Source: SAR202 cluster bacterium (lineage in GTDB: Bacteria > Chloroflexota > Dehalococcoidia > Lucifugimonadales > UBA6927). From it: 64,000 bases of DNA. How positions within the stretch are numbered: the first letter of the stretch is position 1; every line of letters begins with the position of its first letter. Below, one piece after another: positions 1 through 64,000 of this stretch. The notes under the pieces are model-generated. The model ran no database searches, had not been told where the DNA came from, and worked only from the letters and a program-made list of their open reading frames with translations. The translations under genes were made by a program, and so were the position numbers. The DNA is taken from assembly GCA_022447855.1 (NCBI GenBank), contig JAKUTX010000001.1:236435-300434 (forward strand). Reading direction: 5' to 3'.

Positions 1-1
1 C

Positions 2-1042
2 GCACTCGGTACCGGGATTCTAGGCACCGGGGGAGGATTCAATCCATATATAGGTTTATTACGTGCTCGAGAAATAATAAGAAAATATGGTCCTGTAAAA
101 GTACTACTCCCAGAAGAATTGACTGATAACGACAAAGTCGTATGCGTCGGGGGCATAGGAGCGCCTACTGTTGATATAGAAAAAATTAGAGGGACTGACT
201 CATATACAGCATTAAGGGCAATGGAAGACCAAACAAACACAAAAGCTACAGCGCTGATATCAGGAGAAATAGGAGGCGGGAATTCTATAGAACCAATTAT
301 AGCTGGTGCGATGGCAAACTTGCCAATTGTTGATGCTGATGGAATGGGCAGAGCTTTCCCTGAGCTACAAATGATCACATTTTTTATGTTTGGAGTTAGC
401 CACAACCCTACAATCATTTGCGATGAAAAAGGAAATATTTCCGTTTTCCCTAATTCAATAGATCCCGTATGGATGGAAAAAATGAGTCGAGCGGTATGTG
501 TCCAAATGGGTTCAATCGCTACATGGGCATTCGCCCCAATGACATCAAAAGAAGTACAAGACACCGCTATTCCCTACACTATGACACTGGCAAAAAAACT
601 AGGTGAATCAATTCTAAAGTCTCAATCAAATAAAACTGATCCAATAAATGCAATATTTGACACAATCCCTGGAGTAATTCTGTTTCAGGGGAAAATAGTA
701 GATGTGGAACGTAGGATTGTTGGAGGTTTCACCCGTGGAAATCTTTCTATAGAAGGAATGGATTCATTCTTGGGACAATCTATGGAAATCGATTTTCAAA
801 ACGAAAATCTGATTGCAAAAATTTCTGGCAACACGGTATGTACTGTGCCAGACCTAATATGCATCGTTGATACAGAACGCGGCGAGCCAATCACAACTGA
901 ATTACTAAGATACGGGTTTAGAGTTTCCGTCCTAGGATTACCTGCACCAGAGCTCTTAACGAGACCCGAGGCTCTTGCAGTAGTAGGACCAAAAGCATTT
1001 GGGTATGATGAGGACTTCAAACCACTGAGCGTAACTAAATAA
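2..1042 (+). CDS. DUF917-family protein (usual partner of hydantoinase-like enzymes); 5' end lies upstream of the window
   Basis: The frame is open from nt 2 into the track ORF at 119 (ALGTGILGTGGGFNPY...). Motifs SGEIGGGNS and DADGMGRAFPELQM match DUF917 as I remember it. A hydantoinase-like gene follows after 21 nt. Confidence 0.7.
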   Translation, partial: ALGTGILGTGGGFNPYIGLLRAREIIRKYGPVKVLLPEELTDNDKVVCVGGIGAPTVDIEKIRGTDSYTALRAMEDQTNTKATALISGEIGGGNSIEPIIAGAMANLPIVDADGMGRAFPELQMITFFMFGVSHNPTIICDEKGNISVFPNSIDPVWMEKMSRAVCVQMGSIATWAFAPMTSKEVQDTAIPYTMTLAKKLGESILKSQSNKTDPINAIFDTIPGVILFQGKIVDVERRIVGGFTRGNLSIEGMDSFLGQSMEIDFQNENLIAKISGNTVCTVPDLICIVDTERGEPITTELLRYGFRVSVLGLPAPELLTRPEALAVVGPKAFGYDEDFKPLSVTK

Positions 1043-1063
1043 ACTTTTAAGAGCGAGGGGAAA

Positions 1064-2611
1064 ATGCGAATAGGAATAGACGTCGGAGGAACAAATACTG
1101 ATGCAGTATTAATGGATGGAACGACGCTTATTGCACAAAAGAAAAGCCCAACAACATCTGATATTACTTCAGGGATTTTGTCTTCTATTGAATCAGTAAT
1201 AAATGATGGTCCTAAAGACACTAAAAACAGTCTACAGGCGATAATGTTAGGCACTACTCACTTTACAAATGCTTTACTGGAAAAACGCGGGTTATCTCCT
1301 ACTGGAGTATTGAGACTTTGTCTTCCTGCAACAACACTGCTACCGCCATTAGTAGACTGGCCCGAAGACCTTAAATCAGCCATCGGAGGATCACATTTTT
1401 TTGTACCAGGTGGACACGAATTCGATGGTCGCGAAATAGCCCCAATTGATCGAAAATCCATTGTGGAATCAGCCAAAAAAATGAAAAAAACTGGAATAGA
1501 AGCTCTTACTATTAGTGGCGTTTTTTCCCCAGTTAGTAACTCTCATGAGAAAGTAGCGCAAGAAATTATTAAAGAAGAGTATCCAGAATTAAACATTACA
1601 TTGTCATCAGAAATAGGAAGAATAGGGATACTTGAACGCGAAAATGCTGGTGCACTAAACGCAAGTTTAAGTAAAAATGCTCAAATGACAATTTCTGGCA
1701 TTAAAAACGCTTTGGTTTCTCAAGATATACATGCTCCATTGTTCCTAAGTCAAAACGATGGGACTCTAATGGATGCTGAGTTCGCAACTCGCTATCCTGT
1801 CTTCACTATCGCATCAGGTCCAACGAACAGTATGAGAGGAGCTGCGTTTTTGTCTAAAACTTCAAATGGTATTGTAGTTGACATCGGAGGAACTTCAACT
1901 GACGTTGGTGTATTAATAAATGGTTTTCCTCGAGAGGCTTCCATCGCAGTAGAAGTTGGCGGAGCTAGAACAAATTTTAGAATGCCTGATGTGATTTCTG
2001 TTGCAATAGGTGGAGGAAGTATTGTAAGTACCAACCCAATTGAAATCGGTCCAAAAAGTGTAGGATTTAAATTGATGGATGAAGCCTTAATATTTGGAGG
2101 AAAAACACCTACATCAACAGATTATATTGTTGCTAACAAAATGACAAAATTAGGCAATCCAGATTACGTGAAAAACTTGGATCGACAAACAGTCAAACAT
2201 GTTGCTAATCTCATCAAAGAACGAATAGAGACCACCATTGACCAAATGAAGCTGAATGCCGAGCCAGTACCTGTAATCCTTGTAGGTGGTGGCAGCATAC
2301 TGCTGGGTGATGAATTAAACGGTGCTTCATCGGTTATTCGTCCAACAAATGGAGATATAGCAAATGCTATTGGCGCTGCAATTGCTCAAGTTGGAGGCCA
2401 GGTTGAAAATGTGTATTCTCTAGACAAACTTACACGGCAAGAGGCGATGAATATGGCTCAAAGTGAAGCCATAAACAAAACAATATCCGCAGGTGGAGAT
2501 CCAGAAACTATAGAAATTGTAGAAATAGAAGAAATCCCTTTAACCTACCTTCCCAGTAATGCAGTAAGAATTAGAACCAAAGCAGTTGGCAACTTAATGG
2601 GAATTTCCTAG
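1064..2611 (+). CDS. Hydantoinase/oxoprolinase (HyuA-like) family protein
   Basis: MRIGIDVGGTNTD start plus a second VVDIGGTSTD loop (ASKHA-type phosphate loops of the hydantoinase A family). 515 aa. GAGGGG Shine-Dalgarno run just upstream. Confidence 0.8.
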   Translation: MRIGIDVGGTNTDAVLMDGTTLIAQKKSPTTSDITSGILSSIESVINDGPKDTKNSLQAIMLGTTHFTNALLEKRGLSPTGVLRLCLPATTLLPPLVDWPEDLKSAIGGSHFFVPGGHEFDGREIAPIDRKSIVESAKKMKKTGIEALTISGVFSPVSNSHEKVAQEIIKEEYPELNITLSSEIGRIGILERENAGALNASLSKNAQMTISGIKNALVSQDIHAPLFLSQNDGTLMDAEFATRYPVFTIASGPTNSMRGAAFLSKTSNGIVVDIGGTSTDVGVLINGFPREASIAVEVGGARTNFRMPDVISVAIGGGSIVSTNPIEIGPKSVGFKLMDEALIFGGKTPTSTDYIVANKMTKLGNPDYVKNLDRQTVKHVANLIKERIETTIDQMKLNAEPVPVILVGGGSILLGDELNGASSVIRPTNGDIANAIGAAIAQVGGQVENVYSLDKLTRQEAMNMAQSEAINKTISAGGDPETIEIVEIEEIPLTYLPSNAVRIRTKAVGNLMGIS

Positions 2612-2614
2612 TAG

Positions 2615-3934
2615 ATGTTTTCTCCGAGGCCAAAACGCATCTTTTATGGCTGGATTATAGTTGCATCAATGGCATTAATAAATTTTGCAGGAATGGCTAC
2701 TGGAAACCTGAACTTCGGATTATTTATCCCTCTTATGGAATCTGATCTCAACATCAGCAGAACGGCTTTCGGGTGGATGGATACTGCAAGAAGATTTACT
2801 GGAGGAGCTGCGAGCTATTTCGTTGGGAAAATCATCGACAAACATGGCGCACGAATATATATAGTCGTTGCCGCGATAATAATTGGATCATCAATGATAC
2901 TAATTGGTTTTTCGCAAAAATCTTGGCAACTAATATTGCTTTTTGGAATCATTGGACTTTCAGGACTAGCTGCACCAGGAGGCTTAGTCACTTCAGTCCC
3001 CGTTGCAAAATGGTTCTTTAAAAAACGTGGTATTGCAATTGCATTAGCATCCGTAGGATTAGGCCTTGGTGGAATAGTAATGCTACCTGCAACCCAAATA
3101 TTTATCGAAAACATTGGATGGCGCAACACATGGATTTTGTTAGCAATTATTTTCATGCTAATTACAATCCCTATATCTGCAATATTTCTAAGACGCCGGC
3201 CAGAAGATTTGGGACTAAAAGTTGATGGTGAATCTGCAAGCGAAAAAATCAATAATTCAAAAACCCTCTCCACAAAACAAATCGAAAAGACCGAAGAAGA
3301 AATTTCTTGGACTGTAAAAGACGCACTCCACACAAGAACATTTTGGATGCTCACAATTATATTTGCACTCGTTGGACTAGCCCAAGGGGGCGCGGGAGTT
3401 CACAGAATCCCATTTTGGATGGATAATGGATATGATGGACGAACTGTTGCCTTTGCGTTTTCTTTAGATGCTGCAGGAGCGGCATCCATGGCGATAATAT
3501 CAGGATGGGTAGCAGACAAACTACCTATAAGATATATTGCAACGTCTTCGTATAGCGGTTTTATTTTTGCATTGTTGTTAATGTTACTAACATCAAAAAT
3601 GCCTGAAAGCCCAACTTGGTTAGTTTTTGCTTCAAGTGGAATCTTTGGTCTTTCGGTTGGGGCTAACATGATTGTTACTGGATATATATTTGCAGCTTAT
3701 TTCGGGAGAGACTTTTTAGGAGCAATCCGCGGAATCACAATGCCAGTTCTATTAATTAGCGCAGGAATTGGCCCTCCAATAGTTGGATACATGTTCGAAA
3801 GTACCGGAAGCTATCAAATGGCTTGGTGGATTATGATTTTATTGTATGCGGCAGCAGCATCATTAGTAATTACAGTCCGCGCTCCCAAAAAAGCAATATC
3901 ACAAGAAGAAATTTCATCACAAATTACTCTTTAA
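2615..3934 (+). CDS. MFS-type transporter
   Basis: 439 aa, about 12 hydrophobic helices in two halves split by a charged loop (RRRPEDLGLKVDGES...). Begins 3 nt after the hydantoinase-like gene. Confidence 0.75.
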   Translation: MFSPRPKRIFYGWIIVASMALINFAGMATGNLNFGLFIPLMESDLNISRTAFGWMDTARRFTGGAASYFVGKIIDKHGARIYIVVAAIIIGSSMILIGFSQKSWQLILLFGIIGLSGLAAPGGLVTSVPVAKWFFKKRGIAIALASVGLGLGGIVMLPATQIFIENIGWRNTWILLAIIFMLITIPISAIFLRRRPEDLGLKVDGESASEKINNSKTLSTKQIEKTEEEISWTVKDALHTRTFWMLTIIFALVGLAQGGAGVHRIPFWMDNGYDGRTVAFAFSLDAAGAASMAIISGWVADKLPIRYIATSSYSGFIFALLLMLLTSKMPESPTWLVFASSGIFGLSVGANMIVTGYIFAAYFGRDFLGAIRGITMPVLLISAGIGPPIVGYMFESTGSYQMAWWIMILLYAAAASLVITVRAPKKAISQEEISSQITL

Positions 3935-3963
3935 CAAAAGCAACTAATAGCCCCATTTGTAGG

Positions 3964-3992
3964 TTGACATGCTAATTTATATCAAGTAAACT
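3964..3992 (+). promoter_or_regulatory. Putative sigma70-type promoter of the ribosomal supercluster
   Basis: TTGACA (3964-3969), 17-nt spacer, TAAACT (3987-3992), located 65 nt upstream of the rpsL ATG in the only sizeable gap before the cluster. Confidence 0.5.
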
Positions 3993-4057
3993 TTCTACTT
4001 GCGCCTAGAGCGTAAAGCTTGATTTATTATCCCAAGCAATATTAACAGGAATGACCT

Positions 4058-4468
4058 ATGCCTACAGTTAATCAATTGGTTAGAAAACCTAGAAGAAGGC
4101 GAACGAAGAAATTTAAGTCGCCAGCTTTAAGGTATTCATATAATTCACTAAAGAACCGTATGAGTGTGGACTCTGGGTCCCCTCAGCGAAGAGGCGTTTG
4201 CGTACAAGTAAGGACTCAAACCCCTAAGAAACCTAATTCTGCATTAAGAAAAGTAGCAAGGGTGAGACTGACCAATGGCATGGAAGTCACTGCATACATC
4301 CCTGGAGAGGGACACAACTTGCAGGAACACTCATTAGTACTCATAAGAGGCGGAAAAGTACGAGATCTTCCTGGTGTACGCTACCACATTGTTCGTGGTG
4401 CTCTTGATGCCGCGGGCGTAACGGGAAGAAAAAAGAGTCGTAGCAAATACGGCTCAAAAAAATCTTAG
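4058..4468 (+). CDS. rpsL: 30S ribosomal protein uS12
   Basis: [18 protein letters not shown] and [14 protein letters not shown] hallmarks. 136 aa because of an internal insert after PAL. Confidence 0.97.
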
Positions 4469-4477
4469 GATTCAATC

Positions 4478-4948
4478 ATGGCTAGAAGAAGAAGAGCAGA
4501 AATAAGACCAGTTAAAGCTGACCCCAAATACGGGAGTGAAGATTTAAGCCGTTTCATCAATAGGGTAATGTTAAACGGAAAAAAAACTACTGCCCAAAGA
4601 ATAGTCTATGGTGCTCTGGATTTAGCAGAGCAAGAGATGAATCGTCCTGGCCTAGAAGTATTCCTTATGGCAGTAAGAAATGCTACTCCACAACTTGAAG
4701 TAAAATCTCGCCGAGTCGGAGGTGCAACTTACCAAGTTCCCACCGAAGTTCTGCCTTCTAGAAAATCTGCTTTAGCAATGCGCTGGATAATTACTGCTGC
4801 AAGAGGAAGAACTGGATCTGCGATGAAAGAATTACTAGCTCAAGAATTAATAGAAGCAGCTCGTGATCAAGGCGCAGCGGTAAGAAGAAAAGAAGAATTA
4901 CACAGAATGGCGGAGGCGAATCGAGCATTCGCGCATTACAAATGGTAA
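4478..4948 (+). CDS. rpsG: 30S ribosomal protein uS7
   Basis: [12 protein letters not shown] core and [14 protein letters not shown]-terminus. Conserved position after rpsL. Confidence 0.97.
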
Positions 4949-7041
4949 CACCAACTACATCAGAATCTCCCAAATTTAAAAAGGCGTCTAACATATCTCA
5001 GGAAAACGTTAGGAATATTGGCTTCATTGCTCACATCGATGCAGGTAAAACTACCGTTACAGAGCGAGTATTATTTTTCTGTGGAAGAACTCATAAAGTT
5101 GGCGGTGTTGACGATGGAACTACTGTCACCGACTGGATGGAGCAGGAACGCGAAAGAGGAATAACCATCACTTCAGCTGCTACAGCTGCAGATTGGAAAT
5201 CTTACTCGATAAATATCATTGACACTCCCGGACACGTTGATTTCACAGCAGAAGTTGAGCGAAGCCTGCGAGTTCTTGATGGTGGTGTGGTTGTATTTGA
5301 TGCTGTTGCAGGAGTTCAGCCGCAATCTGAAACCGTATGGAGACAAGCTGATAGATACAACGTTCCTCGCATTTGTTTCGTCAATAAAATGGATCGAGTT
5401 GGTGCTTCGTTCGAACGCACCATTAAAAGTATCATCGATAGGCTTTCGGCTAACCCTGTCCCTGTTCAGATACCTATAGGCGTAGAGGAAAATTTCTCAG
5501 GTGTAATCGACTTGGTTGACCAAAAAGCTATATTCTTTCCAGAAGAAATTACAGACGAAATAAAAATCGGTGATATTCCTGCTGAATTAATGGATGATTT
5601 TAATAAATATAGAGAACAATTAATCGAAAAGGTCTCAGAAGTAAATGACGACTTGTTGGAAAAATATCTTGACGGTGAATCTATTTCAAACGAAGAATTA
5701 AAATCCGGGATACGAATGGCTACAATTGCCAATCAGATAGTGCCTGTGCTTTGCGGAACAGCCTTAAAGCATAAAGGCATACCCCCGCTTTTGGATGCGG
5801 TTGGTGACTACTTACCTTCGCCAAAAGATATTGATGCAATCAGTGGGAAATCATATAAAGAAGATACTGAAATTACACGTGAGTCTGATGAAAATGCACC
5901 GTTCTCGGCATTAGCATTTAAATCAGTCCCTGACCCATTCATTGGTCGACTTGTCTACCTTCGAGTGTATTCGGGGTCAATTGAATCTGGGTCAAGTGTT
6001 TTTAATTCCACTCAGGGAATTCGAGAAAGACTCGGCAGGGTCGTGAAAATGCATGCTAATGATCGAGAGGATCTAGAGACCATACGTGCTGGAGATATAG
6101 TAGCTGCTGTTGGACTAAAGAATACCACCACTGGCGACACAATATGCGACCAAGACAAGCCAATAGTCCTTGAGCAAATCAGCTTTCCTGAACCCGTAAT
6201 CTCTATGGCCATTGAAGCCAAAACGCGTAGTGACCAAGACAAATTAGGTGATGCGTTATACAAAATGGCAGATGAAGATCCGACATTTAAAGTTTCGTTT
6301 GATTCCGAAGCTGCTCAAACTGTGATGTCGGGAATGGGTGAGTTGCATTTAGAGATAGCAGTTGACCGAATGCGTCGAGAATATGGTGTAGATTCCAATG
6401 TTGGTAAACCAAAAGTTGCATACAGAGAAGCCTTAAAGGCATTAGCAAAAGCCGAGGCTAGGTTCGTAAGGCAATCTGGAGGTCACGGTCAATTTGGGCA
6501 TGTTATTTTAGAGCTTGAACCTCTTGAGAGAGGTACCGGAGTTGAATTTGAAAGTAAAGTTGTAGGCGGTAATATTCCTAATGAATATATACCATCTGTC
6601 GAACACGGCGTTCGTGAAGCATTAAAAACAGGTCCCATTTCAGGACATCCAGTTTTGGATGTGAAAATCACGCTATTGGATGGAAGTTATCATGATGTTG
6701 ACTCATCCAAAGTGGCATTTGAAATAGCTGGCTCAATGGCTGCTAAATCAGCTATGTCCAGAGGTAAAATGGCTCTTCTAGAACCTGTAATGTCTCTTGA
6801 AGTAATAACACCTGAAGAATTCCTCGGAGATGTACTTTCTGACTTGGGAAAACGCAGAGCTCAAATTGGAGGACTAGAGGGAGAAAATGACGTTCAAATT
6901 GTCAAAGCTAATATCCCTCTTGGGGAGAGCTTTGGGTATGCAAGCACTCTTAGATCTCTAACACAAGGCAGGGCTTCCTACACGATTGAGTTCCATCAAT
7001 ATGAAGAAACATCGGCCTCAATAATCGAAAAGAATGAATAG
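4942..7041 (+). CDS. fusA: Translation elongation factor G
   Basis: G motifs [17 protein letters not shown] and NKMD. 699 aa. The start overlaps the rpsG stop by 7 nt. Confidence 0.96.
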
Positions 7042-7055
7042 GAAAATTTTTTAAG

Positions 7056-7367
7056 ATGGTAACTCAAAATAGACTAAGAATTATTCTCAAAGCATTCGAG
7101 CATCGAATACTAGATCAGTCTGCAACTCAAATTGTTGAAGCTGCTGAACGTACAGGAGCAAGAGTTTCTGGACCTATCCCTCTACCAACAACCATTAAAA
7201 GGTTTTGTGTAATTCGAGGGCCCCACGTTCACAAAAAAGGGCGTGAACATTTTGAAATACGTACCCACAATCGATTAATTTATATAGACAATCCCGAAGC
7301 AAGGACAATTGATTCACTTACGAAACTTAATGTCCCTGCAGGCGTGGATGTTACTATCAAAACTTAA
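7056..7367 (+). CDS. rpsJ: 30S ribosomal protein uS10
   Basis: [15 protein letters not shown]...GPIPLPT pattern. 103 aa. First gene of an S10-operon order. Confidence 0.97.
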
Positions 7368-7381
7368 ACTGAGATCATAAT

Positions 7382-8008
7382 ATGGCTATCACACAAATTT
7401 TAGGAAAGAAAATTGGGACCACACAAGTCTTCCGCGAAGACGGATCTGCTGACTGTGTAACCGCAATTCAAGTTTCTCCATGTACAGTTACTCAAATCAA
7501 ATCATCCTCAATTGATGGATATGAAAGTGTGCAATTAGGATTTGAAACGGTTAAGAAATCTACAAAACCCAAAATTGGTCACTTCAAGAAGTCTTCTGAT
7601 GAATTGTTCAGATATCTTCGAGAGGTCAGGTCAGATGGAACTGAAGACATTAATATTGGAGATAAATTTGATTCTTCTATATTTGAGCCAGGAGAACGCC
7701 TAAATATCACTGGGATTTCAAAAGGAAGAGGATTTCAAGGCGGTGTCAAGCGGCACCATTTCAGAGGTGGCCCCAAAACACATGGACAATCTGATAGGCA
7801 TAGAGCTCCAGGATCAATTGGTGCTGGAACCTCTCCCGGAAAAGTCCTAAAAGGATTGAAAATGGCAGGCCATATGGGAAATGTTAAAATTACTGTCAAA
7901 AATCTTGAAGTGGTTTCAGTAGATGTTGAAAAAAATGCTCTCCTTGTCAAGGGAGCCGTTCCTGGTGCTCGACAGGGTTTGCTTTTATTATCAAAGAGAG
8001 GTAAGTAA
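7382..8008 (+). CDS. rplC: 50S ribosomal protein uL3
   Basis: GRGFQGGVKRHHFRGGPKTHGQS signature. Confidence 0.97.
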   Translation: MAITQILGKKIGTTQVFREDGSADCVTAIQVSPCTVTQIKSSSIDGYESVQLGFETVKKSTKPKIGHFKKSSDELFRYLREVRSDGTEDINIGDKFDSSIFEPGERLNITGISKGRGFQGGVKRHHFRGGPKTHGQSDRHRAPGSIGAGTSPGKVLKGLKMAGHMGNVKITVKNLEVVSVDVEKNALLVKGAVPGARQGLLLLSKRGK

Positions 8009-8011
8009 CTT

Positions 8012-8692
8012 ATGGAACTAACTCTCAAAAATATTAATGGTGAAAATCTTGGCAGCATCGAAGTCAGAGACGACGTTTTTAATATTGACATGAACCAACC
8101 TTTACTGCACCAAGTCATTGTGGCTCAACTGGCAAATAAGCGACAAGGAACTGCTAAAGTAAAAACCCGTTCTGAAGTTTCGGGCGGAGGTGCCAAACCA
8201 AGACCCCAAAAACATACAGGACGATCTAGGCAAGGATCTATTCGTTCCCCATTATGGCGCAAAGGAGGAGTGACATTTGGTCCATCTCCCAGAGATTATT
8301 CACAAAGAACGCCCAAGCGGGTTAAGCGACAAGCACTGAAAATAGTTCTTTCGGACAAGGCCCGTGAAAACAGAATCACAATTTTAGATAAAATTGGAAT
8401 CGACAACCCTAAAACCAAATCAATGTTAAATTTGCTAAAGACACTAGATATAGAGCCTTCAACATTAATGGTTTTAGATGGAGAGAATACTGATATTTAC
8501 AGAACCATCAACAATATTCCAAAAGTTAAATGTTTACCATCTTCTGCGCTAAATCCTTTAGATTTATTAAATGCAAGATCAATAGTCGCAACGTTGGATT
8601 CAATTCGAAATATTGAGAGTTTATGGGGCGGTAATTTTGATAGATTCAAAAATCGTAACAGTAATGAAATAGAAATATCGGACAAAAAATAA
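8012..8692 (+). CDS. rplD: 50S ribosomal protein uL4
   Basis: GGGAKPRPQKHTGRSRQGS motif. 226 aa, with a C-terminal tail longer than the E. coli protein. Confidence 0.95.
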   Translation: MELTLKNINGENLGSIEVRDDVFNIDMNQPLLHQVIVAQLANKRQGTAKVKTRSEVSGGGAKPRPQKHTGRSRQGSIRSPLWRKGGVTFGPSPRDYSQRTPKRVKRQALKIVLSDKARENRITILDKIGIDNPKTKSMLNLLKTLDIEPSTLMVLDGENTDIYRTINNIPKVKCLPSSALNPLDLLNARSIVATLDSIRNIESLWGGNFDRFKNRNSNEIEISDKK

Positions 8693-8985
8693 TGGATCAT
8701 AATTCATACAACATACTTAGAAAACCCGTAGTAACAGAAAAAAGCACCCTTATAATGGAGTCTTCTAATAGATATACCTTTGAGGTACTGCCTTCTGCAA
8801 CCAAATTACAAATCAAACATGCTGTACAACAAGCTTTTGGGGTAGATGTAGTGCAAGTAAACACTATGAATATACGTGGGAAAAGAAAAAGATACGGACC
8901 AAGATTTTCTATTAAACCTTCTCGAAAAAAAGCTATTGTAACTATCGCTGATGGCCAAAGTATAACTATATTTGAGGGGGTTTAA
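8692..8985 (+). CDS. rplW: 50S ribosomal protein uL23
   Basis: ILRKPVVTEKS N-terminus. The ATG shares one base with the rplD TAA. Confidence 0.96.
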   Translation: MDHNSYNILRKPVVTEKSTLIMESSNRYTFEVLPSATKLQIKHAVQQAFGVDVVQVNTMNIRGKRKRYGPRFSIKPSRKKAIVTIADGQSITIFEGV

Positions 8986-8989
8986 TTAA

Positions 8990-9820
8990 ATGCCACTTAA
9001 AACAAGAAAACCCTTAACCCCTGGACAAAGGGGTATGGTCCAGCAAACCACTGAAGATATTACTACTTCAAAACCCAAGAAATCTCTACTTAAACCACTA
9101 AAAAAACATGGTGGTAGAAGTAGGAATGGTCGACTTACAGTCCGTCATCGCGGAGGAGGACATAAACGTAGGCTTCGTGAAATTGATTTCAAGCGAAATA
9201 AATTTGATGTGCCAGGAACTGTTCACTCTATAGAATACGATCCAAATCGGTCTGCAAGAATTGCTCTAATTAAGTATCGCGACGGAGATTGGAGATACAT
9301 CCTAGCTCCTAATGGATTAAAAGTTGGAAATATAATTCAAGCAGGCGAAAATGCTGAAGTTAAAGTTGGCAATTCACTTCCTTTAAAATCAATACCTGTC
9401 GGAACCATGGTACATAATATCGAACTATATCCAGGTAAAGGCGGGCAAATAGTTCGCAGCGCTGGAACTTCTGCCCAGGTAATGGCAAGAGATGAAAAAT
9501 ACACTTTAATAAATTTACCGTCGGGTGAAACAAGGCAAGTGTTAACAACAAATATGGCTACTATTGGCCAAGTTAGCGCAGTAGATCATAAAAATACCAA
9601 ACTTGGAAAAGCTGGCCGAAAAAGGCATATCGGAAGACGACCCGAAGTACGTGGAGTTGTAATGTCACCACGAGACCATCCACATGGTGGTGGAGAAGGA
9701 AGATCGCCTATAGGTATGCCAGGACCAAAAACTCCTTGGGGAAAACCCGCGTTAGGGTATAGAACAAGACGCAAAAAATCTAGTGATCGATTAATAGTTA
9801 GAAGAAGGTATCAAAAATAA
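8990..9820 (+). CDS. rplB: 50S ribosomal protein uL2
   Basis: [12 protein letters not shown] and [13 protein letters not shown] motifs. Confidence 0.97.
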
Positions 9821-9821
9821 A

Positions 9822-10106
9822 ATGTCGAGATCAATCAAAAAAGGTCCATACGTTGACGAGAAACTTGCACGCAAGATAACAGCTGCTCAATCAAGCCGTT
9901 CACAACAGGTGATAAGAACTTGGTCCAGAGCATCTACTATTATGCCAGATATGTTAGGACTGACTATAGCTGTACACGATGGTCGCAGGCATGTCCCTCT
10001 TTTCATCACAGAAAATATGGTTGGACACAAATTAGGAGAATTCGCTCCTACTAGAACATTCCGAGGACATAGTTCTCGATCTGAAAGGATTACTAGCGCG
10101 AGCTAA
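9822..10106 (+). CDS. rpsS: 30S ribosomal protein uS19
   Basis: [12 protein letters not shown] start and [12 protein letters not shown] motif. Confidence 0.97.
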
Positions 10107-10121
10107 ATACGGAGAACTATT

Positions 10122-10472
10122 ATGCCAATTCGAGCTTTATCAAAAAATACAGGAATCCCAACTACTAAAATCAAACCTTATGTTGATTTGGTACGGGGTA
10201 AAAAAGTTGAAGATGCCTTAAGAGAATTAAGTGCTCTACCTTCTCCAGCAGCTGAAAGGGTTGCAAAGGTGATAAAATCTGCAGCCTCCAATGCTGAAAA
10301 TGAACTAATGTCTAGAATCTCTGATCTAAAGATCGTTGAAGCATACGCTAACGAAGGTCCTACATTAAAGAGATTCCGAGCAAGAGCAAGGGGACGTGCA
10401 TTTAGAATCTTAAAGAGGAGTAGCCACGTGACAGTTGTGGTAGATGACTCCGAAGCAAGGGAGGATATGTAA
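10122..10472 (+). CDS. rplV: 50S ribosomal protein uL22
   Basis: 116 aa. PTLKRFRARARGRA motif. Conserved position between rpsS and rpsC. Confidence 0.95.
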   Translation: MPIRALSKNTGIPTTKIKPYVDLVRGKKVEDALRELSALPSPAAERVAKVIKSAASNAENELMSRISDLKIVEAYANEGPTLKRFRARARGRAFRILKRSSHVTVVVDDSEAREDM

Positions 10473-10473
10473 G

Positions 10474-11262
10474 TTGGGACATAAAACTCATGCAACTGGA
10501 TTCCGTATAGGAATAGTCAAAGATTGGCAATCCAAATGGTTTGCTGTCAAACATGCAGATTATAGATCCATGATTTTAGAAGACAGCAAAATACGTGACT
10601 CAATATTATCAAGATACTCAGATGCCGGCATATCCAGGGTAGATATAGAAAGAAACCGTGATGACTTAACTATAACAATTCACACAGCTCGGCCTGGAAT
10701 TGTTATTGGTAGAGGAGGGCAAAGAGTTGAAGAGTTGAGACGTGAACTTGTCGAACTGACTAGCCGCAGAGCTGTTCGGCTGAACGTACAAGAAATCAGA
10801 CAACCCGAATTGGATGCTTATCTAGTAGGCAGGAATGTAGCTGATCAACTAGAAAGAAGAATTGCTTTTCGCCGGGCTATTAAGCAGGCAGCAGGCCGAA
10901 CTATGCAAGCCGGGGCAAAAGGAGTGAAAATTATTGCCTCTGGAAGATTAGCTGGCGCAGAAATTGCTCGAGCTGAAAAAGTTCTCGAAGGCCGAGTCCC
11001 ATTACATACTCTTAGAGCCGATATAGACTACTCACTTGTGGAAGCCAAGACTGAATATGGCACGATTGGCGTCAAAGTATGGATTTATAAAGGCGACATT
11101 CTTCAAACATCAATTTTGGAACCCGAAGAAGAGAATATTCAGCCTATCGAAGTTGTGTTAAGTGGCGAACAGTCCGCAAACCAATCTGACTCCAATACAG
11201 AAACATCTTCAGCTGAGTCACAAGATATTGGAGAGGAATCGAAGGAAAATGCTTCAACCTAA
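10474..11262 (+). CDS. rpsC: 30S ribosomal protein uS3
   Basis: [12 protein letters not shown]... KH-domain N-terminus. I place the start at TTG 10474, directly after the rplV TAA, with GGGAGGA at 10459-10465. The track start at 10444 would add 10 non-homologous residues. Confidence 0.9.
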
Positions 11263-11668
11263 ACGAATTAAATATAGAAACCACCACCGTGGAAGACGAA
11301 AGGGCTTGTCTGTAGCTGGCAGCACTTTAAATTTTGGGGAATTTGGACTCAAGGCTACTGGACCTGCGTGGGTTACATCCCGACAAATAGAAGCAGCACG
11401 TAGGGCAATGACTAGATATACTCGTAGAGGTGGAAGAATCTGGATCAGGATTTTTCCAGACAAAAGTGTTACCGCACGAGCAGCCGAAACCAGAATGGGT
11501 AAAGGTAAAGGAGCTGTTGACCACTGGGTGGCAGTTGTCAAACCTGGAAGAATAATGTTTGAACTTGCAGGAATCCCAGAGGAAACAGCTAAAAGAGCTC
11601 TGACTTTAGCATCATCTAAAATGCCGATGCCAACAAAAATAGTATCAAGACACACAACTCAGGAATAA
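11249..11668 (+). CDS. rplP: 50S ribosomal protein uL16
   Basis: Canonical [17 protein letters not shown]-terminus at ATG 11249. The track ORF start at 11162 lies inside rpsC. Overlaps the rpsC 3' end by 14 nt. Confidence 0.93.
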
Positions 11669-11673
11669 TAACA

Positions 11674-11883
11674 ATGGCAGAAATAGACGATTTAAGATCA
11701 CTAAATAATGACGATTTATCTAACGAGAGTCAGGAAGCGTATCAAGCAGCAATGAACCTACGTTTTCGTGCTGCAACTCTCCAACTTTCTGACGTTACTG
11801 AAATTAAACGAATTAAAAAGAGAATTGCAAGAATAAAAACCATCCAAAGACAACGAACAATAGCTGAGAACAATAATGAGTAA
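11674..11883 (+). CDS. rpmC: 50S ribosomal protein uL29
   Basis: 69 aa. LRFRAATLQL helix motif. Conserved position after rplP. Confidence 0.93.
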   Translation: MAEIDDLRSLNNDDLSNESQEAYQAAMNLRFRAATLQLSDVTEIKRIKKRIARIKTIQRQRTIAENNNE

Positions 11884-12172
11884 TGTAAACCGAAAAGTAA
11901 GAATTGGGAAAATCACTAGTGACCGTATGGATAAATCCATCGTCGTAATGGTTGAGTGGAAACGAAGACATCCTTTATATAAAAAGTTAGTTAAACAAAG
12001 GACAAAATTCGTTGCCCATGATTACAACAATTCTGGCAGAACTGGTGACGTGGTTCGAATAGTTGAAACACGCCCCCTATCTAAAACAAAAAACTGGAAA
12101 TTAGACGAAATTTTGGAACGTTTTGAAGGTTTTACTCCTACTCAGAGTAAAACTGAACAAATTCCAAATTAA
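11876..12172 (+). CDS. rpsQ: 30S ribosomal protein uS17
   Basis: [17 protein letters not shown]...HPLYKK pattern. Overlaps rpmC by 8 nt. Confidence 0.95.
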
Positions 12173-12183
12173 CAGGAAACATT

Positions 12184-12552
12184 ATGATCCAACAGTATAC
12201 TAGACTAAGAGTCGCAGATAATTCTGGAGCAAAAACCATAAGCTGCATTGGAATTCCCGGAGGAACAGGGAGAACGTATGCAGGCCTTGGTGACGTAATT
12301 GTAGCCAGTGTTAAAGAAGCTGTGCCAGCAGCTCAAGTCAAAAAAGGACAAGTGGTCAAAGCTGTAGTAGTGCGTACTGCAAAATCATATCGAAGACCTG
12401 ATGGTTCTCACATTAAATTTGATGATAATGCAGCAGTATTAATCAGCGATGAGCAACTTCCCAGAGGAACTAGAATATTTGGACCTATCGCACGCGAACT
12501 AAGAGAAAAGAACTTTATGCGTATAGTGTCATTAGCTCCGGAGGTACTCTAA
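12184..12552 (+). CDS. rplN: 50S ribosomal protein uL14
   Basis: [17 protein letters not shown] start. 122 aa. Confidence 0.97.
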
Positions 12553-12863
12553 TGCGGATCCAAAAAAATGATACTGTTTTGATTACAAAAGGTCGTGATC
12601 GTGGTAAGAGAGGAACTGTTATCACCGTTATTTCAAAAACACAAAAAGTTGTTGTTGAAGGCAGCAATCTTTCTAAAAAACATGCAAAAGCAACTGGAGG
12701 AACAAGGCAGGCAGGTATTATAGACAAAGAAATGCCTATATCTATTTCCAATGTAGTGCATATTTGCCCAATTTGCGATTCCCCTGGAAAAGTTAAATTC
12801 CAAAAACAGCCAGATGGTTCTAAATCGCGTATATGCAAAAAATGTGAGGCCGTCATAGAATGA
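12552..12863 (+). CDS. rplX: 50S ribosomal protein uL24 (Cys4 variant)
   Basis: KOW motif [16 protein letters not shown]. The C-terminal part carries CPIC...CKKC. Confidence 0.95.
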
Positions 12864-13522
12864 CTCAGCAAAATAAAAATACACCGAAAAAAGCTACAAA
12901 AGCATCTACCAAAAAGAAAACTAGTGCTACCAACACTAAGTGGACTCCTACAATAAGACCTCTTCCGAGAGTTAAATCACAATTGTTAGAAGAAGTAGGT
13001 CCAATTATGATGAGAGAGTTCAATTACTCTAGTGTTATGGAATTCCCTAGACTAGACAAAATTGTTGTGAATGTTGGACTTGGAGAAGCATTAACTAACT
13101 CTAGAGCTGTTGAAAATACCCTCAGAGATATAGCGATGATCACTGGTCAAAATCCAGTATCTACTAAAGCAAAAAAATCCATCGCTGGGTTTAAAATTAG
13201 AGAAGGAATGACCATTGGAGTAAAAGTCACTTTGAGAAGACGTAGGATGTACGAATTTTTTGACAGATTGATTAGTTCATCATTGCCCAGAATCCGAGAT
13301 TTTAGAGGTTTGTCTAGAAATTCTTTTGATGGTAGAGGGAATTATTCTATGGGTATCACAGAACAAGTGATTTTTCCTGAAATAGATTATAACTCAATAG
13401 ATAAGATGCGTGGAATGCAAATTGTTATTGGCACTACCGCTAATTCTGACCAAGAAGGATTAAGGTTGTTAGAACTTTTAGGTATGCCTTTTGTAAGAAT
13501 TAATGATACACAAAATGGCTAA
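12860..13522 (+). CDS. rplE: 50S ribosomal protein uL5 with Lys/Thr-rich N-terminal extension
   Basis: [24 protein letters not shown] core. No alternative start codon lies near the canonical N-terminus. The ATG overlaps the rplX stop (ATGA). Confidence 0.92.
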
Positions 13523-13549
13523 ATTTTAAGAAGGGTTTGGTGAAAATAC

Positions 13550-13735
13550 TTGGCTAAAAAATCAAAAATTGCCCGTTGGAAAAAACCTCAACGATTCGAT
13601 GTTCGAAATTACAATCGCTGTGACCGCTGTGGTAGACCACGTGCTTACATCAGACATTTTGGTTTATGCCGAATTTGCTTTAGAGAATTAGCATTACTTG
13701 GAATGTTGCCTGGTGTTAGGAAAGCAAGTTGGTAG
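13550..13735 (+). CDS. rpsN: 30S ribosomal protein uS14, short zinc-binding (type Z) form
   Basis: 61 aa with CDRC...CRIC. TTG start. Confidence 0.94.
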
Positions 13736-13751
13736 AGAACGGAGTTATTAA

Positions 13752-14150
13752 ATGACAGTAACTGATCCAATAGCAGACATGCTAACAAGAATTCGTAATG
13801 CGATTTCCGTAAGACATGACTCGGTCCAAATCCCTGCGAGCAATGTCAAAACTGAAATTGCACGTATTTTAAAATCTGAAGGATTTATTGAAAACTTCAA
13901 TATCATCACTTCGAAAAGCCCTCAACCGATGATCAGGGTATGGCTGGATTACTCTCAGCAAGACTCCGCAATTCAAGGACTAAAAAGAGTAAGCAAGCCT
14001 GGGCTTAGAGTCTATACATCCAAAAGTGAAATGCCTCGTCCATATGGAGGATTGGGTATTTCTATAATTTCTACTTCGCAAGGAATTATGACAGGCAAAG
14101 ATGCTTGGAAAAAAGGAATCGGCGGAGAAGTACTATGTTATATATGGTAG
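13752..14150 (+). CDS. rpsH: 30S ribosomal protein uS8
   Basis: [14 protein letters not shown]-terminus. 132 aa. Confidence 0.97.
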
Positions 14151-14157
14151 GAAAAAA

Positions 14158-14703
14158 ATGTCACGAATAGGTAACAAATTAATAGAAATTCCTTCTGGAG
14201 TTGAAATTGAAATATCTGGAAGTTCGGTAACCGTCAAAGGCCCACTCGGTTCTTTGAATCAAGATTTCAATCCTGATATTTTAATTTCTTCTGAAAATGG
14301 AACAGTTAAAGTATCCCGTCCTTCAGACGAGCGTCATCATAGATCTCTGCACGGACTAACTCGAAGCCTGATAGCAAATATGGTAGAAGGTGTTAGTAAA
14401 GGATATACAAAATCTCTAGAAATAGTTGGAGTAGGTTACCGTGCGCAGCAAAATGGATCAGGAATAACATTAAATGTAATGTATAGTCATCCTATAAACA
14501 TTGATCCATTACCCGGAGTAACTATCGAAGTCGAGGGGAATAATATTGTTCATGTCAAAGGCACTGACAAACAAGCTGTAGGTGAAATCGCAGCCCAAAT
14601 CAGAAAAACACGTCCTCCGAATGTTTACACAGGCAAAGGTGTCAGATATCAAGGAGAGCAGGTTAGGCGTAAGCCTGGAAAATCTGCACGAAGGGAAGCT
14701 TAA
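14158..14703 (+). CDS. rplF: 50S ribosomal protein uL6
   Basis: MSRIGNKLIEIPSGV N-terminus at ATG 14158. The track start at 14101 lies inside rpsH. Confidence 0.93.
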   Translation: MSRIGNKLIEIPSGVEIEISGSSVTVKGPLGSLNQDFNPDILISSENGTVKVSRPSDERHHRSLHGLTRSLIANMVEGVSKGYTKSLEIVGVGYRAQQNGSGITLNVMYSHPINIDPLPGVTIEVEGNNIVHVKGTDKQAVGEIAAQIRKTRPPNVYTGKGVRYQGEQVRRKPGKSARREA

Positions 14704-15075
14704 ATGAGCAATATAAATAACAAATCTAATTCTGCGCGCCGAAAAATGCGCCATTTTCGGGTTCGAAAAAAAATTAGTGGCACTGATGTCAGGCCAAGAT
14801 TGGCAGTTTTTAGAAGCCTGCGTCATATATATGCTCAACTAATTGATGATTTAAATGGAGTTACAATTGTATCTGCTTCTAGTCAGGAAAATGATATCGT
14901 AATTGACCAACCTTCTAGCAAAACCAAATTGGCAAACCAAGTTGGCGAATTAATTGCTGACCGAGCAAAATCTAAAGGTGTCAAAGAAGTAGTTTTTGAT
15001 CGCGGTGGATATAAATATCATGGTCGAGTGAAAGCCTTGGCTGAAGCAGCAAGAAAAGGAGGACTTGGGTTTTGA
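14704..15075 (+). CDS. rplR: 50S ribosomal protein uL18
   Basis: [20 protein letters not shown] and [20 protein letters not shown] motifs. Confidence 0.96.
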
Positions 15076-15671
15076 CTTACACTCAACAAAATGAATCAAA
15101 CTCCAGCTCTAATAATTTCATTTCAGATTCTGAGGAATTCCCTATCACGGAAAGAGTGGTAAAAATTTCTCGAGTTTCAAAAGTTGTAAAAGGAGGGCGG
15201 AATTTAACCTTCAGCGCAGTCGTTGTAGTAGGCGATCAAAATGGAAAAGTTGGAATCGGTATGGGGAAAGCAGCAGCAGTACCTGATGCAATAAGAAAAG
15301 GTGCTACTAATGCTAAAAAAGATATGGTAGAAATAGTTTTGAAAGACAGCACAATCCCTCATGAAATAGTTTCAAAATTTTGTGGTTCGATTGTCATGCT
15401 TAAACCTGCTGCCGAAGGAACAGGCGTAATTGCTGGAGGTGCTGTCAGGTCAGTGGTTGAACTCGCGGGAATTAAAGACATATTGACAAAAGTACGCCGT
15501 AGCACTAACCCTGTCAATGTTGTTACAGCTACATTCAATGGTTTAAGAGAACTTAGGGATATCGAAAAATCTATTGCCCTAAGAAAAAAACTCGTTCACG
15601 ATGCGTCTGAACGTGATGAAGAACGACGCAAAAGACGTGAGATGCGACGCTCTTCTGAGAATGCAGGATAA
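15072..15671 (+). CDS. rpsE: 30S ribosomal protein uS5
   Basis: [22 protein letters not shown] core. TTG start overlapping the rplR stop. Extra N- and C-terminal tails. Confidence 0.92.
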
Positions 15672-15679
15672 ATTATTTC

Positions 15680-15862
15680 ATGACTAAACTAAAAATTACA
15701 CTCACAAAAAGTGGCATCGGAAATAGGTGGGACCAAAAACGCACCATCGAAAGCTTAGGTTTAAGGAAATTGAATCAATCAGTTGAACACGATGATACTC
15801 CTTCAATAAGAGGTATGATATTCAAAATTCGTCATCTTATAGAAGTTGAAGAAACTAACTAA
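15680..15862 (+). CDS. rpmD: 50S ribosomal protein uL30
   Basis: 60 aa. [10 protein letters not shown]...LGLRK pattern. Conserved position. Confidence 0.93.
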
Positions 15863-15876
15863 CTCCAGGATAAAAC

Positions 15877-16320
15877 ATGGAACAACATGAATTAAAACCC
15901 GTAAAATCAAAAAAAGCTCGCAAGCGAGTCGGAAGAGGAGACGCTAGTGGATATGGAAGTTACTCAGGACGTGGAATCAAAGGACAGAATTCTCGTTCTG
16001 GAGGTGGTGTGAGGCCAGGGTTTGAGGGTGGACAACTTCCATTATTTCGAAGACTTCCTAGAATTCGAGGATTCACAAATATTTTCCGTACAGAGTACAG
16101 TGTTGTGAATGTAGGACATCTTGAGACCTTTGAAAACGGAACTGATATTACTCCAGAATTATTAGTTCAAGTTGGACTAGTAAAAAAACCAAAATCCCTA
16201 ATTAAAATTTTAGGATCTGGAGAATTAAGCAAATCTTTGAATGTTCATGCACACAACTTCTCGGGGTCTGCTAAAAATAAAATCGAATCAGCAGGCGGAA
16301 AGATAGAGGAACTGAAGTAA
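15877..16320 (+). CDS. rplO: 50S ribosomal protein uL15
   Basis: [26 protein letters not shown] motif. Confidence 0.96.
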
Positions 16321-17666
16321 TGCGACAATCGCAAGCTGCATCCTCTCAACAAAGGGAACAATTAGGTCGCCCTCAGCTTTTGCAATCAATGATAGATGCT
16401 TTAGCAATCCCTGATCTTAGAGGCAAAATCATTTTCACATTAGCTATGCTAGTGATTTTCAGATTTGTTGCCCAAGTACCTATACCCGGAGTTGACTCAC
16501 AAGCTTTAAGACAAGCTTTTGATTCAAATGCTTTGCTCGGATTCCTTGATCTATTTAGTGGTGGAGCAATGGCTAACTTAAGTATTGCAGCTTTGGGAGT
16601 TTATCCCTACATTACTTCGAGCATTATCATGCAAATAATAACTCCTGTGCTACCTCAGCTAAAATCCCTCTCACAAGAGGGAGAAGCGGGAAGACAAAAA
16701 ATCAATCAATACACCCACTATCTCACCGTGCCGATTGCCCTATTACAAGCTTGGGGGCAGTTAACATTACTTAGACAATCAGGTGTATTACCTGGAGTTG
16801 AATTTGGCCTAAACTTGACTACTCTAGGAATACTTTCATCTATGATTGCGGGCACTATTTTCCTAGTGTGGTTGGGTGAATTGATTACAGAAAGGGGACT
16901 TGGCAACGGAGTTTCATTAATTATATTTGGTGGAATCGTAGCAAGCTTCCCAAGAATGGTAGGACAAGGATTCTTAGAAAGTGATCAAGGTGCCGGATTA
17001 CTACTCTTGGCGCTATTCGGTTTTGGCATAATTTATGTAATTGTGCTTTTTACTGAAGCCCAAAGAAGAATACCTGTCCAATATGGACGTAGTGTATTCA
17101 CCGGAGGCAGGATGCAAAGACAATCCGGCTCATCATTTCTTCCAATCAGAGTTAATTCCGCCGGTATGATTCCTTTGATTTTCGCATTTTCAATAGTCAT
17201 CCTTCCAGCTACTATTGCAAGCTATTTTGTAAGTCCTCTAAGCGATGATATTTTTTCAAAATTTGCTTCCATTGTGGCAAACGGTTTGAACCCATCCAAT
17301 TTTGTATATTGGGCTATTGTGTTTGTCCTAGTAATTATTTTCACATTTTTCTACACATTGGTTACATTTCAGCAACAGAATCTTGCCGAAAACCTCCAAA
17401 GAAATGGTGGATTTATTCCAGGAATACGTCCCGGACAACCAACTCAAGAATACATTAATCGAGTCGTAGTTAGGGTCACTTGGGGAGGCGCATTATTTTT
17501 AGGAATCGTTGCCATTTTACCGTTCTTTATCACGGAATTAACCAACGTAAGAGCTTTAACTCTTAGTAGTACAAGTTTATTGATTATGGTTGGTGTTGCT
17601 CTTGATACAATGCGTCAACTCGAATCGCAATTACTTATGCGCAATTATGAGGGGTTCCTAAGGTAA
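16320..17666 (+). CDS. secY: Preprotein translocase subunit SecY
   Basis: 10-TM protein with IPDLRGKIIFTL start region and conserved spc-operon position. The ATG at 16320 shares a base with the rplO stop. ATG 16389 is an alternative start. Confidence 0.93.
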   Translation: MRQSQAASSQQREQLGRPQLLQSMIDALAIPDLRGKIIFTLAMLVIFRFVAQVPIPGVDSQALRQAFDSNALLGFLDLFSGGAMANLSIAALGVYPYITSSIIMQIITPVLPQLKSLSQEGEAGRQKINQYTHYLTVPIALLQAWGQLTLLRQSGVLPGVEFGLNLTTLGILSSMIAGTIFLVWLGELITERGLGNGVSLIIFGGIVASFPRMVGQGFLESDQGAGLLLLALFGFGIIYVIVLFTEAQRRIPVQYGRSVFTGGRMQRQSGSSFLPIRVNSAGMIPLIFAFSIVILPATIASYFVSPLSDDIFSKFASIVANGLNPSNFVYWAIVFVLVIIFTFFYTLVTFQQQNLAENLQRNGGFIPGIRPGQPTQEYINRVVVRVTWGGALFLGIVAILPFFITELTNVRALTLSSTSLLIMVGVALDTMRQLESQLLMRNYEGFLR

Positions 17667-17674
17667 ATTTTGCA

Positions 17675-18319
17675 ATGAATGTAATTTTAATTGGCCCCCC
17701 TGGTTCTGGAAAAGGGACGCAAGCAAACAAGCTAGCTTCGTCTTTAAACATACCGTGTGTCTCTTCCGGAGATTTGTTCCGAGAGCATCAATCCCGCGGC
17801 ACAGAACTTGGCAACATGGCTGCAGAATATATGTCCAAGGGTATTCTTGTCCCAGACGAAATCACAGTTAATATGGTAATCGACTGGATCGAATCAATAA
17901 AACAAAATACCGGATTCCTACTAGATGGATTCCCTAGAACACTTGCACAAGCTGAATCTCTGGACTCTTATATGAACCCCACTAACCCTATCGATATTGT
18001 GCTTTATATAAAAGTAAGTGTTTCAGAATTAGTAAATCGACTCGCTGGCAGATGTTTTTGTGCATCATGCGGAGCAACGTATCACATCAAATTTGCACCT
18101 CCAAAAATTCACAATGTTTGCAATCATTGTGAATCAATTTTAATTCAACGAGATGATGACAAACCAGAAATAGTCATGAACCGTATAAATGTTTATGAAT
18201 CTGAAACTGCACCCCTAATAAATTTTTATCAAAGACAATCAATTCTAAAAGAAATTAATGGTGAACAAACTATCGATATTGTAAGTCAAAATTTACAAAG
18301 CGCCACAGCCCTAAACTAA
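17675..18319 (+). CDS. adk: Adenylate kinase (zinc-lid type)
   Basis: P-loop GPPGSGKGT. The lid carries CASC...CNHC. Confidence 0.95.
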   Translation: MNVILIGPPGSGKGTQANKLASSLNIPCVSSGDLFREHQSRGTELGNMAAEYMSKGILVPDEITVNMVIDWIESIKQNTGFLLDGFPRTLAQAESLDSYMNPTNPIDIVLYIKVSVSELVNRLAGRCFCASCGATYHIKFAPPKIHNVCNHCESILIQRDDDKPEIVMNRINVYESETAPLINFYQRQSILKEINGEQTIDIVSQNLQSATALN

Positions 18320-18340
18320 ATATGCATTCAGGTTAAGAAT

Positions 18341-19132
18341 TTGCAAAATAACATTGGAATAACAATAAAATCAAAAAGAGAATTGGATTTGATGCGTCAA
18401 TCTGCAAAGGTACTCGTAGAAGCAAAAAAACGCGTCGCTGATTCAATTTCTCCAGGAATTAGCACCCAAAAATTAGATAGTATTGCCGAAGACGTAATTA
18501 GGAACTTAGGGGCGATTCCTTCATTTAAGGGATATACTGGAGGTATGGCTTCAACTGGATTTCCGGGTACTGTTTGTGCCTCAATAAATGATGAAATTGT
18601 TCACGGCATTCCTAGTAAACGAAAACTAAATGAAGGTGATATCTTAAGCATTGATGTAGGAGCAATTGTAGGTGGATTCCACTCAGACAGTGCATTCACA
18701 GTAGGTGTAGGAGAAATAACCCCTGAAGCAAAAAATTTAATCACCGCCACTCATAATGCTTTGAAAACAGGAATCTCGAAAGCCATTGGCGGAAATCGAA
18801 TTGGAGACATTTCATCAGCAGTACAAAAATATGGTGAATCATTGGGCTACGGAATAGTTAGACAATATGTAGGACATGGAATTGGAAGGAACCTTCACGA
18901 AGAACCTCAAGTCCCCAATTATGGAGATGCGGGGAAAGGACCAAAACTATTACCTGGAATGTGTCTAGCAATTGAACCAATGCTAAATATAGGAACTTGG
19001 AAAACTAAACAATTAGCTGATGGATGGACAGTTTCAACTGAAGATGGTGAATTATCTGCACATTTTGAAGACACTATTATAATTACTGAAAACACACCAG
19101 AAAATCTAACCTTTATCGAAGGGTATTACTAA
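18341..19132 (+). CDS. map: Methionine aminopeptidase, type I
   Basis: 263 aa. VCASINDEIVHGIP, DVGA...GFHSD and HGIGRNLHEEP motifs. TTG start. Confidence 0.93.
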   Translation: MQNNIGITIKSKRELDLMRQSAKVLVEAKKRVADSISPGISTQKLDSIAEDVIRNLGAIPSFKGYTGGMASTGFPGTVCASINDEIVHGIPSKRKLNEGDILSIDVGAIVGGFHSDSAFTVGVGEITPEAKNLITATHNALKTGISKAIGGNRIGDISSAVQKYGESLGYGIVRQYVGHGIGRNLHEEPQVPNYGDAGKGPKLLPGMCLAIEPMLNIGTWKTKQLADGWTVSTEDGELSAHFEDTIIITENTPENLTFIEGYY

Positions 19133-19150
19133 ATTTATAGAAGGGATCAA

Positions 19151-19375
19151 ATGGCAGATACAGATAGAGAAGCCATAGAAGTTGAAGGAACTATTAAGGA
19201 AGCTCTTCCGAATGCAACATTTCGAGTAGAGCTAGCTAATGGTCACCCTGTACTAGCGTATATTTCGGGTAGATTACGTTTAAATTTTATCAGAGTACTA
19301 CCTGGAGATAGAGTATTAGTCGAACTATCGCCATACGATTTAGATAGAGGAAGAATCACTTACAGATTCCGATAA
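19151..19375 (+). CDS. infA: Translation initiation factor IF-1
   Basis: 74 aa S1-like fold sequence: [21 protein letters not shown]...[14 protein letters not shown]. Confidence 0.96.
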
Positions 19376-19387
19376 TGGAGAATTAAA

Positions 19388-19501
19388 ATGAAAGTTTCCG
19401 CATCAGTAAAAACCAGATGTGCAAAGTGTAGAGTAATAAGGCGTAAAAGGCGTGTAATGATAATTTGTGAAAACCCCAAACATAAGCAACGACAAGGATA
19501 G
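19388..19501 (+). CDS. rpmJ: 50S ribosomal protein bL36 (zinc form)
   Basis: Not in the ORF track (37 aa). My translation is [37 protein letters not shown], a near-consensus L36. Lies between infA and rpsM as expected. Confidence 0.95.
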
Positions 19502-19511
19502 GAGTCAGATT

Positions 19512-19889
19512 ATGGCAATAATCGTAGGTGTAAATATCCCTGATAATAAACGCGTGGAAATTTCTTTGACCAGTATTTATGGAATAGGTCCTGTACAATC
19601 AAAATTGATTGTTGAAAAAGCAGGGATTGAAAATAATCCACGTGTTAGAGAGTTATCAGAAAGCGATTTAAATCGCTTGCGTGAAATTGTTGACAGTGAA
19701 ATGACCGTGGAAGGTGATTTAAGACGTGAAGTCAACACAAACATCAGAAGACTAGTAGAAATTGGCTGTTATAGAGGATTAAGGCATAGACGATCTTTAC
19801 CTAGTCGAGGGCAAAGAACAAGAACCAATGCACGCAGTCGTCGCGGGCCAAGACGAGCTGTTGCAGGAAGAAAAACTGTAGTCAAGTAA
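19512..19889 (+). CDS. rpsM: 30S ribosomal protein uS13
   Basis: [27 protein letters not shown]-terminus at ATG 19512, with AAGGATAGGAG upstream. The track start at 19467 overlaps rpmJ. Confidence 0.94.
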
Positions 19890-19917
19890 TTCAACAAAAT
19901 CTAGCAAAGGATTAACG

Positions 19918-20304
19918 ATGGCAAGAAGACCAAGGTCCAGACGTAGAGAACGAAAATCAATACCAGTAGGAAGAGCTTATATTCATTCTACTTTTAACAA
20001 TACAATCGTCACTTTGACAGATTCCCAAGGGGGGGTTATTGCATGGGGCAGTGGAGGAACTAGTGGATTCAAAGGATCCAGAAAGTCTACCGCATTTGCT
20101 GCACAAAGAGCAGGTGAAGATGCTGCTAAGAAAGCTATGAACCATGGATTACGTCAAGTTGATGTACTTGTACGTGGTCCTGGTGCAGGAAGAGACGCTG
20201 CAGTCAGATCTTTGCAGACATCAGGCCTACATATTACAAGCATAAGAGATGTGACACCAATTCCTCATAATGGAACAAGACCTCCGAAACGTCGACGAGT
20301 TTAA
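19918..20304 (+). CDS. rpsK: 30S ribosomal protein uS11
   Basis: [14 protein letters not shown]...GFKGSRKST...[13 protein letters not shown]. Confidence 0.97.
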
Positions 20305-21217
20305 TTTGAATCAAAACCATAACATCATAGAACCAAACAATGAAGATCAGCGTTTGGATTACAGTCAAGCAAAATCGCTTTTCCAAATCATTGCGTCTAG
20401 TTTCAAAATCTACCGACTAGGATTTGTAAACATTGTTTCCACTTCTGCGATTTTAAGCATTCCTATTCTACTAATGACACATTTGATACTTCTATTACTA
20501 GGTGAATCTATTACTGATAATAGTCCTTATCAATATTTCACAAATTTTGTTGAAGATTTCGGAAAAATAATCATAGCATCTGCATTGATACATTGTGTTT
20601 GCCAATATTACTTGTCCTCAAAAATTTCTGTATCTAAAGCTTATACTGCAGTTATTCAAAGAATTTTCTCAATTGTTCAAATTGCTACTATAGTTAGTCT
20701 TGCATTAGCACTAATGCATTTAATAAATATAAGACTATTACTAGGACTTGAAAATGCTGACAATCTAGCAAATGAAATCAAAGCATCGGGTGGAGATCAA
20801 ATTGCAATAAACTCTACTTTTCAATCGAATTTTCCCACCCAAGATTTACTGATTTCTTTAATTGCTTTAGTTTTATTTTTCATACTATCGGTTTATTTAA
20901 TTAATATAATCAATTCAATTGTAGTTGACGGATTAAACTTAAATCATGCGATTAATCAAACCAAAAACCTTTTGAAAAATAATTGGTGGAGAACATCGGG
21001 AATTATATTAACAATTTTTTGCTTAGGTTCTATCGGAGAATTCCTAACCCTAACTGCTATTAGAATACCGATGTTTGAATTAGGACTGCAGGAAGCAATT
21101 TCCTCACAACTACTCTATGAAATAACTTTCTGCTTGCTGATACTACCACTAATGGTAATTTCACTCACACATCTTTTTTTTGATCTCAAAGCTCGTAAGG
21201 AATCTTCAGCATATTAA
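20270..21217 (+). CDS. Hypothetical integral membrane protein (about 6 TM) inserted in the alpha operon
   Basis: 315-aa ORF with about six long hydrophobic segments and an [10 protein letters not shown]-terminus. Visibly more AT-rich than the flanking genes. Start uncertain: ATG 20270 lies inside rpsK, and TTG 20306 is an alternative. No family recognised with confidence. Confidence 0.6.
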
Positions 21218-21228
21218 AAATAAATAAT

Positions 21229-21256
21229 TTGAATTCTCAAGAATATTAATTATACA
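21229..21256 (+). promoter_or_regulatory. Possible internal promoter ahead of rpsD-rpoA-rplQ
   Basis: TTGAAT (21229-21234), 16-nt spacer, TATACA (21251-21256), in the 57-nt AT-rich gap before rpsD. Weak match in AT-rich DNA. Confidence 0.25.
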
Positions 21257-21274
21257 AAAAGGAAAGACAATATT

Positions 21275-21904
21275 ATGGCCAGATATACAGGACCCAAATG
21301 TAGAAACTGTCGTAGATTTGGAATGAAATTATGCACTAAGCCACCAACTAAGTGTGCGTGGGAAAGACGCAAAAGCCCTCCCGGAGGACAACAATCTACT
21401 AGAAGAAGACGGGTCACAGAGTACGGAACTCGGTTACGAGAAAAACAAAAAGCTCGTGCTATTTATGGGATTCTTGAAAGACAATTCAGTAAGTACTTTA
21501 AGATGGCTAGAGATGCCAATGGAGCAACTGGAGATATCTTGTTTCAACTTTTAGAAACTCGTATGGACAATGTAGTCTATCGACTATCTTTTGCTGACTC
21601 TCGCAGCCAAGCAAGACAGATCGTAAATCATGGTCATATGCTTTTAAATGGGAAACGCATGGATATTCCGTCACATCATGTCCAAGTTGGAGATATAATT
21701 ACATGGAAGAGAGCTGCAAACACTGGCGATGATCAACCAGATTTCATTTCATCAATGACAGCTGATGCCCCAAGACGACCAGTTCCGTCTTGGTTAAGAA
21801 TGGATTTATCTGCACTATCAGGTGAAGTCGTGACTATGCCTGATGTTTCAGAAATTGAATCTGAAATTGATTCACGACTTATTGTTGAATTTTACTCACG
21901 CTAA
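21275..21904 (+). CDS. rpsD: 30S ribosomal protein uS4 (Cys4 N-terminus)
   Basis: MARYTGPKCRNCRR start and an S4 RNA-binding domain (RLDNVVYRL-like MDNVVYRLSFA). 209 aa. Confidence 0.96.
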   Translation: MARYTGPKCRNCRRFGMKLCTKPPTKCAWERRKSPPGGQQSTRRRRVTEYGTRLREKQKARAIYGILERQFSKYFKMARDANGATGDILFQLLETRMDNVVYRLSFADSRSQARQIVNHGHMLLNGKRMDIPSHHVQVGDIITWKRAANTGDDQPDFISSMTADAPRRPVPSWLRMDLSALSGEVVTMPDVSEIESEIDSRLIVEFYSR

Positions 21905-21937
21905 CAATCTATACGTTAACTATTAGGAGTTATCATT

Positions 21938-22978
21938 ATGACTTTAGAACCTTTTGCCCCTGCTGGCATTGTTGAATTCGTTGAAGAAGAAGAGGTTCCC
22001 ATACCAAATCCTGATGTTTCAGAAATTGAAGCCGACGAACAATATGGAAAATTCGAAATTTCTCCACTCCAAAAGGGATTTGGAATCACATTAGGAAACC
22101 CAATTAGGCGAGTCCTATACAGTTCTCTACCTGGTGTTGCAATCACTTCAGTGAAAATAGACGATGTCTACCATGAATATTCTACTATTGAGGACGTTAA
22201 AGAAGAAGTCCCCGAAATCTTGTTAAACATCAAAGGTATTAGAATTTTGAATGAATCTGATACTGACAGACCTGGCAAAATGAGATTGGAGGTTTCAGGA
22301 GAAGGAGAGGTATGTGCAGGTGATATAATGCCCACATCAGATTTCCAAATAGTCAATCCCGAATTACATCTAGCAACTTTAAATTCTTCTAAAGCAAAAT
22401 TAAGTCTAGAAATGAACGTTGACCACGGAACTGGATACAAACCAGCATCCGCAATGGATGAATCTGATATAGGATTACTACCAGTAGATGCAATTTTTAC
22501 GCCCATTAGAAAGGTAAACTATTCTGTTGAACCTACACGTATTGGCCAAAACACGAATCTTGAAAAATTAATCGTAGAAGTTTGGACTGATGGTTCTATT
22601 TCTCCAAAAGATGCGATAGCAGATGCTTCGAAAATCCTATCCGAGCAATTCTACTTTATTTCCACGACAACACAAATTGTAGATACGGAAGATGAATCAT
22701 TAGCACCAAATCTGGTACCTCACGCAACAGCCAACATTAAAGTTGAAGATTTAGAATTATCCTCTAGGACCCTAAACTGCCTGAAGCGTGCCGATATTAA
22801 TACAGTCGGCGGCATCATGCAAACCAATAAAAAAGCTCTAATGCAAATTCGGAATTTCGGAGAGAAATCTTACAGGGAATTAGTAAGCATACTATTAGAA
22901 CTTGGTCTAGACCACAAATCCGGAGGACCTTCCAAAGACCCTGAAACTTTGGAAGAAACTGAAATTACCACTGAATAA
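21938..22978 (+). CDS. rpoA: DNA-directed RNA polymerase subunit alpha
   Basis: GFGITLGNPIRRVLYSSLPG N-terminal domain. C-terminal domain LELSSRTLNCLKRADINTVG...NFGEKS. Confidence 0.96.
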   Translation: MTLEPFAPAGIVEFVEEEEVPIPNPDVSEIEADEQYGKFEISPLQKGFGITLGNPIRRVLYSSLPGVAITSVKIDDVYHEYSTIEDVKEEVPEILLNIKGIRILNESDTDRPGKMRLEVSGEGEVCAGDIMPTSDFQIVNPELHLATLNSSKAKLSLEMNVDHGTGYKPASAMDESDIGLLPVDAIFTPIRKVNYSVEPTRIGQNTNLEKLIVEVWTDGSISPKDAIADASKILSEQFYFISTTTQIVDTEDESLAPNLVPHATANIKVEDLELSSRTLNCLKRADINTVGGIMQTNKKALMQIRNFGEKSYRELVSILLELGLDHKSGGPSKDPETLEETEITTE

Positions 22979-23027
22979 TCTACAACAATTAAACAAAATA
23001 CAAATTTTTATATAATGGAGCACCGAA

Positions 23028-23378
23028 ATGCGACACAAAATCGCACACAATAAATTATCTCGCAAACCTGCTCACCGAAACTTGATGTTAAGGTCAATGG
23101 TTACTGATCTAATAAGGCTTGAGTCCATAACTACTACTTCAGCACGTGCAAAGGAAGTTAGAAGAATGGCAGAAAAAGTCATCACCAAAGCGAAACAAAA
23201 TACTTTGCACAACAGATCTCAAGTCGGAGCAATACTAACTGACAAATCTTTGATGAATAAGCTTTTCACTGAAATTGCTCCCAGATATGAAAATCGTCCA
23301 GGTGGATATACCAGAATTACAAAGCAATCGTTCCGTAAAGGTGATGCGGCAGAAATATCTAAATTAGAGCTCGTTTAG
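23028..23378 (+). CDS. rplQ: 50S ribosomal protein bL17
   Basis: MRHKIAHNKLSRKPAHR start and GGYTRI motif. Confidence 0.96.
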   Translation: MRHKIAHNKLSRKPAHRNLMLRSMVTDLIRLESITTTSARAKEVRRMAEKVITKAKQNTLHNRSQVGAILTDKSLMNKLFTEIAPRYENRPGGYTRITKQSFRKGDAAEISKLELV

Positions 23379-23402
23379 ATATTATTGCAAATGGATTGTT
23401 GA

Positions 23403-24161
23403 ATGCATGTAGCATTGAAAATCGAATATGATGGTAAACGATATTCAGGTTTTCAATTTCAGCCCAATGCACACACCATTCAAGAGGAAATTGAACAATC
23501 AATTCTCCTCTTCACCCAACATAAAACAAGTATAGTTGGAGCTGGTAGAACAGATGCAGGTGTTCATGCTAAAGGCCAAATTGTTTCATTCCATATCGAT
23601 TCGAAGTACTCCCTACAAACAATTACAAATGCATTAAATTTTCATCTTCCAAATGATATCTCGGTCAAGTATGCAAAAAAAGTATCCGCTGAATTTAATC
23701 CTAGGAGAGACGCTACAAGCAGGGAATATGTTTATAAAATCCTAAATAGCCTAACCAGATCTCCAATCATTTCCAATTTTTCTTACCACTCATCAGAAAA
23801 ATTAAAAATGGATCTAATGGAAGAATCAATCACCAAATTCAAAGGGATTCACGACTTCAAACTATTCTCAGCAACACTAGAAGATCCTGATGCTTCCACA
23901 GTTAGACAAATCTATAATGCGACAATTATCAAAACGAGTGATATAATAGAGATTCGAATTGAAGGCAGTTCATTCCTTCCGCGCCAAGTACGTAGAATGG
24001 CAGGTGCTATTTTGGATTTGGGACGGTCAAAATTAACTATCAGTCAGTTCGAACAATTAATAGAGGCGAAAAAAACTTCAGCTACTGCACATGCTTTGCC
24101 AGCTAAGGGATTGTGTCTAGACGAAGTCAAATACAAAAATACTCCATATTGGGATAATTAA
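23403..24161 (+). CDS. truA: tRNA pseudouridine(38-40) synthase
   Basis: IEYDGKRYSGFQFQP and GAGRTDAGVHAKGQ (catalytic Asp) motifs. Confidence 0.93.
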   Translation: MHVALKIEYDGKRYSGFQFQPNAHTIQEEIEQSILLFTQHKTSIVGAGRTDAGVHAKGQIVSFHIDSKYSLQTITNALNFHLPNDISVKYAKKVSAEFNPRRDATSREYVYKILNSLTRSPIISNFSYHSSEKLKMDLMEESITKFKGIHDFKLFSATLEDPDASTVRQIYNATIIKTSDIIEIRIEGSSFLPRQVRRMAGAILDLGRSKLTISQFEQLIEAKKTSATAHALPAKGLCLDEVKYKNTPYWDN

Positions 24162-24162
24162 A

Positions 24163-24597
24163 ATGGCAAATAATGGTTTATACGAAACAAAATCCAGCGA
24201 TCTAAATCCGAAATGGCATCATTTCGACGCTGAGAATCAAACCCTGGGTAGATTGTCTAGCATGATAGCTAAGATCCTACAAGGAAAACATAAGCCTAAC
24301 TATGTTCCACATCTTAATACAGGTGATTTTATAGTAGTAACAAATGTTGAAAAAATCCGAGCTACAGGACAAAAACTCTCTGACAAAATGTACTATCAAC
24401 ATAGCGGATACCACGGTGGTTTGAGGACAGAAACATTATCGGACATCCTAGAAAAAAATCCAGAAAGAGTACTACGCAAGTCTGTTAAAGGAATGCTTCC
24501 CAAAAACCCGATGGGTCGTCACATGTTATCTAGACTAAAATTGTACTCCGGTAATGAGCATCCTCACCAAGCTCAACTCGGCATTGAAGAAAAGTAA
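24163..24597 (+). CDS. rplM: 50S ribosomal protein uL13
   Basis: [16 protein letters not shown]...KPNYVPH...GDFIVV pattern. Confidence 0.96.
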
Positions 24598-24623
24598 ACT
24601 TTATCCAAAAACAGGAGACCAAG

Positions 24624-25022
24624 TTGGTTCAAAAAGAAAAATATTATTACGGAAAAGGTAAACGTAAATCAGCCGTCGCTAGAGTTCGTCTATATTCAGG
24701 CGATGGCCCCATTGTAGTTAACGATAAGCCAATAGAAGAATCACTGCCCTGGGATTCTTGGCAACAGCATGTAAATGAACCTTTTCGTGTTACACAGACT
24801 GAAGGAAAATACAGGGTCTCTGCCAAAGTATCTGGTGGTGGGCCTGTAGGTCAAGCTGGAGCTATAAGGCACGGAATCGCTAGAGCTTTACAAGAAGCTA
24901 ATCCCGCACTCAGGTCGCCACTAAAACGAGCGGGTTTATTAGTAAGAGATTCACGAGTTAAAGAGCGCAAAAAATATGGATTGAAACGAGCTCGTAAGGC
25001 TGAACAATACACTAAACGCTAA
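24624..25022 (+). CDS. rpsI: 30S ribosomal protein uS9
   Basis: [12 protein letters not shown] start region and [18 protein letters not shown]-terminus. TTG start. Confidence 0.95.
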
Positions 25023-25076
25023 CAGCCGAGTGTGCGAACGGACCTTGTGAAGTTCGGATTAAGAGGGTGTGATTCG

Positions 25077-25793
25077 ATGAGTACAAAGTCAAAAAACCAA
25101 AATTCTGATATTGTTTTATCTCCTACTACGGAGAACTATTTACTCACAATTTTTCGCATGAATGAATTAGGCGAAAAAATTACCCAAACGGAATTGGCTG
25201 AGCGTCTTAAGTCAGTACCTTCACACGAACGGGTAGGTACTACATTGCCCTCTGTTAGAGGTATGATCAACAGAATGACTAAAGAGGGTCTAGTCAAAAC
25301 TGATCAAAATAAGGAAATAGTATTAACCCAACTAGGAAATCATTCGGCTGAAAGCATAGTCCGTCGCCATCGTTTATGTGAATGTATGGTGGTAGAATTA
25401 TTAGGATTAGAATTATACAAAGCTCACGAGCAAGCTCACCGTTTAGAACATGCAATCACCCCAGAACTTGAAGAAAAAATAGTGTCCAGATTAGGGAACC
25501 CCACAACTTGTCCATTCGGACACCCTATTCCTGGAAGTGGTTATAAAGCAAAAAATAAAAGCATGTCACTAGACACTATAACAGCAGGTAGTAAATTAAA
25601 AATTGACAGGGTTCCGGAAGATGACCAAAATCTCCTTAAGTATTTTGTAGACAATGATCTGATGCCAAACAAAAGTATCACAGTAACAAAATCTGAACGT
25701 AGTTTAGGAGTAATCACACTGAATACAGAAAACAATACAGATGTGGTCTTCAGCTTTGAAATAGCAAAATTAATCCACGTTACAAAATCCTAG
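25077..25793 (+). CDS. DtxR/MntR-family metal-dependent transcriptional regulator with C-terminal FeoA/SH3-like domain
   Basis: Winged-helix N-terminus and a metal/dimerisation region (RRHRLCECMVVELLG...AHEQAHRLEH). I prefer ATG 25077, which has GAGGGTG upstream, over the track start at 25032. Confidence 0.8.
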   Translation: MSTKSKNQNSDIVLSPTTENYLLTIFRMNELGEKITQTELAERLKSVPSHERVGTTLPSVRGMINRMTKEGLVKTDQNKEIVLTQLGNHSAESIVRRHRLCECMVVELLGLELYKAHEQAHRLEHAITPELEEKIVSRLGNPTTCPFGHPIPGSGYKAKNKSMSLDTITAGSKLKIDRVPEDDQNLLKYFVDNDLMPNKSITVTKSERSLGVITLNTENNTDVVFSFEIAKLIHVTKS

Positions 25794-25839
25794 GAATACA
25801 AAACACTACCAGGCAGTATTATTCAATCATACACCGATA

Positions 25840-26517
25840 TTATTCGGCAGGGTTTTGTTGAACGCCCCTCAAATACATCACCAATTTCCATCGTTCATCT
25901 TCAGTCAACAAATACCTAAACTGCGGCATCCATGACGGAGTTGGATTCCCCTGCACCGCTGACGCTAATCCAGAACGACCCCCGAAACTAATATAACCGA
26001 AAAGTTCCCCATCTGTAGCAGATGTGGCTGCGGTATCTAACAAGCTTCTTGGAGCAATACTTCCATGATCAAATTGTACTATCGGACCATTCCCATCAAG
26101 ATTATGACCATGACATACCTGGCAATTAGTAGCAAATAACTTTTGCGCTGAGACCACATTGTCCGGATCCGAATTCCAATCATCAATCACCCTTTGAGGA
26201 ACCCCCCAAGATGAATACTCTTCCATCGAACTTTTATCGATTTCAGCCCCCGTGATAGGAACCGAGTCAGCGACAGGCAAAATCCTAGGAATTTCTTGAC
26301 TACCGAATGAGGGCTGATAATGCATCTCAGAAAAGACTACAACAGCATGAGATCCAGTTTCTGGAAATGCTGGCAATTTAAACCTAATATCTTCGCTTAC
26401 AATCACATCTCCGGTATTATTATTGTAACAAGCAGTCAAAAACACACTAAGACTTAAAACAATTAATAAAACAAAGATATTTGTTCGAAAATTTTTCAAG
26501 AAACTCAATCCTTCCAA
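25840..26517 (-). CDS. actE: Alternative Complex III monohaem cytochrome c subunit (lipoprotein)
   Basis: Single CQVCH haem motif. N-terminal signal with lipobox-like FLTAC. Last gene of the act operon. Confidence 0.75.
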   Translation of the reverse strand: MEGLSFLKNFRTNIFVLLIVLSLSVFLTACYNNNTGDVIVSEDIRFKLPAFPETGSHAVVVFSEMHYQPSFGSQEIPRILPVADSVPITGAEIDKSSMEEYSSWGVPQRVIDDWNSDPDNVVSAQKLFATNCQVCHGHNLDGNGPIVQFDHGSIAPRSLLDTAATSATDGELFGYISFGGRSGLASAVQGNPTPSWMPQFRYLLTEDERWKLVMYLRGVQQNPAE

Positions 26518-27029
26518 CCATACTTTATGTCTTCAGCACCCGAGTCGCGTAACTTCTCCTCAGCAAGTGCTATACGATCTTCTTCACATGTAACAGTAAT
26601 TCCAATATAGCCCTCTGTTACACGCTCATCATAAGCACCCATAAACAATCTAGGCAATCTAGATTCAAATATTATCCCAACAACAGTCATAATTATTGCA
26701 CCAAGCATAGAACCTTCATACATAATAATAGACATCGCAGGCAAAGATAAAATAGGTTTTCCTCCAACTACTAATGGGTAAGCTAAAGATGTTCCAACAG
26801 TAAGAATCATTGCAACTGAAAATCCACAAGCAGCACCAAAAAGAGGCCATCTAAACAATTTATGTACTGGCTCACCTTCACCAAAAGTCCCCTCAGGGTA
26901 TGGTGTATCAGTCAATATGTCATATTCATTTTCTGCATATCCAGAATCCTTTAACGAATCAACAGCATCAGCTGCAATATCAACATTATCAAAAATACCA
27001 ATTATGCTACGCTTATTAAAAGAAATCAT
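26505..27029 (-). CDS. actD: Alternative Complex III subunit ActD (DUF3341-like)
   Basis: 174 aa with a soluble N-terminal part and two TM helices. Position between an NrfD-like subunit and the monohaem cytochrome. Confidence 0.7.
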   Translation of the reverse strand: MISFNKRSIIGIFDNVDIAADAVDSLKDSGYAENEYDILTDTPYPEGTFGEGEPVHKLFRWPLFGAACGFSVAMILTVGTSLAYPLVVGGKPILSLPAMSIIMYEGSMLGAIIMTVVGIIFESRLPRLFMGAYDERVTEGYIGITVTCEEDRIALAEEKLRDSGAEDIKYGWKD

Positions 27030-27040
27030 ATGATCAACTC

Positions 27041-28414
27041 CTATTCTCGTATGGACGCGGGAACTGTACGTCGACCCACTTTAATTTCATCACGGAAAAC
27101 CTCCCCTTCCTTAACATCAAAAAGAGGAACAAGAGGGAAGAATTTAGAAAATACTAAAACTCCCAATGTTACAAATGCAAAAGTAAAACAAACTAAAGCT
27201 ATTTCAATAATACTTGGATGATAAGTACCCCAATCAAACGTAAAAGGGGTTTTTCTTGCTAGACCTGGAATAATTATTAAAAACCTTTCCAGCCACATTC
27301 CTATATTTACAGAAATCGTAGTTAAAAACATTCCCATCGGACTTCTTCTAACCTTTTTGAATAACCACAATGGAACTGGAATAAAATATGAAGCAACAAT
27401 AAATACAAAGAACATCGGACCATAGGGCCATTCAAATACTTGCATGGTCCTCAAAGCAATTTCTGGATCTTCTAAAGTATAAATAGCGTAAAAGAATTCT
27501 AATGCGAAAAAGAAAAACCAAGTGGTAGCTACAACAATTAACAATCTACCAATAGCATCAAAGTGATCTCGAGTAATATAATTCTCTAATTTCCAACCCC
27601 ACACCATCAATGCCATTACCATTGCAACTGCAGAAACTCCAGAATGAATAGCACCAATAATAAAGTAAGGGGCAAAAATTGTAGAATGCCAACCCTCTAC
27701 AGCCACATTCACAGCAAAATCCCAAGAAACAATACTATGAACAGATACGAATACCGGCAAAACTAATGCTGAAAGCAAAATCCCAGCAACGGTCTGCAAT
27801 TTCCACTGACGAGGAGTACCTCTCCAACCTAAAGACAAAAATCCATAAATTCTTTTAGCCTTTTTCCCAGATGCACGATCTCTTACTACAGCCAAATCTG
27901 GAATTAAAGCAATAAAAACAAATAAAGAACTACCAATCAAATAAGTACCAATAGCGCTAGGATCCCAGATAAATGGAGAACGAACGTTTGGCCATACTCC
28001 TCTAGCAAAATCATATGGAGGAATCCAAATAAATCTCCATGGTCGACCAAGATGGAAAAAAATATTAGACAATGCAGCAATTAGAGAAAACAAAGTTAAA
28101 ACTTCAGCAGCCCTAGTTACAGGACGTCTCCATTCTGCCTGCGTGAGTCTTAAAATAGCAGATACCATTATACCCGCATGACTTATACCAATCCAAAAGA
28201 CAAAATTTGCAAGATAAAATCCCCAATAAACTGGTCTGTTAATCCCAGCGACTCCTATACCTTTATTCAACTCCCATCCATAAGCACACATAGCTATCAA
28301 TATAACTAGTAAGCATACGGAAGCTATAGGGACCCACCACCTTGGCAAGCCCAAAACGCCAGCAAGCAACTCTCGGTTTATTTTCTTTGGACCATGTTCA
28401 ATATATTCTTGCAC
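27041..28414 (-). CDS. actF: Alternative Complex III NrfD/PsrC-like integral membrane subunit (ActC/ActF type)
   Basis: 457 aa polytopic membrane protein (NRPVYWGFYLANFVFWIGISHAG motif typical of NrfD-like quinone-site subunits). The C versus F label is positional only. Confidence 0.7.
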   Translation of the reverse strand: MQEYIEHGPKKINRELLAGVLGLPRWWVPIASVCLLVILIAMCAYGWELNKGIGVAGINRPVYWGFYLANFVFWIGISHAGIMVSAILRLTQAEWRRPVTRAAEVLTLFSLIAALSNIFFHLGRPWRFIWIPPYDFARGVWPNVRSPFIWDPSAIGTYLIGSSLFVFIALIPDLAVVRDRASGKKAKRIYGFLSLGWRGTPRQWKLQTVAGILLSALVLPVFVSVHSIVSWDFAVNVAVEGWHSTIFAPYFIIGAIHSGVSAVAMVMALMVWGWKLENYITRDHFDAIGRLLIVVATTWFFFFALEFFYAIYTLEDPEIALRTMQVFEWPYGPMFFVFIVASYFIPVPLWLFKKVRRSPMGMFLTTISVNIGMWLERFLIIIPGLARKTPFTFDWGTYHPSIIEIALVCFTFAFVTLGVLVFSKFFPLVPLFDVKEGEVFRDEIKVGRRTVPASIRE

Positions 28415-28422
28415 TATACAAC

Positions 28423-29820
28423 CTACTCCGGTTTCCCAAGCACTTGGACTTCAGTCCTGTGAAATTGCTTATGAACCTGGTATATTAACAATTCTCGCTG
28501 TTCCCAAACATTAATAACTGGAATCAATCTAGTTCCTAACATATAAATTAGCACAGCCCCAGCTATCACTCCAATAGTTATGAGAATATCAAAAACATCT
28601 GGATAAACGGTTGCAGGAACCAACTCCAATGGAATCGGTCCATGCATATCAGCATCAGCAGGCACTGAGTAAGCTGCGACATATAATCTGACCCTATCAA
28701 AGAGAGTACCAACCAAAACAAAACATGCTATTAAAGGCGGTCCCCAAGTACTTCTTCTTACTGGGTTCCAAATCAAAGTAAAGAATGGAACAATAAAAAC
28801 TAAAATAAATACAGCAACAAAAAGCCACAAATAAGGACCTGTCATCAACAGATCCAAAGTGTAAAGTTCATTGGGCTTTTTGCCAAACCAGAAAATCATA
28901 AAACTAGAAAAAGAAAACCAAATCCATAGTAGAGAAGTTGCTAGTAATAACTTACCAAGTCCCCACATCTGATCAAATTGAATAAAATCAGAATAGCCAC
29001 CAAATTTCCTCATGACAAACAAAGTAACTAATACAGTCGCGACCCCACCTTGTAAAGCATTAAATGCGTGAGTAGCTGGGAACAAAGCATCTATCCAGCC
29101 AGGAACAAAAGGCATCAAAAAATCAGCAACAATAACAAAATGTGTGAAAACAAGCATCATGAAATAGAATGCTCCCAAAATACCCATTCTATGATTTACC
29201 ATAAACCACTGCCATGAGGTACCCTGCCAACCTCGAGCGAATACCTTAGCCCATTTCTGTCTCCAACCTGTACCATGATCTCGAATATAAGCTAAATCTG
29301 GCAAAGAACTTACCCACAACAAAAATAAGCCAGCAATAGCCATAGCGACTACTGATAATGCACCAACATAATGCGGAATATACCGTGCCACCTCACCTTC
29401 ATGATAAAACCAAAACGATCTCCTACCATCTTCTAAACCTGGCAAAACCAATATTAGGGGAACAAAAACAAGCGTAGAGATAAAACCCGACAAAGCCCAT
29501 AATTCTGCGGCACGAGAAGTGGAACGTCGCCAATGTGCTTTAACAATTCTAGGAGCTATAGCAACCATCGGAGCTCCCTGAGCAGTAGTCAAAATAAAAG
29601 CAAACACTGCAGCATAATAGCCCCATTTGTCATTATTAGATGTTCCATCAGAAGAAATTCGTAAAATAAACCCAACAATCCCTAAAACAAACAAAACAGC
29701 CAAAACCAAAGCAGAAACCTTGAAGAGATTACCTGTTTTGGAATGCCTTCTAAATAAATCTGAAGTCACACCATTTGATGTGGCATGATCTGAAGCACTA
29801 TTTTGACTAATGTGAGTCAT
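28423..29820 (-). CDS. actC: Alternative Complex III NrfD/PsrC-like integral membrane subunit (ActC/ActF type)
   Basis: 465 aa polytopic membrane protein, paralogous to the neighbouring gene. It directly follows the Fe-S subunit. The C versus F label is positional only. Confidence 0.7.
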   Translation of the reverse strand: MTHISQNSASDHATSNGVTSDLFRRHSKTGNLFKVSALVLAVLFVLGIVGFILRISSDGTSNNDKWGYYAAVFAFILTTAQGAPMVAIAPRIVKAHWRRSTSRAAELWALSGFISTLVFVPLILVLPGLEDGRRSFWFYHEGEVARYIPHYVGALSVVAMAIAGLFLLWVSSLPDLAYIRDHGTGWRQKWAKVFARGWQGTSWQWFMVNHRMGILGAFYFMMLVFTHFVIVADFLMPFVPGWIDALFPATHAFNALQGGVATVLVTLFVMRKFGGYSDFIQFDQMWGLGKLLLATSLLWIWFSFSSFMIFWFGKKPNELYTLDLLMTGPYLWLFVAVFILVFIVPFFTLIWNPVRRSTWGPPLIACFVLVGTLFDRVRLYVAAYSVPADADMHGPIPLELVPATVYPDVFDILITIGVIAGAVLIYMLGTRLIPVINVWEQRELLIYQVHKQFHRTEVQVLGKPE

Positions 29821-30571
29821 GATGCAATTCTGCGTCCTTATCTACCTTTTTTAAATATGTAATGCTTGGATGAGTACCATATTCTTCAAGCAAATGATAT
29901 CCTCTACCATCATGCTCCATCTCAGCGTGAGCAAGTTTACTAATTTCACTTTCAGTATCATTCATATCATAAAACATTAGAGTATTTGTTGGGCATGCAT
30001 TCACGCAAGCTGGATCCAATGCTCTCATAGCCAACTCATCCCCTTCACCTATTTCTCTCCCCTCGGACTTTGCACTTCTTCCAGCTTTGTGAATTCTTTG
30101 AATACAAAAAGTACATTTCTCCATAATACCCCTGCTACGAACTGTAACATCAGGATTTAACTGATTTTTGAGAGTCTCAGGCCAGCTTGGCTCCCAAAAA
30201 TTAAAAAACCTCACTTGATAAGGACAGTTATTTGCACAGAAACGAGTACCTATACATCGATTATAAACCTGCACATTCAATCCTGAAGAATTATGATAAG
30301 TTGCAAATACAGGACACACGGGCTCACAAGGAGCATCATCACAATGTTGACATAATACAGGTATAAATCTTGCCTTGACGTCTGGAAATTCACCTTCCCA
30401 ATAACGCTCAATATGAATCCAAGCCGAAGCACGTCGTTGATTATACAGAGGCTCATCATTTATAGGAACATTATTTTCTGACTGACATGCTACAACGCAA
30501 GCTTGACACCCAGTGCATTTGTCCAAGTCAACTACCATTCCCCATTTCTCATTCGCCATTTTCTTCTCCAT
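29807..30571 (-). CDS. actB: Alternative Complex III iron-sulfur subunit (ActB2, 4x Cys-cluster ferredoxin-like)
   Basis: Cluster motifs CTGCQACVVAC, CQHCDDAPCEPVCP, CIGTRFCANNCP and CTFC...CVNACP. Confidence 0.85.
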   Translation of the reverse strand: MEKKMANEKWGMVVDLDKCTGCQACVVACQSENNVPINDEPLYNQRRASAWIHIERYWEGEFPDVKARFIPVLCQHCDDAPCEPVCPVFATYHNSSGLNVQVYNRCIGTRFCANNCPYQVRFFNFWEPSWPETLKNQLNPDVTVRSRGIMEKCTFCIQRIHKAGRSAKSEGREIGEGDELAMRALDPACVNACPTNTLMFYDMNDTESEISKLAHAEMEHDGRGYHLLEEYGTHPSITYLKKVDKDAELHHDSH

Positions 30572-30582
30572 TAAATATCATA

Positions 30583-32862
30583 TTAATGCCCATCAGAACC
30601 CACATCGGGAGTAACTTTAATAATATGTTGATTTTCATCTCGTGGGAATTCCGAGAAGGTATTTTCTAATTTCGGAACTCTCATCCATTCACCTGTCTTC
30701 TCAATACGAACTTTCGAAGAAGCCCAGGCTAATGCTCCACTTTCTTCATCTATACTTGGGGTTAGAATTCCCATGACATTCGAACCACGATTTTCACTAT
30801 AACGACCTCCAGAAATATGACCCTGACCAATAGGAACAGAAAGAACTCCAGGAGGAACTGCAGGATGAGGAAATGCTAAAACTTGAATAGCCTTTCCGCT
30901 AGCTGAAATAACATTAATTACATCACCTTCTGAAATATCGAGTTTTTCAGCATCTGAGACGTTAATTTCGAGCCAAGTCTGCCAAGTTGCAGTTGTAATT
31001 GGATCAGGGGTAGCCTGTAACCAAGGCAAGAACGCCCCTTCTCCATTCCCAATACCTGTCGAAGTAAATGGAATCAAATGATATGGGAACTGACTCGGAG
31101 AGTGATCAAATTCTGGATTTTTGGGGACAGGAACAGCAGAAATAGTCGGAATATCACCCTGATATTTCGAATCCTTATCCCACCATCCTCCTCGCTGCAA
31201 AACCCCATACCAAAACGCATCAAAATCCCCGGCAGTAACGGAGCCCCTATTTTCTCTCCATAAATCCTCAGCACCTGCCTTAAGAATTTCTGCAAATGTA
31301 GAGCCAGGCAATCCTAAATCTAAACCTAACTGGGGAGCCAAACCAATCATAATATCTGCAAAATTCTTGGTCCCAAGCTCTTCACCCAAATTCTCATAAA
31401 ACGGCCTTACAACAGGCTGCTGAAATCCAATCAATTGATATCCAGGAGCCGGGTCAGGTATGTCACTACCCCAATCTTCAAACGCATCATGTTCAGGCAA
31501 TATGAGATCAGCCATAGCTGTAGTGTCGTCTAAAAAGTTAGATACTGCAAAAATAAATGGCACTTCAAAACTTGCTCGTCTAAACCCAGAATCTTCAGGC
31601 ACTCCGTCCCATGGATCTGCTCCTCTAATCATCAAGGCACTAATTTCCCCTCGAGACCTTTCCTGGGATAAATTTCTAAAATCTCCAAAAGAGGCAGACT
31701 TCTCACTAAAAGTAGACATTGGAGGTTCAGGATTGAAAATCACCCCTCCTTCAACCCCAACACTCCCCACAAGATAATTCAACCAATAAACGGCTTTCAT
31801 ATTGAAAAGCCCATTAGTGTGAGCAGCAGCAGACCCTCCTCCAATAGCTAAAGCAGGAGGATGCGAAGCAAATTCATGAGCAATTGACCGAATCTTTTCA
31901 GCTGACACACCCACATCTGAAGCAATTTTCTCGGGTGAGTATTGTTCAATAATTTCTATGTCTCCTGAACTCAATCCATTTCGAATTGAATCATCCACCA
32001 ATCCATCAGATAAAATTACATTTGCAATCCCAACAGCCAATATTCCTTCCCATCCGGGATTAACAGGAACCCATTGGTCCGCATTAGCTGCAGTAGCTGA
32101 GAATCTTGGATCAACATGAACAAGAGTACCTCTTTCTTCTCGACCTTTTCCTTGTCGAAATTCCCCATAAGCTTTCATGTATCTAGTGGGAGATGTCCAA
32201 GTATTCAACCAGTCAGCACCAAACGACAATATGTAATTTGATTTTGAAATATCAAAATCGGGCATTATTTCTTGAGAATAGATATCTTTAATTGCTCGAG
32301 AAATATTTGTCTGCTCAATGGTCTCGTACTGGAGATGACGACCCCCAAACCTCGAAACAAAACGTTGAGTTACATCACCCAAATGAGCAGAAAGTGGATT
32401 AGTTACCATCACTAAACCATTTTGTTTCCCTTCGGTCTGCAAAATTTGAAGCTGATTTGTAATTCTTGCAAGAGCATCACTCCAACCAATTTCATTAAAT
32501 TCTCCCTTGCCCCTATCACCTACCCTAAGCAAAGGACGATCAATCCGATCTGGATTGTAAACAGATTGCAAACTAGCCTCGCACCGAGCAGAGTGTTTAC
32601 CCATATTTATAGGATAATCAACATTCCCCTCAACCTTTTTGGCACGTCCTTCAAAAACCCTAACAACCAAACCTTCCGCAGTTGGACATTGCCTACACAA
32701 GGTTGCATACCAATTATCTAAACCTGTAACCAAATCTTCGGGCATTTGATGTGGCGAATTAATATACCTTGATTCTTCAGGAACTCCACAAGCAGCAAAC
32801 AAAACAGCACCAGTCGCAGACCCGCCAACCATTTGTAGAAATTGTCTTCTTGTTAAATCCAT
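30583..32862 (-). CDS. actB: Alternative Complex III molybdopterin-oxidoreductase-like subunit (ActB1) with Tat signal
   Basis: MDLTRRQFLQMVGG twin-arginine leader at ATG 32862. The track start at 32934 overlaps actA. Large MopB-like domain. The N-terminal Fe-S Cys motif is reduced to CRQC. Confidence 0.85.
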   Translation of the reverse strand: MDLTRRQFLQMVGGSATGAVLFAACGVPEESRYINSPHQMPEDLVTGLDNWYATLCRQCPTAEGLVVRVFEGRAKKVEGNVDYPINMGKHSARCEASLQSVYNPDRIDRPLLRVGDRGKGEFNEIGWSDALARITNQLQILQTEGKQNGLVMVTNPLSAHLGDVTQRFVSRFGGRHLQYETIEQTNISRAIKDIYSQEIMPDFDISKSNYILSFGADWLNTWTSPTRYMKAYGEFRQGKGREERGTLVHVDPRFSATAANADQWVPVNPGWEGILAVGIANVILSDGLVDDSIRNGLSSGDIEIIEQYSPEKIASDVGVSAEKIRSIAHEFASHPPALAIGGGSAAAHTNGLFNMKAVYWLNYLVGSVGVEGGVIFNPEPPMSTFSEKSASFGDFRNLSQERSRGEISALMIRGADPWDGVPEDSGFRRASFEVPFIFAVSNFLDDTTAMADLILPEHDAFEDWGSDIPDPAPGYQLIGFQQPVVRPFYENLGEELGTKNFADIMIGLAPQLGLDLGLPGSTFAEILKAGAEDLWRENRGSVTAGDFDAFWYGVLQRGGWWDKDSKYQGDIPTISAVPVPKNPEFDHSPSQFPYHLIPFTSTGIGNGEGAFLPWLQATPDPITTATWQTWLEINVSDAEKLDISEGDVINVISASGKAIQVLAFPHPAVPPGVLSVPIGQGHISGGRYSENRGSNVMGILTPSIDEESGALAWASSKVRIEKTGEWMRVPKLENTFSEFPRDENQHIIKVTPDVGSDGH

Positions 32863-32875
32863 AATATTTTCATCC

Positions 32876-33589
32876 CTAATAGTGACACACTGCACACTCC
32901 GCAGGCGCATTATTATCTCGGTGACAATTAACACAGTCTCCCATTTTTAATGGGCGAACTTGCTTAACTTTTGACATAGAACCTACATCTCCGTGACATA
33001 CTGCACAGACTTCCGACGATTCCACATTGATTACATCCCCTGCTTGAAGATCTGAATTACGTTTCATCTTTTGTGCATCATGCAAATATATTTGAGACTC
33101 TGGATTGGTCATTGTTTCAACAACGGTTTTACCTTCCCCAGAAAAACGTTTGATATGAGCATCATGAACAAACTGAACATGATCAGGAACTCTATGTATT
33201 CTAATCCAATTAATGCTTTTATCGAGATCGTAGTATTCTCGCAACTTAGCGACTTCTTCAGAATCATCCCCTACCACTTTGTGACAGGTCATACATAGTG
33301 ACACTGCCGGAACGGAGGCAGAAGCACCTTTTTCTACGTTCCTATGACAAAAAGTACAGTCCATTCCCAACTCTTGAACGTGTGTGGTATGAGGAAAAGC
33401 AATTGGTTGATCAGGCCCTTCATCATATCCAAACACAATTGGCCTTGCCCACCATGAAGAAATAATAAAAGTGAGTACTAAACCAAGTACAATTAAAACT
33501 CCTAAAGTAGAAGCTAAAGCCACCAACCCCAATATAACTCTTTTACGAGTAGGTTTAAGAATTTGTATGTCAAAATCGCCAGGAAGCAA
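32876..33589 (-). CDS. actA: Alternative Complex III pentahaem cytochrome c subunit
   Basis: Five CxxCH motifs (CTFCH, CMTCH, CAVCH, CVNCH, CAVCH) after one N-terminal TM helix. Confidence 0.88.
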   Translation of the reverse strand: MLPGDFDIQILKPTRKRVILGLVALASTLGVLIVLGLVLTFIISSWWARPIVFGYDEGPDQPIAFPHTTHVQELGMDCTFCHRNVEKGASASVPAVSLCMTCHKVVGDDSEEVAKLREYYDLDKSINWIRIHRVPDHVQFVHDAHIKRFSGEGKTVVETMTNPESQIYLHDAQKMKRNSDLQAGDVINVESSEVCAVCHGDVGSMSKVKQVRPLKMGDCVNCHRDNNAPAECAVCHY

Positions 33590-33601
33590 TAAAACCTCTA
33601 A

Positions 33602-33892
33602 TTAAATCCAATAATCCGGATAGAACGTACTGATGACTTCAGAATAACCAATAACTTTCCACATAAAAAAGGAACCAGCCAATATAGACAAAAACCCCAA
33701 TAAATAGAAAACAACTCGAAGCCTGGAGAAGCTTTCCGGTAAATGAGCAGTGATAACTAACGAAGGAATAATGGCATGCGCAAGTAGTAAAGTAGCTGAC
33801 GCAGAAAAAACAAAAGCGACAACTATCCATAAGTTAGTTAGCATCAAGCCAATTTGCGCCCACTGGGCACTAGTAATAGGGGTTGGATCCAT
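33602..33892 (-). CDS. Small 3-TM membrane protein, first gene of the act operon
   Basis: 96 aa with three hydrophobic helices. Ends 12 nt upstream of actA on the same strand. No family recognised. Confidence 0.5.
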   Translation of the reverse strand: MDPTPITSAQWAQIGLMLTNLWIVVAFVFSASATLLLAHAIIPSLVITAHLPESFSRLRVVFYLLGFLSILAGSFFMWKVIGYSEVISTFYPDYWI

Positions 33893-34083
33893 AAATAATT
33901 CTTAGTTACCGACTCTCCGGTGACTCCCTTCATCGTCGCTACTAAGCTATCATAGCATTAACCGCAGTGTCAAGTAATGAAACAGTCAATTTAACAAATA
34001 ATATTCTTAATAGACTATTATTAATTCTATTGTTAAACTCAACCGCAAAATAAACAGATTATTTTTAAAAATAAAGAGTATTT

Positions 34084-35274
34084 ATGAAAATCTCCGACGT
34101 AAAAACATTCCTAGTGCATCCAGGAATAGCAAAGAATCTTTGTTTCGTAAAAATAGAAACCGATAGTGAAATCTTTGGATGGGGTGAGTGTTACACACAA
34201 ACTGATCGAGACACTCAAATTGTTTCACATATTGAGCAAATCAAACGCTATTTAATTGGAAGGGATCCCAGAAACATCAAACACTTCACGCAATCATTTT
34301 TTAATGATTTTGCAGGAAGAAGAGGTTCGATGGAATTTTTTTGTGCAATTAGTGGGCTCGAACAAGCAATGTGGGATATTACAGGAAAACTACTCAATGC
34401 TCCAGTTCACCAATTATTAGGAGGAGCATTTCGAAACAAAATTCGGGTGTATGCTAATGGATGGACATCAAAAAACATCCCTGAAGAATACGATTCAACA
34501 TTAACAAAACCACTTACTCAAACTGAAAGACTATCAATTTTAGCAAAAGAAACTGTTAAATCAGGATTTACAGCATTAAAATTCGATCCAATCCCTGGCC
34601 CTTGGCGAACTCATATCGATAAAACAACAGAATACAATGCAATAGAAAATGTTGCCGCTGTAAGAAATGCAGTTGGAGATGAAATTGACATTATGGTCGA
34701 AATCCACAGGCGTTTAAGTCCATCTAGCGCAACAAAAATTGCCAAATCAATAGAAAAATATAACCCATTTTGGTTTGAAGAACCTGTATTAGCAAAAAAC
34801 ATTAAAGCATTGGAAATGGTTAAAAAATCAATATCCATACCAGTAGTTACAGGTGAAGAGTTATACACCAAATTTGAATTCCGTGAAGTTTTCGAACGCC
34901 AAGCGGCAGACATTATAAATCCAGATATATGCAATGTGGGAGGGATTTTAGAATTAAAAGAAATAGCTGCTATGGCCGAACCCTACTTTATTGGTGTTTC
35001 ACCTCATAATTACAATAGTACGACTATAGGATTGGCAGCAACTTTACAATTATGTGCTACGATCCCCAATTTCATAATTACAGAATATTTTACCAACCTT
35101 GAGAGTTTTGGGAATAAGATTTCCAAAACGCCACTTAAAATAGAAAATGGATATATTGAATTACCTAATTCACCTGGGCTTGGTATGGAATTAAACGAAT
35201 CCATACTTGAGCAATACCCTTATAAACAATTTCCTCCCAAGCCACCAGTTCAGTACTTCAACGAAGGGCCCTAA
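34084..35274 (+). CDS. Enolase-superfamily enzyme (mandelate racemase / acid-sugar dehydratase type)
   Basis: MKISDVKTFLV... capping domain, GWGEC and AISGLEQAMWDITGK motifs. The barrel domain has metal-ligand acidic residues (MVEIHR..., FWFEEP, GEEL). Confidence 0.85.
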   Translation: MKISDVKTFLVHPGIAKNLCFVKIETDSEIFGWGECYTQTDRDTQIVSHIEQIKRYLIGRDPRNIKHFTQSFFNDFAGRRGSMEFFCAISGLEQAMWDITGKLLNAPVHQLLGGAFRNKIRVYANGWTSKNIPEEYDSTLTKPLTQTERLSILAKETVKSGFTALKFDPIPGPWRTHIDKTTEYNAIENVAAVRNAVGDEIDIMVEIHRRLSPSSATKIAKSIEKYNPFWFEEPVLAKNIKALEMVKKSISIPVVTGEELYTKFEFREVFERQAADIINPDICNVGGILELKEIAAMAEPYFIGVSPHNYNSTTIGLAATLQLCATIPNFIITEYFTNLESFGNKISKTPLKIENGYIELPNSPGLGMELNESILEQYPYKQFPPKPPVQYFNEGP

Positions 35275-35636
35275 TTCTCCAATTGCAACAACTGCAAAAA
35301 ATTTCCATCTGGATCTTTGAAAGTACTCACCCATCCACCCCAATGTTCACGTATTGGAATGCGAACGAATTCAACTCCACGCAACGATAAAGTTTGAAAA
35401 GCCAATTCGATATCCTCAGTTAAAAAATTTACCATTATCCGAAGCGGATCATGATTTTTTTTGTACAATTCAGAATGAATCCCCAAACTCAATCTCATAT
35501 CCTTCCAACTGAAAACAACAAAGTCGTCCCTCTGTGAATGAATCTTTAAATCCAAAATCTGCGAATAAAATTCAACCATCTTAGTGAAGGAATCTTTTTC
35601 TGTCCAGATTATTATGCCTCCTATGGAATTGATCAT
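35271..35636 (-). CDS. VOC-family (glyoxalase/bleomycin-resistance fold) protein
   Basis: 121 aa. C-terminal FKDPDGNFLQLLQ strand motif typical of VOC proteins. Overlaps the convergent enolase-type gene by 4 nt. Confidence 0.7.
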   Translation of the reverse strand: MINSIGGIIIWTEKDSFTKMVEFYSQILDLKIHSQRDDFVVFSWKDMRLSLGIHSELYKKNHDPLRIMVNFLTEDIELAFQTLSLRGVEFVRIPIREHWGGWVSTFKDPDGNFLQLLQLEN

Positions 35637-35729
35637 TAAAACTTCTCTCCAAATTCTTAAATCAATTTAGCTAATTATATCTAATAAAAATTTATTTTAT
35701 TTTCTTATGTTGGAGTGTATAATCGCTGC

Positions 35730-35888
35730 AGAGACAGTAAGGGATGTGTTGATAGTCGAATAGAGGTCTCAAGAAAGGAGGTATTGAAATTGGATAGTAG
35801 TATACGGAGGTGGACTAGATAGGTGTTCTCTAGGACACCTCTAACTAGTAGAGGGTGGTTCTGTCGATGACAGAGCCACCCTCTTTTA
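35730..35888 (+). ncRNA. Candidate orphan small RNA or very small ORF transcript
   Basis: TATAAT at 35718-35723 in AT-rich DNA. About 160 nt downstream sits a strong plus-strand intrinsic terminator. No plus-strand gene is available to use either signal. It contains AAAGGAGGT (35775-35783) followed by a 10-codon TTG ORF (35790-35822) and mutually exclusive hairpins at 35815-35840. Confidence 0.3.
35850..35888 (+). terminator. Rho-independent terminator (plus-strand polarity)
   Basis: 16-bp stem AGAGGGTGGTTCTGTC / GACAGAGCCACCCTCT (one G-U pair), 3-nt loop, then TTTTAT. On the minus strand the hairpin is not followed by a U-run. Confidence 0.65.
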
Positions 35889-35891
35889 TAA

Positions 35892-37121
35892 TCAACTTAA
35901 AAATCTACGTAAAAAGTCTAAGGCATTTAATGACATACGAGTTCTATCAGGAATACCATATCCAGCAAAATTATAGGATTTCCTTGCAAATCTTTTTCCA
36001 TCAGTAATGGAAATAAAAGTTTGACCTTTACTAAGATTTTCTACATGTTCTTGTTGTAATACAATTGCATGAATTGCTAACCCTATTTCAGATTTCGATT
36101 TCTCACGAATCATCAACGCCATTTGATCTGCCATTTCAGAGGAACCCTCTTTTAATGTCTTATAATTCGGAATCGTACGGAAAACATGTGAATCTTCTAG
36201 ATCATGGTTCACAGTTAATCCTTCATAAACATGACTTCCTGAAGCATCAAAAAGCATCTGCGATGCAATACCGCCAGTTACATCCTCGCATAAAGACAAC
36301 GATATTTTGTTTTCAGACAACAATTTCGTAACTATCCCTGGCAATGTTTCCTCATCCTCGCCGAAAATATTATCCCCTAACAAATCCCGGATTTTTTTCT
36401 CAATTGGACGAATTAGATCCTCAGCTTCAATTGAACTTTTAACTTTAGCAGTGATTCTAATATCAACTTGCCCAGGATGCGCTAGGACTCCAACTGTAGG
36501 ATTTTTTGAATTGGCAATAAAATCACCAATTTTATCATCCACTGCGCTCTCTCCAATATCTGCCACCTTAAGAATTTTATAAGTAATCATTTGTTGTAGG
36601 TTGAATTTTTTACGCAAATATGGAGCAACTTCATTATCAAAAAGCCATTTCATTTCAAATGGCACGCCAGGCAATGCAATCACAACTGATTCCTTATGTT
36701 CTGAAAAAAATGCAGGTGCAGTACCATTGGGGTTTTTAATGGGGATGGATCCTTTAGGTATATCAGCTTGTCGTGAATTATTAGCTGTCATTATTAATCC
36801 ACGACTTTGGAATCGTTCATCAATTTGTTTTACAAGCCCAGGATCTCTTACTAAGTCTACGTGCAAAACTTCTGCTATGATTTCGCGAGTAATATCATCT
36901 TGAGTAGGACCTAATCCTCCTCCAGTAATTACCACATCAGAACGATTAATAGCCCTAGAAAGCACTTCATTCATTCTTTCAGGATTATCGCCTACTGTAG
37001 TTTTGTAGTACAAGTCAACACCTAAATCAGTCAATCTTTGAGCAATCCACGATGCATTCGTATCAACAATTTGCCCTAACAACAATTCAGACCCTATAGA
37101 AATAATTTCTGCTTTTACCAA
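35892..37121 (-). CDS. cinA: CinA-family competence/damage-inducible protein (MoCF-type domain plus CinA C-terminal NMN-deamidase-like domain)
   Basis: AEIISIGSELLLGQIVDTNASWIAQRL and ITGGGLGPTQDDITRE motifs. 409 aa. TTG start. Confidence 0.85.
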   Translation of the reverse strand: MVKAEIISIGSELLLGQIVDTNASWIAQRLTDLGVDLYYKTTVGDNPERMNEVLSRAINRSDVVITGGGLGPTQDDITREIIAEVLHVDLVRDPGLVKQIDERFQSRGLIMTANNSRQADIPKGSIPIKNPNGTAPAFFSEHKESVVIALPGVPFEMKWLFDNEVAPYLRKKFNLQQMITYKILKVADIGESAVDDKIGDFIANSKNPTVGVLAHPGQVDIRITAKVKSSIEAEDLIRPIEKKIRDLLGDNIFGEDEETLPGIVTKLLSENKISLSLCEDVTGGIASQMLFDASGSHVYEGLTVNHDLEDSHVFRTIPNYKTLKEGSSEMADQMALMIREKSKSEIGLAIHAIVLQQEHVENLSKGQTFISITDGKRFARKSYNFAGYGIPDRTRMSLNALDFLRRFLS

Positions 37122-37123
37122 AA

Positions 37124-38242
37124 CTAAACTTCTCTCTCAAAATCTATCAAACTGTTTATTACTGGCAAAACTTTTTCAGACACCCTCTCACATTCTTCTA
37201 AATGAGGAAATCCAGAAAGAATAAATTCATCAATTCCTAACTTCCAATATTGTAAAATTTCTTCAGCAACTTGTTGATAAGATCCAACAATAGCTGTACC
37301 GCAATTGACTCGAACTTCAGAAATTCCATTCCATAGCCTTGCAGATAATTTATGATTATCTGCAAACTTAACTTGTGCTTTATGACCCACCATAGCACTC
37401 CCTTGAACAGATTCTTTCCGTTGAGATTTTACTATGTCTGTAGCCTCAGACAACAAGTCTGTGGAGGCTTCCCATGCTTGCTCTTCAGTTTCACGAGCAA
37501 TGATATGTGTCCTAAGTCCGAACCTTAGTAATCTTCCACTAGAATTTGCACTTTCGTTTGCACGAGTTATTAATTCTCTAATTTTTTCAACAGGTTGAAT
37601 CCACATCAACAGTACATCTGCATGTGCACCAGCAAGATTAATAGCATTGGGAGATGCTCCTCCTAAATAAATATTGGGCCCATCCCCCTTAGGTCTTGGA
37701 GAGCAAATCGCATTATACAAATTGACATATTCTCCACGGAAATTCACAGGGCCGCTAGAAGTCCACATCTTTCTGCAAGCCATTAAAAACTCTTCAGCAC
37801 GATCATATCTCCCTGAATGATCCAAACTCTCTCCAAACCTATCAACATCTCCTTGAATCCCTCCAGGGACCAAATTAATATCTAATCTGGAATCACTAAT
37901 ATTGTCGAAGGCAGCTGCCATCTGAGCAAACAATCCAGTAGAAATGTAACCAGGACGTACAGCAATCAAAAATCTGATTTTTTGTGTAATAGCCATCAAT
38001 GCAGTAGCTGTAGTCCAAGTCTCAGCAAGAGGAGAATTTTCCTCAAACATACCATTCGAAAATCTTGTGGGAATTAACATCGAATAAAATTCCGATTGTT
38101 CGGCCATTCTAACAATTTCACTTAGATAACCAAAAGTAGGAGGTCTCTCAGGCTTAATGGTTCCAATATGTTCCCCGTCTCCATCAATAGGAATAAACCA
38201 ATCAAACTTGGGCTTAGGACGCGCACATCCTTTTTTCAACAT
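37124..38242 (-). CDS. Luciferase-like (flavin-dependent, SsuD/LLM-type) monooxygenase
   Basis: 372 aa. By eye it resembles LLM TIM-barrel monooxygenases (FDWFIPIDGDG..., ...GGASPNAINLAGAHADV...). Its stop lies 2 nt from the cinA start. Confidence 0.6.
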   Translation of the reverse strand: MLKKGCARPKPKFDWFIPIDGDGEHIGTIKPERPPTFGYLSEIVRMAEQSEFYSMLIPTRFSNGMFEENSPLAETWTTATALMAITQKIRFLIAVRPGYISTGLFAQMAAAFDNISDSRLDINLVPGGIQGDVDRFGESLDHSGRYDRAEEFLMACRKMWTSSGPVNFRGEYVNLYNAICSPRPKGDGPNIYLGGASPNAINLAGAHADVLLMWIQPVEKIRELITRANESANSSGRLLRFGLRTHIIARETEEQAWEASTDLLSEATDIVKSQRKESVQGSAMVGHKAQVKFADNHKLSARLWNGISEVRVNCGTAIVGSYQQVAEEILQYWKLGIDEFILSGFPHLEECERVSEKVLPVINSLIDFEREV

Positions 38243-39934
38243 TTACTCCTCTGACTTCCAAGATGATTTCCAACGATCTACCGCAGCTTGAGCTCTCGGG
38301 CTAATTGCTCTCTGTACCGACACATTTAGTAATGATGGTCTATTAAATTTCAATGCTCTTTCAAGAGCATCTGGAAGCTCCTCAATATGTTCGACATGTT
38401 CTCCATAACCCCCAAGCGAACGTACTAATTGGTCATACTTACTTGGTAACAAATCAGTTGCAACGGAACGATCATATAATTGTAACTGAATCTGCCTGTC
38501 TATTCCCCATGCAGAATCATTACCTAAAACACATACTATTGGTAAATTATGTCTAACAGCCGTATCAAATTCAAAACCATTAAATCCAAATGATCCATCT
38601 CCGCTAAACAATATTACGCGACGTTCAGGATGAGCTATCTTCAATGCCAAAGCAGTAGGCAATCCAGAACCTAACATTCCTAATGGTGGTAAATACCACC
38701 AACTACGAGGATTTACTGCTGGCAAATAAGCCCTTGCAAAATGACAAAAATCCCCACCGTCAAAAACCAATAAATCATCAGGCTCTAAAAAAGATTTTAC
38801 AGTATTATGTACTGCCATAGCATGTAATGGATTCTCACTCTTAGCAAAAGATTCCAATACTTCAAAATGCTTGCGTCGTGCAATAGTTAGTTGTTTGATC
38901 CATGGTTTAAAAGTTGGCCAAATTCGTTTTTTAGCACTATCTATCACAATATCTAAAACACTACTTACATCTCCACAAATCCCAACTTCAACAGGCCTAT
39001 TCCTGCCAATCTCTGACTGCTGCGGATCAATCTGCATTAACGCAGCTTCTTTTGACACTATAGGAGGAGCGGTATATCCAATAACAAAATCTTGCTTCCT
39101 CCCCAACAAAAGCACAACATCTGCATCAGAAATCAATTTTGAGGCACCGTTAAGAGCGGTATCAAAAAAACCAAAACATAGAGGATGATCATCAGACACA
39201 ATCCCCCTCGCATCACCTTCAGTTAATAAGGGAATCCCAGACATTTCGACAAACTCTTGAATTCTCCGTCCTACGTCACCATAAGATGCAGCAGATCCAG
39301 CAATAATTAAAGGACGCTCAGCAGAAATTAATATCTCTAACAATTGATCAATTTGCTTACTTGAAATTGATTCCTGAGGATTGTTCATATTGCCTCTAAA
39401 TGATTCAATTTCGGGAATTTGGTCTGGCTGAATTTTTTGCTCTTGAACATCAACAGGAATTGTCAGATGAACAGGGCCACGACGTCCACTATATGCCAAT
39501 TTAAGTGCACGATTCATCATGAGGGGAATCTTCGCTGCATCATCAATAATCCAAGAAGCTTTTGTAACTGGTGCAGCCATGCCGACCTGATCAATCTCCT
39601 GCATAGCGCCTTTACCTAATTCAGATGTTTCAGCACTACCACTAATTGATAACATTGGACTTTCTGCATGTAGAGCGCTAGCAAGACCCGGAATAGCATT
39701 TGCAAAACCTGGAGTCGTAGTCATCACAATTCCTGGATTATCTGTAGCTCTAGCCCAGACATCTGCCATATGAACTGCAGCTTGCTCATGCCTCGTATCA
39801 AAAAATCTGAAATCGAAATCAGACATTACGTCTATCACAGGCAGAATATGATCTCCTGCAAGGGTGAAAATATTCTTTACTCCCTCTTTAGCTAATACAT
39901 TGGCAATAAGATGACTACCAGTAATTTTACTCAT
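38243..39934 (-). CDS. Thiamine-diphosphate-dependent enzyme (acetolactate synthase / oxalyl-CoA decarboxylase-like family)
   Basis: N-terminal Pyr domain (GVKNIFTLAGDHILPV). ThDP motif GDGSFGFNGFEF...LGND. 563 aa. Confidence 0.8.
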   Translation of the reverse strand: MSKITGSHLIANVLAKEGVKNIFTLAGDHILPVIDVMSDFDFRFFDTRHEQAAVHMADVWARATDNPGIVMTTTPGFANAIPGLASALHAESPMLSISGSAETSELGKGAMQEIDQVGMAAPVTKASWIIDDAAKIPLMMNRALKLAYSGRRGPVHLTIPVDVQEQKIQPDQIPEIESFRGNMNNPQESISSKQIDQLLEILISAERPLIIAGSAASYGDVGRRIQEFVEMSGIPLLTEGDARGIVSDDHPLCFGFFDTALNGASKLISDADVVLLLGRKQDFVIGYTAPPIVSKEAALMQIDPQQSEIGRNRPVEVGICGDVSSVLDIVIDSAKKRIWPTFKPWIKQLTIARRKHFEVLESFAKSENPLHAMAVHNTVKSFLEPDDLLVFDGGDFCHFARAYLPAVNPRSWWYLPPLGMLGSGLPTALALKIAHPERRVILFSGDGSFGFNGFEFDTAVRHNLPIVCVLGNDSAWGIDRQIQLQLYDRSVATDLLPSKYDQLVRSLGGYGEHVEHIEELPDALERALKFNRPSLLNVSVQRAISPRAQAAVDRWKSSWKSEE

Positions 39935-40031
39935 ATAAAAATTCCTTACAATAAAATAACTTAGACTCTGATGTTATCTAGCTGAATTCTAATATTGTGA
40001 AAAAAAGTGTCAAGCCCAGGAAGTTTCCAAA

Positions 40032-40060
40032 TTGATTCTACCCTTTAAGTAATGTAAAAT
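40032..40060 (+). promoter_or_regulatory. Putative promoter of the pantothenate operon
   Basis: TTGATT (40032-40037), 17-nt spacer, TAAAAT (40055-40060). Confidence 0.4.
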
Positions 40061-40156
40061 CATTTTGCAGCCGATCCTTCAGGAAGGTGAGCATCGATTC
40101 AACGGTTATTTATTGTTCACCTTAAGCTGTATTAATTTGTGCAAACAGGTGATTAA
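40061..40156 (+). promoter_or_regulatory. Structured 5' leader upstream of the pan genes (candidate pan-motif-like RNA)
   Basis: About 90 nt leader with competing pairings: CCTTC/GAAGG (40076-40087) versus AGGTGAG/GTTCACCT (40085-40121), enclosed by GCAGC...GCTGT. Confidence 0.3.
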
Positions 40157-41047
40157 ATGATTGATTTTAATAATCAAATATCAATAGGAATCGTTGGGGC
40201 TGGTGCAGTGGGTGGAGCATTAGCTATCTCACTAAATTCCGCAGGCTATAATGTATCAAATGTTGCAAGTCGCTCTATAGAATCTTCAAATCGTTTGGCT
40301 GAACAAATTCAATCTCTGAATAGTTTTGGAACTATTCAGGAAGTCGCAAACTGTTCTGATTTAGTTTTTATTACTACACCAGACAACATAATTGAACAAA
40401 TCGCCAATGAGACAAAATGGCGCAATTCACAAGGTGTAGTTCATTGCTCTGGAGTATCTTCTTTAGACATTCTGAACAATGTAACTTCATATGGAGCAAT
40501 TCCCGGATCATTTCATCCTATGCAAGCATTTGCAGACGCTACTTCGGGCGCAAGAAACATACCTGGAATCACTTTCGGAATTGAAGGTGAAAAGTTAATG
40601 GTAGATTTCCTAACTCAAATGGCAAAAGATCTATTGGCGAAACCAATAATTCTTAATGCTGAAAGCAAGCCTTTGTACCATCTAACCGGTGTAATGATGG
40701 GCGGTTTATTAACAAGCCTTGCAATAGGAACAGCAGCACTATGGGATAAGATAGGCATGGATAGAGATCAAGGGATTGAAGCACTAATCCCAATGATGAA
40801 AGGCGTCATAAACAACCTGAACACTCTAGGTGTTCCAAATGCAATTGCCGGCCCATATGCTCGAGGTGATTTAGGAACAATCAAAACCCACATGCTCACA
40901 TTAAAAAAGCAAGCACCCGAAGTTCTACCTTTGTACTGTGAAATGGCATTAATGGGTTTATCCGCAGCAATAGAAAAAAATACATTAGACAAAAAAACTG
41001 AAGAAGCTATCAGAAGATGTATTCTAGATTTCAAGAAAGGAAAATAA
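40157..41047 (+). CDS. Rossmann-fold plus DUF2520-type protein (putative PanG-like ketopantoate reductase)
   Basis: IGIVGAGAVGGALA dinucleotide-binding loop. ...VHCSG...GSFHPMQAF...FGIEG pattern as I remember for DUF2520 proteins. panB starts 4 nt downstream. Confidence 0.6.
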   Translation: MIDFNNQISIGIVGAGAVGGALAISLNSAGYNVSNVASRSIESSNRLAEQIQSLNSFGTIQEVANCSDLVFITTPDNIIEQIANETKWRNSQGVVHCSGVSSLDILNNVTSYGAIPGSFHPMQAFADATSGARNIPGITFGIEGEKLMVDFLTQMAKDLLAKPIILNAESKPLYHLTGVMMGGLLTSLAIGTAALWDKIGMDRDQGIEALIPMMKGVINNLNTLGVPNAIAGPYARGDLGTIKTHMLTLKKQAPEVLPLYCEMALMGLSAAIEKNTLDKKTEEAIRRCILDFKKGK

Positions 41048-41051
41048 GAAA

Positions 41052-41903
41052 TTGAAAACCCGAAAGACCATTCAAGAATTCCAGAATCGTTCAGATAGCG
41101 GTGAAAAAATTGTTATGATCACCGCATATGATTATACCTCAGCCAAAATTATTGAAAGTGCTGGAATTGATTACATATTAGTTGGAGACAGCCTTGGGCA
41201 AGTAGTTTTAGGATATGACTCCACGGTTGAAGTATCTATAGAGGATATTTTACATCATCTTAAAGCAGTATCGAGGGGTACAGAACGTGCTCATATTGTT
41301 GCTGATATGCCTTTCATGACATTTCAAATCAACCCAGAATGTGCTGTTTCAAATGCAGGAAAATTATTACAAATTGGAGGAGCACAATCTGTTAAAATCG
41401 AAGGTGGGAAGAATGTGTGCCCCACCATTAGAAAAATTGTAGATTCTGGAATTCCTGTAATGGGGCATTTGGGATTAACCCCTCAATCTCATAACCAATT
41501 GGGGGGATATCACTTGCAGGCAAAAACCTTAAAAACTGCTGAAAAAATTATCGAAGATGCTTTAGCCGTAGAGAGTGCGGGCGCATTTTCCCTAGTCCTG
41601 GAATCAATTCCTTCAGAAGTCGCAAAAATAATTACTGCACAATTAAAAATTCCCACCATAGGAATTGGAGCAGGACCTTACTGTAATGGACAAATTCAAG
41701 TTTTTCATGATCTTATGGGCTTATTTTCCGATTTCCAGCCTAAGCATACAAAAAAATACGCGGACTTATCCGAAATTATCAAAGAATCAATCTCAAGATA
41801 TTCAATGGAAGTCAAAGAAGGTGCTTTCCCAACCATTAAAAATAGCTTCAAAGCAACAACTGATTTAATTTCAGAGCTCGAAGCCAAACTAGATCTAAGG
41901 TAA
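41052..41903 (+). CDS. panB: 3-methyl-2-oxobutanoate hydroxymethyltransferase
   Basis: MITAYDYTSAKI...LVGDSLG and ...VKIEGG... motifs. TTG start. Confidence 0.93.
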   Translation: MKTRKTIQEFQNRSDSGEKIVMITAYDYTSAKIIESAGIDYILVGDSLGQVVLGYDSTVEVSIEDILHHLKAVSRGTERAHIVADMPFMTFQINPECAVSNAGKLLQIGGAQSVKIEGGKNVCPTIRKIVDSGIPVMGHLGLTPQSHNQLGGYHLQAKTLKTAEKIIEDALAVESAGAFSLVLESIPSEVAKIITAQLKIPTIGIGAGPYCNGQIQVFHDLMGLFSDFQPKHTKKYADLSEIIKESISRYSMEVKEGAFPTIKNSFKATTDLISELEAKLDLR

Positions 41904-41905
41904 AA

Positions 41906-42748
41906 ATGCAGATAATTCATTCACTAGAAAAATTTCGGAAAGAATGCGCAACTTTAAATCGTTCATTAGGATTAGTTCCAACGATGGGCGCAATACACGA
42001 CGGCCATTTGGCATTAATTAAACAAGCATCCACAGAAAATAAATCCATAGTAGTTACAATTTTTGTAAATCCTAAACAATTTTCTGAAAATGAAGACTTT
42101 GATGATTATCCCAGGCCTATTCATTCTGATATCAAATCACTTGAAGTCGAAAATGTTGACTTGGTTTTCATTCCATCAACTGAAGAAATGTATCCATCAA
42201 ATCATTCAACACATGTATCCGTAGGAGAAATTGCAAAAATTTTAGAGGGGAAATCCAGACCAAATCACTTCCAAGGGGTTTCGACAATAGTTACTAAGCT
42301 CATATCTGCATCAAGACCCGACAATACTTATTTCGGACAAAAAGACGCACAACAATGTGCAATAGTACAAAAACTTAACAACGAACTAAACCTAGGAACC
42401 AATATAAGAATAGTTCCCACCGTTAGAGAAAAAGATGGTCTCGCAATTAGTAGTAGAAATGTTTATTTGAATCCCAAAGAACGATCAGCTTCGACAATAT
42501 TATTCAGATCATTGGAAAAAGCAAAGAACTTGAAAAGCCATGGCATGAATGATCTCAATCTCTTGACTAAAAACATTCGTGACTATATTGGGTCAGAGCC
42601 ATTAGCGAAAATCGATTACATTTCAATAGTCGATCCAAATACTCTTGAACATTTGACCAAAACACCACTCACAAACAACCAAATTTTAGTACTTATTGCA
42701 GTAAACATTGGCAATATTAGATTAATTGACAACATGATTTTCGATTAA
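41906..42748 (+). CDS. panC: Pantoate--beta-alanine ligase
   Basis: GLVPTMGAIHDGHLALIK (HIGH-like) and FGQKDAQQ motifs. Confidence 0.93.
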   Translation: MQIIHSLEKFRKECATLNRSLGLVPTMGAIHDGHLALIKQASTENKSIVVTIFVNPKQFSENEDFDDYPRPIHSDIKSLEVENVDLVFIPSTEEMYPSNHSTHVSVGEIAKILEGKSRPNHFQGVSTIVTKLISASRPDNTYFGQKDAQQCAIVQKLNNELNLGTNIRIVPTVREKDGLAISSRNVYLNPKERSASTILFRSLEKAKNLKSHGMNDLNLLTKNIRDYIGSEPLAKIDYISIVDPNTLEHLTKTPLTNNQILVLIAVNIGNIRLIDNMIFD

Positions 42749-42771
42749 ATATTTCCTGAAAGACTTTAAAA

Positions 42772-43560
42772 ATGAAAATACTTTTGACAAATGATGACGG
42801 GATTGACACTCCAGGAATTTGGATTTTAGCAAATCAACTTTCTAGATTTTCTGAAGTAATAATTGTTGCTCCTGAATCAAATCAAAGTGGGGTCGGAACT
42901 TCAATAAGTCTCCAAAACCCAATAACTGTTTCGCCTTATAATCCAAAAGACCAAAAATTTAAATCTATCAAATCATTTGCAATTAGTGGAACTCCGGCAG
43001 ATTGCGTAATTTTTGGAACAGAGAGACTTTCAGACCCTCCTTTTGACTTAATCATTTCTGGGCCTAACAAAGGTTTCAATACAGGCTTTGATATAATTAA
43101 CTCTGGAACTTTTGGAGCAGCCATTCAAGGTTTCTCAAGAGGATTTAATTCTATAGCAGTGTCAATAGGTAATCTAAGCCCAATAGAGTCTCAATATTTT
43201 CTGGCAGCAGAAATTACCTCTGACGTCACAGAATATTTCATGAAAAATAATCTCACTGAAACTTTCTTGTTAAACATTAATCTTCCCGATTGCGAATCAA
43301 ACCAAATAAAAGGAATAAATCTAACCACTTTGGGACCTAAAGCATTTTTAGAAACTATAGAAAAAATACCATCCTCTGAAGACAAAATGTATGCAGTAAA
43401 ACACAACCGACCAATAAATCCCGAAGCAGATCATAAAACAGATGTTTGGGCAGTGAAAAACCAAATAATCTCAATCACTCCAGCCAATTTGCTAATTAAG
43501 AATAATTTTGACCCGGAAAATTTCCACGATTTGATAGAGACAATCTCGCTAAAAATTTGA
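42772..43560 (+). CDS. surE: 5'/3'-nucleotidase SurE
   Basis: MKILLTNDDGIDTPGI N-terminus and SGTPADCV motif. Confidence 0.9.
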   Translation: MKILLTNDDGIDTPGIWILANQLSRFSEVIIVAPESNQSGVGTSISLQNPITVSPYNPKDQKFKSIKSFAISGTPADCVIFGTERLSDPPFDLIISGPNKGFNTGFDIINSGTFGAAIQGFSRGFNSIAVSIGNLSPIESQYFLAAEITSDVTEYFMKNNLTETFLLNINLPDCESNQIKGINLTTLGPKAFLETIEKIPSSEDKMYAVKHNRPINPEADHKTDVWAVKNQIISITPANLLIKNNFDPENFHDLIETISLKI

Positions 43561-43666
43561 CTCCAGTCATAAATCTTTCAAAAGTCGTTAAAATTGTTGA
43601 CTCAATCGCTTCCACTCTGATAGAGTCACTCGGTAGTGACCCTCGTCATAAGAGGGATTAAATATC

Positions 43667-45016
43667 ATGGGAGCCGAATCAAACATGTCAACAAATAATA
43701 CAATTACAGAACCAGGCAGAGACTTAAGTGTGTACGCCGAATGTGACGTACTAGTTATTGGAGGCGGTCCAGCTGGATGTGCTGCTGCTGCTTCCGCAGC
43801 TGATGCTGGGGCAAATGTAATCTTAATGGAAAGATATGGTCATCTCGGAGGTATGTCTACTGGTGGTTTCGTACTTTGGATAGATCGAATGACTGATTGG
43901 TCTGGAAACCATGTCATTTCTGGTTTCGCAACAGAACTACTAGATCGGTTACCTTCAGAAGGCCTTCTGGGCCCTGACCCAGAGTTGTGGGGATCAAAAG
44001 ATCAAGCCCTAGTAGATTATTGGGGTGATCGCTCTGCTGCATATCAAGGGGTCGTAACATGGTCTCCAACTGTTGATCCTGAATTGTTAAAAAATGTTTC
44101 CATTGATGTCTTAGAAGAAAAAGGCGTGAAATTACTAATGCACTCTTGGGGAGTCCAAGCATTGGTTGAGAATGATCAAGTAAAAGGTGGAATTTTCGAA
44201 AGTAAATCAGGAAGACAAGCCATCCTAGCAAAAGTCACAATCGACGCGACTGGCGATGGAGATGTCTTCGATTTTGCTGGCGCTGAACATGTTAACGATG
44301 TAGTAGAGGACAATATCCACCATAGAATGAACGTTGCTTTTCTTTGGGGTGATATAGATTATAACAAATGGCTAGATTTCAAAAACAACAATCCTGAAGA
44401 CTTTCGAGCAGTTATGGCTGAAGGTGCCAAAGTTAATGTAGTAGACCGCCCACATGCAATGCCTAGGAATGACATGGCACTGTTTATGGGACCGAGACTC
44501 GCAGGATACAGTTGTATAGACGTAGACGATTTGTCGACAGTCGAAGCCGAATCTCGTCGAAGAATGATGGAAATGATTGATTTCTATCGAAAAAAACTCC
44601 CTGGATTTGAAAATGCTTATGTTCATACGACTGCCCCTCAAATGGGTACTCGACACAGTCGACGACTAGTGGGTGTTTCTCAAATGCAAAGATCCGATTG
44701 GACGTCTGGAGTCAGACATGATGATGAAATTGGCATTTCTCCCGCACCAAATGCCAGACATCCCAATGTGTCAGTCCCATACAATTCTCTTGTACCAATT
44801 AAGGTAAATGGTTTGTTAGCTGCTGGACGTTGTTTAAGTACTGATCCTATTACTCATACTTTCATGAGAGAAGTTCCTCAAAGTTGGCTATTAGGACAAG
44901 GAGCAGGTGCCGCTGCAGCTCAAGCTGCCAATAAAGGTATTGAAGTACGTGACGTAAATATACAAGAGTTACAGGCAGAATTACGCAGACAAGGGGTAAT
45001 ACTACACGACAATTAA
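43667..45016 (+). CDS. FAD-dependent oxidoreductase (FAD_oxidored-like)
   Basis: DVLVIGGGPAGCAAA dinucleotide-binding motif near the N-terminus. 449 aa. Confidence 0.7.
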   Translation: MGAESNMSTNNTITEPGRDLSVYAECDVLVIGGGPAGCAAAASAADAGANVILMERYGHLGGMSTGGFVLWIDRMTDWSGNHVISGFATELLDRLPSEGLLGPDPELWGSKDQALVDYWGDRSAAYQGVVTWSPTVDPELLKNVSIDVLEEKGVKLLMHSWGVQALVENDQVKGGIFESKSGRQAILAKVTIDATGDGDVFDFAGAEHVNDVVEDNIHHRMNVAFLWGDIDYNKWLDFKNNNPEDFRAVMAEGAKVNVVDRPHAMPRNDMALFMGPRLAGYSCIDVDDLSTVEAESRRRMMEMIDFYRKKLPGFENAYVHTTAPQMGTRHSRRLVGVSQMQRSDWTSGVRHDDEIGISPAPNARHPNVSVPYNSLVPIKVNGLLAAGRCLSTDPITHTFMREVPQSWLLGQGAGAAAAQAANKGIEVRDVNIQELQAELRRQGVILHDN

Positions 45017-45061
45017 ACAAACCCCTTCTGACTTTGCCAAAAAGACTTTCCGAGGATCAAA

Positions 45062-45886
45062 ATGCAGTTCGAACACCTAACTTACTCTAAAGATTCGCAC
45101 ATAGTAACACTGACTCTCAATAGGCCAGAGCGACTAAATGCAATTTCTCCTCCAATGAATTTAGAACTTTGGGAAGCAATTAATAATTTCCGAGAAGACA
45201 ATGATGCTTGGGTATGTATTTTAACTGGCGCCGGTGACCGAGCATTTTGTGCAGGAAATGACCTCAAATGGCGTTCTGAGAACCCTGGAGTCGAAACACC
45301 CGGAATCGTACCTGGTACTGAATATCAATCTAACCCCAAAATACCTGGACCAGCAGGGACACTACCGACAGAATTATGGAAGCCTCTCATAGCTGCAGTA
45401 CATGGTTATGCAGTCGGTGGTGGAATGGAATTAACTATGCACTGTGATATTGTAATAGCATCAGAAGATGCCAAATTTGGAGTGCCTGAAATTAAAAATA
45501 TAGGTGGTGTTCCTGGGGGAAGCGGAATTCTAAGATTGCAACGCCAGTTGCCATACAAAGTTGCATTATGGATGCTCATGAGTGGAGAATTCATGTCTGC
45601 AGATTACATGCATAATCTGGGATATGTAAATGAAGTGGTTAAGAAAGATGACCTTCTAATTACAGCTAAAAAATATGCAGAAATTCTATGTAATAATCCT
45701 CCAATTGGAGTACAAACTGCCAAAGAAGTTGCTATTCGTTCATTAGATCTTCCTATAGACCATCCTCCAACTGCTTGGCAATACCTCTGGACCGGTCTCA
45801 CTGACAAAATGAGGAATTCCGAAGATGCACACGAATCAAGACAGGCATGGCTAGAAAAGCGTAAGCCAAACTACAAAAATAAATAA
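45062..45886 (+). CDS. Enoyl-CoA hydratase/isomerase (crotonase) family protein
   Basis: LNRPERLNA, AFCAGNDLK and HGYAVGGGMEL oxyanion-hole motifs. Confidence 0.85.
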   Translation: MQFEHLTYSKDSHIVTLTLNRPERLNAISPPMNLELWEAINNFREDNDAWVCILTGAGDRAFCAGNDLKWRSENPGVETPGIVPGTEYQSNPKIPGPAGTLPTELWKPLIAAVHGYAVGGGMELTMHCDIVIASEDAKFGVPEIKNIGGVPGGSGILRLQRQLPYKVALWMLMSGEFMSADYMHNLGYVNEVVKKDDLLITAKKYAEILCNNPPIGVQTAKEVAIRSLDLPIDHPPTAWQYLWTGLTDKMRNSEDAHESRQAWLEKRKPNYKNK

Positions 45887-45909
45887 CCGTAATTGTACTT
45901 AATCAGTGG

Positions 45910-47130
45910 TTGGCGATGTCAAATTACTTAAATACCCTTCAAGAAGCAGTTGATATCCTCTCGAATGGAACTCATTCTTGGATGGAAAGACTTTTCTCTA
46001 AAGGACCTACCGCAGAATTAAAAAATCTCAGTTCTATGAATGTTTGGAACGGATGGATGACTTGGCAAGCAGATTATCGTCCTGCAGATACTGGTTATTT
46101 AACAGGTAGGTTGTGGCTTCTTTATATACTTACAGGTGAGGACGATTTTAAAAACTGGGCTATCCAGTTGATTAAAGGCATGTCATCTGATCTCATAAGG
46201 TACCCTCAACTAAGTCATGTTTCAGGAGTAGATACATATTATGGTCCTGCCTGGGGATATGACATTACTGGAGAAGAAGCTTTTAAAACGCTTTCTTTGA
46301 AATCTGCACAAAATCAAATTGATTCCATATTTAGTGAGAAAACAAACGTGTTTTATTTATCTCATGGTAGAAATGTGGTCAATATTGATTGCACTGCTTT
46401 TTTACTTGATCAGCCATGGGCTGGTAGATACGACAATAAATTTATGGATTATTTCAAAAAGCATAACGACGAAATCTTAAACCTACGAATGGTAAGAAAA
46501 GAAGGCAACTACTTCCAAGTAGCTTATTTTGATTCAAATGAAGAATTCGACTACCTCACTACACACCAAGGATGGAGAGTCGATAGTACTTGGGCAAGAG
46601 GACAAAGTTGGGGAATGCATAATTTCTGTGCCGCATACGAGTCAACTGGAAATGAAAATTACTTGAATGCCGCAATTAAAATGTGTGATTGGTGGGTTTC
46701 TCACAACCCTTCAGATTATATCCCATTCTATGACTTTGAAGACCCCGAGGCATTTAAAAGACCAAAGGATTCTTGTGCCGCGGCAATGGCTGCAACCGCT
46801 CTAATGAGAATATCAAGATACGTTCCAGAAAAGAGTAATTCGTACCAACCTATAATTGAGGGAATATTAACCGAATTAACCGAAAATTATCTCAGCATCG
46901 GCGGCCAATTATTACATGGCAGCTGGGGAAACACCGTTGGTAGATGGAGTAGAGAGTTACGGTTTCCACAAGAAGATATCGTCGCATATGGCAATTACTA
47001 TTTCGTGGAATCCATTTTTCGGCAGCTAGTTCCTGACTGGAGTTTATTTGAATTAAACCCTAAGAACACAAAAATGAACCCACAAATTGCTCAAGACATG
47101 ATTAGCAACCAAATGGATCATCAAAAATGA
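45910..47130 (+). CDS. GH88-like (unsaturated glucuronyl hydrolase family) protein, copy 1
   Basis: By eye it aligns to Bacillus UGL blocks: TGRLWLLYILTG, THQGWRVDSTWARGQSWG, YDFEDP...KDSCAAAMAATAL, YGNYYFVES. ATG 45916 is an alternative start. Confidence 0.7.
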   Translation: MAMSNYLNTLQEAVDILSNGTHSWMERLFSKGPTAELKNLSSMNVWNGWMTWQADYRPADTGYLTGRLWLLYILTGEDDFKNWAIQLIKGMSSDLIRYPQLSHVSGVDTYYGPAWGYDITGEEAFKTLSLKSAQNQIDSIFSEKTNVFYLSHGRNVVNIDCTAFLLDQPWAGRYDNKFMDYFKKHNDEILNLRMVRKEGNYFQVAYFDSNEEFDYLTTHQGWRVDSTWARGQSWGMHNFCAAYESTGNENYLNAAIKMCDWWVSHNPSDYIPFYDFEDPEAFKRPKDSCAAAMAATALMRISRYVPEKSNSYQPIIEGILTELTENYLSIGGQLLHGSWGNTVGRWSRELRFPQEDIVAYGNYYFVESIFRQLVPDWSLFELNPKNTKMNPQIAQDMISNQMDHQK

Positions 47131-48314
47131 ATGAATCAAAAGCCTTCCGATTTAACTCGGAACCCGAGAACCAAAAATACCTCGACATATTAGACTATTC
47201 CATGAATATAGTTGCGGATGGTTCAAATTTGCAAATGAAGCATTTATTCGATGGAGGTAATTCAGGAAAAATTCAGAGAATGAATAATCGTACAGGTCGT
47301 TATAGCCTTGGACCAAATTACGCTTCTGGAGATGTTGGATTATTGATTGGAAGATTATGGTTATTATTTTTGCATTCAGGAAAAACTCAATTTCAAAAAT
47401 GGGCCCTAGATTTAATCAGCCAAATTGAGGAAGACCTTTTAAACAAGGCTTCATTCGATTGTTCTTCTACTTTAGATGTTTTTTTTGGATTGAATCACAC
47501 TGCTAAAATAACTGGTTTAGAAAAATGGAAATATCTTTTCTCTAAAGTGTCCTCAACCATATCAAATGAATTTTGGAATGAAACTGCAAAGTGTTTTGTT
47601 TCAACAAAATATGAAGAAAAACAATTATCCATGGATATAACAGGGGGGATGCTCCCATTACATTCTGAAAACATTTCTAAGAAATCAGAAGAAAGACTCA
47701 TTAAACATTTCGATACAATTTTAGACTTAAACATGATTAGACCAAATGGATCAGTAAGACAATGTGCCGTTTTCGATTCATTTAGTGATTTTTCACACTA
47801 TTCAACAAATCATGGATATGAAGTATTTGATTCGGTTGCCAAAACTCATGCCTCATCAATGCTAAACTTCATTTCTGTTTATGAAATCACTGGACATCAA
47901 AGATTCCTGGACGCAACAATAAAATTGGCAAACTATTGGTGCGAATCAATCCCCGAGGATTGGGTCCCGAGGTACGATTTTACCGACCCTGACCCAAAAA
48001 CCAAACCAAAAGATTCTTGTGCTGCCTCAATTGCAGTTGTTGCAATGATTCGTTTATGTAAAATTCGTCCAGAATTAAATGCACACTATCGTTTAATCAT
48101 TGAAGAAACCCTAAAAACCCTCTCTAAAAAGTACTTAGCTGAGGGAGGTATCCTTTTACATAGTAGTTGGGGTGACCAAAGATGGCACTCAGCTCTCAAA
48201 TTCAAACCTGTACCGTCAAACCTAGTCTTCCCACAAGAAGAAATTCTTCCACTTGGAAATTATTTTTTTGTGGAAGCTATTTTCAGGGAACTAAATCCAA
48301 GTATAAAAATCTAA
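47127..48314 (+). CDS. GH88-like protein, copy 2 (tandem paralog)
   Basis: Same blocks in diverged form (IGRLWLLFLHSG, YDFTDP...KDSCAASIAVVAM, LGNYFFVEA). The ATGA overlaps the stop of copy 1. Confidence 0.7.
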   Translation: MNESKAFRFNSEPENQKYLDILDYSMNIVADGSNLQMKHLFDGGNSGKIQRMNNRTGRYSLGPNYASGDVGLLIGRLWLLFLHSGKTQFQKWALDLISQIEEDLLNKASFDCSSTLDVFFGLNHTAKITGLEKWKYLFSKVSSTISNEFWNETAKCFVSTKYEEKQLSMDITGGMLPLHSENISKKSEERLIKHFDTILDLNMIRPNGSVRQCAVFDSFSDFSHYSTNHGYEVFDSVAKTHASSMLNFISVYEITGHQRFLDATIKLANYWCESIPEDWVPRYDFTDPDPKTKPKDSCAASIAVVAMIRLCKIRPELNAHYRLIIEETLKTLSKKYLAEGGILLHSSWGDQRWHSALKFKPVPSNLVFPQEEILPLGNYFFVEAIFRELNPSIKI

Positions 48315-48316
48315 AT

Positions 48317-49990
48317 TTATTTTCTACCAGCAATTAACCTAGCCATCTCAACTGCAAACCAGAGTGCCAAACTACCTGTACGATCATCATAGCCACATAC
48401 AGCAGTCCGATCTAAATAGTCACGAACAGATTCCATTGCTCCCGTACTTATGCAACCATCCATTACATCCCCATTGTCAGCTATCCTCTCACTTGCCCCA
48501 GTCCAAATTTTGTTCAACCATTCGAGATTTGAAGAATCGATCCAACCTTTCCGTAAACCCCTTGCAGCTGCATAACCTATCATGCAAGTACCTGTCATTT
48601 CCTCATAAGAGCCTTTCAAATCGATGATTTCAAGCCAACGTCCAGAAGGTTGTTGAAATTTTTTCAACCCATCCAACAATCTTCTGTATGAATCTAAAAT
48701 GAATGGCCGTTCAGGATGATCTTCAGGCAACACGGACAAAGTTTCAGTCAAACCTATCGCCGCGAACCCATTCCCTCTTCCCCAATAAATATCGGTATTT
48801 CTATCATGCATAAACAATCCGTCGCTTTTTTGGGTTTTCATATTTTTAAGAAAGGTAACAAGTTTCTGCAAATAAGATTTATCACCAGTTAAAGAGTAGG
48901 CTCTTCCCAATATCGACCCTAGCATAAACATATCCTCCGTTCTCCAAAGAGGATCAGCTGGATGAGGTGGATTGGATTCACTACCTTCCTCAAAGAGATT
49001 TGCAGCATCTACTATTGTTTGTTTATACCTTTGATCACCAGAAAATAAAAACATTTCATCTGCCCAAACCATTCCAGCAATATGAGCAGAACCCGCGGGA
49101 TTATCAGCATATGGATCAATTACACCAGAAACATAATTTTCTGTAAGTCCAGCGATTTCATGAATAGGGTTATTAGTTAGACCTCCATCCATTTCCCACA
49201 ACCTGATTCGACCACTGATTCCTACCCCTTGAACATAATTGATAGGGTTATCAAGTTTGTGTCCATACGTTGAAGCAAGTATCCGTGCTGTGGCAATTGG
49301 AGTTCTTTGCCTACGAGATTCCAGGGTTTTTTGTGCTTGTGAAGCCGGAAATGATCCAGACAATGCAATCAACTTCGAGAGTTCCGACACAACAGAATCT
49401 TCTGGAGAAGATAAACGAAATGCAGGAATGGCTCCTAACCCGCTCGCTCTTGAAAATCCTAATGCATTGACGAAAGAATTATCTTTTGAAACTGGATGTG
49501 CATTCAACTCAGTTGCAATCCCCTGAGCAGCCACATTTGATTCCCAGTGAACCACTTCAGCATTACAAACTTCTACCACTACATCAGGAGCCAAGTAAGA
49601 AACCCAACGCCACAGATATCTAGATTCCGGATTTTTTTCATCATTGAAAAATCCATCATTTGGAGGATATCCTAAAGATGGGCTTCCTCCAGATGAATTA
49701 TTCGGTGACATTGATCGTTCATAACCATCAATGTTAATACACGGAGCAAAACTAATGCTTAAAGTAGAATCAACACATGCTTCAATAGCTCTAAGTGAAG
49801 TGTTTACATCCGCCTCACTCCCAGATAGCCCCCCCACAATTGCAATATTCAAATTTGGAGCATTAACACTCTCTAAAAAAGGAATCTGCGTCTCTAAACG
49901 AGTTACCCCAAGAGCAGAATTATTCCACTGCTTAGAATTAAGTTGAGAAAATTCCTCAACTACTGAATGAATGTTTTTTAGATTTGGCAT
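48317..49990 (-). CDS. Two-domain protein: unknown N-terminal domain fused to a GH105/YteR-like unsaturated rhamnogalacturonyl hydrolase domain
   Basis: The C-terminal half has WGRGNGFAA, QQPSGRWLEIID and EEMTGTCMIGYAAARG blocks, as in GH105. I prefer ATG 49990 (GGAGA 6-7 nt upstream) over the track start at 50068. Confidence 0.65.
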   Translation of the reverse strand: MPNLKNIHSVVEEFSQLNSKQWNNSALGVTRLETQIPFLESVNAPNLNIAIVGGLSGSEADVNTSLRAIEACVDSTLSISFAPCINIDGYERSMSPNNSSGGSPSLGYPPNDGFFNDEKNPESRYLWRWVSYLAPDVVVEVCNAEVVHWESNVAAQGIATELNAHPVSKDNSFVNALGFSRASGLGAIPAFRLSSPEDSVVSELSKLIALSGSFPASQAQKTLESRRQRTPIATARILASTYGHKLDNPINYVQGVGISGRIRLWEMDGGLTNNPIHEIAGLTENYVSGVIDPYADNPAGSAHIAGMVWADEMFLFSGDQRYKQTIVDAANLFEEGSESNPPHPADPLWRTEDMFMLGSILGRAYSLTGDKSYLQKLVTFLKNMKTQKSDGLFMHDRNTDIYWGRGNGFAAIGLTETLSVLPEDHPERPFILDSYRRLLDGLKKFQQPSGRWLEIIDLKGSYEEMTGTCMIGYAAARGLRKGWIDSSNLEWLNKIWTGASERIADNGDVMDGCISTGAMESVRDYLDRTAVCGYDDRTGSLALWFAVEMARLIAGRK

Positions 49991-50165
49991 AATTTCTCCG
50001 CACAATGAACTAAACATAAATAATTTATCGATGCAAGGATACTTATGAACCCCCATTTGGTCAACCACATGAATTCAAAAAGGTATGATTAATTGACCAG
50101 TAAGACTCACTAATATAGACTTGCGATCGAAATTAATTCCAAATTTATATATTAAGGAGTATCCA

Positions 50166-50831
50166 ATGAAGCTACTTGTATTAAGCGGAGGGAATCATCC
50201 ATACGAAGAATCCACACCTGTTTTAGAAAGCTTTTTAAAACAAGCTGGTCACGAAGTCACAGTAACTGAAGACGCCGCCCAGATCAACTCTGAAAACTTG
50301 GCAAATTTTGAAATACTAATCTTCAATACAATGCGCTCAGGAGATACGACTTTAAGTCGTGCCCAACAAACAGCAATGACCCAGTTTATTGGAGGAGGTC
50401 ATGGATTCGTCTCGTTGCATATTTCCAATGTCCGCCCAGATGACTGGCACGAGTATCATGACATTACTGGTGGAGGATGGATATCAGCTGATAGCTGGCA
50501 TCCACCTTATGGACAATTCGAAGTGAATGTCACGAATTCGAATCATGAATGTGTTGAGGGTATTTCAGACTTTTTAACAAATGACGAACTCTACATGGGA
50601 TGTGATTTAAAAGACGGAAATGACTACTTTTTACATGCCGATTCAGAAGAAGGGACTCATAAGTGGAGAGACAAAGAAACATTTATGCCAGGCGGCACAT
50701 TCCCCCTTGGTTGGACTAGAAAGTACGGTAATGGGAAAGTATTTGTAACAAACTTAGGCCATAACGGACTAAGTTTTAAGACTCCTGAATATCAAAAGCT
50801 TGTACTCAACGGAATTAATTGGGTATCCTGA
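50166..50831 (+). CDS. ThuA-domain protein
   Basis: MKLLVLSGGNHPYEES start with AAGGAG upstream (the track start at 50121 is unlikely). GGGHGFVSLH motif. Confidence 0.7.
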   Translation: MKLLVLSGGNHPYEESTPVLESFLKQAGHEVTVTEDAAQINSENLANFEILIFNTMRSGDTTLSRAQQTAMTQFIGGGHGFVSLHISNVRPDDWHEYHDITGGGWISADSWHPPYGQFEVNVTNSNHECVEGISDFLTNDELYMGCDLKDGNDYFLHADSEEGTHKWRDKETFMPGGTFPLGWTRKYGNGKVFVTNLGHNGLSFKTPEYQKLVLNGINWVS

Positions 50832-50874
50832 CTTTCACAAATCCGTGAACCCCAATCCAAGTAAGGTTTAGTTT

Positions 50875-51969
50875 ATGAAAATCACAGAAGTAAAAGTTTC
50901 TACTTTAACTTATCCAGAAGGATCAGCCGTTGCGGATGCCACAATGGCACCCAAAAGCGCCAAAGGCTACACCTTCGTACATATATTAACTGATGAAGGT
51001 ATTACAGGACTGGGGATTGGGAAATCGGCACCAGGAATCAAACAAATCGTTGAAAATATTTTTGCCCCTATCCTAATTGGACAAGACCCTTACGACATCG
51101 AAAAACTATGGGATTTAATGTATTGGGCTATCAGAAGCTTTGGGAGGAAAGGTGTTGCTTTTCAAGCAATATCATCAGTCGATATTTCACTATGGGATTT
51201 AAAAGCAAAATCCTTAGATTTACCACTTTACAAACTACTTGGAGCGTTCTCTGATGCAGTTCCTATTTATGGTAGTGGAGGGTGGACAAACTATACCGAA
51301 GAACAACTTGTGAGAGAAATGACCGATTATGTAGATCGCGGAATTCCAAGAGTGAAAATGAAAGTAGGCAAAGATTTTGGCAAATCTGAAAAAGAAGATC
51401 TTCAAAGGCTCGAACTCGTTAGGAAGTCAGTAGGTGACGACATTGAGATTTTCGTGGATGCAAACTGGGGATATTACCCTAAACAAGCAATCATGATGGC
51501 CAAGCAATTTGAGAATTATAATATTGGATGGTTTGAAGAACCAACTACTGCTGAAGATATCGCAGGATTATCTGAAATTCGTCACTCAATTTCTATGCCC
51601 CTTGCATCAGGCGAACTTGAATATTCTAAATATGGATTCAAAGAGTTGATTTCTCGAGGAGGTTGCGACATAGCCCAACCTGATGTTGGCCATGTCGGTG
51701 GCATTACAGAATGGTTAAAAATTGCTCATATTGCCCACTCATTTAATATTCAAATCGCTCCGCATGGCCATCAATTAGTACACTTGCATCTTGGGTGCGC
51801 AACTCCAAACTTAAAAGTAATCGAATACATGAATACTTCATTAGAAATCGATCGAATATTCTTTAATGAATTCCCGCAACAAAAGGGAGGAATGTGGAAA
51901 CCCTTCCATGACAAACCAGGATTAGGATTGGATTTAAACCCTAAAGCTGTTGAAAAATGGGCAGTTTAA
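50875..51969 (+). CDS. Enolase-superfamily enzyme (mandelate racemase / muconate lactonizing family)
   Basis: KVKVG-like RVKMKVG, FVDANWGY, GWFEEP, ASGE and DIAQPDV motifs (metal ligands and catalytic Lys region). Confidence 0.85.
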   Translation: MKITEVKVSTLTYPEGSAVADATMAPKSAKGYTFVHILTDEGITGLGIGKSAPGIKQIVENIFAPILIGQDPYDIEKLWDLMYWAIRSFGRKGVAFQAISSVDISLWDLKAKSLDLPLYKLLGAFSDAVPIYGSGGWTNYTEEQLVREMTDYVDRGIPRVKMKVGKDFGKSEKEDLQRLELVRKSVGDDIEIFVDANWGYYPKQAIMMAKQFENYNIGWFEEPTTAEDIAGLSEIRHSISMPLASGELEYSKYGFKELISRGGCDIAQPDVGHVGGITEWLKIAHIAHSFNIQIAPHGHQLVHLHLGCATPNLKVIEYMNTSLEIDRIFFNEFPQQKGGMWKPFHDKPGLGLDLNPKAVEKWAV

Positions 51970-51980
51970 CACTTTATAGT

Positions 51981-52823
51981 TTATGAAAGATTTGTGCGTA
52001 ATGCCCAATCTCCTTGGTCAACTTTAGCAAGAAAATTTTCTATAATCCTATTGAACAAACTCGGTTCTTCAATATTGATTGCATGGCCAGATTGTGGAAA
52101 AGTTACCAATCCCGATTTTGGAAAGTTTTCCTTCATAAACAAAGCTGGCTGAATACACGGAGAATCTTCATCACCAACTAAAATCAAAACAGGTATCTGA
52201 CATTTTTTAATTTCATCTTCATAATCATACACAGATTTCCGCTTCTTTTGTACTCCCTGAAATGTTAAAGCTGAACCAAGATTGGAATGATCTAATAAGC
52301 GAGAACGAAATCTTTCAAATGCTCTAGAATCTTTCCTTATAAGTTGTGTTCTGGTTTCTCCTCTTATATATGAATCAAGCGCCTGCATGCCATCAGAAAT
52401 TAATTTGGAAGAATAAAATTCAATCATTTCCACAAATCCTTCACTTGGATTTGACCCACTGCCAGCTCCAGCAATTATCATCGACGAAGTACGTTCAGGA
52501 TACTTCAACCCAAAAACCAAAGTTGTACCACCTCCCATTGACAAACCACCTATATGGGCTTTTTCAATAGACATTTCATTCATAAAAGCATGTAAATCGT
52601 TGACAAGAATCTCTTGCGAATAATCATCTTGATGCTCAGGAACTTCTGATGGTGGATAGCCACGATTATTTATAGAAATCACTTTGTAATCATTACATAA
52701 TCTCTCAGTTAAGGATTCCCATGACCTAAAATCATCTGCGAATTCATGAAGTAAAATCAAGGGAGCCCCTACTCCCTTCTCTTGGTAAAAAATTTCAACT
52801 CCATTTATAGAAATTGTTGGCAT
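51981..52823 (-). CDS. Alpha/beta-fold hydrolase
   Basis: INGVEIFYQEKG start region, HEFADD, nucleophile elbow GLSMGG, and C-terminal SGHAINIEEP. Start taken at ATG 52823 (GGAGA upstream). The track start at 52937 overlaps the divergent gene. Confidence 0.8.
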   Translation of the reverse strand: MPTISINGVEIFYQEKGVGAPLILLHEFADDFRSWESLTERLCNDYKVISINNRGYPPSEVPEHQDDYSQEILVNDLHAFMNEMSIEKAHIGGLSMGGGTTLVFGLKYPERTSSMIIAGAGSGSNPSEGFVEMIEFYSSKLISDGMQALDSYIRGETRTQLIRKDSRAFERFRSRLLDHSNLGSALTFQGVQKKRKSVYDYEDEIKKCQIPVLILVGDEDSPCIQPALFMKENFPKSGLVTFPQSGHAINIEEPSLFNRIIENFLAKVDQGDWALRTNLS

Positions 52824-52838
52824 TCTAATCTCCATATC

Positions 52839-52866
52839 TTGTGATATCAATCTGTAGCAGTATAAT
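52839..52866 (+). promoter_or_regulatory. Possible promoter of the corrinoid methyltransferase operon
   Basis: TTGTGA (52839-52844), 16-nt spacer, TATAAT (52861-52866), 29 nt before the ATG at 52895, in the 71-nt divergent gap. Confidence 0.35.
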
Positions 52867-52894
52867 GTATTAAAAATCTTTTTGGCAGTAGACA

Positions 52895-53800
52895 ATGCAA
52901 TCAAAAAAACCTCGCAATCTAACATTACTAGAAGCAATTTCTGAAAAAACAGTACTTATATCTGACGGTGCAACAGGGACATACTTACAAAATCATGGCC
53001 TGGAACCTGGTGGTTGTCCTGAAGAATTTAACTCAAGCCATCCGCAAGTCATTAGCCAAATGGCGAAAGACTATTTTGATGCAGGTTCCGATTTAGTACT
53101 AACAAATTCATTCGGCGGAAGTAATTTCATGCAAAAAAAATATGGGCATGGAGATAAAGTTTCTGAATTTAATCGTTTAGCTGCGCAGCATGCCAGAAGA
53201 GCCGCAGGACCTAATAATTACGTTCTGGGTTCAGTTGGACCAACGGGAGAATTTTTATCACCTCTAGGAGATGTTTCTGAAAAAGAAATGTCTCTTGCTT
53301 TTAAAGAACAAATGATTGCCTTAAAGGAAGGTGGAGCTGACGCAATATTAATTGAAACCATGACCGCAATTGAAGAAATTTCACTTGCAATCAATGTAGC
53401 AAAAGAAAGTACAAATCTGCCGGTTATTGCGACTATGGTTTTTGACAAAGGACCAAGAGGGTTTTTTACTATGATGGGAATCACTCCAGAGCGTGCGGCT
53501 AAGGAATTAACCTCTGCAGGTGCTGATATTATAGGAACAAATTGTGGTAATGGTATCGACTTAATGATTGAAATAGCACAACAAATGAGAGCGTCTACAG
53601 ACAAGCCTATGATAGTACATTCAAATGCTGGCATCCCTACAGTAAAGAATGGAGAAATAATATACCCAGAAACTCCTGAATACATGACAGAACGATTCAT
53701 AAAAATTGTGGAACTAGGGGTTAACATTGTTGGTGGATGCTGTGGTACCGGACCAGATCACATTAAGTTATTATCAAAAACCCTAAAACCGTCAGCATAA
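52895..53800 (+). CDS. Homocysteine S-methyltransferase-domain protein (MetH Hcy-domain / BHMT / MmuM fold)
   Basis: LISDGATGTYL, LTNSFGG and the zinc Cys triad context GTNCGNG ... VGGCCGTGPDHI. 301 aa, so a stand-alone domain. Confidence 0.8.
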   Translation: MQSKKPRNLTLLEAISEKTVLISDGATGTYLQNHGLEPGGCPEEFNSSHPQVISQMAKDYFDAGSDLVLTNSFGGSNFMQKKYGHGDKVSEFNRLAAQHARRAAGPNNYVLGSVGPTGEFLSPLGDVSEKEMSLAFKEQMIALKEGGADAILIETMTAIEEISLAINVAKESTNLPVIATMVFDKGPRGFFTMMGITPERAAKELTSAGADIIGTNCGNGIDLMIEIAQQMRASTDKPMIVHSNAGIPTVKNGEIIYPETPEYMTERFIKIVELGVNIVGGCCGTGPDHIKLLSKTLKPSA

Positions 53801-53813
53801 AGGAATAACAAGT

Positions 53814-54491
53814 ATGTATGCAGAAAATTCAACAAAAGACTCAGAAATTTCAAAGGTTTTCAAAAATTTTGGCAGTTGTGTAGAACTAATCCCTATAGAT
53901 CCACACTTCCAAAATGTTTCCATTGGGTTATATGTCCAAAATTCCATCTGCTCCATCTGGTCATTCAGTCAGAAAAAGGGCATCCAAAAAAGGATCGAAC
54001 ACATTCGCGATCAAATGATCCATCTTGGCGATTTAGAACCTATACAGGAATCATTCAATCAAGCCAAATTCCCATGCGGAATAATCCACCAAAGACCATT
54101 AAGGTTTTTAATCTCTCAAGCTACAAATAAAAATCCTGATTTCAAGCATCCATCAGGTGATATTACTATCCAAGACTCAAAGTCAGACCTCAAAATTACT
54201 GCCACACCCAGGGAAAATAATGGAAGTTGGGACTATGCTATAGAGGGAAAAGGTGAAGCGAAGAATGCTTCACTAAGAATCAAAATGATCGTTGCCGGTT
54301 TTATGAAATATGGTGAAATGATAAAAACTTCAGATACTTCTGTAGCATTTGAGTGTGGAAAAAACCATGATAATTTAATGAGAATAATTTTGCCTTATTC
54401 AAGAAATATTTCTAGTGTCGAAGGGATGATGGAAACTGAGGCTCTAAGAGGACAAATGACTACAGGCACGCTAGGATTTAGTGTCACATAA
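53814..54491 (+). CDS. Hypothetical protein (225 aa) inside the corrinoid operon
   Basis: ORF with AAGGA SD-like sequence. 13-nt and 36-nt gaps to its neighbours. No recognisable motif or TM segment. Confidence 0.5.
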   Translation: MYAENSTKDSEISKVFKNFGSCVELIPIDPHFQNVSIGLYVQNSICSIWSFSQKKGIQKRIEHIRDQMIHLGDLEPIQESFNQAKFPCGIIHQRPLRFLISQATNKNPDFKHPSGDITIQDSKSDLKITATPRENNGSWDYAIEGKGEAKNASLRIKMIVAGFMKYGEMIKTSDTSVAFECGKNHDNLMRIILPYSRNISSVEGMMETEALRGQMTTGTLGFSVT

Positions 54492-54527
54492 AAATAAATT
54501 AGTGATAGAATTTGTGAAGGAGCCCAA

Positions 54528-55559
54528 ATGATTTCAGAAATTCCAATGACATCGAAACAAAGAGTGCTTAATTCACTGAATGGTATTCCAGTAGATCGGA
54601 CTCCTTGTGCAAACCCAACAAGTGTTGCAACTGTTGAACTCATGGATCTAGTTAATGCACCTTTTCCAGAAGCTTGTAGAGAACCCGAACTAGCTGCAAG
54701 TCTAGCTGCAACAGGTTACACTGAATTGGGATTCGACAGCATATCACCATATTTTTCAATTATTCAAGAGTCCTCCGCACTGGGATGCGACGTACAATGG
54801 GAAGAAAAAGACAACTGGCCGACTGTGAGAATGTATAATCCTATTTGGAAAAATCCTGAGGATATCAAAATTCCGAAAAATTTCTTACAACATCGCGATA
54901 CCAAAGTACTAACAAAATCTATAGAAATGCTAAGTTCCGCATATGGAGATGAAACTGCTATTATAGGTAAAACCATGGGTCCTTGGACTCTAGCGTATCA
55001 TGTGTTCGGAGTAGAACCATTCCTATTAATGTCAGTTGATGACCCCAAACTTACTTTGGATGTACTTCATAGATTGAAAGAAATATCAGTTTTATTTGGA
55101 GAGGCGCAAATTGATGCAGGTGCTGACGCACTAACTTTCCCTGACCACGCAACTGGAGACCTAGTCAGCGGTGAGTACTACAAAAGATTTCTTATGGAAA
55201 TTCATATAGAAATGGCTGAAAGATTAAAAGTGCCCTTAATTTTACATATATGCGGAAACACTCTAGATAGAATGGAATATATTGCCAAAACTGGAATGGC
55301 GTCTTTTCATTTTGATTCTAAAAATGATCCCCAAAAGGCTATGGACACTGTCGACGGTAAAATAAGTTTAGTTGGAAACATTAACAATCCAGACACTTTG
55401 TATTCTAAAGGACCTGAAGAAGTTCGTGCGGAAGTGTTCAAATGCCTTAACGCAGGAGTACAAATGGTAGCTCCTGAATGCGCTGTCCCTTTATCCACAA
55501 AACTTGAAAATTTGATAGAAATCCCAAGAGCGGTAAAAGCTTGGCACAAAGAAAATTAA
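54528..55559 (+). CDS. URO-D-fold methyltransferase (MtaA/MtbA/MtsA/CmuA family)
   Basis: 343 aa. GAAGGAG SD. Zinc motif LHICGN (H-x-C) plus a downstream Cys in APECAV, as in methylcobamide:thiol methyltransferases. Confidence 0.75.
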   Translation: MISEIPMTSKQRVLNSLNGIPVDRTPCANPTSVATVELMDLVNAPFPEACREPELAASLAATGYTELGFDSISPYFSIIQESSALGCDVQWEEKDNWPTVRMYNPIWKNPEDIKIPKNFLQHRDTKVLTKSIEMLSSAYGDETAIIGKTMGPWTLAYHVFGVEPFLLMSVDDPKLTLDVLHRLKEISVLFGEAQIDAGADALTFPDHATGDLVSGEYYKRFLMEIHIEMAERLKVPLILHICGNTLDRMEYIAKTGMASFHFDSKNDPQKAMDTVDGKISLVGNINNPDTLYSKGPEEVRAEVFKCLNAGVQMVAPECAVPLSTKLENLIEIPRAVKAWHKEN

Positions 55560-55574
55560 TTATAAGGATTTAAC

Positions 55575-56309
55575 ATGCCGATAAACCACGATGGTTTGAA
55601 CGAGGAAATATCTTATGTCTCTAATGAATCAGAAATACAACACATAAAAGGTCTTTTTGACAACTCCGATCCTAAAATGCACGAAATTGCTCATAAGCTG
55701 ATAATTGGTGACCAACATTCAGTCGACGAATTAACTAAAAAAGCTCTTGATGACGGATTTACTGCTAATACAATCCTTGATGATGGATTGATTTCTGGAA
55801 TGGCGATAGTTGGAATCAAATTCCGTGACAATATTATTTTTGTTCCTGAAGTACTAATTGCTGCTAGAGCCATGAAAGCAGGAATGACCCACATCGAACC
55901 AATCTTGTCTGCCTCTGGAATTGAACCCATTGGAACAATCATTATGGGTACTGTAAAAGGAGACTTACACGATATCGGCAAAAACCTATGTATCATGATG
56001 CTCAGGGGTGCTGGATTTACTGTACATGATCTTGGAGTTGATACACAGTCTGAAGAATTTATTGAAGCAGTAATGGAACATGAAGCGCAGCTACTCGGAA
56101 TGTCAGCCCTGCTGACTACAACTATGCCCAATATGGGGAAAACCATAGACGCATTTGAAGAGACTGGAATTCGTAGTGAAGTCAAAATCCTAGTAGGAGG
56201 GGCTCCTGTATCTCAAGAATTAGCGGATGACATGGGTGCCGATGGGTATGGAAAAGACGCAATTGAATGTGTAGATCTAGCCAAAAAATTTGTTGCTATT
56301 AAAAATTGA
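55575..56309 (+). CDS. Corrinoid (cobalamin-binding) protein
   Basis: B12-binding cap helix domain followed by a Rossmann domain with DLHDIG (DxHxxG, nt 55962-55979), MSALLTTT and VGGAP. Confidence 0.88.
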   Translation: MPINHDGLNEEISYVSNESEIQHIKGLFDNSDPKMHEIAHKLIIGDQHSVDELTKKALDDGFTANTILDDGLISGMAIVGIKFRDNIIFVPEVLIAARAMKAGMTHIEPILSASGIEPIGTIIMGTVKGDLHDIGKNLCIMMLRGAGFTVHDLGVDTQSEEFIEAVMEHEAQLLGMSALLTTTMPNMGKTIDAFEETGIRSEVKILVGGAPVSQELADDMGADGYGKDAIECVDLAKKFVAIKN

Positions 56310-56321
56310 ATCGTATTTTCC

Positions 56322-56603
56322 ATGGGAATTAAAGACACCAAAAATCAAATTAATGAGGAACTCGTTAAAGACAAATATATCTCAAGCATGAAAAGACTAG
56401 ACCAGATCATGCGTGATATATCTGAGACCGTAACAGAAGTTTCTTTAAAACGATGCCCATATAGAAACTCTAAAGATCGGTGCACTGCAAAGTTTGGGTG
56501 TAGAAATCAATATAGAGATGTACAACCGAATGAATTATTCATTTGCCAAGATGACCAAAAGTTAGATTATCGCAATGCATGGGAAATGGAATCTGAACCC
56601 TAA
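56322..56603 (+). CDS. Small Cys4 protein of unknown function
   Basis: 93 aa. Four Cys spaced C-x8-C-x5-C-x14-C. Located between the corrinoid protein and the activase genes. Confidence 0.45.
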   Translation: MGIKDTKNQINEELVKDKYISSMKRLDQIMRDISETVTEVSLKRCPYRNSKDRCTAKFGCRNQYRDVQPNELFICQDDQKLDYRNAWEMESEP

Positions 56604-56646
56604 AACATCTCAAAAAATTCGATAAACTCCATGTTACAATACTCAC

Positions 56647-58269
56647 ATGTCTCCTGTACGATGCTCTGGACAAGTAATAGAATCAAAAATCGGATCCTCT
56701 TTATTCGATTATGCTGATGCAATCAATGTGCGTGTGCCTACCTCCTGTGGTAGAAATGGACAATGCCATGAATGTATTGTTGAAATCAACTCTGGAGGAG
56801 AATTTTTAAATGATTCTACTGAGGAAGAATTCTTCCTAGGGGAAAAATTTCGATTGGCTTGTCAAGCAAAGATTACAGATGCAGACAAAACAATCGAATT
56901 TTCTATATTGCGCAGACAACCCAAAATCCTCATCGAATCGATTAATCGCTCTGTCTCAACAGACCCAATGGTTCAAAGAAACGGCGATACAGTAACTTTT
57001 AATGGGTCCTATCTAGATCAATACAGAAACTCCATCTTAGGAATCGCCGCAGATATAGGAACAACCACAATAGTTATGAATTTGGTCGATTTAGAAACTT
57101 CCAATATCTTAGCCACTTCATCATTTGAAAACCCTCAAAAATTTGGTGGAAGCGACATCATGAATAGAATTTCATATGATGGTGGCAAATTTAAAGGCGA
57201 ATTAAGACAAGTCATGCTATCTGCTTTAAATTTTGAAATCGGAGAGATTACCAAACAAAACAATCTTCATAGAAGACAAATCTACGAAGCTGTATTCGTC
57301 GGAAATTCTACAATGAGAGATTTGTTATTCAATTATGATGTGCAGTCAATTGGTCAAAAACCTTACAGATCAATCACTGAAACCCTTTTCCTGAATGGAG
57401 AAATCGATTCAACTGCATTAAATATGAAAGCAAATGATTTTGGATTAAGAATTTTCCCGGATGCGAATATTTATGGTGGTCCATTAATAGGTAGCCATGT
57501 TGGATCAGATGTTGCAGCCGATATTCTAAGCACTGAAATTGGAGAGAAAAAAGACATCTCAATGCTAGTCGACATAGGTACAAACACTGAAGTAGTTTTG
57601 GGCAACGAAGAAAAAATGATAGTAGCATCTTGTCCTGCAGGGCCAGCATTTGAAGGTGGAGAGATTTCATATGGCATGCCTGGATATGATGGAGCAATAG
57701 AATCACTTATGTTTTCAGAAAGTGGGACAGAATACAGAACTATCGGAAACAAAAAGCCTCAAGGGATTTGTGGATCTGGTTTAATTCAAATTTTATCTGA
57801 ATTATTACGAACACAACAGATGAATGAACTGGGGGTTTTCGATAACAAAAAGCAAAAAATTGTCCTAGAGCCCACCCAAGAAATTTCTATTTCAAGATCA
57901 GATGTTAGTTCATTAGCTCAAGCCAAATCAGCTAATTACGCGGGGCAATTCATTACAATGCGTTCATACGGGATTAATACAAATCAAATTTCAAAACTTT
58001 ACTTAGCAGGAGGATTCGCAAACTACATCGACCCAGAATGCGCAATAGGAATCGGATTTCTTCCCAATATTTCTCCAAAAAAAATCACAAAAGTTGGAAA
58101 CGCTTCACTAGAAGGAGCAACCATAATGCTAAAATCAAAATTTCATCGCAGACAAATAGAAGAAAAAGTTAAATCTATTGAACATATCGAATTAGAAACT
58201 TTCGATGATTTTTTTGAAATTTTCGTTGAAGGATGCATGTTTAAACCAATGCCGAAAACCCTTGTATGA
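56647..58269 (+). CDS. Reductive activase of corrinoid enzymes (RACE/RamA-like; 2Fe-2S ferredoxin domain plus ASKHA ATPase, DUF4445-type)
   Basis: N-terminal CGRNGQCHEC...C plant-type 2Fe-2S motif. GIAADIGTTTIV and LVDIGTNTEV ASKHA phosphate loops. 540 aa. Confidence 0.8.
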   Translation: MSPVRCSGQVIESKIGSSLFDYADAINVRVPTSCGRNGQCHECIVEINSGGEFLNDSTEEEFFLGEKFRLACQAKITDADKTIEFSILRRQPKILIESINRSVSTDPMVQRNGDTVTFNGSYLDQYRNSILGIAADIGTTTIVMNLVDLETSNILATSSFENPQKFGGSDIMNRISYDGGKFKGELRQVMLSALNFEIGEITKQNNLHRRQIYEAVFVGNSTMRDLLFNYDVQSIGQKPYRSITETLFLNGEIDSTALNMKANDFGLRIFPDANIYGGPLIGSHVGSDVAADILSTEIGEKKDISMLVDIGTNTEVVLGNEEKMIVASCPAGPAFEGGEISYGMPGYDGAIESLMFSESGTEYRTIGNKKPQGICGSGLIQILSELLRTQQMNELGVFDNKKQKIVLEPTQEISISRSDVSSLAQAKSANYAGQFITMRSYGINTNQISKLYLAGGFANYIDPECAIGIGFLPNISPKKITKVGNASLEGATIMLKSKFHRRQIEEKVKSIEHIELETFDDFFEIFVEGCMFKPMPKTLV

Positions 58270-58299
58270 TTAAGAATACTTATCGAAATGGAGTCAATA

Positions 58300-59301
58300 A
58301 TGTCATATAAAATCTTGATCACTGACTATGTCTGGCCAAACATTGAGCCAGAAAAAAAAGTACTATCTTCAATAGATGCTGAAATTATTGTTGCGCCAAA
58401 CTCTGACGAAAATACTCTTTGTTCACTAGCTAAAGATGTTGATGGGATTTTAACCTGTTTTGCTCAAGTCACAGAAAAAGTGATTCGCTCTGCAAAAAAA
58501 TGTGTAGTCATAGGAAGATATGGGGTTGGAGTTGATAACATTTCAGTAAGTACTGCAACTGATTTAGGCATCGCTGTAACATACGTTCCTGACTACTGTA
58601 TGGAAGAGGTGTCAGATCATGTTATAGGCTTAATGTTATGTTGGAACAGAAAAATAGCTTTTTTTGACTCCGACACCAAGCAAAATGCATGGGGCCATTC
58701 CCCCCTAACCATGAGAATAATGCGACTGAAAGGTAAAACTATTGGAATAGTAGGTTTCGGTAGGATTGGAAAAGCAGTAAGCCAAAAAGCAAAATCTTTT
58801 GGAATGAATATTCTAACTTATGACCCTTTTGTTTCCCAAACAGAAGCAGCCTCATTCGGAGTTAACTCAACCAGTCTTGAAAATCTGCTTCAATGTTCTG
58901 ATTTCGTTTCTCTGCACTCACCATATACAGAAGAGACACACAATATGATAGGACAAGAGCAATTAGATTTAATGAAATCCGATTCGTTCCTAATAAACTG
59001 CGCTAGGGGTCCATTAATTGACGAAGAAGCATTATTTGAAGCTTTAAAATCAAAAAATATTGCTGGAGCCGGCTTGGATGTTATGGTTGATTCTATACCT
59101 CCATCCAACCATCCTTTAATGAAATTGGATAACATATTGATTACTCCACACATTTCTTTTTTCTCCCAAGAATCCGTCCTCGAGCTTGAAGAACGTGCTG
59201 CCGAGGAAGTAAAATCCGTATTGCTTGGCCAAATGCCCGAAAACCTAGTCAACAAAGAAGTTCTTAAACACTCTCTACCAAGACACAAACTATCCAAATA
59301 A
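58300..59301 (+). CDS. D-isomer-specific 2-hydroxyacid dehydrogenase family protein
   Basis: GIVGFGRIGKAV NAD loop. Catalytic region ...NCARG...D...HISF. Start at ATG 58300 (GGAG upstream); the track start is 58288. Confidence 0.85.
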   Translation: MSYKILITDYVWPNIEPEKKVLSSIDAEIIVAPNSDENTLCSLAKDVDGILTCFAQVTEKVIRSAKKCVVIGRYGVGVDNISVSTATDLGIAVTYVPDYCMEEVSDHVIGLMLCWNRKIAFFDSDTKQNAWGHSPLTMRIMRLKGKTIGIVGFGRIGKAVSQKAKSFGMNILTYDPFVSQTEAASFGVNSTSLENLLQCSDFVSLHSPYTEETHNMIGQEQLDLMKSDSFLINCARGPLIDEEALFEALKSKNIAGAGLDVMVDSIPPSNHPLMKLDNILITPHISFFSQESVLELEERAAEEVKSVLLGQMPENLVNKEVLKHSLPRHKLSK

Positions 59302-59316
59302 GTTTTAAGCGATCTA

Positions 59317-60483
59317 ATGAATCCAACCACCATACTTGTCAAATTTCACGAAACTGCGCTTAAAGGTAGAAATAGACATATCTTCATTAATCGAATTTTG
59401 GATAATTTAAGAGTGGCAACTAAAGATTTACCGGTAAAAAATATTTGGCACAAAAGATTAATCATCGGTCTATCATTACATGAGGAAGCAAAAATACCAG
59501 AGATTGCAAAACGAATAACAAATTGTTTTGGGATAGCCAAATTCTACCCTGTATACGAAGTCGAAAAAAACCTAGAGTCCACCTTGAATCTATTGAAAGA
59601 AATTTTAGAACAAACAAAATTTGACACGTTTAGAATTACAGCAAAACGCCCGAGCAAAAACTTTAACCTCACATCAGATGAAATCAACCGAAAAGTCGGT
59701 ACTTTTGTAGAAGAATTAACCAAATCTAAAGTCCAACTCAAAAATCCTGACTTAGAAATATTTATAGAAGTGATGGACAAAAACATATTTATCCACACTG
59801 AAGAATTCAAAGGCTTTGGTGGAATGCCAGTAGGTGTCAGCGGAAGAGCAATGGCTCTAATGTCTGGAGGAATTGATTCTCCTGTGGCAATTTGGCAAAT
59901 GCTTAAACGAGGAACAACTGTAGATATGCTACATTTTCATAGTTATCCATTAGTGGATAAATCAAGTATCGAAAAAGCATTTGATCTAGCAAAAGTTTTG
60001 AATCAACATCAATACAAATCAAAACTTTTTTTGGCTCCCCTAAGCAAAATTCAACAAAAAATTATTGTAGAAGTTCCTCCTGAATATAGAGTATTACTTT
60101 ACAGAAGATTCATGATTAGAATTGCTGAAAAACTCGCTATACATAAAAAATCTATTGCTCTAATCACTGGAGAAAGCTTAGCCCAAGTAGCATCTCAAAC
60201 GCTTGAAAACATAGCAGCAATTGACGCAGCCGTAAAAATGCCAATCTTAAGACCATTAATTGGTACAAATAAAGATGAAATCATAGAACATTCAAAAAGA
60301 ATTGGCACTTTCGACATTTCTATCCGACCCGACCAAGACTGTTGTTCACTCTTTGTCCCCAAGCACCCAATTACTGCGGCTAAAGCCGAAATATTAGAAT
60401 CATTCGAGAATTCCTTGCCAATGAAAGAAATGATAGAAAGTTCAATCGAACAAACGACTGAAGAGAATTTTACATACCCATAA
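59317..60483 (+). CDS. thiI: tRNA 4-thiouridine synthase ThiI (no rhodanese domain)
   Basis: THUMP-type N-terminus (ILVKFHETALKGRNR) and PP-loop SGGIDSPVA. Confidence 0.88.
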   Translation: MNPTTILVKFHETALKGRNRHIFINRILDNLRVATKDLPVKNIWHKRLIIGLSLHEEAKIPEIAKRITNCFGIAKFYPVYEVEKNLESTLNLLKEILEQTKFDTFRITAKRPSKNFNLTSDEINRKVGTFVEELTKSKVQLKNPDLEIFIEVMDKNIFIHTEEFKGFGGMPVGVSGRAMALMSGGIDSPVAIWQMLKRGTTVDMLHFHSYPLVDKSSIEKAFDLAKVLNQHQYKSKLFLAPLSKIQQKIIVEVPPEYRVLLYRRFMIRIAEKLAIHKKSIALITGESLAQVASQTLENIAAIDAAVKMPILRPLIGTNKDEIIEHSKRIGTFDISIRPDQDCCSLFVPKHPITAAKAEILESFENSLPMKEMIESSIEQTTEENFTYP

Positions 60484-60529
60484 AATAAAAATTTGCAGTT
60501 ACTTTTTAATTCTATTGGAGGATAAAATA

Positions 60530-61306
60530 ATGGACTTACAAATTAAAGGGAAAGTAGCGCTTGTTACCGGTGGAAGTAGAGGCCTAGGGAAACAATGTGC
60601 GATTTCTTTAGTAAAAGAAGGTGTTAACGTCGCAATTTGCGGACGTTCAAAAAAAACTTTAGATGAAACCGTGGAAGAATTAAATTCTTTTGAAGGTTCA
60701 GCAATTGGAATCCAAGCAGATATTTCCATTAGCGAAGATCTAAATAGAATACCTTCATCGGTGACTTCAAAATTAGGACCTATTGATATCTTAGTAAACA
60801 ATGTTGGGGGGTCGTTGTCTCGAGAAGACATTCAAAAAACCTCCTTAGAAGATTTCAAAGCAACATTCGATTTAAATTTGTTTGGCAGCTTCGCATTAAT
60901 GAAGGCAGTAATCCCTCACATGATTGAACAAAAATGGGGCAGAATAATAAATATAGCAAGCATTTGGGGACGCGAGAATGGTGGAAATATTTCTTATATG
61001 TCTGCAAAAGCCGCTCTAATTGGTGCTACAAAAAACACAGCTATTTCATTAGCGAAAGATGGAGTTTTAGTAAATAGTATCGCTCCCGGATCTATAGAAC
61101 ACCCAGGGGGGAGTTGGGAAAGATTCCAAAATGAAAATCCTGAAAATGTTGTGGAAAATTTCATTGAGACCCACCTCCCAATGGGCAAATTCGGATGGCC
61201 AGAACCGGTTGGAGATATAGTGGCATTTCTAGCATCAGAAAGAGCTAGCCTTATTACTGGAGCTTGCATAGTAGTAGATGGAGGACAAAGTCATTCGATG
61301 ATCTAG
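60530..61306 (+). CDS. Short-chain dehydrogenase/reductase (SDR)
   Basis: VTGGSRGLG cofactor loop and YMSAKAA catalytic motif. ATG 60530 is preceded by GGAGGA (the track TTG 60515 is part of that SD). Confidence 0.88.
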   Translation: MDLQIKGKVALVTGGSRGLGKQCAISLVKEGVNVAICGRSKKTLDETVEELNSFEGSAIGIQADISISEDLNRIPSSVTSKLGPIDILVNNVGGSLSREDIQKTSLEDFKATFDLNLFGSFALMKAVIPHMIEQKWGRIINIASIWGRENGGNISYMSAKAALIGATKNTAISLAKDGVLVNSIAPGSIEHPGGSWERFQNENPENVVENFIETHLPMGKFGWPEPVGDIVAFLASERASLITGACIVVDGGQSHSMI

Positions 61307-61959
61307 TTAATCAATAAATCTTCAATCTTTATTGATTGATAAGACCCATATAATAATTCTCTAACTAAATCATTCTCCGATTGAATAGATCCTTCAAATT
61401 GTGTAAGACATTTCCCAAGAGTACTTACTACATGCGAATCACTTCCCCCAATAAAAGAATCAAAAGATTTTGAGGAAATGAATTTATCCGATCTTATTTG
61501 TTCTTGATGCAAATTGCCCGCATTCAAATTTTCTACCACTCGTATTTGTGAATTCAATTCTTCATTATTAAATTCGCATAATCCAATTCCAAACCGACCA
61601 GGATGAGCAGGAATTGCAATAGCACCAAACATTTGAGCAGTTAGCACTAACTCTATAGCAGATATATCTACTCGAGCAAAATTTATTCGATCAGTCAATG
61701 TTTCAGTGACCCCAAAAACCAAAAAATGCCCATGATCAGTTTCAACTTCTGATCCTTTCAAAATCATCACACCATATTTTTCAGAAATATCAGAATAATC
61801 ATTTTTGTAATCAAATTTTCGGTGTTCTGTTAATACAAATCCATCCAGAGGGAACCCTTCACTCCGAAGGAACAATGTCCACTTAGCAAATTGCTCAACT
61901 GTTGCCTTTGAATCATCCGAAGAAACCGAATGAGTATGTAAATCTAAATTCATAACCAA
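61303..61959 (-). CDS. PHP-domain metal-dependent phosphoesterase
   Basis: LDLHTHS N-terminal His motif and downstream ...PAHPGR..., ...GGSDSH... metal-ligand motifs. Confidence 0.7.
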   Translation of the reverse strand: MVMNLDLHTHSVSSDDSKATVEQFAKWTLFLRSEGFPLDGFVLTEHRKFDYKNDYSDISEKYGVMILKGSEVETDHGHFLVFGVTETLTDRINFARVDISAIELVLTAQMFGAIAIPAHPGRFGIGLCEFNNEELNSQIRVVENLNAGNLHQEQIRSDKFISSKSFDSFIGGSDSHVVSTLGKCLTQFEGSIQSENDLVRELLYGSYQSIKIEDLLIN

Positions 61960-62033
61960 TTATTTACTCAATGTTTTCAAAATATAATATCATTACTGAA
62001 AATTAATTTTAAATCTGAACACATGGGGAAAAA

Positions 62034-62465
62034 ATGAAATTTGCAGAACAATTAGACATCGATGAATTTCTGTCAGAAAAAAATGTTGGATCCTTCAAAG
62101 TCACCAGAGAGCAAATTAACAATTTCTGTGATCTTTCTGGGGAAGCAATAATTTCAATTTCTGAAACCAATTCCATTGCTGCTCCTGCGACCTTTATCAA
62201 TACTCTCCCAATAAAACACTTTACCCCTCAAATTCTAAAAGAAAAATACAACAGATTACTTGGCGGACAATCAATAGAATGTAAGACTCATATCCTAGCT
62301 GGAGACGAAATTACAATTAAATCCAGAGGAATTGAAATTTATGAAAAAACAGGACGCTCTGGACACATGATTTTTGCAGTTTTCGAATCCAATTATTTTA
62401 ACCAAAATGGGGCATTGGTTTCAAAGAAACAGGATACTTTTATTTGGAAAAAATATGGAAAATAA
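62034..62465 (+). CDS. MaoC-like dehydratase, N-terminal-type hot-dog subunit
   Basis: 143 aa hot-dog-sized protein (...REQINNFCDLSGE...). Paired with and overlapping the next hot-dog gene. Confidence 0.55.
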   Translation: MKFAEQLDIDEFLSEKNVGSFKVTREQINNFCDLSGEAIISISETNSIAAPATFINTLPIKHFTPQILKEKYNRLLGGQSIECKTHILAGDEITIKSRGIEIYEKTGRSGHMIFAVFESNYFNQNGALVSKKQDTFIWKKYGK

Positions 62466-62880
62466 CTTTAAATTTCAAAATATAAACATAGGCCATCAAA
62501 CGATAATTTCAGAGAAAATCTTTTCGAGTTCACAAGTTAATGCTTTCCAAAACTCCCAAGGGGATAGTGGAATGCCAAACAAATTAACATCTAAAAAATT
62601 TGCAAGGCAACATGGACTTCCCGGACCACTCGTTCCTGGTGCCATGAGCATTGCTTATATTTCTAGACATTTGAATGACACTATGCCAGAAACAAGAATT
62701 AAAAAATTAGATATTATTTTCAGACGATCTGTAAAACAAGAAACAAGTATCCTCGCCAGTGCAATTATTGTTGATAAATATATTTTTATGGATAAAGAAA
62801 TAATAGAATGTGATGTCTTCTTGAAAGATTTGACTTTGTCTCCTTTGGTAATCGGTAAAGCTACAATTGAATTTCCATAA
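62455..62880 (+). CDS. MaoC-like (R-hydratase type) hot-dog subunit
   Basis: ...HGLPGPLVPGAMSIAY... motif typical of MaoC hydratase. Start at ATG 62455 (11-nt overlap with the upstream partner) rather than the track start at 62374. Confidence 0.6.
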   Translation: MENNFKFQNINIGHQTIISEKIFSSSQVNAFQNSQGDSGMPNKLTSKKFARQHGLPGPLVPGAMSIAYISRHLNDTMPETRIKKLDIIFRRSVKQETSILASAIIVDKYIFMDKEIIECDVFLKDLTLSPLVIGKATIEFP

Positions 62881-63084
62881 AATGCTTATAATGTTCAAGT
62901 GAATAAATACGCATACATGACTCTTTCATCAGTAATGATATTAATTTTACTACTTCTTGTGTCAGTTGTTGGCAATGTCGAAATCTGATTGTAGCAATTA
63001 ATTAGGAAGTCCAATAAATCAAATAGCAGCAGACAAAAAACCTCTATAAACTAACTAGAAAAGAGAAAATTAATCCAACATTAG

Positions 63085-64000
63085 CTAATATCGCTTGGCA
63101 TAATCAATGTAATGAGTATTACCAATTGAAGAAGTTACAAGTTTCTGCCTATAAGAATATTCTTTATTACTATATTCGCTATGAAATTCTTCAATCTCCA
63201 CTTTGATATTCTCATGATTAAGACCCTCTAAAAATGCTTCCCTAATTGGCCTTCCATCAAATGATAGGTCTGTTTTTAATCCCAATAGATACATTATTGT
63301 AGGAGTTAAATCTACATTGCCTGTTGGAACAGAAGATATTAATCCCTTTTTGAAACTTGGGCCAAATGCACCAAACACATTATTCATTTCATGTTTGCTA
63401 ATTGAACCGTGTGTACCTAAATTTATCTCTCCTCCGGAACTATAAATCGTCCCTTTATAACCAGCCACATTTTTTTCTGAATCCCATTGAAACGACATTG
63501 TCACATCAGGACAACGAAACCCTTCAATGCCCACCAAATCAGCAGGTAGCAAACCTTCTATATGACCCGTTTTCGAAGAAAAGAACATTGGACCACACCA
63601 TTCAAATTGCATTAACGCTCTAGCTAATTTTGTAGCAAGCCTATTATCTGAATTTTCTACATAAAACAGGACGCTGCCTCCATTTGGCACTACAAGAATT
63701 TTGTCATCCTGTTCATTTTCTAATAAACCAATTTTAATTAATTCTTTCCTAACATCAATCACACCTTTAATAGTGGAATATCCATGATCCGAAATGATTA
63801 TCACGTTCGCATCTTTTGAATTGTCAATTTTACGTATTTTAGTAATCAGGTCCCCGAAACATCTGTCTGCATACTTTATTGCTTGAGTTCCAAGTTCATA
63901 CCCTACGCCATTCGCATGGTGTGATTTATCAGGTTCTGAAAACCAAATAAGGCCCACTGCTGGATTTATTTCAGGTATAAAATATTTGGTCATTATATCA
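63085..64000 (-). CDS. Alkaline-phosphatase-superfamily enzyme (nucleotide pyrophosphatase/phosphodiesterase-like); N-terminus beyond window
   Basis: IIISDHGYS and ...GTHGS... metal-site motifs sit too close to the apparent N-terminus. The frame is still open at nt 64000, so the gene is truncated by the window edge. Confidence 0.7.
   Translation of the reverse strand, partial: DIMTKYFIPEINPAVGLIWFSEPDKSHHANGVGYELGTQAIKYADRCFGDLITKIRKIDNSKDANVIIISDHGYSTIKGVIDVRKELIKIGLLENEQDDKILVVPNGGSVLFYVENSDNRLATKLARALMQFEWCGPMFFSSKTGHIEGLLPADLVGIEGFRCPDVTMSFQWDSEKNVAGYKGTIYSSGGEINLGTHGSISKHEMNNVFGAFGPSFKKGLISSVPTGNVDLTPTIMYLLGLKTDLSFDGRPIREAFLEGLNHENIKVEIEEFHSEYSNKEYSYRQKLVTSSIGNTHYIDYAKRY

Follow-up and report, generated by a model that had tools for sequence, protein, structure and literature searches.

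In corrinoid-dependent methyl transfer the standard scheme leads from donor through carrier to acceptor and takes two methyltransferases together with a corrinoid protein and an activase. MtsA-type reactions exchange methyl groups between thioethers and thiols through corrinoids, and MtsA and CmuA are among the URO-D-family enzymes that act on the donor side. Other donor-side members of this family are MtpA (bioRxiv 10.1101/548461) and CdmB (PMC13222342). A stand-alone homocysteine S-methyltransferase module (PF02574) can be supplied with methyl groups by a separate corrinoid protein (PMC5764234, PMC12478193). The parts of such a split MetH are unlinked and dispersed in the genomes of Ruegeria and Phaeobacter, with one corrinoid protein in common (PMC12478193, PMC5764234). 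In the MtgBCDE system (PNAS 2025), a demethylase is directly linked to a stand-alone homocysteine module through one corrinoid protein, yielding methionine (PMC12478193), and clusters of MtaA-like, corrinoid and RACE genes without a folate methyltransferase were proposed in 2023 to feed methionine formation (PMC10418091). The concept of coupling a demethylase to methionine via a corrinoid protein is thus already published, and a sequence-only reading of the locus described below had overstated its novelty. No description of the present architecture, or of the 225-aa and 93-aa protein families that form part of it, was found in the literature searched.

Gene organization of the locus

The cluster lies within a 64-kb stretch of DNA from a marine SAR202 bacterium (the window) and consists of seven plus-strand ORFs spanning positions 52895-59301. 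Successive ORFs are separated by 13, 36, 15, 12, 43 and 18 nt, as the sequence-only reading had it (seven same-strand genes, 12-43 nt apart). That reading placed the start of the locus at 52839, where no codon lies but a pair of promoter-like hexamers begins, TTGTGA-16-TATAAT (52839-52866, plus strand; 10/12 matches), in the divergent intergenic region of about 70 nt 5' of the first gene. Since sites of this kind are no more numerous in the region than in shuffled sequence, the match is weak evidence. A riboswitch search of the intergenic region upstream of the PF02574 gene found none. Close spacing runs on beyond the last gene of the cluster, with a ThiI gene 15 nt later and an SDR gene 31 nt after ThiI, so that gene spacing by itself cannot delimit the operon. 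Only 2 of 83 loci (see below) have ThiI beside the cluster, which is therefore delimited by comparative genomics. Pfam and NCBIfam assigned five of the genes to the families previously named, and the 225-aa and 93-aa products match nothing.

Methyltransferases and corrinoid protein

The first gene (52895-53800, plus strand) encodes a stand-alone, 301-aa PF02574 module (Pfam E 2.7e-66). Among NCBIfam models, the YitJ-type (267 bits) and alphaproteobacterial "BHMT"/MtgE-type (265 bits) score above MetH (174 bits) and MmuM (85 bits). The closest PDB relative is Thermotoga maritima MetH (1q7m, E 2.5e-53), with BHMT (E 5e-21) and MmuM (E 3.5e-7) both giving weaker matches. The cysteine triad (NCG...GGCCGT) aligns with NCS/GGCCGT of T. 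maritima MetH, whose cysteines are the zinc ligands. By these sequence comparisons the protein groups with MetH-type homocysteine domains and not with MmuM or BHMT, and it is proposed to form the methyl acceptor side.

The third gene (54528-55559, plus strand) encodes a 343-aa protein with a URO-D domain (PF01208, E 7.4e-65). It exceeds the cut-off of TIGR01463 mtaA_cmuA (242.6 against 235.4 bits), scores under those of the MtaA and MtbA equivalog models (NCBIfam), and has MtaA (4ay7, E 1.5e-46) as its closest PDB relative. Its H-I-C...PEC residues align with the HxC...C motif of MtaA, which supplies the zinc ligands there; the protein is an MtaA/CmuA-family, URO-D-fold Zn methyltransferase. 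The label "O-demethylase-type" given earlier does not fit a protein closest to MtaA that keeps a His-Cys-Cys site, since such a site goes with sulfur or selenium rather than oxygen substrates (PMC10418091). The haloalkane enzyme CdmB, in contrast, has no Zn (PMC13222342). By analogy with donor-side members of the family, the protein is proposed to be a methyl-X:cob(I)amide methyltransferase, whereas MtaA and MtbA, its closest characterised relatives, work on the acceptor side.

The fourth gene (55575-56309, plus strand) specifies the methyl carrier, a 244-aa corrinoid (cobamide-binding) protein with B12 cap and Rossmann domains (PF02607 + PF02310). MtgC/MtbC/MtaC-type models give it 126-204 bits, all under equivalog cut-offs (NCBIfam). 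Its DLHDIG sequence (DxHxxG, within GDLHDIGKN) is conserved at ≥95% in 70 orthologues. The three proteins diverge at different rates. The corrinoid protein is 60-67% identical across phyla, and the URO-D protein is 72-79% identical within SAR202 and 66-69% identical to its Latescibacterota and Poribacteria copies; the PF02574 protein, diverging much faster, is only 25-29% identical across phyla.

Activase, dehydrogenase and two novel protein families

The sixth gene (56647-58269, plus strand) codes for a RACE/RamA-like, ATP-dependent reductive activase of 540 aa, in which an N-terminal 2Fe-2S ferredoxin domain with a conserved CxxxxCxxC...C motif precedes an ASKHA region (Fer2 + Raco_middle + RACo_C_ter). 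It scores 307 bits with the AcsV-type and 133 bits with the RamA-type NCBIfam model. In the alphaproteobacterial system RamA is partnered by DUF1638, whereas the SAR202 cluster is without DUF1638. The last gene (58288-59301, plus strand) encodes a D-isomer-specific 2-hydroxyacid dehydrogenase of 337 aa (PF00389 + PF02826; 2-Hacid_dh and 2-Hacid_dh_C) that scores under cut-off with PGDH-like (267 bits) and glyoxylate-reductase-like (241 bits) models.

The 225-aa product of the second gene (53814-54491, plus strand) has no match in Pfam, NCBIfam or the PDB. It is made of two homologous repeats (hhalign probability 89.6%, E 1.9e-6), each carrying F-x-C-G-x-x-H (C88/H92 and C181/H185), and ends in a tail that is ultra-conserved yet of low confidence in the AF2 model. 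The model predicts an alpha+beta two-repeat fold (mean pLDDT 82), and its comparison with the PDB returned no match, folate-binding folds included. A word search gave at least 365 homologues; the protein occurs in 235 species-representative genomes, and 235 cluster representatives, remote subfamily included, were found among 1.84e9 proteins. It is a putative metal-binding accessory or adaptor subunit.

The 93-aa product of the fifth gene (56322-56603, plus strand), with no match in Pfam or NCBIfam, has an N-terminal helix followed by a Cys4 motif, RCPY(K/R)N-x4-CTA-x-F-x-CRNQ...C...LDYR-x-AW. Three of the four cysteines are invariant in orthologues and the other is conserved at ≥90%. Its AF2 model, a helix and a Cys knuckle, is poor (pLDDT 60). 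The predicted folds argue against a pterin-binding TIM barrel in either protein, in agreement with the sequence-only reading.

Conservation of the cluster

Co-conservation was assessed from two independent anchors, and both bear out the gene set. The 225-aa protein is carried by 235 species genomes, and 83 loci were examined. The PF02574 gene is present in 80 of them, URO-D in 72, the corrinoid protein in 69, the 93-aa protein in 68, RACE in 37 and the dehydrogenase in 28, with constant gene order and strand. Linkage persists despite inserted DUF4268 and DUF433/DUF5615 genes. The URO-D anchor gave 19 marine metagenome loci flanked on both sides by 6 kb or more: all 19 have the corrinoid and 93-aa proteins, 18 each have the PF02574, 225-aa and RACE genes, and 16 each the dehydrogenase and PF13769, the latter not found in this SAR202 window. 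Contigs of the Latescibacterota type carry a rearranged cluster (225-like, URO-D, corrinoid protein, Cys4 protein, RACE, PF02574, PF13769), in which the 225-like protein is a remote subfamily (27-32% identity) and the Cys4 motif of the 93-aa protein recurs; Poribacteria have a partial version. That these genes stay together even when their order is changed is an argument that they work as a single unit. The 225-aa gene directly adjoins URO-D in both Latescibacterota- and Poribacteria-type loci, and the 93-aa gene is always flanked by the corrinoid protein gene on one side and the RACE gene on the other. The dehydrogenase gene follows RACE in 28/37 (225-aa anchor) and 16/19 (URO-D anchor) loci and is not present in the Latescibacterota-type clusters; it is a lineage-specific accessory gene.

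The surroundings of the cluster vary. Housekeeping genes (lipA, gidA, adk) surround it in Latescibacterota-type genomes, a bona fide thrC adjoins it in 13 SAR202 loci, and in 11 SAR202 loci just the PF02574/225-aa pair is left within 10 kb. No transporter or catabolic gene pointing to a donor is consistently linked to it.

The reported lack of a pterin-binding gene held for the window ORFs scanned (all those of at least 250 aa plus shorter genes flanking the cluster): none matched PF00809, PF01717, PF02219, PF06253, PF02965 or PF07796, and the set scanned contained no gene for a pterin-binding protein, MetE, MTHFR or MttB. PF00809 was likewise missing from the loci with precomputed Pfam hits obtained by contig look-ups.

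Discussion

The best explanation, favoured at about even odds, is a split MetH that has been rewired so that a demethylase module supplies its methyl groups. The MetH-type grouping of the PF02574 protein and the co-conservation of the cluster support this earlier proposal in part, with the MtaA-like enzyme as the putative donor-side methyltransferase. The gene complement, exactly two methyltransferases with a single carrier and a single activase, matches the standard scheme. We infer the direction of flow, the identity of the donor-side methyltransferase, the class of donor and what the 225-aa and 93-aa proteins do as follows. With ATP and an electron from its own 2Fe-2S domain, RACE would bring the corrinoid protein to the Co(I) state. 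The MtaA/CmuA-type Zn methyltransferase would then demethylate a small compound and leave the methyl group on the cobalt of the corrinoid protein as CH3-Co(III). Because the His-Cys-Cys zinc site is retained, the candidate donors are methyl thioethers, for instance DMS, methanethiol or methylmercaptopropionate, or their selenium analogues. In the MetH/MtgE-like module, Cys3-Zn would activate homocysteine, which would take the methyl group to yield methionine and Co(I). The 225-aa protein, with its putative Cys2His2 metal site and conserved flexible tail, may be an obligate accessory subunit that acts as adaptor or binds the substrate, while the obligate role of the 93-aa Cys4 protein may be that of a metal or electron helper; PF13769 and the dehydrogenase would be lineage-dependent extras.

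The cluster could instead be a housekeeping cobalamin-dependent split methionine synthase, its corrinoid protein methylated from CH3-THF by an unlinked MtgD-type pterin-binding protein. The MtaA-like enzyme would then be a second, bidirectional port for thiols and thioethers, much as MtgB is for glycine betaine in Ruegeria. The housekeeping neighbours and the thrC adjacency fit such a synthase, whose methyl donor would have to be endogenous, CH3-THF for example, and the PF02574 protein scores about as well with the alphaproteobacterial MtgE/"BHMT" model (265 bits) as with any other. The dispersal of the parts around one shared corrinoid protein in Ruegeria and Phaeobacter (PMC12478193, PMC5764234) is a precedent, and means that absence of a pterin module from the cluster is no proof of its absence from the pathway. 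However, no PF00809 lies within about 10 kb in annotated loci or in the 64-kb window, all other components being closely linked, and the RamA partner DUF1638 is missing; we regard this arrangement as rather unlikely.

Little credence is given to a second possibility, that the MtaA-like and 225-aa proteins form a new donor module for an endogenous methyl donor, CH3-THF or another pterin or cofactor, making the cluster a self-contained methionine synthase of new architecture. The adjacency of the two genes in Latescibacterota- and Poribacteria-type loci is suggestive, and the identities of the URO-D (66-69%) and corrinoid (60-67%) proteins across phyla are unusually high, as expected if the substrate were universal. 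That a folate methyltransferase may await discovery among the MtaA-like proteins was also suggested by Kountz and Balskus (PMC10418091). None of the URO-D-fold enzymes is known to bind pterin, however; the conserved His-Cys-Cys zinc site would have no role in N5-methyl activation, and the 225-aa model predicts neither a TIM barrel nor a match to a folate-binding fold.

Flow might also be reversed, the PF02574 module demethylating methionine or another thioether and the MtaA-like enzyme methylating a thiol, as MtaA does with coenzyme M, to give a methylated thiol or a drain for the methionine methyl group. The closest characterised URO-D relatives are indeed methylcobamide:thiol methyltransferases, and corrinoid thioether/thiol exchange is near equilibrium. 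Against this, MetH-type homocysteine modules are known in the methionine-forming direction only, no consumer of methylated thiols is linked to the cluster, and the benefit to oligotrophic marine bacteria is not obvious; we find the scheme highly improbable.

Least probable of all is a PF02574 protein that needs no cobalamin and methylates homocysteine by itself from betaine, DMSP or SMM, its place next to an MtaA-type corrinoid system being without functional meaning. Its gene stays linked to the corrinoid, URO-D and RACE genes in two gene orders across phyla, and its sequence is closer to MetH than to BHMT or MmuM. In favour of this reading, purified Phaeobacter Bmt, a stand-alone PF02574 protein, converts DMSP or betaine directly to methionine in vitro without cobalamin (PMC12366255), the PF02574/225-aa pair persists in 11 loci without corrinoid genes nearby, and the divergence of the PF02574 protein far outpaces that of the URO-D and corrinoid proteins.

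For the rewired split MetH, the data show which domains the proteins have, their motifs for metal and B12, and that the genes are conserved together. We put at about even the chance that these genes form a conserved, cobamide-dependent system of several components that transfers methyl groups and delivers methionine.

Gene content and catalytic motifs of the cluster

The cluster consists of seven plus-strand genes separated by gaps of 13, 36, 15, 12, 43 and 18 nt, and all the ORFs were recovered in the close, same-strand arrangement first read from the sequence. The leading gene encodes a stand-alone homocysteine S-methyltransferase (HcyMT; 52895-53800; PF02574, Pfam E 2.7e-66). It is followed by genes for a 225-aa protein (53814-54491), a URO-D-fold methyltransferase of the MtaA/CmuA family (URO-D; 54528-55559), a corrinoid protein with cap and Rossmann domains (55575-56309; PF02607 and PF02310), a 93-aa protein (56322-56603), a RamA-like reductive activase with Fer2, RACo-middle and RACo-C domains (RACE; 56647-58269) and a D-2-hydroxyacid dehydrogenase identified by Pfam/NCBIfam (58288-59301). 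HMM searches returned the domains originally assigned to five of these products and no Pfam or NCBIfam match for the 225-aa and 93-aa proteins. Position 52839, proposed as the start of the operon, falls on the opening base of a promoter-like pair of hexamers, which is statistically unremarkable; the first ORF begins at 52895. No riboswitch or leader matched Rfam at gathering thresholds in the window or in four related loci, and the region upstream of the cluster gave no match even at E values up to 1.

The catalytic motifs are in place. The Cys...CysCys triad of HcyMT, noted earlier as an intact Zn site, aligns with the motifs of T. maritima MetH that we take to be its Zn ligands and is kept in 81 sequences. 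Likewise, the H-x-C...C motif of URO-D aligns with that of MtaA (4ay7), presumably also Zn ligands, and is kept in 73 sequences. The DxHxxG motif of the corrinoid protein and the 2Fe-2S cysteines of RACE are present and conserved across orthologues. URO-D passes the MtaA/CmuA family cut-off (TIGR01463, 242.6 bits versus 235.4) and falls under the equivalog cut-offs for MtaA/MtbA (NF040654, 223 bits versus 400; NF041608, 198 versus 600), so the name "CoM methyltransferase" is unwarranted.

Surroundings in the window

The nearest database proteins come from marine "Chloroflexi / SAR202" MAGs, and the contig that holds the window was retrieved as MDTE01106294.1. In agreement with the claim that the operon has no pterin module, PF00809 was found neither in the cluster, nor in the scanned window ORFs (all those of at least 250 aa plus the shorter genes flanking the cluster), nor in the annotated related loci. 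MetE, MTHFR, MttB, MetH-activation and DUF1638 genes were likewise absent from the scanned window ORFs. An upstream alpha/beta hydrolase was considered as MetX and dropped, as it gave generic hydrolase matches only. On the downstream side, thiI starts 15 nt past the dehydrogenase gene and an SDR gene follows a further 31 nt on (59317-61306); since the tight spacing runs on into these genes, spacing alone does not delimit the cluster. ThiI is a tRNA 4-thiouridine/thiamine sulfurtransferase. The thiI/SDR synteny recurs only in the closest related locus, L004, and in one other, L011, and the proximity is therefore probably a sign of a compacted genome and not of a common function.

Elsewhere, the window holds a ribosomal-protein/secY/rpoA region, a molybdopterin oxidoreductase complex, pantothenate genes, and enolase-superfamily, luciferase-like and GH88 genes. 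The molybdopterin oxidoreductase (783 aa; 26505-33589, minus strand) belongs to a Psr/ACIII-like complex whose other genes encode a 4Fe-4S subunit, an NrfD-type membrane subunit and a protein of 465 aa that has no Pfam match; GC skew is strongly negative over this stretch. Two adjacent ORFs of 406 and 395 aa without Pfam or NCBIfam match (45910-48314, plus strand) adjoin a ThuA-like gene and a gene for a protein with a GH88-like C-terminal domain (48317-50068, minus strand). The stretch 119-2611 encodes an S-Me-THD-like protein (PF06032/PF20906), then a hydantoinase/oxoprolinase-family protein and an MFS transporter, a poorly characterised pairing.

Conservation of the gene set

The 225-aa family occurs in 235 species-representative genomes, mostly of Dehalococcoidia/SAR202, with some from Entotheonella/Tectimicrobiota and SAR324. 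With this protein as first anchor, 83 loci were searched with the window proteins. HcyMT was a neighbour in 80 of them, URO-D in 72, the corrinoid protein in 69, the 93-aa protein in 68, RACE in 37 and the dehydrogenase in 28; gene order and strand were constant throughout. The second anchor, URO-D, has 528 relatives in metagenomes, and counts were taken from the 19 loci that extend 6 kb or more to either side. The corrinoid and 93-aa proteins were found in all 19, HcyMT, the 225-aa protein and RACE in 18 each, and the dehydrogenase in 16. Two independent anchors thus place the co-conservation of the gene set in related genomes beyond chance.

In 16 of the 19 metagenome loci a PF13769 ("Virulence_fact") gene lies upstream of HcyMT, making the usual marine order PF13769, HcyMT, 225-aa, URO-D, corrinoid protein, 93-aa, RACE, dehydrogenase. 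The window has no PF13769 homologue. The PF13769 proteins are small (86-127 aa) and encoded directly upstream of HcyMT (for example at 4516 in locus L097 and 15484-15744 in locus L092); the family is not mentioned in the literature searched.

In about 30 of the 225-aa-anchored loci, DUF4268 and DUF433/DUF5615 genes are inserted between the 225-aa and URO-D genes, with linkage kept. In the SAR202 loci concerned (L001, L002, L003, L024 and about 30 more; for example L002, 8898-10704) the insertion splits the cluster and does not scatter it. It consists of a gene for a DUF4268 protein of about 320 aa and then a DUF433/DUF5615 pair resembling a toxin-antitoxin system, at times with added Uma2 or N6_N4 methylase/HNH genes, and resembles a mobile or defence cassette that lands preferentially at this site. 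In L024, from a long-read SAR202 assembly, the HcyMT gene is split into three ORFs (8661-9927) and the URO-D and corrinoid genes are not found within 10 kb, a state that could stem from frameshifts in the assembly or from the system decaying in this lineage. Ten further loci keep the HcyMT/225-aa pair alone.

One SAR202 subclade has the cluster flanked by genes giving weak matches to an HsaA/SfnB-like flavin monooxygenase, Amidohydro_2, an FNR-type flavin reductase and an SsuA-family (NMT1) binding protein (L002, 5204-7456 and 14671-16451; L001, 1638-3960 and 15508-16428). Judged by these matches, the flanking genes recall organosulfur acquisition and may hint at the class of methyl donor.

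Rearranged copies in other phyla

A profile search of 1.84 billion representatives revealed a remote 225-aa subfamily with 27-32% identity to the window protein. In clusters of the Latescibacterota type, the order is 225-like, URO-D, corrinoid protein, a small protein sharing the Cys4 motif of the 93-aa family, RACE, PF02574, PF13769, the last again alongside the PF02574 gene, and the clusters sit amid lipA, gidA and adk. In one short contig the cluster starts in the same way. In Poribacteria only the 225-like/URO-D pair stays together. The window proteins share with these cross-phylum copies an identity of 66-69% for URO-D, 60-67% for the corrinoid protein, 49-52% for RACE, 35-47% for the 93-aa protein, 27-32% for the 225-aa protein and 25-29% for HcyMT. 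That six genes stay together in two different orders while diverging so unequally makes a strong case for the cluster being one functional unit. The same comparison suggests two sub-modules, one of URO-D, corrinoid protein, 93-aa protein and RACE, the other of HcyMT, 225-aa protein and PF13769.

The contrast between high identity in URO-D and the corrinoid protein (window 54528-56309) and low identity in HcyMT and the 225-aa protein is seen against the related loci L086, L089, L090, L092 and L093. It reflects either greatly unequal constraint or horizontal transfer of the URO-D/corrinoid/RACE core across phyla. An APH-family kinase beside the Latescibacterota-type cluster was considered as a linked methylthioribose/homoserine kinase. 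It travels with lipA and matches MtnK weakly, and the genes lying between it and the cluster differ from contig to contig; the linkage was dropped. The thrC gene next to the cluster in 13 SAR202 loci encodes a bona fide threonine synthase (549 bits) and so does not point to a MetM-type homocysteine route.

The 225-aa and 93-aa proteins

Pfam, NCBIfam and the PDB offer no relative of the 225-aa family, and permissive-threshold Pfam searches gave no consistent match for 30 of its remote members or for 19 members of the 93-aa family. The AF2 model of the 225-aa protein is confident (pLDDT 82) and alpha+beta, not a TIM barrel, and has no Foldseek match in the PDB. The two halves of the protein are homologous (hhalign 89.6%, E 1.9e-6), and either half carries an F-x-C-G-x-x-H motif. 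Residues C88, H92, C181 and H185 do not vary across the SAR202-type family and reach at least 90% conservation in its remote counterpart, a pattern that suggests a putative Cys2His2 metal site. The C-terminal 30 or so residues are near-invariant but have low model confidence, which would fit a docking tail.

The 93-aa protein has an N-terminal helix followed by RCPY(K/R)N-x4-CTA-x-F-x-CRNQ...C...LDYR-x-AW, and its gene always lies between those for the corrinoid protein and RACE. Its AF2 model (pLDDT 60) is too poor for a fold search. One of these two proteins might have turned out to be the missing pterin-binding methyltransferase, the case that would have told against the earlier reading; neither the 225-aa protein, with its alpha+beta fold, nor the 93-aa protein fits a pterin module. 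No description of either family was found in the full-text literature searched.

Comparison with known corrinoid systems

The closest parallel is the split MetH/MtgBCDE system of Phaeobacter inhibens and Ruegeria pomeroyi (PMC5764234, PMC12478193), which shares the PF02574 module, the cap-plus-Rossmann corrinoid protein, the RamA-like reactivase, aerobic marine hosts and, if the route proposed below is right, a single corrinoid protein joining a demethylase to methionine synthesis. That system has a PF00809 module (MtgD), an MttB-family MtgB and DUF1638, with genes mostly dispersed. In contrast, the present cluster contains no PF00809, MttB or DUF1638 gene and brings together an MtaA/CmuA-type URO-D, two novel families and usually PF13769. 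RACE is accompanied by no PF07796/DUF1638 protein in the window or in related loci; the 225-aa and 93-aa proteins might stand in for that partner.

Type 1 mlp clusters (Kountz and Balskus, PMC10418091) share a His-Cys-Cys MtaA-like URO-D, a corrinoid protein, a bacterial RACE, the absence of an H4folate methyltransferase from the cluster and a proposed link to the metabolism of methyl-S/Se compounds and to methionine. Their defining feature is the presence of two or more distinct MtaA-like paralogues (Mlp2 and Mlp3), and their hosts are obligate anaerobes, chiefly Firmicutes, whereas the present cluster and its relatives have a single URO-D gene, PF02574 as second methyltransferase and two novel proteins, and come from SAR202, Tectimicrobiota, SAR324, Latescibacterota and Poribacteria in marine and sponge samples. 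The core methionine synthases MesA/MesB/MesC (PMC7857596, PMC7005905) share the concept of making methionine from a methyl-corrinoid protein while bypassing methyl-folate. However, they use MetE-type (Meth_synt_2) catalytic domains in strict anaerobes with methyl groups from MtrA or CoFeSP, whereas the cluster has a MetH-type PF02574 homocysteine module with its own dedicated corrinoid protein. In O-demethylases (the OdmB/VdmB/MtvB clade of MT I) the Zn site has carboxylate ligands or is absent. The nearest solved or modelled relatives of URO-D are MtaA-type and its site is His-Cys-Cys; judged from these relatives and the motif, URO-D points away from the O-demethylases by the criteria of PMC10418091.

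The cluster accordingly lacks defining features of MtgCDE, of Type 1 mlp clusters and, by score, of MtaA/MtbA. By analogy, it would resemble split MetH/MtgBCDE and a three-component corrinoid methyltransferase in its working. The methanogen systems MtsA/MtsB, MtpA/MtpC and MtaABC likewise combine a URO-D-fold Zn methyltransferase with a separate corrinoid protein dependent on a RamA-type activase. Their acceptor is coenzyme M, for methanogenesis, whereas the only other methyltransferase of the cluster is the homocysteine module. MtsA shows that the URO-D fold can take methyl groups from thioethers. So does MtpA (bioRxiv 10.1101/548461).

The arrangement had been taken as undescribed. This holds for the architecture, the host range and the two families, none of which is described in the full-text literature searched, including that on SAR202 and sponge symbionts. 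It does not hold for the idea that one corrinoid protein couples a demethylase to the making of methionine, which has been published (PMC12478193), proposed for mlp clusters (PMC10418091) and paralleled by the core synthases (PMC7857596).

A proposed route to methionine

For methyl transfer the cluster encodes two methyltransferases and no more, a single corrinoid protein and a single RACE. Read most economically, this inventory suggests that a donor methyl group would pass through the MtaA-like URO-D enzyme to the Co of the corrinoid protein, from which HcyMT would transfer it to form methionine. URO-D-fold enzymes act on the donor side in MtsA and CmuA. The same is true of MtpA (bioRxiv 10.1101/548461) and CdmB (PMC13222342). 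Kountz and Balskus regard the His-Cys-Cys site as a mark of S/Se substrates (PMC10418091), and CdmB, a structurally characterised haloalkane MT I, is without Zn (PMC13222342). As URO-D keeps His-Cys-Cys, we favour by analogy a methyl thioether or selenoether as donor, a methyl halide being less likely.

Four other readings were weighed. The corrinoid protein may be fed by a pterin module encoded elsewhere, as in Ruegeria, whose parts are scattered through the genome; the housekeeping neighbourhoods of related clusters give this some weight. Alternatively, URO-D and the 225-aa protein could form a new module for an endogenous donor, or flow could be reversed, from a thioether bound by HcyMT to a thiol methylated by the MtaA-like enzyme. 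Each of these three keeps the cluster as one corrinoid methyl-transfer system. Finally, HcyMT could work alone and cobalamin-free, as purified Phaeobacter Bmt does on DMSP and betaine (PMC12366255). Against a grouping with such corrinoid-independent BHMT/MmuM enzymes, HcyMT sides with MetH-type Hcy domains (E 2.5e-53 for MetH versus 5e-21 for BHMT and 3.5e-7 for MmuM) and is linked to corrinoid genes in 69 of 83 and 18 of 19 loci. Its bit scores on the NCBIfam YitJ-type and alphaproteobacterial "BHMT" models are about equal, and Mausz et al. argue that the latter enzyme is in truth MtgE, one module of a methionine synthase in split form (PMC12478193).

To the donor-to-methionine route in its full form we give somewhat less than even confidence. 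The cluster would then be a self-contained, folate-independent, cobamide-dependent methionine synthase of new architecture, drawing on a methylated-sulfur or other non-folate donor through an MtaA-type enzyme. It would have two previously unknown metal-binding families as obligate subunits and a wide distribution among aerobic lineages abundant in the sea and in sponges (SAR202, Tectimicrobiota, SAR324, Latescibacterota and, to some extent, Poribacteria).

Significance

Few uncultured heterotrophs of the dark ocean and sponges are as abundant as SAR202 and the sponge-symbiont phyla that carry the cluster. If these lineages make methionine with it from a methylated-sulfur or other non-folate donor, this would be a new route leading directly from organosulfur or methyl-compound turnover into amino-acid synthesis and would add to the cobalamin demand of the carrier lineages. 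It would also correct automatic "CoM methyltransferase" and "BHMT" annotations and give a first functional context to two Pfam-less families with hundreds of members each. Finally, it would widen the recent MtgBCDE principle, in which one corrinoid protein serves interchangeable donor and acceptor modules in aerobes.

Follow-up and report, generated by a model that had tools for sequence, protein, structure and literature searches.

Gene organisation of the locus

The window analysed here is a stretch of 64,000 nucleotides from a SAR202 cluster bacterium. It carries a gene of 225 codons, hereafter X, in the following arrangement:

52895..53800, + strand: Hcy-binding methyltransferase domain protein of the MetH type, 301 aa (PF02574 S-methyl_trans, E 2.7e-66)
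53814..54491, + strand: X, 225 aa, ATG start, member of an unnamed family (ORF list, direct reading of the sequence, homologs)
54528..55559, + strand: MtaA-like URO-D family methyltransferase, 343 aa (PF01208, E 7e-65; PRK06252, TIGR01463)
55575..56309, + strand: corrinoid (B12-binding) carrier protein, 244 aa (PF02607 and PF02310)
56322..56603, + strand: small protein of the module, 93 aa, conserved, four invariant Cys (no Pfam match)
56647..58269, + strand: RACo/RamA-type ATP-dependent reductive activase with an N-terminal 2Fe-2S domain (PF14574, PF17651, PF00111)
58288..59301, + strand: D-2-hydroxyacid dehydrogenase (PF02826/PF00389)

X and the genes for the URO-D enzyme, the corrinoid protein, the small 4-Cys protein and RACo follow each other in this order, the five-gene arrangement that is treated below as a module. 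From 35.9 to 64 kb of the window, the ORFs of 150 aa or longer included neither a transporter gene nor DUF1638, and no + strand terminator was found inside the cluster.

X is a real gene. The stop codon of the Hcy-domain gene (53798-53800) leaves a gap of 13 nt before it, and a Shine-Dalgarno sequence, AAGGA, lies 9 nt ahead of its ATG. The X stop (54489-54491) is separated by 36 nt from the URO-D ATG at 54528, which is itself preceded by GAAGGAG. The deduced protein has a pI of 7.7 and no TM segment, the Kyte-Doolittle mean over 19 residues peaking at 0.78. The tight spacing, the ribosome-binding site and the lack of TM segments described in the first-pass annotation were all borne out by sequence reading and hydropathy. 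From the base composition of this DNA (38.5% GC), the chance of an open frame of 225 codons is about 2e-7 per start, and comparison with a 78%-identical ortholog (locus L001) indicated purifying selection (dN 0.113, dS 0.659, dN/dS about 0.17).

The best PDB match of the Hcy enzyme of the window was the Hcy domain of Thermotoga maritima MetH (1Q7M, E 2.5e-53), with which its GTNCG and GGCCGT zinc-Cys motifs align; it is the probable acceptor side, passing the methyl group from methyl-corrinoid to homocysteine. The URO-D enzyme clears the NCBIfam cut-offs (TIGR01463 mtaA_cmuA / PRK06252) with 242.6 against 235.4 bits and 254.7 against 244. Its best PDB match was MtaA (4AY7, E 1.5e-46), and the zinc-ligand positions of MtaA (H-x-C ... 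C) are kept in LHICGN and APECA, which align with 4AY7, so that family scores and zinc ligands both place it with MtaA/CmuA. It is the probable donor-side enzyme (MT1) of the module, and its MtaA-type zinc ligands would suit a methyl-thioether, a thiol or a similar substrate. In the small 4-Cys protein C45, C54, C60 and C75 were invariant in 106 of 106 homologs, and this protein is fused to the N-terminus of RACo in loci L086/L087.

Family and architecture of X

Close homologs of X (subfamily A) numbered 365, were of the same length and came from SAR202/Dehalococcoidia, Entotheonella and SAR324. A sister subfamily (B), about 29% identical to X, has at least 1275 members from Acidobacteriota, Gemmatimonadota, Alphaproteobacteria and soil and ocean metagenomes. 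The family is large, unnamed and has no recognisable fold. The protein had been called unrecognisable, and this held for all three collections searched: the best Pfam-A 2025 match was Phage_pRha (E 0.19, 12.8 bits against a cut-off of 29.9), NCBIfam r20 gave none, and the PDB sequence search (best E 0.79) and a profile hmmsearch against PDB were likewise empty. All 240 homologs listed lacked Pfam domains in precomputed annotation, and none had an informative name. A plasmid search for a cultured carrier gave no match, and no X-like protein is described in the literature searched.

The suggestion that X might be DUF1638-like was not supported. The PF07796 HMM did not match the X of the window or ten diverse relatives from both subfamilies at E<=1, and no DUF1638 gene was annotated in the ten X loci with Pfam annotation; at the level of these HMM searches no homology of X to DUF1638 was detected. 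Apparent domain fusions to X in P0153, P0134, P0127, P0140 and P0196 resembled frameshift or mis-assembly chimeras with low-complexity tails and were rejected, as was P0217, an ankyrin-repeat false positive.

X is an internally duplicated alpha/beta protein. The AF2 model of the X of the window reached a pLDDT of 81.5 and a pTM of 0.75, and a second, independent AlphaFold model, of a subfamily-B member, had a pTM of 0.83. A duplicated beta3-alpha-beta-alpha unit was seen in both AF2 models, and alignment of the N-half with the C-half by hhalign gave a probability of 97.3% (E 1.7e-11), pairing R60 with R155, F86 with F179, C88 with C181 and H92 with H185. The following parts were delimited:

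53862..54143, + strand: repeat 1, residues 17-110, beta-beta-beta-alpha-beta and then F86-P-C88-G-I-I-H92 at the helix start (AF2 and hhalign)
54144..54428, + strand: repeat 2, residues 111-205, closing in F179-E-C181-G-K-N-H185 (AF2 and hhalign)
54393..54488, + strand: C-terminal segment, residues 194-225, putative partner-docking tail (conservation and low pLDDT)

The fold, for which AlphaFold and Foldseek had been suggested, was not identified: at E<=0.001 there was no match for two AlphaFold models against PDB and for one against BFVD. The top Foldseek matches (PUR-alpha, Arp2/3 subunits and RNA polymerase subunit L; TM 0.15-0.4) were discarded as noise. PUR-alpha repeats and X have in common a pseudo-dimer of two beta-sheet-plus-helix repeats, but the Foldseek match was non-significant (E 0.08-0.1, TM 0.15-0.26), sequence similarity is nil and the context of X is not one of nucleic acids.

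No motif had been assigned to X previously; F-x-C-G-x-x-H was found twice (C88/H92 and C181/H185), together with a C-terminus that is hyperconserved. Each repeat supplies one Cys and one His, and the quartet was whole in 281 of the 285 full-length members. The remaining four have lost two to four ligands, and loss of a single ligand was never seen. Because of the pseudo-symmetry and this pattern of joint loss, C88, H92, C181 and H185 appear to form a single Cys2His2 metal site at the pseudo-dyad, in which the metal would most likely be a structural zinc. The C-x3-H motifs, which occur twice at beta-to-helix junctions, did not conform to a Rieske or Cys2His2 [2Fe-2S] arrangement, and Rieske proteins were not matched by Foldseek with the X models. 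Two of the quartet-less variants, P0123 and P0121, still lie in the gene order X - URO-D - corrinoid protein - small gene, and the C-terminal tail is kept in all four; the occurrence of such variants in clusters that are otherwise intact speaks against a catalytic metal centre.

The C-terminus reads LPYSRNISSVEGMM..EALRGQMTTGTLGF. Residues 194-222 hold most of the invariant columns of alignment A1, making the tail the most conserved part of X, and over residues 201-225 the mean pLDDT drops to 56, 43 and 33, with a similar drop in the subfamily-B model. D29, R60, D121, Y141, R155 and N198 are the other invariant polar residues.

Conservation of the gene cluster

Synteny was read in 80 genome loci for subfamily A and in the 46 loci listed for subfamily B. 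The URO-D gene lies downstream of X in 72 of the 80 subfamily-A loci, which are all 72 that hold both genes, in 46 of the 46 subfamily-B loci and in the intermediate-clade loci L169 and L170. Genes for the corrinoid protein, the small 4-Cys protein and RACo come next wherever the downstream flank reaches. The first-pass idea that X is a component of the corrinoid cluster was supported: X is conserved and dedicated, with its place kept over both sets of loci and the same four partners recurring in both subfamilies. The URO-D enzyme, the corrinoid protein, the small 4-Cys protein and RACo are the invariant partners of X family-wide.

Inserts of selfish genes between X and the URO-D gene ranged from 0 to 4.4 kb in the subfamily-A loci. 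The genes concerned (PIN/toxin-antitoxin-like, DNA-methylase and sporadic ORFs) occur in subsets only and were rejected as extra components. The D-2-hydroxyacid dehydrogenase gene follows RACo in about 35 of the 80 subfamily-A loci, and it is uncertain whether it belongs to the system.

The gene for the Hcy enzyme is directly upstream of X in 78 of the 80 subfamily-A loci. The position of X between Hcy-domain and URO-D genes, as first described, stands for the SAR202 branch but not for the whole family, where the Hcy-domain enzyme is replaceable. The acceptor-side enzyme varies by locus, being a MetH-type Hcy domain in the window and a pterin-binding methyltransferase, MTHFR or PurU elsewhere, and MT1 enzymes of the MttB, MtaB and MtmB types were absent from the annotated loci. 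Six subfamily-A loci have the Hcy enzyme and X as a pair with no URO-D gene within 8 kb downstream, which hints at a link between these two proteins. The A-type tail of X is paired with an A-type Hcy enzyme directly upstream (the window and L170), but some loci with a B-type tail also carry an A-like Hcy enzyme, 41-43% identical, downstream of RACo.

Between the A and B clusters the URO-D enzyme (68% identity), the corrinoid protein (70%), RACo (53%) and the small 4-Cys protein (47%) are orthologous. X shows 29% identity and the Hcy enzymes, which are not orthologous, 27%. Among subfamily-B loci of several phyla the URO-D enzyme is 80-88% identical. Pairwise distances of X correlated with those of the URO-D enzyme (r 0.91), RACo (0.90), the corrinoid protein (0.88) and the Hcy enzyme (0.78); the partial correlations with RACo (0.44) and the URO-D enzyme (0.43) were equally strong.

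Role of X and relation to known systems

The usual description of a corrinoid methyl-transfer system has three parts and an activase. To these the X module adds two conserved proteins, X and the 4-Cys protein, both without a family in Pfam or NCBIfam. Very probably X is a component, overlooked so far, of a methyl-transfer machine that depends on B12. Our preferred reading, to which we give a probability of roughly one half, is that it is a dedicated and probably non-catalytic subunit of the five-gene MtaA-type module, with a partner and a substrate that we infer. The module would transfer a methyl group from its donor to protein-bound cob(I)alamin, and a separate, exchangeable enzyme would pass it on, to homocysteine in the window and to tetrahydrofolate elsewhere. 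X may serve on the donor side as an adaptor or specificity subunit together with the URO-D enzyme and the corrinoid protein, with its C-terminal tail folding onto a partner protein; it would position or select the substrate or the partner, leaving the methyl-transfer chemistry to others. An MT1 gene usually stands directly before that of its corrinoid protein, and the URO-D gene occupies this position. Against an extra subunit it can be said that, to our knowledge, other URO-D-type MT1 enzymes, namely MtsA and the O-demethylases, need no X-like protein. The same is true of CdmB, a characterised URO-D-type MT1 (PMC13222342).

A role in reactivation is possible but unlikely. X would then assist RACo and the 4-Cys protein in reducing cob(II)alamin back to cob(I)alamin. 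It might, for instance, let electrons in or handle the cofactor, with a redox-active Fe or Fe-S in its Cys2His2 site, and would be the functional counterpart of DUF1638 in the split-MetH/RamA systems of aerobic bacteria. X is as strict a companion of RACo as of the URO-D enzyme, and the distance correlation of X and RACo, partial correlation included, points the same way. DUF1638, for which no function has been proposed, is required for a split MetH, and in Ruegeria it is induced with RamA (PMC12478193); the lack of an annotated DUF1638 gene in the ten annotated X loci is compatible with replacement. Yet X is found only with one URO-D orthogroup and not with RACo clusters generally, and the DUF1638 HMM does not match it. 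The persistence of quartet-less variants in intact clusters would not be tolerable for a redox centre, RACo has a 2Fe-2S domain of its own, and the protein found fused to RACo is the small 4-Cys protein and not X.

DUF1638 (PF07796; PGA1_c13340 of Phaeobacter inhibens, SPO2162 of Ruegeria pomeroyi) and X are both mechanistically uncharacterised proteins that go with the corrinoid-protein and RamA/RACo systems found in aerobic bacteria (PMC5764234, PMC12478193). The association comes from mutant fitness and phylogenetic profile for DUF1638 and from synteny only for X. No relationship between the two was detectable by HMM, and the annotated X clusters have no DUF1638 gene. The DUF1638 systems are of the MttB type, whereas X goes with one MtaA-like URO-D orthogroup; on the side of X there are also the internal duplication, the Cys2His2 quartet and the conserved tail.

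That X is an assembly factor outside the working complex, such as a chaperone that supplies the URO-D or Hcy enzymes with zinc or the carrier protein with its corrinoid, would agree with its metal-binding-type motif, with its place beside two zinc enzymes and a B12 protein, and with a flexible tail that could recognise a client or hand over to it. We regard this as distinctly improbable. X matched no chaperone family in Pfam, NCBIfam or Foldseek searches, and the zinc and B12 chaperone families known to us are GTPases or have recognisable folds. Its Cys/His site is dispensable in some lineages, and strict one-to-one operon membership beside the URO-D gene seems more typical of a stoichiometric subunit.

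X could also be the substrate-activating MT1, like MtaB. Its Cys/His zinc would polarise the methyl donor so that Co(I) can attack it, and the URO-D enzyme would act as a second, thiol-directed methyltransferase. The annotated loci encode no MT1 of a classical family, the Cys/His site is conserved together with the invariant polar residues listed above, and the faster divergence of X, compared with its partners, could fit a specificity determinant. We nevertheless think that there is little chance of this. Four protein ligands leave the metal without an open coordination position, and lineages that lack two to four of them retain the tail and, in the two loci read, the cluster. X showed no similarity to known corrinoid MT1 enzymes (MtaB, MttB/MtgB, MtmB, URO-D-type or pterin-binding) by HMM, PDB search or Foldseek; the solved MT1 enzymes known to us are TIM barrels, but X is predicted to be a 25-kDa alpha/beta protein of two repeats for which Foldseek found no methyltransferase match. 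The adjacency of the URO-D and corrinoid protein genes is, moreover, the usual MT1 arrangement.

The methanol:CoM system of Methanosarcina (MtaB-MtaC-MtaA) and the X module are both corrinoid relays in which an MtaA-type zinc enzyme is combined with a corrinoid protein and an ATP-dependent activase, and both encode alongside a further protein with a metal site, putative in the case of X. MtaB is a TIM-barrel enzyme of about 50 kDa with a catalytic zinc, whereas X is half that size, has no fold match and has a Cys/His site that some lineages dispense with. The final acceptor is CoM in Methanosarcina and, as proposed here, homocysteine or tetrahydrofolate, reached through a separate enzyme, in the X module.

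That X merely hitch-hikes, is a regulatory gene unconnected to methyl transfer or is not a gene at all is disfavoured to the point of being scarcely credible, since nothing except the missing annotation speaks for it, while its length is kept, its dN/dS is low, its operon position is the same over at least six phyla and two subfamilies, and no DNA-binding or sensor domain was found by Pfam in the X of the window and ten diverse relatives. Conservation is wide, coding statistics are good and a housekeeping match is absent, the three points on which the first-pass annotation had let the gene stand or fall.

Type 1 mlp clusters of anaerobic bacteria, which are MtaA-like, have been proposed by Kountz and Balskus to serve methyl-sulfur or methyl-selenide metabolism (PMC10418091). 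They have two or three URO-D paralogs, are confined to obligate anaerobes and have no folate methyltransferase, and no X-like protein is mentioned for them (PMC10418091). The X module, on the contrary, has one URO-D enzyme together with X and the 4-Cys protein, is found in such groups as SAR202, Acidobacteriota and Gemmatimonadota, and has links to MTHFR, PurU, and pterin-binding and Hcy-binding enzymes. The split methionine synthase / glycine betaine demethylase MtgBCDE of marine Roseobacters shares with the X module a corrinoid protein common to a donor-side MT1, a pterin-binding methyltransferase and a homocysteine module, as well as reactivation by RamA (PMC12478193). The back-end genes of MtgBCDE are those of the subfamily-B clusters, but its MT1 is of the MttB family, whereas the donor side of the X module is the URO-D enzyme plus X.

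The X module is widespread in abundant, mostly uncultured bacteria of ocean and soil, including SAR202, sponge symbionts, Acidobacteriota and Gemmatimonadota, and many genomes connect it to MTHFR, PurU, pterin-binding enzymes and homocysteine methylation. Since the URO-D enzyme is so similar across the subfamily-B phyla and is wired to folate and homocysteine, the module probably handles a common environmental methyl compound. A more specific and doubtful proposal is that it is a cobalamin-dependent route for the demethylation of sulfur compounds (DMS, methanethiol, MMPA or similar) in aerobic bacteria, with delivery of the methyl groups to tetrahydrofolate or directly to homocysteine. X would then be a subunit with a new fold that serves the zinc site of the MtaA-like enzyme, either by capturing or presenting the thioether or by handling the thiol or sulfide formed. 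No cobalamin-dependent 'DMS methyltransferase' has yet been identified in aerobic bacteria (PMC6548844), and the X module is a concrete, testable candidate for it. Knowledge of the structure and a binding partner of X would establish a new protein family and perhaps also a new fold.

The 225-aa reading frame and its relatives

Analysis of the nucleotide sequence, with a listing of open reading frames, indicated that the only long frame at the site is 53814-54491 (+), encoding a protein of 225 aa, here called X. The stop codon of the upstream gene (53798-53800) is separated from the ATG at 53814 by 13 nt, with AAGGA 9 nt ahead of the ATG, and the stop codon of X (54489-54491) is separated by 36 nt from the ATG of the next gene at 54528, which is preceded by GAAGGAG; these readings agree with the tight spacing inside a corrinoid operon and the reasonable Shine-Dalgarno sequence reported in the first-pass annotation. 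All genes from the Hcy enzyme through RACo, the reductive activase, are on the + strand, and no terminator-like site was found on that strand from 52895 to 59301.

Genes of the corrinoid module and its neighbours in the window
52895-53800, +, homocysteine-binding methyltransferase domain protein (Hcy enzyme; PF02574)
53814-54491, +, X
54528-55559, +, URO-D family protein, scoring above the NCBIfam thresholds of the MtaA/CmuA family
55575-56309, +, B12-binding corrinoid protein (Pfam/NCBIfam search)
56322-56603, +, 93-aa ORF without family, four invariant cysteines (4-Cys protein)
56647-58269, +, RACo-type activase with 2Fe-2S domain (Pfam/NCBIfam search)
58288-59301, +, D-2-hydroxyacid dehydrogenase, after RACo

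The PF02574 and MtaA/CmuA-family matches bear out the flanking of X by homocysteine-domain and URO-D methyltransferase genes, and the reported lack of a transmembrane segment was reproduced, X having no hydrophobic stretch (highest 19-residue Kyte-Doolittle mean 0.78). Coding statistics were not poor: comparison with the 78%-identical ortholog in locus L001 gave dN 0.113 and dS 0.659, indicating that the frame is under purifying selection, and by arithmetic a 225-codon open frame at 38.5% GC has a chance of ~2e-7 per start. X and the URO-D gene share a reading frame and the intervening 36 nt hold two stops (TAA AAA TAA); no homolog gave any sign of read-through or fusion of the two.

The protein had been described as unrecognisable, which holds for the curated collections: Pfam-A yielded only a sub-threshold match to Phage_pRha (E 0.19), NCBIfam yielded none, the PDB sequences had no match below E 0.79 to the single sequence or below E 0.27 to the family profile, and a Pfam search of ten diverse relatives found no match. 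By the searches run X lies outside DUF1638 and all curated families. X is, however, not an orphan of this genome. At E<=1e-3 a large protein collection contained 365 homologs, nearly all of them 222-227 aa long, named only 'hypothetical protein' and derived from Chloroflexi/SAR202, and the profile of the X family, run exhaustively against cluster representatives, gave 235 matches, among them a distant group of ~210 aa at about 25% identity. With the profile of this group at least 1275 more proteins were recovered, again with no name but hypothetical; they come from Acidobacteriota, Gemmatimonadota, Alphaproteobacteria and numerous metagenomes of soil and marine origin. Subfamily A here denotes the SAR202-type branch and subfamily B the other one; X of the window and a Gemmatimonadota subfamily-B member are 29% identical.

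Conservation of the gene cluster in two subfamilies

The scan for subfamily A, in which each species was represented by a single genome, yielded 225 loci. The 80 that were retained are nearly all from Dehalococcoidia/SAR202 MAGs, with the addition of Candidatus Entotheonella/Tectimicrobiota and one SAR324 bin. The order determined by tblastn was Hcy enzyme, X, URO-D, corrinoid protein, small (4-Cys) protein and RACo, often followed by a 2-hydroxyacid dehydrogenase (after RACo in about 35/80 loci); the dehydrogenase at 58288-59301 may be a pathway member, acting for example on the demethylated product or in serine-cycle chemistry, or a conserved bystander. The Hcy enzyme was directly upstream of X in 78/80 loci. 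URO-D was downstream in 72/80, the spacer measuring between 36 nt and 4.4 kb; it was absent within 8 kb downstream of the Hcy enzyme - X pair in six full-length loci (L022, L025, L027, L045, L055 and L066) and also absent in L010 and L040, the latter at least stopping at a contig end. The adjacency in 78/80 loci and the pairs that stay together without URO-D suggest that X is linked to the Hcy enzyme. The X - URO-D spacer is an insertion hot spot (0.5-4.4 kb) in Dehalococcoidia MAGs (L004, L006, L009, L014, L019, L025 and others); the PIN/toxin-antitoxin-like, DNA-methylase and other sporadic ORFs of the long spacers were rejected as conserved components.

The survey of subfamily B covered annotated contigs together with 80 metagenome loci, 46 of the loci being long enough for listing. 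URO-D followed X in all 46, and corrinoid protein, small protein and RACo followed wherever the downstream flank reaches. The surroundings were variable and included a divergent GntR/FCD regulator, a pterin-binding methyltransferase, PurU, MTHFR with a DUF5981 C-terminal domain, a PF13769 protein and an Hcy-domain protein of a different kind. Both the PF13769 ('Virulence_fact') protein of ~90-110 aa and the MTHFR-DUF5981 protein recur in L084, L086, L088, L096, L104, L152 and L163, where they accompany the genes of the pterin-binding and Hcy-domain proteins on either the downstream or the upstream side of the module. Loci of an intermediate clade retain the core, including those of homologs P0123, which has neither Cys, and P0121, which has neither His.

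Comparison of the window with the Gemmatimonadota cluster gave identities of 68% for URO-D, 70% for the corrinoid protein, 53% for RACo and 47% for the small protein, while the Hcy enzymes (27%) are not orthologous. The URO-D protein (54528-55559; counterparts in L081-L168) is conserved to an unusual degree, being 80-88% identical across subfamily-B loci of several phyla, and its identity between cluster types is far above that of X, RACo and the Hcy enzyme.

The co-occurrence across genomes that the first-pass annotation proposed to examine was thus observed in both subfamilies, and X is, with a probability of about 0.9, a dedicated component of the corrinoid module. The earlier suggestion of a new component stands as regards this membership, on the synteny of two subfamilies.

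Duplication, Cys/His quartet and C-terminal tail of X

Structure prediction and Foldseek searches, as had been recommended, gave two AlphaFold2 models with an identical order of secondary-structure elements, one of the window protein (40 homologs; mean pLDDT 81.5, pTM 0.75) and an independent one of subfamily B (55 homologs; pLDDT 86.4, pTM 0.83). Neither had a match at E<=0.001 in the PDB, nor had the window model in BFVD; the top-ranking matches, PUR-alpha repeats (E ~0.08-0.1, TM 0.15-0.26), were not significant and were rejected. Judged from these models X is without a solved-structure neighbour, which does not by itself prove a new fold.

Profile-profile alignment of residues 17-110 with 111-205 (probability 97.3%, E 1.7e-11) paired R60/R155, F86/F179, C88/C181 and H92/H185, which together with the repeated secondary structure indicates a tandem duplication. 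Each repeat is closed by F-x-C-G-x-x-H where a strand passes into a helix. Across 285 full-length members drawn from the two subfamilies D29 is invariant and R60, D121, Y141, R155, G162, N198, R212 and G213 are nearly so, while C22 is found in subfamily A only. The quartet C88, H92, C181 and H185 is C-H-C-H in 281 of the 285; the exceptions (QIDH, SLDY, CNCN and KLQN) have lost both His, three or all four ligands, and loss of a single ligand was never seen, as expected for a single cooperative four-ligand site. From these alignments we infer that the pseudo-dyad carries a putative metal site of Cys2His2 type.

In subfamily A conservation peaks at the C-terminus, LPYSRNISSVEGMM..EALRGQMTTGTLGF, where nearly all positions are invariant in 40 sequences; the conserved ending of subfamily B is a different one, R-A-x-N-V-R-A...R-G-V-L-x-A-P-S-A-Q. 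Model confidence is lowest at this tail in both models (10-residue pLDDT means of 56, 43 and 33 in the window model, 54 and 48 in the subfamily-B model). Hyperconservation without confident packing on the predicted monomer is typical of a segment whose folding requires a partner's surface. The tail is retained in each of the four quartet-less variants, and tail type does not cleanly track Hcy-enzyme type.

Probable role of X and probable chemistry of the module

We give an even chance to X being an adaptor or docking subunit in an accessory role. This reading draws on the strict operon place that X keeps upstream of URO-D in both subfamilies despite their deep divergence, the conserved tail of low pLDDT, a structural-type four-ligand site shed by rare lineages that keep the tail, a divergence faster than that of the catalytic partners, and the lack of folds or motifs that would mark an enzyme class. 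A less probable rival is a reactivation partner beside RACo, a functional analogue of DUF1638, a protein needed for split MetH for which no function has been proposed (PMC5764234). Co-occurrence and co-variation tie X to RACo no less than to URO-D, and a DUF1638 gene is absent from the annotated X loci; against this, X is limited to one URO-D orthogroup, and the fusion partner of RACo is not X but the 4-Cys protein. Pairwise distances of X in 36 subfamily-A loci correlated at 0.91 with URO-D, 0.90 with RACo, 0.88 with the corrinoid protein and 0.78 with the Hcy enzyme (partial correlations about equal, 0.43 for URO-D and 0.44 for RACo); since a single phylogeny underlies all of these proteins, the evidence is weak. 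X itself as catalyst is disfavoured, since quartet-less variants persist (two still within the gene cluster), the putative metal would be fully liganded and there is no barrel fold.

The 4-Cys protein, kept in 106 loci of both cluster types, has no Pfam family and carries R-C-P-Y-K-N-x4-C-T-A-x-F-G-C-R-N-x14-C with four invariant cysteines. A fusion of it to the RACo N-terminus (638-aa product) occurs in L086/L087, and the protein probably serves the activase as an additional metal or Fe-S domain.

The best solved relative of the URO-D protein is MtaA (4AY7, E 1.5e-46), a methylcobalamin:CoM methyltransferase, whose zinc-binding His-x-Cys and distal Cys are aligned and conserved. That of the Hcy enzyme is the Thermotoga MetH homocysteine domain (1Q7M, E 2.5e-53), with conserved zinc cysteines. 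URO-D directly before a corrinoid protein is the usual arrangement of a donor-side methyltransferase (MT1), and no MttB-, MtaB- or MtmB-type donor-side enzyme was annotated in the loci read. On the most parsimonious view URO-D, with X, would place a donor-derived methyl group onto the Co(I) corrinoid protein, and an exchangeable second enzyme would hand it to homocysteine, as in the window, or to tetrahydrofolate for oxidation, as in many subfamily-B clusters; oxidised cofactor would be repaired by RACo, possibly with the 4-Cys protein. Conservation of the MtaA-type zinc site suggests a thioether or thiol substrate, and for related MtaA-like clusters of anaerobes an action on methyl-sulfur or methyl-selenium compounds has been put forward (PMC10418091).

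The subfamily-B back-end (pterin-binding enzyme, MTHFR, PurU, Hcy module and RamA-type activase) matches the split methionine synthase/demethylase scheme demonstrated by genetics in Roseobacters, where, however, the donor-side enzyme is an MttB-family protein and not URO-D (PMC12478193). A corrinoid-dependent methyl relay is a known kind of system. The characterised URO-D-type system Cdm consists of MT1, corrinoid protein, MT2 and activase with no extra protein (PMC13222342), whereas the present module has two extra conserved proteins; no X-like protein is mentioned for the mlp clusters of anaerobes (PMC10418091), and the literature searches run turned up none. The version with two extra proteins, in aerobic ocean and soil lineages, appears undescribed. 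The module would matter most if it were the cobalamin-dependent methyl-sulfur demethylation route of aerobes, still unidentified according to the literature (PMC6548844), a speculative link that we consider quite improbable.

Elsewhere in the window, two paralogous adjacent ORFs, 45910-47130 and 47127-48314 (+; 406 and 395 aa, 4-nt overlap), had no Pfam match at E<=1e-4. They adjoin a GH88-domain protein (48317-50068, - strand), a ThuA-like protein and an enolase-superfamily protein, and the genes of the 45910-50068 region with the latter two neighbours may form an uncharacterised sugar-acid or uronate utilisation set.
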